Below are positions 1 through 23,156 of a stretch of 23,156 bases of DNA, piece by piece (position 1 is the stretch's first letter; every line of letters starts with the position of its first letter). The notes under the pieces are model-generated. The model was not told the DNA's origin. It made no database searches and worked only from the letters and a program-made list of their open reading frames with translations. The translations under genes were made by a program, and so were the position numbers. Source of the stretch: Candidatus Micrarchaeota archaeon (GTDB taxonomy: Archaea; Micrarchaeota; Micrarchaeia; Norongarragalinales; SBBD01); NCBI GenBank assembly GCA_043813365.1, contig JBDRLB010000010.1, positions 1 through 23,156 on the forward strand. The letters run 5' to 3'.

Positions 1-1
1 G

Positions 2-220
2 GTTGGGGGCAATTACCGGAACAAGCGGCTGCAGGAAATGACAATTGCGCTTGCCGAAGAGCACCACATTCCGCATTATTTTCCCGCATTCGAGTATTTG
101 GGGGACAATGCAGGAATGATCACTCTCACTGGGGCAATGCAGTTCGCAAGCGGCGTTTACGACAGCAGCAAAGTCCCGAACCAGAGGGCAAGGGTTGACG
201 CGGAGAATGTGGGATGGTAA
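2..220 (+). CDS. kae1: tRNA N6-adenosine threonylcarbamoyltransferase Kae1 (KEOPS), 3' partial
   Basis: The frame is open from nt 2 and reads VGGNYRNKRLQEM...YLGDNAGMI...NQRARVDAENVGW*. This matches the archaeal Kae1 C-terminus (GGVxxNxRLQEM; DNGAMI; QRxRxDxVxxxW). Confidence 0.85.
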   Translation, partial: VGGNYRNKRLQEMTIALAEEHHIPHYFPAFEYLGDNAGMITLTGAMQFASGVYDSSKVPNQRARVDAENVGW

Positions 221-274
221 GAACGATTTATTAATCTCGTTTTTCTATGTACTTTATTCAAGAGGTGGATGATT

Positions 275-763
275 ATGGAAAAGCATGCTCACAAGGAGGG
301 GAATAAGGAAGGCGCAAAGCAAGAGGCGCGCGAGTCATGGGACCACTATTTCATGCGCCTTGTTGATGCTGTTGCAACAAGGGCGACCTGCAACCGGAGG
401 AAATTCGGCGCGCTCCTTGCAAGGGAGCATTTCATACTTGCAACCGGGTACAACGGTTCCGCAAGGGGGCTTCCTCACTGCACCGAAGTGGGCTGCAAAT
501 TGATCCACGGCCATTGCGTCCGCACAATCCATGCGGAGCAGAATGCGATAATTTCAGCAGCAAGGAACGGCATCAATGTGAACGGCGCAACTTTGTACAG
601 CTCAGGGTTCCCGTGCCTCATTTGCGCAAAATTGCTTGTTAATTTGGGGATCAAGCGCATCGTCTACAGGGAGATGTACTTCAGGGACGATTACAAGGAG
701 GAGCTTGAGTTCACGCATGAGCTTTTTAAGGAGGCGGGGATCGAGACCGTGCAGTTGAAATAG
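275..763 (+). CDS. dCMP deaminase / ComEB-like Zn-dependent deaminase
   Basis: Motifs WDHYFM, RATCNRR, TGYNG, HAEQNA and PCLIC. SD-like GAGGTGG at 262-268 favours ATG 275 over ATG 269. Confidence 0.92.
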   Translation: MEKHAHKEGNKEGAKQEARESWDHYFMRLVDAVATRATCNRRKFGALLAREHFILATGYNGSARGLPHCTEVGCKLIHGHCVRTIHAEQNAIISAARNGINVNGATLYSSGFPCLICAKLLVNLGIKRIVYREMYFRDDYKEELEFTHELFKEAGIETVQLK

Positions 764-770
764 TTTTTTT
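764..770 (+). terminator. T7 tract after the deaminase stop, probable archaeal terminator
   Basis: TAG is followed by TTTTTTT at a convergent gene junction. Confidence 0.45.
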
Positions 771-1653
771 ACCTTTCCCATTTTTGGGATTTTGGAGCCG
801 TTCCATCCCAGTGCTTCCTCATCAATCCGGCGAATTCCGTCACAACTTTCGCATACCATTTACTGTTATTGTATCCCATCAAAGGTTTCCTGTATGGCAA
901 CTCCCTTTCAGCCCCTTTTTTCCAGCCCTCATTCTTCAGATAAATGGCAACCATACTGATCGCTTCCCTCGGGTCATTGTAATCGAAATTCCTCCCAACA
1001 TGCTTGTAATGCCTCATCAATGAGGAGGGCATGAATTGCGGCCAGCCGATTGCTCCCGCATACGAGCCGCAGTAATCCAGCGGATTCGCGCCCTGCATCT
1101 TTGCGAATAGCAGCAGGTTCCTAATGTCGTGCAGGATTTCCGTTCGTTTGTCGGGTTTTTTCGCTTCCCTGTACCTGGAGATCAGCGCATTGAGCGCCTC
1201 GTAGCTTCCCGTATCCTTTCCGTACGTGCTCTCTATCCCCAATACGCTTGCAATGTATTCCGGCGCAACCCCGTGATCCCTCTGGGCTTGCGCAAGCTCC
1301 CTCCTGTATTTTTCAACGAATTTTTTCCCATGTGATATCCTGATTGGCTCTATGAAAATTTTCCTGTACTCCTCGAATGTCATTGTGCGTGCCCTTTTGG
1401 GAATGCGGTAAATCTGGATGAGCGGGTCGTCGAACACCTCGAGCTGCTTTTTATCAATTCCGCTCCTGTGGAGCCAATCTTTGATTTCCGGCAGTTCGGG
1501 AATTTTTACCGGTTTGGTGCGTGCGAATAGCTCGGAAGGGATGATGAATGCAAGCGCTGTTGCGGCTCCCGCAGCTTTGAGGAATCTGCGCCGGGAAATA
1601 GGGTTTCCCGACGGATTCATTTGGCGCTCAGGTTCTTCGGATTCCTGCTTCAT
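769..1653 (-). CDS. MltB/Slt35-type (SLT_2, GH103) lytic murein transglycosylase with twin-arginine signal peptide
   Basis: Catalytic motif ASVLGIESTYGKDTG (Glu141), GSYAGAIGWPQFMPSS, AIYLKNEGWKKG and YNNSKWYAKVV. N-terminal SRRRFLK followed by a hydrophobic stretch. Confidence 0.9.
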   Translation of the reverse strand: MKQESEEPERQMNPSGNPISRRRFLKAAGAATALAFIIPSELFARTKPVKIPELPEIKDWLHRSGIDKKQLEVFDDPLIQIYRIPKRARTMTFEEYRKIFIEPIRISHGKKFVEKYRRELAQAQRDHGVAPEYIASVLGIESTYGKDTGSYEALNALISRYREAKKPDKRTEILHDIRNLLLFAKMQGANPLDYCGSYAGAIGWPQFMPSSLMRHYKHVGRNFDYNDPREAISMVAIYLKNEGWKKGAERELPYRKPLMGYNNSKWYAKVVTEFAGLMRKHWDGTAPKSQKWER

Positions 1654-1676
1654 GGAATTGGTATGCTTATCTGGAT

Positions 1677-3068
1677 TTATAACAATTTCCTGCTCCCGAA
1701 CATGTATTCCTGCACCTTTTCCGTGAAGCGGGAGTAATTGGCATCCGAAATTGGAAGCGATTCGATGAAGTTGCGCCTCCTTGCCATTTCGGCGATTATC
1801 CCATCCGCATCCATCTTATAATTGATAGCCATTTTGCGGGCAATTCGGCTTTTCCTGAATGCTTCCTGATGGAAAAGGAGGGAGTCCTTCCGGGCGTCGT
1901 ATGAAAAAATGGGGGTCGCTTTTCCGCCATTGATTTCACTTATTTCAAAAACCCTCCGGATTTCGGAGTGCGCTTTCTTCCCTGCATCGTACATGGAGGC
2001 CCTCCTCAAAACCACGATAAGGTCTATTGATGAAAGCTCGTCCCTCGGTATTCCAAATCCATTCAGCCTGTTCACGCACTCCTCGGAATTTTGCGCATGG
2101 AACGTAGCATAGCACCCTTTAGCCTGCCCTGCTTGGAGCGACTCCATCAATGCGAGCGTTTCCTCCTTCGAGCGCACTTCCCCGACAATCACGCGGTCCG
2201 GCCGCATACGGAGCGTATTATGCACCAAATCCGCCATTGATATTTTTAGCGACTGGTTCGTCACCAAATTGATGCGGTGCTGCTGCAGGATGCATATTTC
2301 CGGCGTTTCCTCCGCAATTATCACCCGCTCATCCATCGGGATGAAAGAGAATAGCGCGTTCAGGAAAGTGGTTTTGCCGCTGCCCGTATTCCCGCATATC
2401 AGCACGGAAAGGTCGGAGAAGGCGGCGATCCAAAGGAACGCTGCAGCTTCGGGGGAAATGGCGCGTTTGCTCGCCAGCTCCGGCATCGACAGCGGGTTTT
2501 TCGTGAATTTCCTTATTGTGATCTCAAAACTTCCCGCATTCAGCGGTGGGATCGACGCATGCAGCCTAGAGCCGTCGGGAAGCTGCGCATTGAGCATCGG
2601 CGATTTGTAGGTTATGTGCCTCCCAAGCGGGCGCGCCATCTTGTTGATCGCATTTACCGCAAAATTTCCCGAGGAAATGGAGCAATTCGTATCCCTCCAG
2701 CCTGCATTCCTCCCATATATCCGGATGGGCGAATCCAGGCCGGTAACCGAAATCTCCTCTATTGATTCATCTTCCAAAAGGATGTCGAAAATCCCCAATC
2801 CCGCAATATTCATCCGGGCGATTTTTTCTATCAGGAGCCCGCGCTCCAATTTGAGCAGTTTTTTCCTCGCAATGCAGATTTCCTTGAGCAGATTGTGGAG
2901 CATTTCGGGCAGGTTTTGCTTGGTTGAGGGAGACTTGACGGCCAATTCCGAATAACTGCTTACCAATTCCGAGTAAAGGGACGCCTCTTCCCTATTAAGC
3001 GCGTAGTTTTCATTGATGAAATATGGCGCCCTTTTTTCCGGATCAACTTTCCAGCCGATTTCCTCCAT
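1677..3068 (-). CDS. Type II/IV secretion / pilus assembly ATPase (VirB11/CpaF/FlaI family)
   Basis: LPDGSRLHA, ITIRKF, Walker A GNTGSGKTT, Asp box EETPEI, LRMRPDRVIVGEVR (Walker B) and ATFHA His box. Confidence 0.93.
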   Translation of the reverse strand: MEEIGWKVDPEKRAPYFINENYALNREEASLYSELVSSYSELAVKSPSTKQNLPEMLHNLLKEICIARKKLLKLERGLLIEKIARMNIAGLGIFDILLEDESIEEISVTGLDSPIRIYGRNAGWRDTNCSISSGNFAVNAINKMARPLGRHITYKSPMLNAQLPDGSRLHASIPPLNAGSFEITIRKFTKNPLSMPELASKRAISPEAAAFLWIAAFSDLSVLICGNTGSGKTTFLNALFSFIPMDERVIIAEETPEICILQQHRINLVTNQSLKISMADLVHNTLRMRPDRVIVGEVRSKEETLALMESLQAGQAKGCYATFHAQNSEECVNRLNGFGIPRDELSSIDLIVVLRRASMYDAGKKAHSEIRRVFEISEINGGKATPIFSYDARKDSLLFHQEAFRKSRIARKMAINYKMDADGIIAEMARRRNFIESLPISDANYSRFTEKVQEYMFGSRKLL

Positions 3069-3110
3069 GGAAGCTCACGCTTTTCCGAGTAAGCCTCCAC
3101 ATTTTAGGAT

Positions 3111-3129
3111 TAAAAAAAAAGAAAAAAAG
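3111..3129 (-). terminator. Long T-rich tract just downstream of the surface-protein stop, probable terminator
   Basis: The minus strand reads TAA-TTAC-T7-C-T9. Confidence 0.6.
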
Positions 3130-3132
3130 TAA

Positions 3133-5514
3133 TTACTTCTTCCTCCTGCCCCTCTTGGGCTTTACGGGCTCTTCCTCCTCCGGCTCCTCTTCCTCAGCTT
3201 CCTCCCCATCGCCCTTGTCATTCTTCAGGACGAAGTAGAGCGCCGCGACAACAATCAGGAAAGCGACCAGCAGCAGCGGAATGGATCCGAGGTTTGCAGC
3301 AGAGCCGCCATCTCCCATGCCGGTCATGTTGCCGGTAACATTCACCTGAAGTGTAATTGGCTTGTATCCAGCCCTGGAAAGGGTGATGAGGAATGTGCCT
3401 GCGCCGATTTTCGTGGAAAGCTCCCCGTTCTCGTCCGCCTTTTCCTCGCGCGGCGTGCCGTCCTCGCCGGCTATCAATATCCTTGCTCCAGGAAGGGTCT
3501 TGATAATCAGCGAATCGTTCTCGTAATTTATCTGCGCATCGAGGTCCTTCACTTCCGAGGTTGAGTCGGTCGGCTTCGGGGTTGTGGTTTGCACCGGCGT
3601 CGGGGAGGCCTTCTCTTCCGGCTCCATGTCAATTGCAAACTGCTTCGATGCGGAAACGCCCTTGCTCTCCGCCTTCATGTCGACGCTGAAAGTTGTGCCG
3701 CATTTGGATGGCGAGGGGAATATGACAAGATTCACATTCCGGCTTTCGCCTGATTTGAGCAGCAAGTTGTCCGGTGTCACTTTCGATCCGCCTGTTGCGG
3801 AAAGCGATACCGCGGTCTCCCTGGAGCCGCGGTTTGTGACGGTTACCGCCTGGCTCTTGATTTCGCATTTGGAAAGGATGCTTGTCAATGCGGCCTTGAG
3901 CTCTATCCCGTAGCATTGCTCCTTGCTCTTGACAGTAAGCTCGATCTTCAGCTTGTCCTGCATGTCGGGGTAGGAAACGGATTTTGCGGCAATAACGCCG
4001 TTGTAAGTGCCGCTCTCCAGCTTGCATGAGCCGACTGTTGCCTCCAGCTTCGCCTTCTCCTTGCTGGCAACGGATACTGCCGCTTCCTTCAGGTTCACGA
4101 AGTCGCTCTCGCTTGCAAGGCTGAATTTGTCATCCTTGACCCCGAAATTGATCAGCTCGTAATTGATTGTCGCGGTTTCGCACGGGCACAATTCAACCGC
4201 AGGGCCCGTGAGTCTGAAATCGTAGCATTTCTGGATTGAAATTTCCTTCTGGACGGTGTCCTTCGAATCCTTCGATTCAGCTGTTATTTTCGCGGTGAAT
4301 GCGCCTGTAGCCGAGTTTTTCGGTATTGTGAATTTGAGCGTCTGCGATTCGAATTTCCCGAGATTCACATTCCCGGATGACAATTTGGCTTCCACTCCTG
4401 AAACTGAAACCTTGTATTCTGCAGGGGTCTCGCGGTTCTTAATTACCAGATCATATTCCGCGCCATCCTCGGAGCAGATGACCTTCCCCGCCTGCATCTG
4501 CAGGTCGGTGCCGAAGCACTCCCTTGATTTCACTGAAATCTGCTTTTCAACCGTTTTCAAATCCGAAGTAGCTGTCAATTTTACTGTTTTTTCGCCTTCG
4601 GGCGCGTTTACATTCAGCTCTATTTCCGCTGTTTCGCCGTAATGCAGCGTCCCGGATGTGGGCTTAAGCGTGAGGAACGATGCATCCGAGGCCAGTTTGA
4701 CATCAGCCGGTGCGCCCTTGTTGACCAGGCTGATTTTGAACGCGGTGGGAACGCCTGCGCAAACCTCTATGGTGAAAGGTGCGGACAATTCAAACGCTTC
4801 GCAGTTCTTGACTTCTACCTTTACAGTTGCAGTATCTACGTCGGTTGTGGGCACGTCGGTCGCCTCATACAGCGCCTGCGCCTTGATGTCGAAATTATAT
4901 TCCCCAACGGAAAGCACCGAAGCATCAATCGTGTAGCTAATGGTTTTTTCGGAATTCATGTCCACAAACACTTTGGGGAGTATCGTGATGGCCTTCGGGT
5001 TTGCATCCTTCGATGACACTGAAAGCGCATAAGACCTGCCCTCGTCGCGTGCGATGTTCCTGATTGCAAGCTTCGGGCTCGCGGTTTCCCCGCGGCAGAG
5101 GCTTATCCCGGCCGGCTCCTGCACCAGCACGCACGATGTGACATCGATGCCGATCCTCGCAGTTGCACTTCCTGATGCTGATTTTGCAGTTACGGAAGAG
5201 GAATATTTCCCCGGTATGGCGAAGCAGTCGGGCGTTACGAAAGCGGTGATTTCCTTTGATGATTTTGCAGGGAGGCTGAATTCCTTAGGCCCCGGGATCA
5301 CCCACGGCTTGTCCCCAGAAGCGCCCATCGTTACAGCTTCGGAAATATCGGATGGATTAGAGGCCGTCAGCTTGACGAGCGTGGTTTCGCAGATGCAGCT
5401 TTTTATTGAGCTGCTCTCCGGCACCAGCGCCAGGGCGTGCGCGAATGGCAAAAGCATTGCCATCGCGAAAATGCACAAAATTGCTGCTTTCCTGATCCCG
5501 AATCCATTCGTCAT
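3133..5514 (-). CDS. Large membrane-anchored cell-surface protein (about 793 aa) with about six Cys-containing Ig-like repeats
   Basis: Start re-called at ATG 5514, with GAGGGAG upstream and a signal peptide ending ...LLPFAHA. Repeating beta-rich units, a P/T-rich linker, C-terminal TM helix IPLLLVAFLIVVAALYFVL, then an acidic and a basic tail. Confidence 0.85.
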   Translation of the reverse strand: MTNGFGIRKAAILCIFAMAMLLPFAHALALVPESSSIKSCICETTLVKLTASNPSDISEAVTMGASGDKPWVIPGPKEFSLPAKSSKEITAFVTPDCFAIPGKYSSSVTAKSASGSATARIGIDVTSCVLVQEPAGISLCRGETASPKLAIRNIARDEGRSYALSVSSKDANPKAITILPKVFVDMNSEKTISYTIDASVLSVGEYNFDIKAQALYEATDVPTTDVDTATVKVEVKNCEAFELSAPFTIEVCAGVPTAFKISLVNKGAPADVKLASDASFLTLKPTSGTLHYGETAEIELNVNAPEGEKTVKLTATSDLKTVEKQISVKSRECFGTDLQMQAGKVICSEDGAEYDLVIKNRETPAEYKVSVSGVEAKLSSGNVNLGKFESQTLKFTIPKNSATGAFTAKITAESKDSKDTVQKEISIQKCYDFRLTGPAVELCPCETATINYELINFGVKDDKFSLASESDFVNLKEAAVSVASKEKAKLEATVGSCKLESGTYNGVIAAKSVSYPDMQDKLKIELTVKSKEQCYGIELKAALTSILSKCEIKSQAVTVTNRGSRETAVSLSATGGSKVTPDNLLLKSGESRNVNLVIFPSPSKCGTTFSVDMKAESKGVSASKQFAIDMEPEEKASPTPVQTTTPKPTDSTSEVKDLDAQINYENDSLIIKTLPGARILIAGEDGTPREEKADENGELSTKIGAGTFLITLSRAGYKPITLQVNVTGNMTGMGDGGSAANLGSIPLLLVAFLIVVAALYFVLKNDKGDGEEAEEEEPEEEEPVKPKRGRRKK

Positions 5515-5687
5515 ACAAACTCCCTCGTAGAAAATGATATAACTTGATAGTGGTAATTTACGCACCAATAAATAAAAAGCTATTTGCGGGGGCTTTTGGG
5601 CCATTATTGGCGGAAAATCAGCAATATATTGGGAATTATCCGGGAAAAAGATCAAATAGCGGATATTATTCGGATGCGGCGGATAAT

Positions 5688-6434
5688 TTATTTCTTCTTT
5701 TTCCTGAGCTTCAGCTCCTCCATCAGCCCGCCGGATTTCCTCTTAGGTTCCTGTTTCCCAACAAGTTTGAGCTCCACTTTATTAGGTTCGGTTTTCTCTA
5801 TCGGCCTTATGGCGCCAGCCGAGAAGCTGACGGTCTGCAGCGAAGCGGACTTGTTCTCCTCATCCTCCAGCGCCTGCAAGGAGGCGATTATCAGCCTTGC
5901 AATTACCTCCGCTTCCTTCTCCTCCTCAAAAAGCACCTTCACCTGCGTCCTGCCGTCCTTCAGGTCATAAATCCTCGCCACTATGAATGGCCTATTGCTG
6001 ATGAAATTCGCGGGGTAATTGAATTTGGTGCCGGTAGTATATTTTTGGAGGACGGAAACAAAGTAGCGCTCTATCCCGAACTCGAAATTGTCCACCTTGC
6101 TGAACGGGATGTTCTTGTCTATGAACAGCTTGGCGATCCGCGCCTTCGCCTTTTCGTAATTTACCTTGTAAATGAACCGGTTCTTTGCCGAAAAATTGAT
6201 TGAAATATCCAATATGAGCAGGTCCAGCAGCACGACCGCCTTCAGTATAAGGTAAGGGAGCGAAATTAGCAGTATGATGCTGACGATCTCGTTCTTGGTG
6301 ACTCCTTCGGTAAGCGCATTCGGGAACCAATACGCCGCAACGCCGATCCCGGCAAGGAAAACCAGCAAGGTAAATGCACGCTGGTTCAGGAATCCCAGTG
6401 CAGCTTTCGAGCATTTCACGAATTTGCCTATCAT
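5688..6434 (-). CDS. Hypothetical membrane protein (2 N-terminal TM helices + soluble domain), paralog of 6437-7087
   Basis: Two hydrophobic segments; shared blocks with the neighbour (YxVNxEK..AR, GxERY, RPFxV); 2-nt gap to the upstream gene. Confidence 0.8.
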   Translation of the reverse strand: MIGKFVKCSKAALGFLNQRAFTLLVFLAGIGVAAYWFPNALTEGVTKNEIVSIILLISLPYLILKAVVLLDLLILDISINFSAKNRFIYKVNYEKAKARIAKLFIDKNIPFSKVDNFEFGIERYFVSVLQKYTTGTKFNYPANFISNRPFIVARIYDLKDGRTQVKVLFEEEKEAEVIARLIIASLQALEDEENKSASLQTVSFSAGAIRPIEKTEPNKVELKLVGKQEPKRKSGGLMEELKLRKKKK

Positions 6435-6436
6435 TG

Positions 6437-7087
6437 CTATTTCACACCCTCATCTTCGTCTGCCGAGGCGCTTTTCTCGAGGAATTCCAGGGAATTGATT
6501 ATCACTTTCGCAAGCACTTTCGCATCCGTCTGCTCCTCCGTGAAGATCCTCACTCCGACCTTGTCCCGGTTCTCGAGCTGGTTCATAAGCCTGATGACCT
6601 TCGGGGAGCTGATCGCGCGCGAAATTTTGATCACAACAAAAGGCCTGTCAGTTGCGACGTAAATCAGCGGATACCTGAGGTGCAGCACGTTCCTCAGCTT
6701 CTGCAGCGCGTACCTTTCGACCCCAAGCGCGATCGTCTCCAGCGACTGGTAGTTCACCTTGCGCTCAAGCATCACCTTTGTGACCCGCGCCCTCACCTTC
6801 TCGATATTCACATCGTACGTCTTGTCGTAGTCCGTAGATGCGATTAGTATGAAATCGAAGAGCGCAAGCAGGAAATAAAGCAGCGCCTTGTACAGCAGGA
6901 AGGGCAGCAGCACCACGAAAACCGTGAGCAGGAACTGGTGCTCCACGTTCGGCGACACCAGCTCGTTGCGGAAAAGGAACACCGAAACGGGCGATCCGAG
7001 GAGTATCGCTATTGCCATTGAAAGGCTGTTGTTCACTACCCTGAAAACTTTCGCGAGCAGCTTGAGCACACGGTCCCAGAATTGCAT
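6437..7087 (-). CDS. Hypothetical membrane protein (2 TM helices + soluble domain), paralog of 5688-6434
   Basis: Same architecture and shared blocks as its neighbour; TTTTATA box about 25 nt upstream of the ATG. Confidence 0.8.
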   Translation of the reverse strand: MQFWDRVLKLLAKVFRVVNNSLSMAIAILLGSPVSVFLFRNELVSPNVEHQFLLTVFVVLLPFLLYKALLYFLLALFDFILIASTDYDKTYDVNIEKVRARVTKVMLERKVNYQSLETIALGVERYALQKLRNVLHLRYPLIYVATDRPFVVIKISRAISSPKVIRLMNQLENRDKVGVRIFTEEQTDAKVLAKVIINSLEFLEKSASADEDEGVK

Positions 7088-7176
7088 ATGATAACTAAAG
7101 CTGAGCAGTATAAAAAAGTAATAGATCGGCCTTTATTTGTAATGTGCTGTTTTCCTTCCACGCAGGCGATGCGTAG

Positions 7177-7190
7177 GGTTTTTAAAAACC
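7177..7190 (+). promoter_or_regulatory. Perfect palindrome GGTTTTTAAAAACC containing the probable TATA box of carAB
   Basis: 14-bp palindrome ending about 30 nt upstream of the carA ATG. Confidence 0.4.
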
Positions 7191-7219
7191 ATTCGTAATA
7201 ATGGTCTCCCGAATGCTTT

Positions 7220-8380
7220 ATGGAAAAGTCACCTATAGCTTATCCTGTGGCGCATCCGGATTCCGTTTCATCCCCGCATCCATCCAATTCCATCCTGCTT
7301 CTTTCCGACGGCTCTTATTATTTGGGAAAGCACTTCGGTGCAGAAAGGGAATCGATCGGGGAGCTTGTTTTCAACACCTCCATGACGGGCTACCAGGAGG
7401 CGCTAACCGATCCGTCGTATGCGGGCCAGATTTTGGTCTTCAGCTACCCTTTGCAGGGGAATTACGGCACGAACGCGGAGGATTCCGAATCGGAAAAAGT
7501 GCACGTGAGGGCGGTTGTTGCAAGGGAGGTGTGCGAGGGCAATGCTTTTTCACACTATTCTGCAAACTCCAATTATTCGGATTACCTGCGCTCCTTCGAT
7601 GTTCCCGGGATTTCAAATTTGGATACGCGCGCAATTGTCCGGAAGGTGCGGGAGCATGGCGTCATGCCGGCTGCAATTTCCCCGATTGATATGGGTGTTT
7701 CCCCCAAAAGCCTATCCGAAAAAATCATCCTCCTTTCAACAAAACTTAAAAAATTCAATTACGGCTCCATAAATTTCGTTTCCGAAGTGTGCACAAAAAA
7801 ACGCATCACCTATTCGCCAAAAAAAACCTCCAAAAGAGTGGCGCTCATCGATTGCGGGGTGAAAATGAACATCATCCGCGAGCTGAACCTTAGGGATGTA
7901 GGGGTGACCGCGTTCCCCTACGATGTCCCCCATTCGGAAATCCAAGAGGGCAATTTCGACGGCCTCCTTGTTTCGAACGGGCCCGGAGACCCCGCACTCA
8001 TGGGAAAAACCATCGCAAATTTGGAGCCGCTTCTCCAGCAATTGCCTACTCTTGGGATCTGCCTGGGCCACCAGCTAATTGCGCATGCATTGGGAGGCAC
8101 GACCTATAAGCTCAAATTCGGCCACCGCGGCAGCAACCATGCGGTCCTCAACCCCGAAACCGGAAGAACCTACATCACTACGCAAAATCACGGCTATTCG
8201 GTGAAAGATGTGCCCTCATCTATTGCGGATGCGCTTTTCATCAACTGCAACGACGGCACCAACGAAGGCCTGCGGCATAAGCGGCTTCCTATAATCTCCT
8301 CCCAATTCCATCCCGAAGGCGCGTGCGGCCCAAAGGATGCGAATTTCCTCTTCGATGAATTCCTGAAGATGATGAAATGA
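7220..8380 (+). CDS. carA: Carbamoyl-phosphate synthase small (glutaminase) subunit
   Basis: GELVFNTSMTGYQEALTDPSY, SNGPGDP, LGICLGHQ (catalytic Cys), KLKFGHRG and QFHPE. Confidence 0.97.
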   Translation: MEKSPIAYPVAHPDSVSSPHPSNSILLLSDGSYYLGKHFGAERESIGELVFNTSMTGYQEALTDPSYAGQILVFSYPLQGNYGTNAEDSESEKVHVRAVVAREVCEGNAFSHYSANSNYSDYLRSFDVPGISNLDTRAIVRKVREHGVMPAAISPIDMGVSPKSLSEKIILLSTKLKKFNYGSINFVSEVCTKKRITYSPKKTSKRVALIDCGVKMNIIRELNLRDVGVTAFPYDVPHSEIQEGNFDGLLVSNGPGDPALMGKTIANLEPLLQQLPTLGICLGHQLIAHALGGTTYKLKFGHRGSNHAVLNPETGRTYITTQNHGYSVKDVPSSIADALFINCNDGTNEGLRHKRLPIISSQFHPEGACGPKDANFLFDEFLKMMK

Positions 8381-8398
8381 TATGATGGGCAAAACAAT

Positions 8399-11300
8399 AT
8401 GACCGAACGGAAAGTCGGATACCGCTCTCCGATAAATAATTGGAAAGGGAAGAAGATCCTCGTAATAGGGAGCGGCCCCATCGTGATCGGGCAGGCTGCG
8501 GAATTCGATTACTCCGGCACGCAATGCTGCCGCGCATTGAAGGAGGAGGGCGTCATCGTCATTCTCGTGAACAGCAACCCCGCAACAATCCAGACGGATT
8601 TCGAATTCGCCGACAGGATATATATAGAGCCGCTGGTTCCGAAGACTCTTGAAAAGATCATCGCAGCCGAGAATCCGGATGGCATCATCGTGACCATGGC
8701 CGGCCAGACCGGGCTGAACCTTGCAACACAGATGAAGGATGCGATTGCACGCAACAACATCCGAGTTTTAGGGACACCCATTGAGGCCATCGCCCTCGCC
8801 GAGGACCGGGAGAAATTCGCGGAACTGATGCGGAAAATAAGCGAGCCAATACCGACAAGCGAGAGGGCAACATCCCTGGAGGAGGGGATTGCAGCTCACA
8901 AGAACATAGGCATCCCCCTGATCATCCGCCCGGATTTCGCGTTGGGAGGCAGCGGATCCGCGATCGTCCGCAAAGAAAGCGATTTCCTTCCTTCTTTGGA
9001 GAATGCGCTCAACCTCTCCGGCACGCATTCGTGCCTGCTGGAGCAGTCCGTTGAAGGGATGTGCGAACTGGAATACGAGGTCATCCGCGACTCCCATGAC
9101 AATTGCATCATCATATGCAACATGGAAAACATCGATGCGATGGGCGTGCATACCGGAGAGAGCATCGTTGTCGCTCCCTCACAAACCCTTACCGACAAGG
9201 AATACCATCAACTGAGGAAGGTCGCAATAAAGGTTGTGCGCGCACTCGGGGTTATCGGCGCGTGCAACATCCAATTCGCATTAAATCAAAAAACCGGCGA
9301 TTACTTTATTATTGAGGTCAACCCCCGCACCTCCCGCAGTTCTGCACTTGCATCCAAAGCCACCGGCTATCCCATTGCACGGATCGCCTCCAAAATCGCG
9401 CTCGGTTACCCGCTACATGAAATTGAGAACAAAATCACCGGGAAATCTGCCGCATTCGAGCCCGCCCTTGACTATGTTGTTGTAAAAATACCCAAATGGC
9501 CGTTCGACAAGCTGTACGCGCAAAAAACGCTGGGCACCCAGATGAAGAGCACCGGCGAAGTGATGTCAATCGGAAGGAATTTTGAGGAGGCGCTCCAGAA
9601 GGCGGTCCATTCCCTTGAGCTGAAGCAGAAAATAGAGTTCGATTTTTCAAATGAGGATGAAATTGAGAGGCTGCTCCAGCCAAACGAACTCCGCCTTTTC
9701 GCAATCAAGGACATTCTGCGCCAAAACCTTCTTTCCCCATCCGAAATCGCCTCCAAATCAAAAATCAACAAGTGGTTCATCGATAAGCTGAAAAACATCG
9801 TGGATATGGAATCGGAGCTCTCGAAAATCCGCATCGGCGACCCCTCTTCAAACGCACTCATATTGGATGCAAAGCGCTCGGGCTATTCGGACAACCAGAT
9901 CGCTAAATACGCGGGCGTCTCAACGGATGCGATATCCTTCCTCCGCAACAAGCAGAAAATGGATGCGTGCTTCAAGATGGTGGATACCTGTGCGGCTGAA
10001 TTCGAGGCAATCACCCCCCTATTATTACTCCACATACGAGCAGGAGGACGAGTCCATGCTGCTCGAAAAAAAGGGAAGCAGGAAAAAAGTGATTATTTTG
10101 GGCGGAGGGCCCATACGCATAGGGCAGGGGATAGAGTTCGATTATGCGACAGTGCATGCGGTAATTGCGCTGAAGGAGCTCGGATATGAATCCATAATCA
10201 TCAACAACAATCCCGAAACCGTTTCGACCGATTTCGACGTTTCTTCAAAATTGTATTTCGAGCCCCTCACTTCAGAGAACGTATTGAACGTGATTTCGAA
10301 GGAGGGGCAAATTGAAGGGGTTGTTGTGCAATTCGGCGGCCAAACTGCTGTGAACCTCTCCCTTCCGTTGGAGCAGGCGGGTGTCCGCATACTGGGCACT
10401 TCCGTCGCCTCGATTGATGCTTCCCAGAACCGCAAGAAATTCAAGGCGCTCATGCAAAGGCTCAAAATCCCCCTTGTTGAGAGCGGCGTCGCATTCACAC
10501 GCGAGGAGGCCCTCGAAATAGGCCGCAGCATCTCATTCCCGCTGCTGATCCGGCCTTCCTACGTATTGGGGGGCCGTGCGATGTCGATTGTTTACGATGA
10601 GAAGCAATTGCTGAAAAAAATCGATGAGGCAATTTTCATCTCCGGCAATTATGCCATCATCATGGACCGCTTCCTCGAGGATGCAATAGAGGTTGATGTT
10701 GATGCGCTTTGCGACGGGAAAAATGTGAAAATTGCGGGCATCATGGAGCAGATAGAGGAGGCTGGCATCCATTCGGGCGATTCGAGCTGCGTGATCCCTG
10801 CAATCCGCATAAATTCGGCCGCGCTACGGAAAATCCGCGATTACACAAAAAACATCCTCCTCGAGCTCAACATCATCGGGCTCGCCAACATCCAGATGGC
10901 CGTGAAAGGCGAGGATGTGTACGTTCTGGAAGTCAACCCCCGCGCCTCCCGAACCGTCCCCTACTTGAGCAAATCCACCGGCTACCCGATTGCGAAAATC
11001 GCGGCCGCTTTGCAGGTGGGGAAAAAGCTGACCGACTATTTTCCCTCCTTCGATCGCGAGCTCGTCCCGAAAAAAGGCTATTATTCCGTCAAAGTTCCCG
11101 TTTTCCCATTCATCAAATTCCCCGATGTGGATCCCCTTCTGGGGCCGGAAATGAAGAGCACCGGAGAAGTGATGGGCATCGCAAAATCATTCGAGGAGGC
11201 GTATTTGAAAGCGCAGCTTGCAGCAGGCAACAATTTCGGCAATTCCGTTTTCCTAGGAAGCTGCGGGAAATGGAAGAAAGTGCTCTCGCAGGCATTCCAA

Positions 11301-11579
11301 AAAGCCGGATTGAAAATATATGATTCCGAAAAATATGACCCTGCCTCAATTTTGCGCCTCCTAAAAGCGGGCTCCATCGCCTTCGTTGTTGATGGCATCC
11401 GTGCGCATGGCAATGGCGAGGAGGAAATCAGGAAAACAGCTGAAATCCGGAAACTCGCGATCCAGAAAAGATTGCCGGTGATAAGCAGCTATTTTGCTTC
11501 GCTGAAAATCGCGGAATCGATTCTGAAGATGAAAAATAAATGGGATTTTGAACCCATTGCGCTCAACGACCTAAAATAA
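8399..11579 (+). CDS. carB: Carbamoyl-phosphate synthase large subunit, interrupted by a +1 C at 10014-10019 (two ORFs: 8399-10189 and 10056-11579)
   Basis: GSGPIVIGQAAEFDYSG, EVNPRTSRSSALASKATGYPIA, GGGPIRIGQGIEFDY and EVNPRASRTVP. Removing one C restores [20 protein letters not shown] and a 1059-aa protein. Confidence 0.95.
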
Positions 11580-11600
11580 TTCAATACGAAAACATCAGAT

Positions 11601-12704
11601 TCACAATTCGAAAAACCTGTTCTTCCTGCTCAGCTTTTCGATTCCGTTCTTCCTGATCAGCACGTCATCCTCTATTCTCACTCCGCCGGTCCCCTTCACA
11701 TAAACTCCGGGCTCGACTGTGAAAACCATTCCCTCCTTCAGCTGGAATTTATCCCCCCCGAGCGTTTTCCCGTCATGCACCTGCAACCCGAGCGAATGCC
11801 CTGTTGAATGCACGAACTTCCCCCTGAATTCCGTTCTCTCGATGAAATCCTTCACTGCAGCATGCACAACAGCCGCATCCACTCCCTCCCGCATCAAATC
11901 GAATGCAACCTCCTGCGCATCCTCCACAACCTCAAGCATCCTCTGCTGCTTCTGGCTCATTCTCCCAAAAACAAATGTGCGCGTGAGATCCGAGCAATAG
12001 CGCTCATATTTCACTCCCCAATCAACCAGCACCATCTCCTGCCCATGCAATTTTGATTTTCCAGTTGAATAATGAGGTTCGGCCGCGTTGTTCCCGAATG
12101 CAACGATGGATGGGAACGAGTTCGTGCCGCCCATTTTATTAATTTGGAAGTTGAGCTCGGCGGCGATATCGTTTTCCCCAACTCCCTTCCTAAAAACGCT
12201 TTCGCCCGCTTCCGCAATATTTTCAAGCGCATCCTCGGCGATTTTAACCGCTTTTTTGATTTTCGCGATTTCAATCCCATCCTTTATTGCCCTCGCATCC
12301 CTCACTGCTGCCGAGGCATCTGAATATTTCCCCCCAATTTCCCCTTTCAGCCTCCTGAATGTTGCAACGCTCATTGCAGATTCATCTACTCCGATTTTTC
12401 CGCATCCCTTCAATTCCTTTTTCAGCAATTCGATGTTCTGCTTCCCACTTCTGAATACTTTCACATCGAGCCCCAATTTGTTCTGCCTATTCTCCTTTAC
12501 AGCTGTATTTTCCTCCAGTTGGGGGATCAATGCTGCGCAGCTCCCATCCCTCCTTATTATCGCCGAGCTTCCCTCGAACGACCCTCCAGTAAAGCCTGTA
12601 ACGTAGAAGAAAGAGTAATCCTTCACCCCGCCATAATTGATGAATACCGCATCTGGCTTTCCCTCCCCTAGCGATTCAAAAATCCGCTTGATCCTTTGTT
12701 TCAT
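11601..12704 (-). CDS. Xaa-Pro aminopeptidase / prolidase (M24B family)
   Basis: RAIKD, SFPSIVAFG, EPHY, VDWG..YCSDLTRT, HSTGHSLGLQVHD, FTVEPGVY and GVRIEDD. The start at 12704 is preferred; 12728 and 12758 are possible. Confidence 0.93.
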   Translation of the reverse strand: MKQRIKRIFESLGEGKPDAVFINYGGVKDYSFFYVTGFTGGSFEGSSAIIRRDGSCAALIPQLEENTAVKENRQNKLGLDVKVFRSGKQNIELLKKELKGCGKIGVDESAMSVATFRRLKGEIGGKYSDASAAVRDARAIKDGIEIAKIKKAVKIAEDALENIAEAGESVFRKGVGENDIAAELNFQINKMGGTNSFPSIVAFGNNAAEPHYSTGKSKLHGQEMVLVDWGVKYERYCSDLTRTFVFGRMSQKQQRMLEVVEDAQEVAFDLMREGVDAAVVHAAVKDFIERTEFRGKFVHSTGHSLGLQVHDGKTLGGDKFQLKEGMVFTVEPGVYVKGTGGVRIEDDVLIRKNGIEKLSRKNRFFEL

Positions 12705-12747
12705 ATGATTACCTGAATTATTCCCCATCCCCCGATTCTTCAATCCC

Positions 12748-14148
12748 CTAATTCGCATTCCTCCAGCTAGTGCTCCCGTCCTTGTTGTCCTCCAGCTGTA
12801 CGCCCTTCTCCTTCAGTACTTCCCTGATTTCATCCGCCCTCTTCCAATCCTTCCGTTTCTTTGCATCATCCCTTTCAGCAATCATCCGCCGTATTTCGCC
12901 CTCCTCAATTCCTGCATTCCCTTTCCCCTCCTTCTCGAAAATCCCGAGAATGCCCCCGAATTCCCTGAAAAGGTGCAGGCACTCCCCAAGCAATTCTCCT
13001 TTTTCGCCATCGTCCATCATCTCGAACGCGAAATTCTTAAGTTCGAACAGCACCGAAATCGCTTCCGGAGTGTTGAGGTCGTCATCCATTGCATTTAAGA
13101 ACGATTCCCTTATTTTGAGGAGATCCCCATCGGAGATTTTTTCCGCATCAACTGCATTTTTCTGCTGCAGCCTCCAAATCGCATTCTTCAGCGATGCCAG
13201 CGACTCCTTCGCCTGCATCACCGACTCATCCGAGTAATCAAGCGGCTGCCTGTACTGAGTTGAAAGGTAAAAGAAGCGGACAGTCTCCCCGTCGTATTTT
13301 TTGAGCATTTCCGAAAGGGGCAGAATGTTCCCCACGCTCTTCGCCATCTTCTCCTTCCTGATAGTGACGAAACCGTTGTGCATCCAGTATTTTGCGAACG
13401 GTTTTTTCCCGCTGGCGCCCTCAGCCTGCGCTATTTCATTCTCGTGGTGCGGGAATATCAAATCCTGGCCTCCGCAATGCAGATCAAACTGCTCCCCGAG
13501 GTATTTTGCAGCCATGGCGCTGCATTCTATGTGCCATCCCGGCCTTCCCTTCCCCCAAGGCGAATCCCAGAAGGGCTCGCCTTCCTTTGCGCTTTTCCAT
13601 AACGCGAAATCTGCCGGGTTCCTTTTGTTCTGGTTGATCTCAATGCGTTTACCCTTGATGAGCTCATCCAGGCTCTGCTTGCTTAATTTCCCGTACTCCT
13701 CGAATTTCCCGACCTCGAAGAAAACATCGCCCTTGCTTTCATATGCGAAACCGTTTCCAATCAGCTTCCCTATCATCCCGATGATTTCCGGAATGTGCTC
13801 CGTCACTTTAGGGTACTCGTCAGCACGCTTCACATTCAACGCATCGAACTCCCCAAAATACTCCTCAATGTACCTCGCGGAAAGTTTGAACGGATCCTCC
13901 TTCAGCTCCTTCGCCTTGTTGATGATTTTATCGTCAATGTCCGTGAAATTCTGGACGTAGGTGGTTTTCCATCCCCTGAAGGCAAGATACCTCCTCAACG
14001 TGTCCCAAACAACATAGCATCTCCCGTGCCCGATGTGCGAAGCGCTGTATGGAGTGATTCCGCAAACATACATGCGCACCTCCTTACCTTTAATTGGTTT
14101 GAATTCCTCCTTTTTGCCGCTCAAGGTATTGTGAATTTCAAGAGCCAT
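12748..14148 (-). CDS. cysS: Cysteine--tRNA ligase
   Basis: MYVCGIT, HIGH, DFALWK, GRPGWHIECSAM, DLIFPHHENE and KMAKS. Confidence 0.98.
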   Translation of the reverse strand: MALEIHNTLSGKKEEFKPIKGKEVRMYVCGITPYSASHIGHGRCYVVWDTLRRYLAFRGWKTTYVQNFTDIDDKIINKAKELKEDPFKLSARYIEEYFGEFDALNVKRADEYPKVTEHIPEIIGMIGKLIGNGFAYESKGDVFFEVGKFEEYGKLSKQSLDELIKGKRIEINQNKRNPADFALWKSAKEGEPFWDSPWGKGRPGWHIECSAMAAKYLGEQFDLHCGGQDLIFPHHENEIAQAEGASGKKPFAKYWMHNGFVTIRKEKMAKSVGNILPLSEMLKKYDGETVRFFYLSTQYRQPLDYSDESVMQAKESLASLKNAIWRLQQKNAVDAEKISDGDLLKIRESFLNAMDDDLNTPEAISVLFELKNFAFEMMDDGEKGELLGECLHLFREFGGILGIFEKEGKGNAGIEEGEIRRMIAERDDAKKRKDWKRADEIREVLKEKGVQLEDNKDGSTSWRNAN

Positions 14149-14246
14149 CCAGAGCCACCTGCTTCGCGTTTCTAATTAGATCGCAAATGCTTATATATGC
14201 CCCCGAATTACTACACTAAAACGGCAATTCCCGTGCCGGATTTCCG

Positions 14247-15506
14247 ATGGTCAAGATGTTTGCAATCGCGCTTAATTTGCTCCAAAAACTCGTGCTTGCA
14301 GTTGCCATCGGCGCGATCGTCGGGCTCGAAAGGGAACACACGAAAAAGCAGACGCTTCTTGGGCTGCGCACATTCTCGCTGATTTCCCTTCTGGGAATGA
14401 TCCTCACGGAACTCTCGAAGGACACCTATTACATCGCCTCCTCCATCGGGCTGCTCGGGATTTTTGGCATCTCCATCTCCTTCTACTTTTTCAAGGCAAC
14501 CCATTTCCGCCATTCGTTGGGCCTTACAACTGTCATGATGCTCCCTCTCACCTACATTTTAGGGATGCTGATCAGCTTCAACTACATTCTCGAATCAATA
14601 GCCGCAACAGTAATTGTTGCGACAGTGCTCATTGAGAAAGGGGAAGTCCACCACCTTGTTGAGAAAATCTCCCGGCGCGAAATTGTTGATTTCCTCATAT
14701 TCCTCGTGATAGCATTCGTGATTTACCCGCTTTTCCCCAGCGAGAGCTATTTATTTTTGGGGCACGAGGTGAACGCGCAGGCATTTGTTCTCACGGTAAT
14801 TCTCACCTCCTTCCTCAGTTTCGTTTCCCACGTGATCGCGCGGGTGATCAAGCACAATGCGGTTCTGTACGCCTCGTTTTTCGGCGGGCTCGTCTCCTCC
14901 CTTGCAACCGTGATGCTTTTTGCGCGCGACAGGAAAGTTACATTGGATGCGCTGAAATTGAGCTTTACAAGCTCTTCAGCAGGCTCCATTTTCCGCGACG
15001 CTGTTCTGCTCCTCTTCCTCTCCCTCCCGCTGTTCCGCGCGACGCTGTTCATTTTCGTTGTCCCGATGGCGGGCTTCCTCCTGCTCACGCAATTCTACTC
15101 CAAGGGCGTGAACCTCTCGCACTTCAAATTCATCTATGACCGCCCCATTTCGCTGCTATTCGTGATCAGGTTCGCGTTCGTGCTCTTCCTCGTCAGCACA
15201 CTGATCAATGCGGTTTTCGACTCCTCCTCGGAAGCGCTTCTATACCTGCTTTTCCTTCTGGGTGGGGCCGTCAATTCCGCATCCGTGATAGCATCCGTGG
15301 CATTCCTCTTCACAAGCGGCAGCCTCCCTGCTGATGCAGCATCCAACGGACTCTTCCTCGGTTTGCTGGGCTCAGCGCTTGCCAAATTGGCAGTTGCATC
15401 CGGGAAGGCGCAGATCCAGAATTTCAAGTACGTCCTCTTCCTTGTTTGCGCGAGCCTGCTGTTGCTGCTTTCGGGCTATGCGCTTTCTTACTTTTTTGCC
15501 TTTTGA
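14247..15506 (+). CDS. MgtC/SapB family membrane protein with DUF4010-like domain
   Basis: AIGAIVGLERE, GLRTFSLISLLG, GLTT and FFGGLVSSLAT; many TM segments. Confidence 0.85.
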   Translation: MVKMFAIALNLLQKLVLAVAIGAIVGLEREHTKKQTLLGLRTFSLISLLGMILTELSKDTYYIASSIGLLGIFGISISFYFFKATHFRHSLGLTTVMMLPLTYILGMLISFNYILESIAATVIVATVLIEKGEVHHLVEKISRREIVDFLIFLVIAFVIYPLFPSESYLFLGHEVNAQAFVLTVILTSFLSFVSHVIARVIKHNAVLYASFFGGLVSSLATVMLFARDRKVTLDALKLSFTSSSAGSIFRDAVLLLFLSLPLFRATLFIFVVPMAGFLLLTQFYSKGVNLSHFKFIYDRPISLLFVIRFAFVLFLVSTLINAVFDSSSEALLYLLFLLGGAVNSASVIASVAFLFTSGSLPADAASNGLFLGLLGSALAKLAVASGKAQIQNFKYVLFLVCASLLLLLSGYALSYFFAF

Positions 15507-15515
15507 TAAAATCAG

Positions 15516-16457
15516 TTATTTCCTCCTTCCCCTTACCAGCTGCCTCAGCATGTACCTTGTAGCTATACTGAACCTCTCCCTTCCCATCCCTGCCGCCCCC
15601 CTCATCCTTCCGGCAGCATTCAGCTGCAGCCTTCCGAACCTGCTGTTTTGCATCGCCCCAAGTATCGCACTCCTCCTTTGCTCATGCTCACTGATGCTCC
15701 TCCTTAACATTCCGGGGAACTCCTCGACCAATCTCCTTCCTTTGGTTTCGTTCAAATTTACGTAATCAGCAAGCCTTTCAACTTGTTCCCTGATGTAGAA
15801 TTTGCTCGGCCTGACTGTTCTCCACCTATGCCCCAATTCGTCCTGCCCCCGCGTCAGCAGCCTGCTTCCTCCAGCTGCACTCGCTGCGGCCATTGCCATT
15901 GCCCAAGGATCCGTGCCCATTCCTTTACCAAAAACATAACCCATCCCTCCGAGCCCCATCATCATTCCCGGATAAGTGTTTAGGTTATTCCTCACAATTT
16001 CCAAAAGCCGCCAGCTTGTTTTCATGGCGCCCCTTGTCCCTTCTTCCGCCCTCCTCGCAAGCGCTTCCCTTAGCAATGGCGGAATGGGAATCCTTGATAC
16101 CATCCTGCCTGCAAATGCGGGCGTCGCCTCAACCTGCCTTGCGCCCGGAAAATACGGGTTGATTCCCTCCCTCAGCATCCTTCTATTTTCCGGATGCTCC
16201 ATTTCCTTTAGCATCCGGCGCATGATTGTGATGTTCCTTCCGGCGCTCCACGCCCTTATTGCGAGCAAACTCCTTGGTATTTTCTGTGGCGCCTCGTAAG
16301 TGAACCTCTCCCTCAGAATTTCAGCCGAATCCTCCGGCGAGAGGAAATCGCGCACTCCCCTTTTCAACAGCCTTGCAAACCCCCCGCGCCTTCGCCTAAC
16401 TGCCCCCTTATCCCTTCTTACGGATTCCACTTCCCTTTCCCGCATTGCAGTTGGCAT
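15516..16457 (-). CDS. Hypothetical Arg-rich protein with a central Gly/Met/Ala-rich segment
   Basis: Long ORF filling the gap between genes; TTTATAT box about 25 nt upstream of ATG 16457; no family recognised. Confidence 0.7.
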   Translation of the reverse strand: MPTAMREREVESVRRDKGAVRRRRGGFARLLKRGVRDFLSPEDSAEILRERFTYEAPQKIPRSLLAIRAWSAGRNITIMRRMLKEMEHPENRRMLREGINPYFPGARQVEATPAFAGRMVSRIPIPPLLREALARRAEEGTRGAMKTSWRLLEIVRNNLNTYPGMMMGLGGMGYVFGKGMGTDPWAMAMAAASAAGGSRLLTRGQDELGHRWRTVRPSKFYIREQVERLADYVNLNETKGRRLVEEFPGMLRRSISEHEQRRSAILGAMQNSRFGRLQLNAAGRMRGAAGMGRERFSIATRYMLRQLVRGRRK

Positions 16458-16571
16458 GGGAACATTTTGCACTTTCGGAAATATAAATCAGCATCCATAT
16501 TAGCCAATCCCTCACTTTCCATAAAAACTGGCTGTGTTTTATTTATTAATCATAAATCCGTTGTTTTCTAT

Positions 16572-17819
16572 ATGTTCGAATCACTTAGGAGGGTGTTTTT
16601 AGCCAAGGGCAAAATAACGAGAAGCAGCGGCGAATATCTGATCCAATTCAGATTATTTGGAGATTCCAAGCGGTTTGCATCCGAAATTTCCAAAGACATT
16701 TCAAGACGGTTCGGCATCAAACAAGCCGCGAGACGCGGCCATCCGGCCCACGTCACCCTTTTTGGCCCATTTTCCTCTGAAGATGAGAAAAATCTAACCA
16801 TCGAGTTTGGATCATTCTGTAAAAAATTGGGTTTGATCAAATACCGCCTGAGTGGTTTTGACAATATCGACAAAGAGGTTATTTTCCTTGATGTTGAGCC
16901 CTCTGAAGATCTGAAGGAAATGCGTCATAATCTGGCCCAGCATTTTATGAAATTCACCCGCGGATACCCGATATGGGACGCGGGCAGGGATTTCATTTTC
17001 CATACAACTTTAACCAAGGACTTTGGCAATAAATTCAACCAAATTTGGAGTCATCTGAGCAAGGTTCATGCCCCCAAATTCGATCAATATCTATTGAGGA
17101 TAACGCTATTGCGGCGTGGTCGCATCCTTAGCGAGTATGATCTGATCCAACGGAAAATGTTGGATCGGGAAGCGGCTTTGAGCCGGGAGGAATTGCGCCG
17201 TACAATCTCCGCTGTTAATGAAATCAGGAAAAATGGCGGAAAACGGAAACAAGTTGTTTTCAAAGAAGATGGCTCTAGAAAGGTCTATTTCATAAGTGAT
17301 ACCCACTTTGACCATGCCAATATAATTCGTTATTGCAACCGCCCCTTTCATACTGCCGATGAAATGAATGCCTCACTGGTTGAAAATTGGAATAAGGCTG
17401 TTGGAAAGAATGATGCAATTTACTTCTTGGGGGATATGGCTTTTGGTGCCGGAAGCAGGCCCGCAAGCTATTGGCTATCGAAACTAAACGGGAAAATTAT
17501 TTTCATTGAAGGAAACCACGAGGAAACCGGAAAAATCAATACTTATCCGCCGGTTTGTGATCTGATTTTGGATTACAAGGAAAATCGCTATTTTCTAATT
17601 CACGATCCTGCTCAGGTCCCGAGTTATTGGAAAGGTTGGATTATCCATGGGCATAAACACAATAATGACCTAAGAAATTACCCTCTAATAAACCCAGTTA
17701 AAAAAACGATTAACGTCGGCGTGGAGTTGATCAATTATGCCCCAATAAGTATCGATAGAATTATCGAGCTTCAGAATAAATCTGCATCCACCCGCAATCA
17801 CCCCTCAATCCCAATATAA
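16572..17819 (+). CDS. Fusion of 2H-phosphoesterase (2'-5' RNA ligase-like) and calcineurin-like metallophosphoesterase
   Basis: Two HxT motifs (HVTL, FHTTL), then SDTHFDH, LGDM, GNHE, IHDP, HGHKH and INVGVE. Start re-called at ATG 16572. Confidence 0.85.
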   Translation: MFESLRRVFLAKGKITRSSGEYLIQFRLFGDSKRFASEISKDISRRFGIKQAARRGHPAHVTLFGPFSSEDEKNLTIEFGSFCKKLGLIKYRLSGFDNIDKEVIFLDVEPSEDLKEMRHNLAQHFMKFTRGYPIWDAGRDFIFHTTLTKDFGNKFNQIWSHLSKVHAPKFDQYLLRITLLRRGRILSEYDLIQRKMLDREAALSREELRRTISAVNEIRKNGGKRKQVVFKEDGSRKVYFISDTHFDHANIIRYCNRPFHTADEMNASLVENWNKAVGKNDAIYFLGDMAFGAGSRPASYWLSKLNGKIIFIEGNHEETGKINTYPPVCDLILDYKENRYFLIHDPAQVPSYWKGWIIHGHKHNNDLRNYPLINPVKKTINVGVELINYAPISIDRIIELQNKSASTRNHPSIPI

Positions 17820-17842
17820 ATCCCGTTCGCATCTGTTTTCGC

Positions 17843-18322
17843 ATGGAAGCCCAACTCACTACTGAAAAGCATCTCTCCGGCAGCATCACAACCGCCAGCG
17901 GAGCTTCCGAATGTTTGGAGCTTTCAGTTCAGCTTCAGGGAATTTCAAAGGTGCTTTTCATCGATGCGGGCAACATTTTCAACCCGTATTATTTGCACCG
18001 CACCTTCCGCGGTGAAGTTGAAATCCGGGAGGCGCTTTCGAACATCTCCATCTCGCGGCCCTTCACGATTTACCAATTGAGGCAGGCTGTTTTCGACATC
18101 GAGCCGCAGCTCGGCAATGGTTACCGTGTTTTGATAATCTCCTGCATCGACGACATGTTCTACGATGATGGGTTGGATAGGGAGGAGGCGAAGCAGGTAT
18201 TCCTGCAAACCATCTCCAAGCTACGCAAAACAGTCTCCCGCACCAACTGCTACTGCTTCATCTCCTTCATCGGGAAATATTACCGGAAGATGTTCGAAGA
18301 ATGGATGCAAGCATCAGCGTGA
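17843..18322 (+). CDS. Short RecA/RadA-fold protein lacking a Walker A motif
   Basis: VLFIDAGNIFNPY...ALSNISISRPFTIYQL...VLIISCIDDMF resembles the RadA/Rad51 core; there is no GxxGxGKT. Confidence 0.65.
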   Translation: MEAQLTTEKHLSGSITTASGASECLELSVQLQGISKVLFIDAGNIFNPYYLHRTFRGEVEIREALSNISISRPFTIYQLRQAVFDIEPQLGNGYRVLIISCIDDMFYDDGLDREEAKQVFLQTISKLRKTVSRTNCYCFISFIGKYYRKMFEEWMQASA

Positions 18323-18739
18323 TCGTTTTTTCCCCTTTTTCGTTCCCTTCCTCTTGAACCCAAGCGCGCCCGAATTAAGGCAATACCTCAACCCTGTTGG
18401 TTCCGGCCCATCCTCGAAAAGATGGCCCAGATGGCCGCCGCATTTTTTGCAAGCTACTTCCTTCCTCACCATCCCGTGGTCCCTGTCCTCCGCAATTTCG
18501 AGCTTTTTCCCATCCAGCGGATCAAAGAAGCTCGGCCATCCGGTGCCGGAATCGAATTTCGTTTCGGAAGCGAAAAGCGGCTCCCCGCAGCCGCCGCACA
18601 AGTAAACCCCCTCCTCATGGTTGTAGCAATACCTGTTTTGGAAAGGCGGCTCCGTGCCCTTTTTCCGCAGAATTGAATATGCCTCCGGCTTCAGCTTCCT
18701 CTTCCATCCTTCCTCCGTTTTCGGCATCTTTTTTGCCAT
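18314..18739 (-). CDS. msrB: Peptide methionine sulfoxide reductase B
   Basis: GTEPPF, CGGC, KFDSGTGWPSF, CKKCGGHLGHLFEDGP and RYCLNS. Start re-called at ATG 18739. Confidence 0.96.
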   Translation of the reverse strand: MAKKMPKTEEGWKRKLKPEAYSILRKKGTEPPFQNRYCYNHEEGVYLCGGCGEPLFASETKFDSGTGWPSFFDPLDGKKLEIAEDRDHGMVRKEVACKKCGGHLGHLFEDGPEPTGLRYCLNSGALGFKRKGTKKGKKRSR

Positions 18740-18932
18740 AATATGATTTCCCGTCCGTGCCTTATTTTCGTATGGTTTAATCCCCTCCCACCCGAACCCA
18801 TCCCCCAATCCGGGATATACGCCCTTTTCTCCTCATCCCCTGCATGTGAAGCGCCTGCCGATCAGTTTATATTTCCGCGCTGCAATATTATTATCAGTTA
18901 TTATTCGTTGTAAGCAATTATGAGGTGTTATT

Positions 18933-19181
18933 ATGGCGTATTCCACGATAAGCGTCAGCCCACGCGTAAAGAAGAGGCTCGAGGCATTCCGCATCTACCG
19001 CAGGGAAACCTATGACGACATGCTCGAAAGGCTGATGGAGGATGCGAGATGGGAGGATGACGAGGGCGAATTTTCCTCCGAAGCGAAGGAGGGCGTGAAA
19101 AAAGGGCTCAGGGAAATATCCGCGGGAAGGACGGTTCCGCTTGATGCAATTCTCGCAAGGCATGGGATGGGCAAAAGGTGA
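18933..19181 (+). CDS. Putative antitoxin (RHH-like N-terminus, acidic C-terminus)
   Basis: STISVS..VKKRL...RETYDDMLERL, then EISAGRTVPLD; SD GAGGTG at 18922-18927; lies directly upstream of a RelE-like gene. Confidence 0.8.
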   Translation: MAYSTISVSPRVKKRLEAFRIYRRETYDDMLERLMEDARWEDDEGEFSSEAKEGVKKGLREISAGRTVPLDAILARHGMGKR

Positions 19182-19187
19182 CCTCGC

Positions 19188-19433
19188 ATGCGAATCGAAT
19201 TCTCATTGCAGGCCGAAAAGTCGTTTTCTGCAATAGATAAGCCCATCCGCGAAAGGATGCTGAAAAAACTCCTCGAAATCGAAAAAGATCCCGCTAGGTT
19301 CATCCAGGACCTCAAGGGCCTCCCATTCGACAAGATAAGGATCGGCGATTACCGGCTGTTCGTAAAGTTCGAGCCGCAGCGAAGCCTCCTGTTCATCGCC
19401 GACATCAAACACCGGAGCGTCGCATACAAGTGA
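19188..19433 (+). CDS. RelE/ParE family toxin
   Basis: MRIEFS..AEK, LKG...KIRIGDYRL and IADIKHRSVAYK; 81 aa. Confidence 0.88.
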   Translation: MRIEFSLQAEKSFSAIDKPIRERMLKKLLEIEKDPARFIQDLKGLPFDKIRIGDYRLFVKFEPQRSLLFIADIKHRSVAYK

Positions 19434-19444
19434 CTGCCGGCAAC

Positions 19445-19552
19445 ACCCGTACTCACCCCCTTCTCCCTTTCTTTTCCTACCGCCAAAACCAGGTTGTCGT
19501 ACTCCTCCTTGGCTTCGTTCAGCAAAACAACCCTAATTTTCTTCCCTTTTAC
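19445..19552 (-). pseudogene. Probable truncated toxin remnant without a start codon, downstream of the wHTH gene
   Basis: The frame overlapping the wHTH stop reads (GTA)KGKKIRVVLLNEAKEEYDNLVLAVGKEREKG. This resembles the N-terminus of RelE-like proteins I recall following this wHTH family in archaea. Similarity ends at the convergent relE. Confidence 0.5.
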
Positions 19553-19827
19553 AGCTCCCTTCCCGCTGCTATTTTGGCCTCCATCTGCTTCCTTGGCAGG
19601 TACGTCCAGATTACCCCTTTTTCCGTATCCATTGCCATTCCCCTGCTTGTCAAGTACTCCAAAGTCACATCCAGCGTTTGCCGCATCACCTTGTTTCCCA
19701 TTCTCTTTGTGATCGCGTACCTGCTTAGCGGCTCTTTCGCCTCCTTCAGCACCTCCTCCACCGCCAGAACGGTTTTGAGCGTCGGGTAATGGAGCACCTG
19801 CTTTTGCATTTTTCTCACGGTCATCAT
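19549..19827 (-). CDS. Small winged-helix protein, putative antitoxin/regulator
   Basis: HYPTLKTVLAVEEVLK...KVMRQTLDVTLEYL..RG.....KGVIWTY pattern; TTATATAA box upstream. Confidence 0.75.
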   Translation of the reverse strand: MMTVRKMQKQVLHYPTLKTVLAVEEVLKEAKEPLSRYAITKRMGNKVMRQTLDVTLEYLTSRGMAMDTEKGVIWTYLPRKQMEAKIAAGREL

Positions 19828-19927
19828 TAGTATGTAATAAGTTTATATAACAGTTGTTTTCCTTCATGCAAATGAAATCTGAACAGTCGCTTATTACGGT
19901 TCGGTAGAAAATTAGTCAACTTGCGGT

Positions 19928-20515
19928 TTATTTTTGCCTTATCGTTTTCGCAAATTTTATCGCCTGCATTAGGACTGGATGGTATTTTCTGGAAAGGCCC
20001 TTCCTTAGGATCCTTGCAACAATAGCAACTGATTCTGCAAATTCGGACAAATCCTCCTTTTCAGCAGGCCTTTTCCTGTCCCCCAAGCCTACTTTCAATG
20101 CCGGTTCCTCGCCTTCGGATGGGGGCGTAAAAACAAATACCTTCCTCGATGCTGTTGGCAATTCAATTGCCATCTTATAGGTGTGCCCATCGGAAACAAA
20201 ATGCTTCGTGAAGAACACGGCGTGGGGTATTTTGCTAAACGCCTCATTGATTGCAATCCTTCCATCCCCTTCCAATTGCCGGAAAAATTGGCGATGTTCG
20301 TCCAGATCCAGCTTATGGCGTTCGGCGATCCTTTTTGAGAGTTCGTATTCGAAATTCAAATGCTTGGGGTCGATTTCCCTATGTTTCCATCCAAAAGTGT
20401 CTCCTTCCTTCCTCCTCCACGGCAGCATCGTATGGAGCTTTCCTGCGTAATCCCCGATTTCCTTTTCATAATCGGCTTTAGCCCTCTTCCTTGCCTGCTC
20501 CATTTGTTCGGCCAT
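19928..20515 (-). CDS. Hypothetical protein
   Basis: 195-aa charged ORF, co-oriented with its neighbours; no family recognised. Confidence 0.7.
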   Translation of the reverse strand: MAEQMEQARKRAKADYEKEIGDYAGKLHTMLPWRRKEGDTFGWKHREIDPKHLNFEYELSKRIAERHKLDLDEHRQFFRQLEGDGRIAINEAFSKIPHAVFFTKHFVSDGHTYKMAIELPTASRKVFVFTPPSEGEEPALKVGLGDRKRPAEKEDLSEFAESVAIVARILRKGLSRKYHPVLMQAIKFAKTIRQK

Positions 20516-20596
20516 AATTGTTTTTCCCTTCCATCAATTCGAAATATTTCTGGTGCACCACAAAAATCAACGCTCCCTTTCAGTATCACGTACAAC

Positions 20597-21673
20597 CTAC
20601 TTTTTGCCTGCCAATTCCCTCCATCTTTTTACCTTGCCCCATTTGCCTGCAATTCTTGGCGGCGTAATCCCAAAATGCTGATAATCCAGCATGAATGGCC
20701 AATTATGATCCCAATAATTGACTCCCGTCCTGAAATCGGTCGCTTCAGGATGTACGTGGCCGAACATATCCCCGAGTTTTTTCAGGCTAACGCCGGGGAA
20801 TAACCTTTTCATGGGCACTTCCCGATTCCACATCCTGTTGAATGGCTGGTACATCGCCTGTGCTTTTTTTACCCCCAGTGAGAACTGGAACCTCATTTTG
20901 GCGGCTTCCTTTTCGTAGAGCCGTACGCTGCCCTCGCCGTATTCCGCCGCAAGCCTTCCATAAACCAATTCCTCCCATGGCTGGAAATATTTGACCTGTT
21001 GTCGGTTTTTATCCGAAGGCTCCCCGATCAGGAACCTCCTGTATTCGATATATGCGAGCCCCTTCCAGAATTTGCGCAATTTTACGGTCGAATACCTATG
21101 CCCCTTCATCATTGCGGCCATGCCGTTCCTCACGATGGTTGAGCCTATTCTCATTGCAATGCTGCGTTTCGCCTCCAACGATCCGCTCGGCCTGTTTTTG
21201 AACACGCCAACATTCCGGTGGTACAGTGAAATCAGCTCCTCTGGAAGCATATCCGGCCTCACTTTGGCCCTTTTCCAATTGACCCTAAGCGGCTCCGCCT
21301 TTAGCTGCGCAGCCTTTTCCTTTCCCTGCATTTTCCTGGCGAAGCCATAAATCCTATTGCGCATCGACGACCTCAAATCCCCCTTTTCCCAAAGTAGATG
21401 CCGGAACGGATCCCTGCTATGATCGAACGAATCGATGAATTCCTGCATGCTCCTTGGCTGCCTTTCGATCAGGAACACTTTGGCGAAATAAATCAATTTT
21501 CTAAAATCAGTATTGGTGCGCCGTTCCCTCTTGAACGAGCTTGGGGGGTTGCTTGCCAATTTTCCCATGAACCACTGTGCGAATTCAAATGATTCCGAAT
21601 CCCGGAAATTTTCCTCCGTCATCGTCTCGGCGGTCCTGTTTGCGTACCTGAAAAAATTGAATTTCCGGCCCAT
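20597..21673 (-). CDS. Hypothetical basic protein
   Basis: 358-aa ORF with an AT-rich TATA-like box about 25 nt upstream; no family recognised. Confidence 0.75.
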   Translation of the reverse strand: MGRKFNFFRYANRTAETMTEENFRDSESFEFAQWFMGKLASNPPSSFKRERRTNTDFRKLIYFAKVFLIERQPRSMQEFIDSFDHSRDPFRHLLWEKGDLRSSMRNRIYGFARKMQGKEKAAQLKAEPLRVNWKRAKVRPDMLPEELISLYHRNVGVFKNRPSGSLEAKRSIAMRIGSTIVRNGMAAMMKGHRYSTVKLRKFWKGLAYIEYRRFLIGEPSDKNRQQVKYFQPWEELVYGRLAAEYGEGSVRLYEKEAAKMRFQFSLGVKKAQAMYQPFNRMWNREVPMKRLFPGVSLKKLGDMFGHVHPEATDFRTGVNYWDHNWPFMLDYQHFGITPPRIAGKWGKVKRWRELAGKK

Positions 21674-21710
21674 GTTATTTTTTCCGAAATAATTGCTTAT
21701 TAATCCATCG

Positions 21711-21747
21711 GCTTGGCAGGGCTTTCCACGGTTGCCTGAGGGTTTGA
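21711..21747 (+). repeat. Degenerate copy of the DUF4256-like gene tail (repeat of 22851-22886)
   Basis: GGGCTTTCCACGGTTGCCTGAGGGTTTGA (21719-21747) versus GGGCTTTC-GCGGTTACCTGAGGGTTTGA (22859-22886): 26 of 29 columns identical, and the upstream GCT codon is in register. Confidence 0.8.
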
Positions 21748-21820
21748 AAGTGCTGCGACTGTTTGAACGGAAGGGGGGAAGGTGGAGGGGGATTGAGGAT
21801 TAGTCGATTGTAACTCCGTC

Positions 21821-22741
21821 TTACTGTTTCCCAACATACCTCCAAAAGCCGCCGGAAAGGGGCACAAAGCCGGTTTTTCTGTAAGTCTGGTCATACTGCC
21901 TTTTGACTCGATTATATTGTGAACCAGTAAGCGTTGGGCCCAAATAGTATTGCCTTTTCGGAGGATGCCCGACTATTTCAAATTTGCCCGTGCCAATGTG
22001 GCCCAGTGCCTTGCGCAAGGCAAATACCCTCCAATTCTCACCCAGCCGGTTGTTTATTTTTTCATATTTATCTTTTTGAGCCCTCCTCCTATCCTCATAA
22101 CGAGCATCCTTTTCAAGTTCGTGTTTTTTTGCGATGGTCGATCCTTGGATGTTCGTTATCCCGATTGTTGGTTTTCCTCCAGCGTAGTAAGCCAAACCCC
22201 CTATTGTCCCTATCAGGTGGCCGAATTGGTCTGTCAGGCTAAGGACCAATGGCGCATCCACATGGACCGTTGAAGAATAGTGCGTATGGATTTCCCCCCT
22301 AAGGTCATCTTTCTGGCTCAGCCATTTCGCCATTAGCTTTGCATGAAGGTTAAAAGAGCGCACCTGCTCATCGAATGGCATTTTTATAGTGCTCAAAGTG
22401 TCAAAATAAAACATCACAATCGTTGAGGCGGAAAGAGAATGAAACTCGCTGATGGGCTTAAGCCGCCTTTCGGTTCTTTTTGCCAGCTCATCCAGCTTCT
22501 TGACCCCGGAAATAAGCTCCGATTCGAAATCAGCGTATTCTACCGCAGGGTTATTGCTCAAAATAATGCTGGACACGACGGGCAAATAGCCGGAAAGGTT
22601 TTCGGCCTTAATGCCCCAATACTCCTGCTTCGGCCAATGCGCCTTTTCATAATTTACCGGCATTGTTCCTAGTACATGCTTTGCTAAAAACCTCCTTTCC
22701 ATCCCGAGCTGCCTTTCCCGCAACTGCTTCCCTTCCTCCAT
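21821..22741 (-). CDS. Hypothetical protein, C-terminal half possibly VirK/YbjX (DUF535)-like
   Basis: 306-aa ORF with AAAAG/TTTTAAT promoter-like elements upstream. IGITNIQG and YDQTYRKTGF resemble VirK-family motifs, but weakly. Confidence 0.7.
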   Translation of the reverse strand: MEEGKQLRERQLGMERRFLAKHVLGTMPVNYEKAHWPKQEYWGIKAENLSGYLPVVSSIILSNNPAVEYADFESELISGVKKLDELAKRTERRLKPISEFHSLSASTIVMFYFDTLSTIKMPFDEQVRSFNLHAKLMAKWLSQKDDLRGEIHTHYSSTVHVDAPLVLSLTDQFGHLIGTIGGLAYYAGGKPTIGITNIQGSTIAKKHELEKDARYEDRRRAQKDKYEKINNRLGENWRVFALRKALGHIGTGKFEIVGHPPKRQYYLGPTLTGSQYNRVKRQYDQTYRKTGFVPLSGGFWRYVGKQ

Positions 22742-22781
22742 GCCAGAACCTTGACTCCGGAGAATTAAAAGACTTTTGAGC

Positions 22782-22886
22782 GGCGCCCTATTCGCAGACC
22801 GGCGCTATGGCACCGTATTCCTGTACCACAACGGAGCGGAATCCTACTACGCTGTTCGGGGCTTTCGCGGTTACCTGAGGGTTTGA
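22782..22886 (+). pseudogene. C-terminal remnant of a DUF4256-family gene
   Basis: Translates as GALFADRRYGTVFLYHNGAESYYAVRGFRGYLRV*, the characteristic DUF4256 C-terminus. There is an in-frame TGA at 22752-22754 and no 5' part of the gene. Confidence 0.8.
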
Positions 22887-23030
22887 TTTTTTCCCACCGA
22901 AATCTCTCCTAGATTTTTCTTGCCTTAATGTTCCCGCACGAAAATCCCTCAAACATAGATCACTTGAAATTTTTTTCCCTCTTTCTTATATTCATTCTCG
23001 AGGTCATTGAGGATTTCTTTAATACCTTAG

Positions 23031-23070
23031 GCTGAGAAATCCGTCGCTTTCAAACGACGGATGAATCAGC
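23031..23070. repeat. Palindromic hairpin resembling an IS200/IS605-type end
   Basis: GCTGA-gaa-ATCCGTCG-ctttcaaa-CGACGGAT-gaa-TCAGC: 8-bp inner stem plus 5-bp outer stem. Confidence 0.45.
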
Positions 23071-23104
23071 ACATTTCTTTTTCTTCAGCGCGAGCGTTAT
23101 TGAT

Positions 23105-23146
23105 TCGGCGGCGAGGCCCCTTACGGGGCCGTAGCTTCGCCGCCGA
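23105..23146. repeat. GC-rich nested hairpin (REP-like element or part of a structured RNA)
   Basis: 10-bp outer stem TCGGCGGCGA/TCGCCGCCGA, 6-bp inner stem GGCCCC/GGGGCC with a 4-nt loop, and a GTAGCT bulge. Confidence 0.55.
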
Positions 23147-23156
23147 GGTTGTCTGT

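Follow-up and report, generated by a model that had tools for sequence, protein, structure and literature searches.

The window analyzed here, a 23,156-nucleotide stretch of DNA from a “Candidatus Micrarchaeota” genome (referred to below as G000), encodes on its minus strand P0001, a 294-amino-acid protein of the short-form SLT_2 (GH103-like) lytic transglycosylase type (positions 769..1653). The coding frame is open on this strand, and the plus-strand frame across the same interval contains many stops. Directly upstream lies the gene for a 463-residue secretion ATPase of the FlaI/VirB11/TadA type (1677..3068, minus strand; Pfam T2SSE, E value of 4.9e-35), which scores 192 bits with the NCBIfam FlaI model, under its cut-off, and is one of 6 to 8 matches per genome in five relatives. 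It is preceded by the gene for a large surface protein of about 794 residues (3133..5517, minus strand), whose Ig-like Pfam matches are weak. This protein has a signal-like stretch at its N terminus and, at the other end, a membrane helix and an acidic/basic tail; an oligo-T run is found 3' of the stop codon of this gene. Downstream, in convergent orientation, is a gene for a dCMP/cytidine deaminase (269..763, plus strand; Pfam dCMP_cyt_deam_1, E value of 7.8e-24). The order of the ATPase and SLT_2 genes is identical in a second genome of the same genus, G002, where the Ig-like protein has a 63% identical ortholog in the same position and the deaminase an 87% identical one.

A TATA-like box had been noticed upstream of P0001 in an earlier, sequence-only reading of this DNA. 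It can be located as TTATAAAT at 1675..1682 (minus strand), ~26 nt 5' of the P0001 ATG and overlapping the stop codon of the ATPase gene, and a similar A/T box, AATAAAAAT, is found at the identical distance upstream of the G002 ortholog. As a motif match, it is a putative promoter element.

Adjacency to the ATPase is confined to this genus. In G003 and G004, an unrelated open reading frame follows the orthologous ATPase (the one in G004 has no Pfam match), and in G005 this slot is empty. At 17 other Micrarchaeia loci, the SLT_2 genes have varied housekeeping neighbors and no T2SSE ATPase, and a general functional tie between the two genes was rejected.

P0001 is a genuine chromosomal gene of an archaeon of the class Micrarchaeia in the DPANN group. 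The composition of the contig agrees with that of the genome (r = 0.98; GC, 0.50), which also encodes the TATA-binding protein (TBP), and the G002 ortholog is found in the same gene order on a 298-kb contig, beside Kae1 and the PolD subunits DP1 and DP2. The proteins of relatives from the same class carry the names “Candidatus Micrarchaeota,” Micrarchaeia, or Anstonellaceae. Because searches turned up neither a 16S rRNA in G000 nor a tRNA in the window, the taxonomic assignment rests on TBP, the synteny with PolD, and the names of the relatives' proteins. The archaeal, DPANN-like origin proposed in the sequence-only reading is thus borne out, and the contig is neither bacterial nor a chimera. 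Both ends of the P0001 gene are spanned, with 0 differences, by contigs from sequencing run X1; this run is possibly the source sample, and the bridging is therefore not independent support. Contig cover in runs X1 to X4 is missing for parts of positions 1 to 4000 and is uninformative on the presence of the gene. Likewise, none of the data sets listed as holding this stretch is an RNA data set, which carries no information on expression. The 1.3-Mb genome is 88.6% complete, with an estimated contamination of 3%; therefore, families not found there are not proven absent.

Family Membership and Predicted Fold

P0001 matches the SLT_2 domain (Pfam ID PF13406) with an E value of 1.1e-37 and 130.3 bits (cut-off, 24.3), in line with its original description as an MltB-family enzyme, although the match covers only positions 37 to 206 of the 292 in the profile. 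It stays below the cut-offs of the narrower NCBIfam models, namely, the MltB equivalog TIGR02282 (135.1 versus 281.4 bits), NF008029 (107 versus 449), and MltB_2 (85 versus 248). Sequence matches in the PDB are to SltB1 of Pseudomonas aeruginosa (E value of 3e-31) and to Slt35, the Escherichia coli MltB (E value of 4e-21). The AF2 model of P0001 (pLDDT, 84.3) aligns in VIA-align with SltB1 over 229 to 232 residues (Z score of 28.1; root mean square deviation of 2.0 to 2.2 Å) and with Slt35 over 234 residues of its 311-residue span (Z score of 25.5), and Foldseek places it in the family 3 fold (E value of 1e-12). The predicted structure accordingly combines the N-terminal helical domain and the lysozyme-like catalytic domain of family 3 (GH103).

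Several features of the canonical enzymes are missing. The only Pfam matches in P0001 are SLT_2 and TAT_signal; hence, it has no peptidoglycan-binding domain, including the C-terminal PG_binding_1 (Pfam ID PF01471) that marks the subfamily 3B proteins SltB2 and SltB3, and the chain ends ~30 residues past the YN.S motif. No Cys precedes residue 195, and there is therefore no lipobox of the kind found in MltB-type lipoproteins. These two absences had been recognized from the start, but the loss of the alpha/beta domain (~65 residues in canonical MltB and SltB) had been overlooked: residues 209 to 276 of the SltB1 chain (68 residues) face only 8 residues in P0001, and the motif spacing is 42 to 62 residues in the short class, P0001 included, versus 112 to 125 in the long forms. 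In SltB2, the alpha/beta domain comprises residues 227 to 291, and an Arg of this domain meets the m-DAP of the stem peptide in the SltB2 model, as described in the available part of PMC12547810.

P0001 is therefore homologous to the family 3A (GH103) enzymes MltB/Slt35 and SltB1, with which it shares the predicted two-domain fold (Z scores of 25 to 28), the catalytic Glu, the groove motif GSYAGAxGxPQFMPSS, and the absence of PG_binding_1; unlike them, it comes from an archaeal host and is a short form, with neither the alpha/beta domain nor the EF-hand ligands nor the lipobox. The same two-domain architecture is found in uncharacterized bacterial short-form SLT_2 proteins of about 250 to 330 residues, for which no solved structure was present among the PDB search matches. 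One of these, P0188 (locus L034), comes from a metagenome-assembled genome labeled Gammaproteobacteria, where its gene adjoins ParA/ParB. The structurally nearest Atlas clusters (268 to 280 residues) are also labeled Bacteria, which can serve only as a lead.

Catalytic Site, Substrate Groove, and EF-Hand Loop

The codon of the predicted catalytic residue, Glu141, is found at 1231..1233 (minus strand) within a GIEST motif that aligns to the GVET of SltB1 and Slt35 and conforms to the G-[IV]-E-[ST] helix of family 3 (GH103). Glu141 is unchanged in all 19 Micrarchaeia homologs in alignment A1. The substrate-groove motif GSYAGAIGWPQFMPSS (residues 196 to 211; 1021..1068, minus strand) aligns to GSYAGAMGLPQFMPSS of SltB1. 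All 19 of these homologs also share S197, N262, Y96, and Y267, and nearly all share Q206 and P209. The groove positions named for SltB2 in the accessible text of PMC12547810 are Glu121, Gln183, and Asn302; judging by the motifs, the conserved residues of P0001 appear to correspond to them. The intact MltB motifs claimed previously, including Glu141 and the groove motif, were found exactly at the positions given for them, and the enzyme looks intact.

A Ca2+-binding EF-hand loop in the catalytic domain is given as the distinguishing feature of family 3, and a study cited there by its title reports a role of the Slt35 EF-hand in stability (PMC12547810, seen in part). In P0001, this loop is replaced by YKHVGRNFDY (residues 216 to 225; 979..1008, minus strand), which lies opposite DFDGDGH in SltB1 and DFSGDGH in Slt35. 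The region has a 2- to 3-residue deletion, and the acidic ligands are gone (YKHVGR--NFDY versus DFDGDGHINIW and DFSGDGHINLW); since the acidic Ca-binding loop faces YKHVGR--, the EF-hand of P0001 is degenerate, as had been noted in the sequence-only reading. Reading the alignment by eye, we found the DxDxDG-like loop to be kept in 9 of the 19 Micrarchaeia homologs and lost in 10. The bacterial short forms examined keep a DxDxDG-type loop in the A2/A3 consensus, a feature that both P0001 and the ortholog from G002 lack through loss. In addition, an Arg-Arg pair of Slt35 is aligned to Asp168-Lys169 of P0001. With both the EF-hand and the alpha/beta domain missing, the activity or specificity of P0001 may differ from that of canonical family 3 enzymes.

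Signal Sequence and Probable Export Route

The N terminus of P0001 contains a twin-arginine motif, SRRRFLK (residues 20 to 26; 1576..1596, minus strand), followed by a hydrophobic stretch (residues 27 to 39; 1537..1575, minus strand), and the structural model predicts a helix at residues 21 to 36. Both Pfam TAT_signal (PF10518; 24.6 bits versus a cut-off of 22.7) and TIGR01409 (24.6 versus 16.7) recognize the motif, which is shared by the G002 ortholog and the G407 and G229 homologs, i.e., by four divergent homologs. The Tat-type signal described previously is therefore real as a motif, but export by the Tat system is another matter. TatC was found neither in any of 40 relatives, G000 among them, nor in five further genomes that included G407 and G229, both with an RR-bearing SLT_2 protein, and TatA was not found in G000; the genomes searched for Tat are 68 to 97% complete, so these components count as not found, with their absence unproven. 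The search for TatC that had been proposed as a check thus came out negative. As no TatC was found in the 40 relatives and SecY is present, Tat export is unsupported, and P0001 would most likely leave the cell via Sec. The RR motif in a lineage with no detected Tat system counts against the reading favored below, and it makes P0001 a clean case for following the fate of Tat-type signals after transfer to a Tat-less host.

Distribution and Divergence

Of 401 genomes sampled across the phylum, 20 carry SLT_2 genes of this type, which are located among housekeeping genes; public records already list Micrarchaeia SLT_2 proteins by name. Within the genus, the gene is dispensable, scoring above the cut-off in only 2 of 6 genomes. 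The G000 and G002 orthologs are 34% identical, versus 55 to 87% for six flanking genes, yet they group on the tree, together with P0173 (SH-aLRT support of 90). Such fast divergence combined with ortholog grouping is the pattern expected of an interaction protein. The branch leading to P0001 is long (1.35 changes per column).

Whether the archaeal homologs form a clade of their own was a question raised in the sequence-only reading. The Micrarchaeia sequences were not recovered as a single clade either in a FastTree tree of 180 rows (15 changes) or in a quick IQ-TREE tree of 55 rows (11 changes). P0001 and the bacterial short forms fall on the same side of a 100%-supported split from the long-form MltB. 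Among the short forms on the trees, taxon labels were lacking for all 10 unlabeled proteins that were looked up. The profile search for SLT_2 proteins gave 14,076 hits. A profile search of genome contigs with alignment A3 detected no related locus, and a search with the single protein P0188 detected three.

Proposed Function and Alternatives

No murein polymerases of the GT51 or SEDS family were found in any of the 40 relatives' genomes, and no PBP transpeptidase was found in G000. One Mur-ligase-family open reading frame, on contig C56, was considered as a sign of murein of the organism's own; the same family also matches proteins of the archaeal controls Methanocaldococcus jannaschii and Haloferax volcanii and is thus no evidence of a wall. 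Given the lack of detected murein polymerases, the substrate of P0001 is probably foreign murein, and the sequence-only reading was reasonable in suggesting this; by contrast, the hosts of the bacterial short forms make murein. At the same time, GH23-type SLT domains are found in 23 of the 40 relatives (genomes of the order), and G000 has a separate PF01464 (GH23) gene on contig C26; murein-cutting enzymes are therefore a trait of the lineage.

The reading that we favor, to which we give about an even chance, is that P0001 is a catalytically competent, minimal SLT_2/GH103 murein enzyme, exported by Sec, that breaches the walls of bacteria serving as host or prey. The protein, predicted to consist of the N-terminal helical and lysozyme-like catalytic domains only, would pass out through Sec and then be released or remain tethered to the surface by its hydrophobic stretch. 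Outside the cell, it would cut the MurNAc-GlcNAc bond of bacterial murein, with Glu141 as the putative acid/base and 1,6-anhydro-MurNAc as the expected product. Since the archaeon seems to make no murein, P0001 can be read as a means of breaching the walls of bacteria that the cell touches rather than as a catabolic enzyme.

Cultured members of Micrarchaeia live on wall-less archaea. A bolder extension envisages some Micrarchaeia instead as epibionts or predators of bacteria, in which a minimal, surface-displayed, Ca-independent P0001, routed by Sec in spite of its Tat-like signal or by some RR-dependent pathway, would open the bacterial wall where the cells touch, together with the adjacent ATPase and the Ig-like protein, and its divergence would reflect an arms race with the walls or inhibitors of the host. 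We consider this scenario speculative and rather unlikely.

Secreted P0001 could instead degrade free murein or dead bacterial walls in groundwater for GlcNAc, MurNAc, and amino acids, with no attack on living cells. Such scavenging would account equally well for an enzyme with an export signal in an organism that has no murein of its own; DNA of the organism is found in sequencing runs labeled as groundwater and biofilm metagenomes, and peptidoglycan of dead cells has been proposed as an amino acid source for Pacearchaeota (PMC11537232, in the part available). However, neither AnmK nor LD-carboxypeptidase was found in the 88.6% complete G000 genome, which does not favor muropeptide catabolism; releasing the enzyme freely would burden a cell whose genome is only 1.3 Mb in size, and fast divergence is unexpected in a bulk catabolic enzyme. 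Scavenging is therefore conceivable but, in our judgment, unlikely.

It is somewhat less probable still that P0001 has been repurposed to act on a non-murein glycan, such as a GlcNAc-rich envelope glycan of its own cell or of an archaeal host, for instance in remodeling around its many pilus-like machines, and would no longer contact the stem peptide. Cultured Micrarchaeota have archaeal hosts, and the genes for a large surface protein and the type IV pilus/FlaI-like ATPase lie immediately upstream of the P0001 gene in two genomes of the genus. The EF-hand is lost, the Arg-Arg pair is now Asp-Lys, and the missing alpha/beta domain is the one that contacts m-DAP in the SltB2 model (PMC12547810, in part). 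The groove residues, on the other hand, are conserved; the other 17 Micrarchaeia homologs are encoded away from pilus ATPases; and short forms of the same architecture are found in ordinary bacterial contexts (ParA/ParB at L034), where the substrate is surely murein. Also, the lytic transglycosylase reaction needs the C6-OH of muramic acid and its lactyl context.

P0001 might also be a functionless, neutral or decaying leftover of a bacterial transfer that still carries the signal peptide of a Tat-using donor. The long branch of 1.35 changes per column, the score far under the MltB equivalog cut-off (135 versus 281 bits), the presence of the gene in only 2 of 6 genomes of the genus, and the failure to find a Tat system in the lineage would all agree with this. 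Still, two species whose proteins share 34% identity both keep an uninterrupted frame and all catalytic and groove residues, four divergent homologs retain the RR motif, the TATA-like box is equidistant in both orthologs, and the structural model is confident; such a relic is improbable. Finally, derivation of the gene from a bacterial contaminant or a chimeric assembly, to which the exclusively bacterial MltB identity of the nearest named relatives outside Micrarchaeia and the estimated 3% contamination of the bin might point, is effectively refuted by its location amid archaeal genes on a 23-kb contig of genome-like composition, by the synteny beside PolD on the 298-kb contig of another species, by the short contigs that span both junctions, and by the presence of such genes amid housekeeping genes in 20 of 401 genomes of the phylum.

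Relation to Known Archaeal Murein-Cutting Enzymes

A bacterial target had been presented as notable for a DPANN archaeon, which overstates the novelty. The proposal that lytic transglycosylases of DPANN point to bacterial hosts or prey has been published (PMC8204110, PMC9723730, PMC11537232, PMC10634959, and PMC12352652, each as partly available), and the ecological idea has been in print since 2013 to 2015 according to the accessible portion of PMC8204110. In particular, Castelle et al. in 2021 and Vigneron et al. in 2022 interpreted DPANN lytic transglycosylases in this way (PMC8204110 and PMC9723730, in the same portions). The proteins of Woesearchaeota and Pacearchaeota described in those portions are also of an exported murein-cutting type in murein-less DPANN, but they are GH23 (PF01464) proteins of up to 3,000 residues, whereas P0001 is GH103-like, has 294 residues, and comes from Micrarchaeia. 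P0001, with PF13406 only, is likewise distinct from the very large extracellular protein with a PF01464-type SLT domain (fam00969 of PMC8204110).

Literature searches found no paper pairing MltB with DPANN. Among the matches listed, none on Micrarchaeota and lytic transglycosylases was specific to this enzyme type, and none on GH103 and archaea had a DPANN-focused title. What is new here is the minimal variant of the GH103 type and its Tat-like signal in a lineage in which no Tat system was found; the protein also diverges fast. Current views are not overturned; P0001 adds to earlier indications in the literature that archaea of this kind attack bacteria or use them as food. If active on murein, it would bring the classes of wall-cutting enzymes in the DPANN toolkit to two, the second being structurally minimal, and would extend the bacterial-target hypothesis to Micrarchaeia. 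Being small, soluble, and easily expressed, and having two domains but neither a Ca site nor the alpha/beta domain, it is a convenient test object for the minimal catalytic needs of family 3.

The modular, bacteria-killing archaeal peptidoglycan hydrolases described by Strock et al. in 2025 are similarly exported, wall degrading, and aimed at bacteria (PMC12352652). They combine catalytic and binding domains and belong to other catalytic types, whereas P0001 consists of one catalytic module; the main text of that paper, in the part available, mentions neither SLT nor GH103 nor PF13406. Within the same part, 65% of the enzymes with signals have Sec signals and 35% have Tat signals, and activity was demonstrated experimentally for two haloarchaeal proteins (PMC12352652).

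Archaeal context of the gene

The SLT_2 protein P0001 is encoded at positions 769..1653 of the window (minus strand) in an open 294-aa frame, the plus-strand frame being full of stops. The window is an entire contig (C10; 23,156 bases) of a 1.34-Mb assembly, G000, with 78 contigs, 88.6% completeness, and 3% contamination. The sequence-only reading took the genome to be apparently archaeal, and several lines of evidence bear this out. The genome has a gene for the TATA-binding protein (16S rRNA was searched for and not found), and C10 also encodes a FlaI-type ATPase, archaeal-type PepQ, CysRS, and CarAB, as recognized by Pfam and NCBIfam. In GC content (0.50) and tetranucleotide usage (r = 0.98 with the mean of the genome), C10 is like the other contigs. 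The strongest evidence for a sound archaeal contig comes from the same-genus genome G002 (7 contigs), in which one 298-kb contig repeats the gene order, running from CarA through two small membrane proteins, an Ig-like surface protein of ~800 aa, a T2SSE ATPase, and SLT_2 to a convergent dCMP deaminase, Kae1, and PolD DP1 and DP2. Logan contigs of sequencing run X1, which may be the source sample, span both ends of the P0001 gene (714-1424 and 1499-1856) with 0 differences, and a run from another study contains two identical pieces inside the gene. The P0001 gene is real, intact, and archaeal.

Domain architecture

As expected from the sequence-only reading, P0001 matches the Pfam SLT_2 profile over positions 37-206 of 292 (130 bits, E = 1.1e-37); against NCBIfam MltB it scores 135 bits, well under the 281-bit equivalog cut-off. 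The motifs listed in that reading are exactly placed (SRRRFLK at residues 20-26, Glu141, GSYAGAIGWPQFMPSS at 196-211, and YKHVGRNFDY at 216-225). The stretch before residue 195 is free of Cys and thus has no lipobox, and no Pfam domain was found beyond SLT_2 and TAT_signal, in keeping with the proposed lack of a C-terminal peptidoglycan-binding domain.

In a search of 5.8 billion proteins, the closest to P0001 were bacterial MltB (31-43% identity), the named ones coming from Burkholderiaceae and Gammaproteobacteria. P0001 residues 88-247 align to residues 48-208 of Pseudomonas aeruginosa SltB1, and residues 256-278 to 277-299, leaving 68 SltB1 residues without a counterpart. In contrast to family 3 enzymes, P0001 has no alpha/beta domain, and it also differs from subfamily 3B, which, in a passage of PMC12547810, is described as having an added peptidoglycan-binding domain. 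Alignments to the solved structures of SltB1 and Slt35 (Escherichia coli MltB) confirm the suspected absence of the EF-hand Ca loop, whose acidic ligands are missing. In our reading of an alignment of 19 Micrarchaeia SLT_2 proteins (17 full ORFs extracted from phylum genomes, P0001, and its G002 ortholog), a DxDxDG-like loop is kept in 9 of the 19 and lost in P0001, the G002 ortholog, and the f12/f24 group; Glu141, Y96, S197, N262, and Y267 are invariant. In superpositions, an AlphaFold2 model built from this alignment (pLDDT 84.3, pTM 0.79) reaches Z 28.1 with SltB1 (rmsd 2.0-2.2 Å over 229-232 residues) and Z 25.5 with Slt35, and Foldseek likewise supports the family fold (E = 1e-12); the Atlas clusters nearest in structure are bacterial, which we treat as a lead only.

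The distance from the PQF to the YN.S motif, taken over 180 members of the family, is bimodal (42-62 or 112-125 residues). On trees, a branch with support of 94-96 in FastTree and 100 in IQ-TREE quick has the long forms on one side. Short forms account for all 19 Micrarchaeia proteins but also occur outside archaea, for example, P0188, encoded next to ParA/ParB in a Gammaproteobacteria-labelled MAG (locus L034).

Distribution

Of 40 relatives sharing the genus, family, or order, G000 and G002 alone have SLT_2 above the cut-off; across 401 genomes sampled from the phylum, 20 genomes in 11 of 155 genera do, all within the same class. The 17 extracted homologs lie amid varied housekeeping genes (for aminoacyl-tRNA synthetases, DnaK, SufBD, an Obg-like GTPase, and DNA polymerase B) and are therefore settled in archaeal chromosomes. 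The GH23-type SLT domain (PF01464) is far more common (23 of the 40 relatives); G000 itself encodes a second lytic transglycosylase of this type (40.4 bits; C26:39849-40130, locus L025).

Putative export signal and promoter

P0001 was originally read as carrying a Tat-type signal. Judged from sequence, the twin-arginine motif is real: P0001 scores above the cut-offs for Pfam TAT_signal (24.6 bits versus 22.7) and the NCBIfam Tat signal domain, and the motif recurs as MERRKFLK in the G002 ortholog and as SRRHFNK and SRRTFNK in two homologs of another family. Export by the Tat route is not supported. TatC, a search for which had been proposed, was found neither in G000 nor in any of 40 relatives, nor in any of five named genomes, including the other two with RR-bearing SLT_2 (G407 and G229); TatA was searched for in G000 and not found, and the same searches gave matches in 11 of 14 control genomes, three archaea among them. 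P0001 thus has the motif without the machine. SecY is present, Sec is the likeliest export route, and the RR motif may be a relic of a bacterial donor. In G407 and G229, SLT_2 adjoins a gene for a protein with DUF333 and Kazal-type protease-inhibitor domains (L007:2267-3595 and L012:2321-3580).

The P0001 gene lies 23 nt from the upstream ATPase gene. The TATA-like box reported earlier is present as TTATAAAT, ~26 nt ahead of the ATG and overlapping the ATPase stop codon, with AATAAAAAT at the same distance in G002, and no Shine-Dalgarno-like run was found downstream of it. This arrangement would fit an own promoter and a leaderless mRNA.

Probable substrate and possible role

Searches for murein polymerases gave nothing (GT51 and SEDS each in 0 of 40 genomes; no PBP in G000), and the substrate of P0001 is therefore most likely foreign murein. 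The single Mur-ligase-family ORF of G000 was discounted as a sign of its own murein, as archaeal control genomes carry such genes too. The SLT_2 proteins of G000 and G002 are 34% identical, compared to 55-87% for six flanking gene pairs, yet they share a group on the tree with one unlabelled protein (SH-aLRT 90). This points to a gene that is probably orthologous but evolving fast, as is frequent for interaction proteins. The slot after the ATPase varies within the genus: G003 and G004 have an ORF there that is unrelated, and in G005 the slot is empty.

Taken with a search for two catabolic genes that found neither, these observations favor a role in which P0001 would breach bacterial walls on contact with bacteria, a reading we hold at about even. 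Use of the enzyme for scavenging is unlikely: neither AnmK nor LD-carboxypeptidase turned up in G000, so a catabolic role is not favored. Action on a non-murein substrate is a little less probable, and a relic, set against an intact frame, is improbable. Contamination, with the synteny and the bridged gene ends against it, is barely worth entertaining.

The bacterial target proposed in the sequence-only reading is reasonable, but the idea has already appeared in print, for a different enzyme family and for DPANN lineages other than this one. Passages of Castelle et al. (PMC8204110) suggest bacterial hosts and state that the lytic-transglycosylase domain had been noted before in three DPANN genomes, and those of Vigneron et al. 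2022 (PMC9723730) use GH23 genes to propose that there are predatory Woesearchaeota; lytic transglycosylases in DPANN are also mentioned in parts of PMC11537232 and PMC10634959. According to an excerpt from Strock et al. 2025 (PMC12352652), modular hydrolases of haloarchaea have been shown to kill bacteria, and one from a 2012 survey (PMC3541169) gives GH103 in 0 of 101 archaeal genomes. Our searches found no paper joining MltB with DPANN, and among the papers listed none links GH103 to DPANN, although supplements may list such genes. Public records already call these Micrarchaeota proteins “lytic murein transglycosylase,” including database entries letter-identical to same-class ORFs and assigned to Candidatus Micrarchaeota, Micrarchaeia, or Anstonellaceae archaea; it is from these relatives that the lineage name of G000 is taken. 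The novel elements are the minimal, GH103-like architecture of the Micrarchaeia proteins, the EF-hand loss in P0001, a Tat-like signal in a lineage whose genomes gave no Tat system when searched, and the apparently unusually fast divergence of the gene.

Other genes of the contig

An Arg-rich 318-aa ORF (15516-16472, minus strand) and four ORFs of 172-358 aa (19349-22741, minus strand) have no significant Pfam match (one weak DUF3981, E = 0.005), so that the last 4 kb of C10 consist of proteins of unknown family. The 450-aa ORF at 16467-17819 (plus strand) combines 2'-5' RNA ligase-like (2H phosphoesterase) and calcineurin-like metallophosphoesterase domains. Adjacent ORFs of 248 and 216 aa (5688-6434 and 6437-7087, minus strand), with N-terminal membrane helices and no Pfam match, have counterparts at the corresponding position in G002 (62% and 72% identity), on the upstream side of the large surface protein gene. 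The FlaI/VirB11-type ATPase (1677-3068, minus strand) belongs to a family that gave 6 to 8 matches in each of the relatives G003 to G007, which thus have many pilus-like or secretion ATPase genes in genomes of 1.2-1.6 Mb. Finally, carB (carbamoyl-phosphate synthase large chain; 8399-11579, plus strand) reads as two overlapping ORFs in different frames, switching near 10014-10019 within a six-C run (…AEFEAITP | YYYSTYE…), which is either a homopolymer assembly error or a true frameshift; in G002, carB stays open in a single frame for at least 918 aa.
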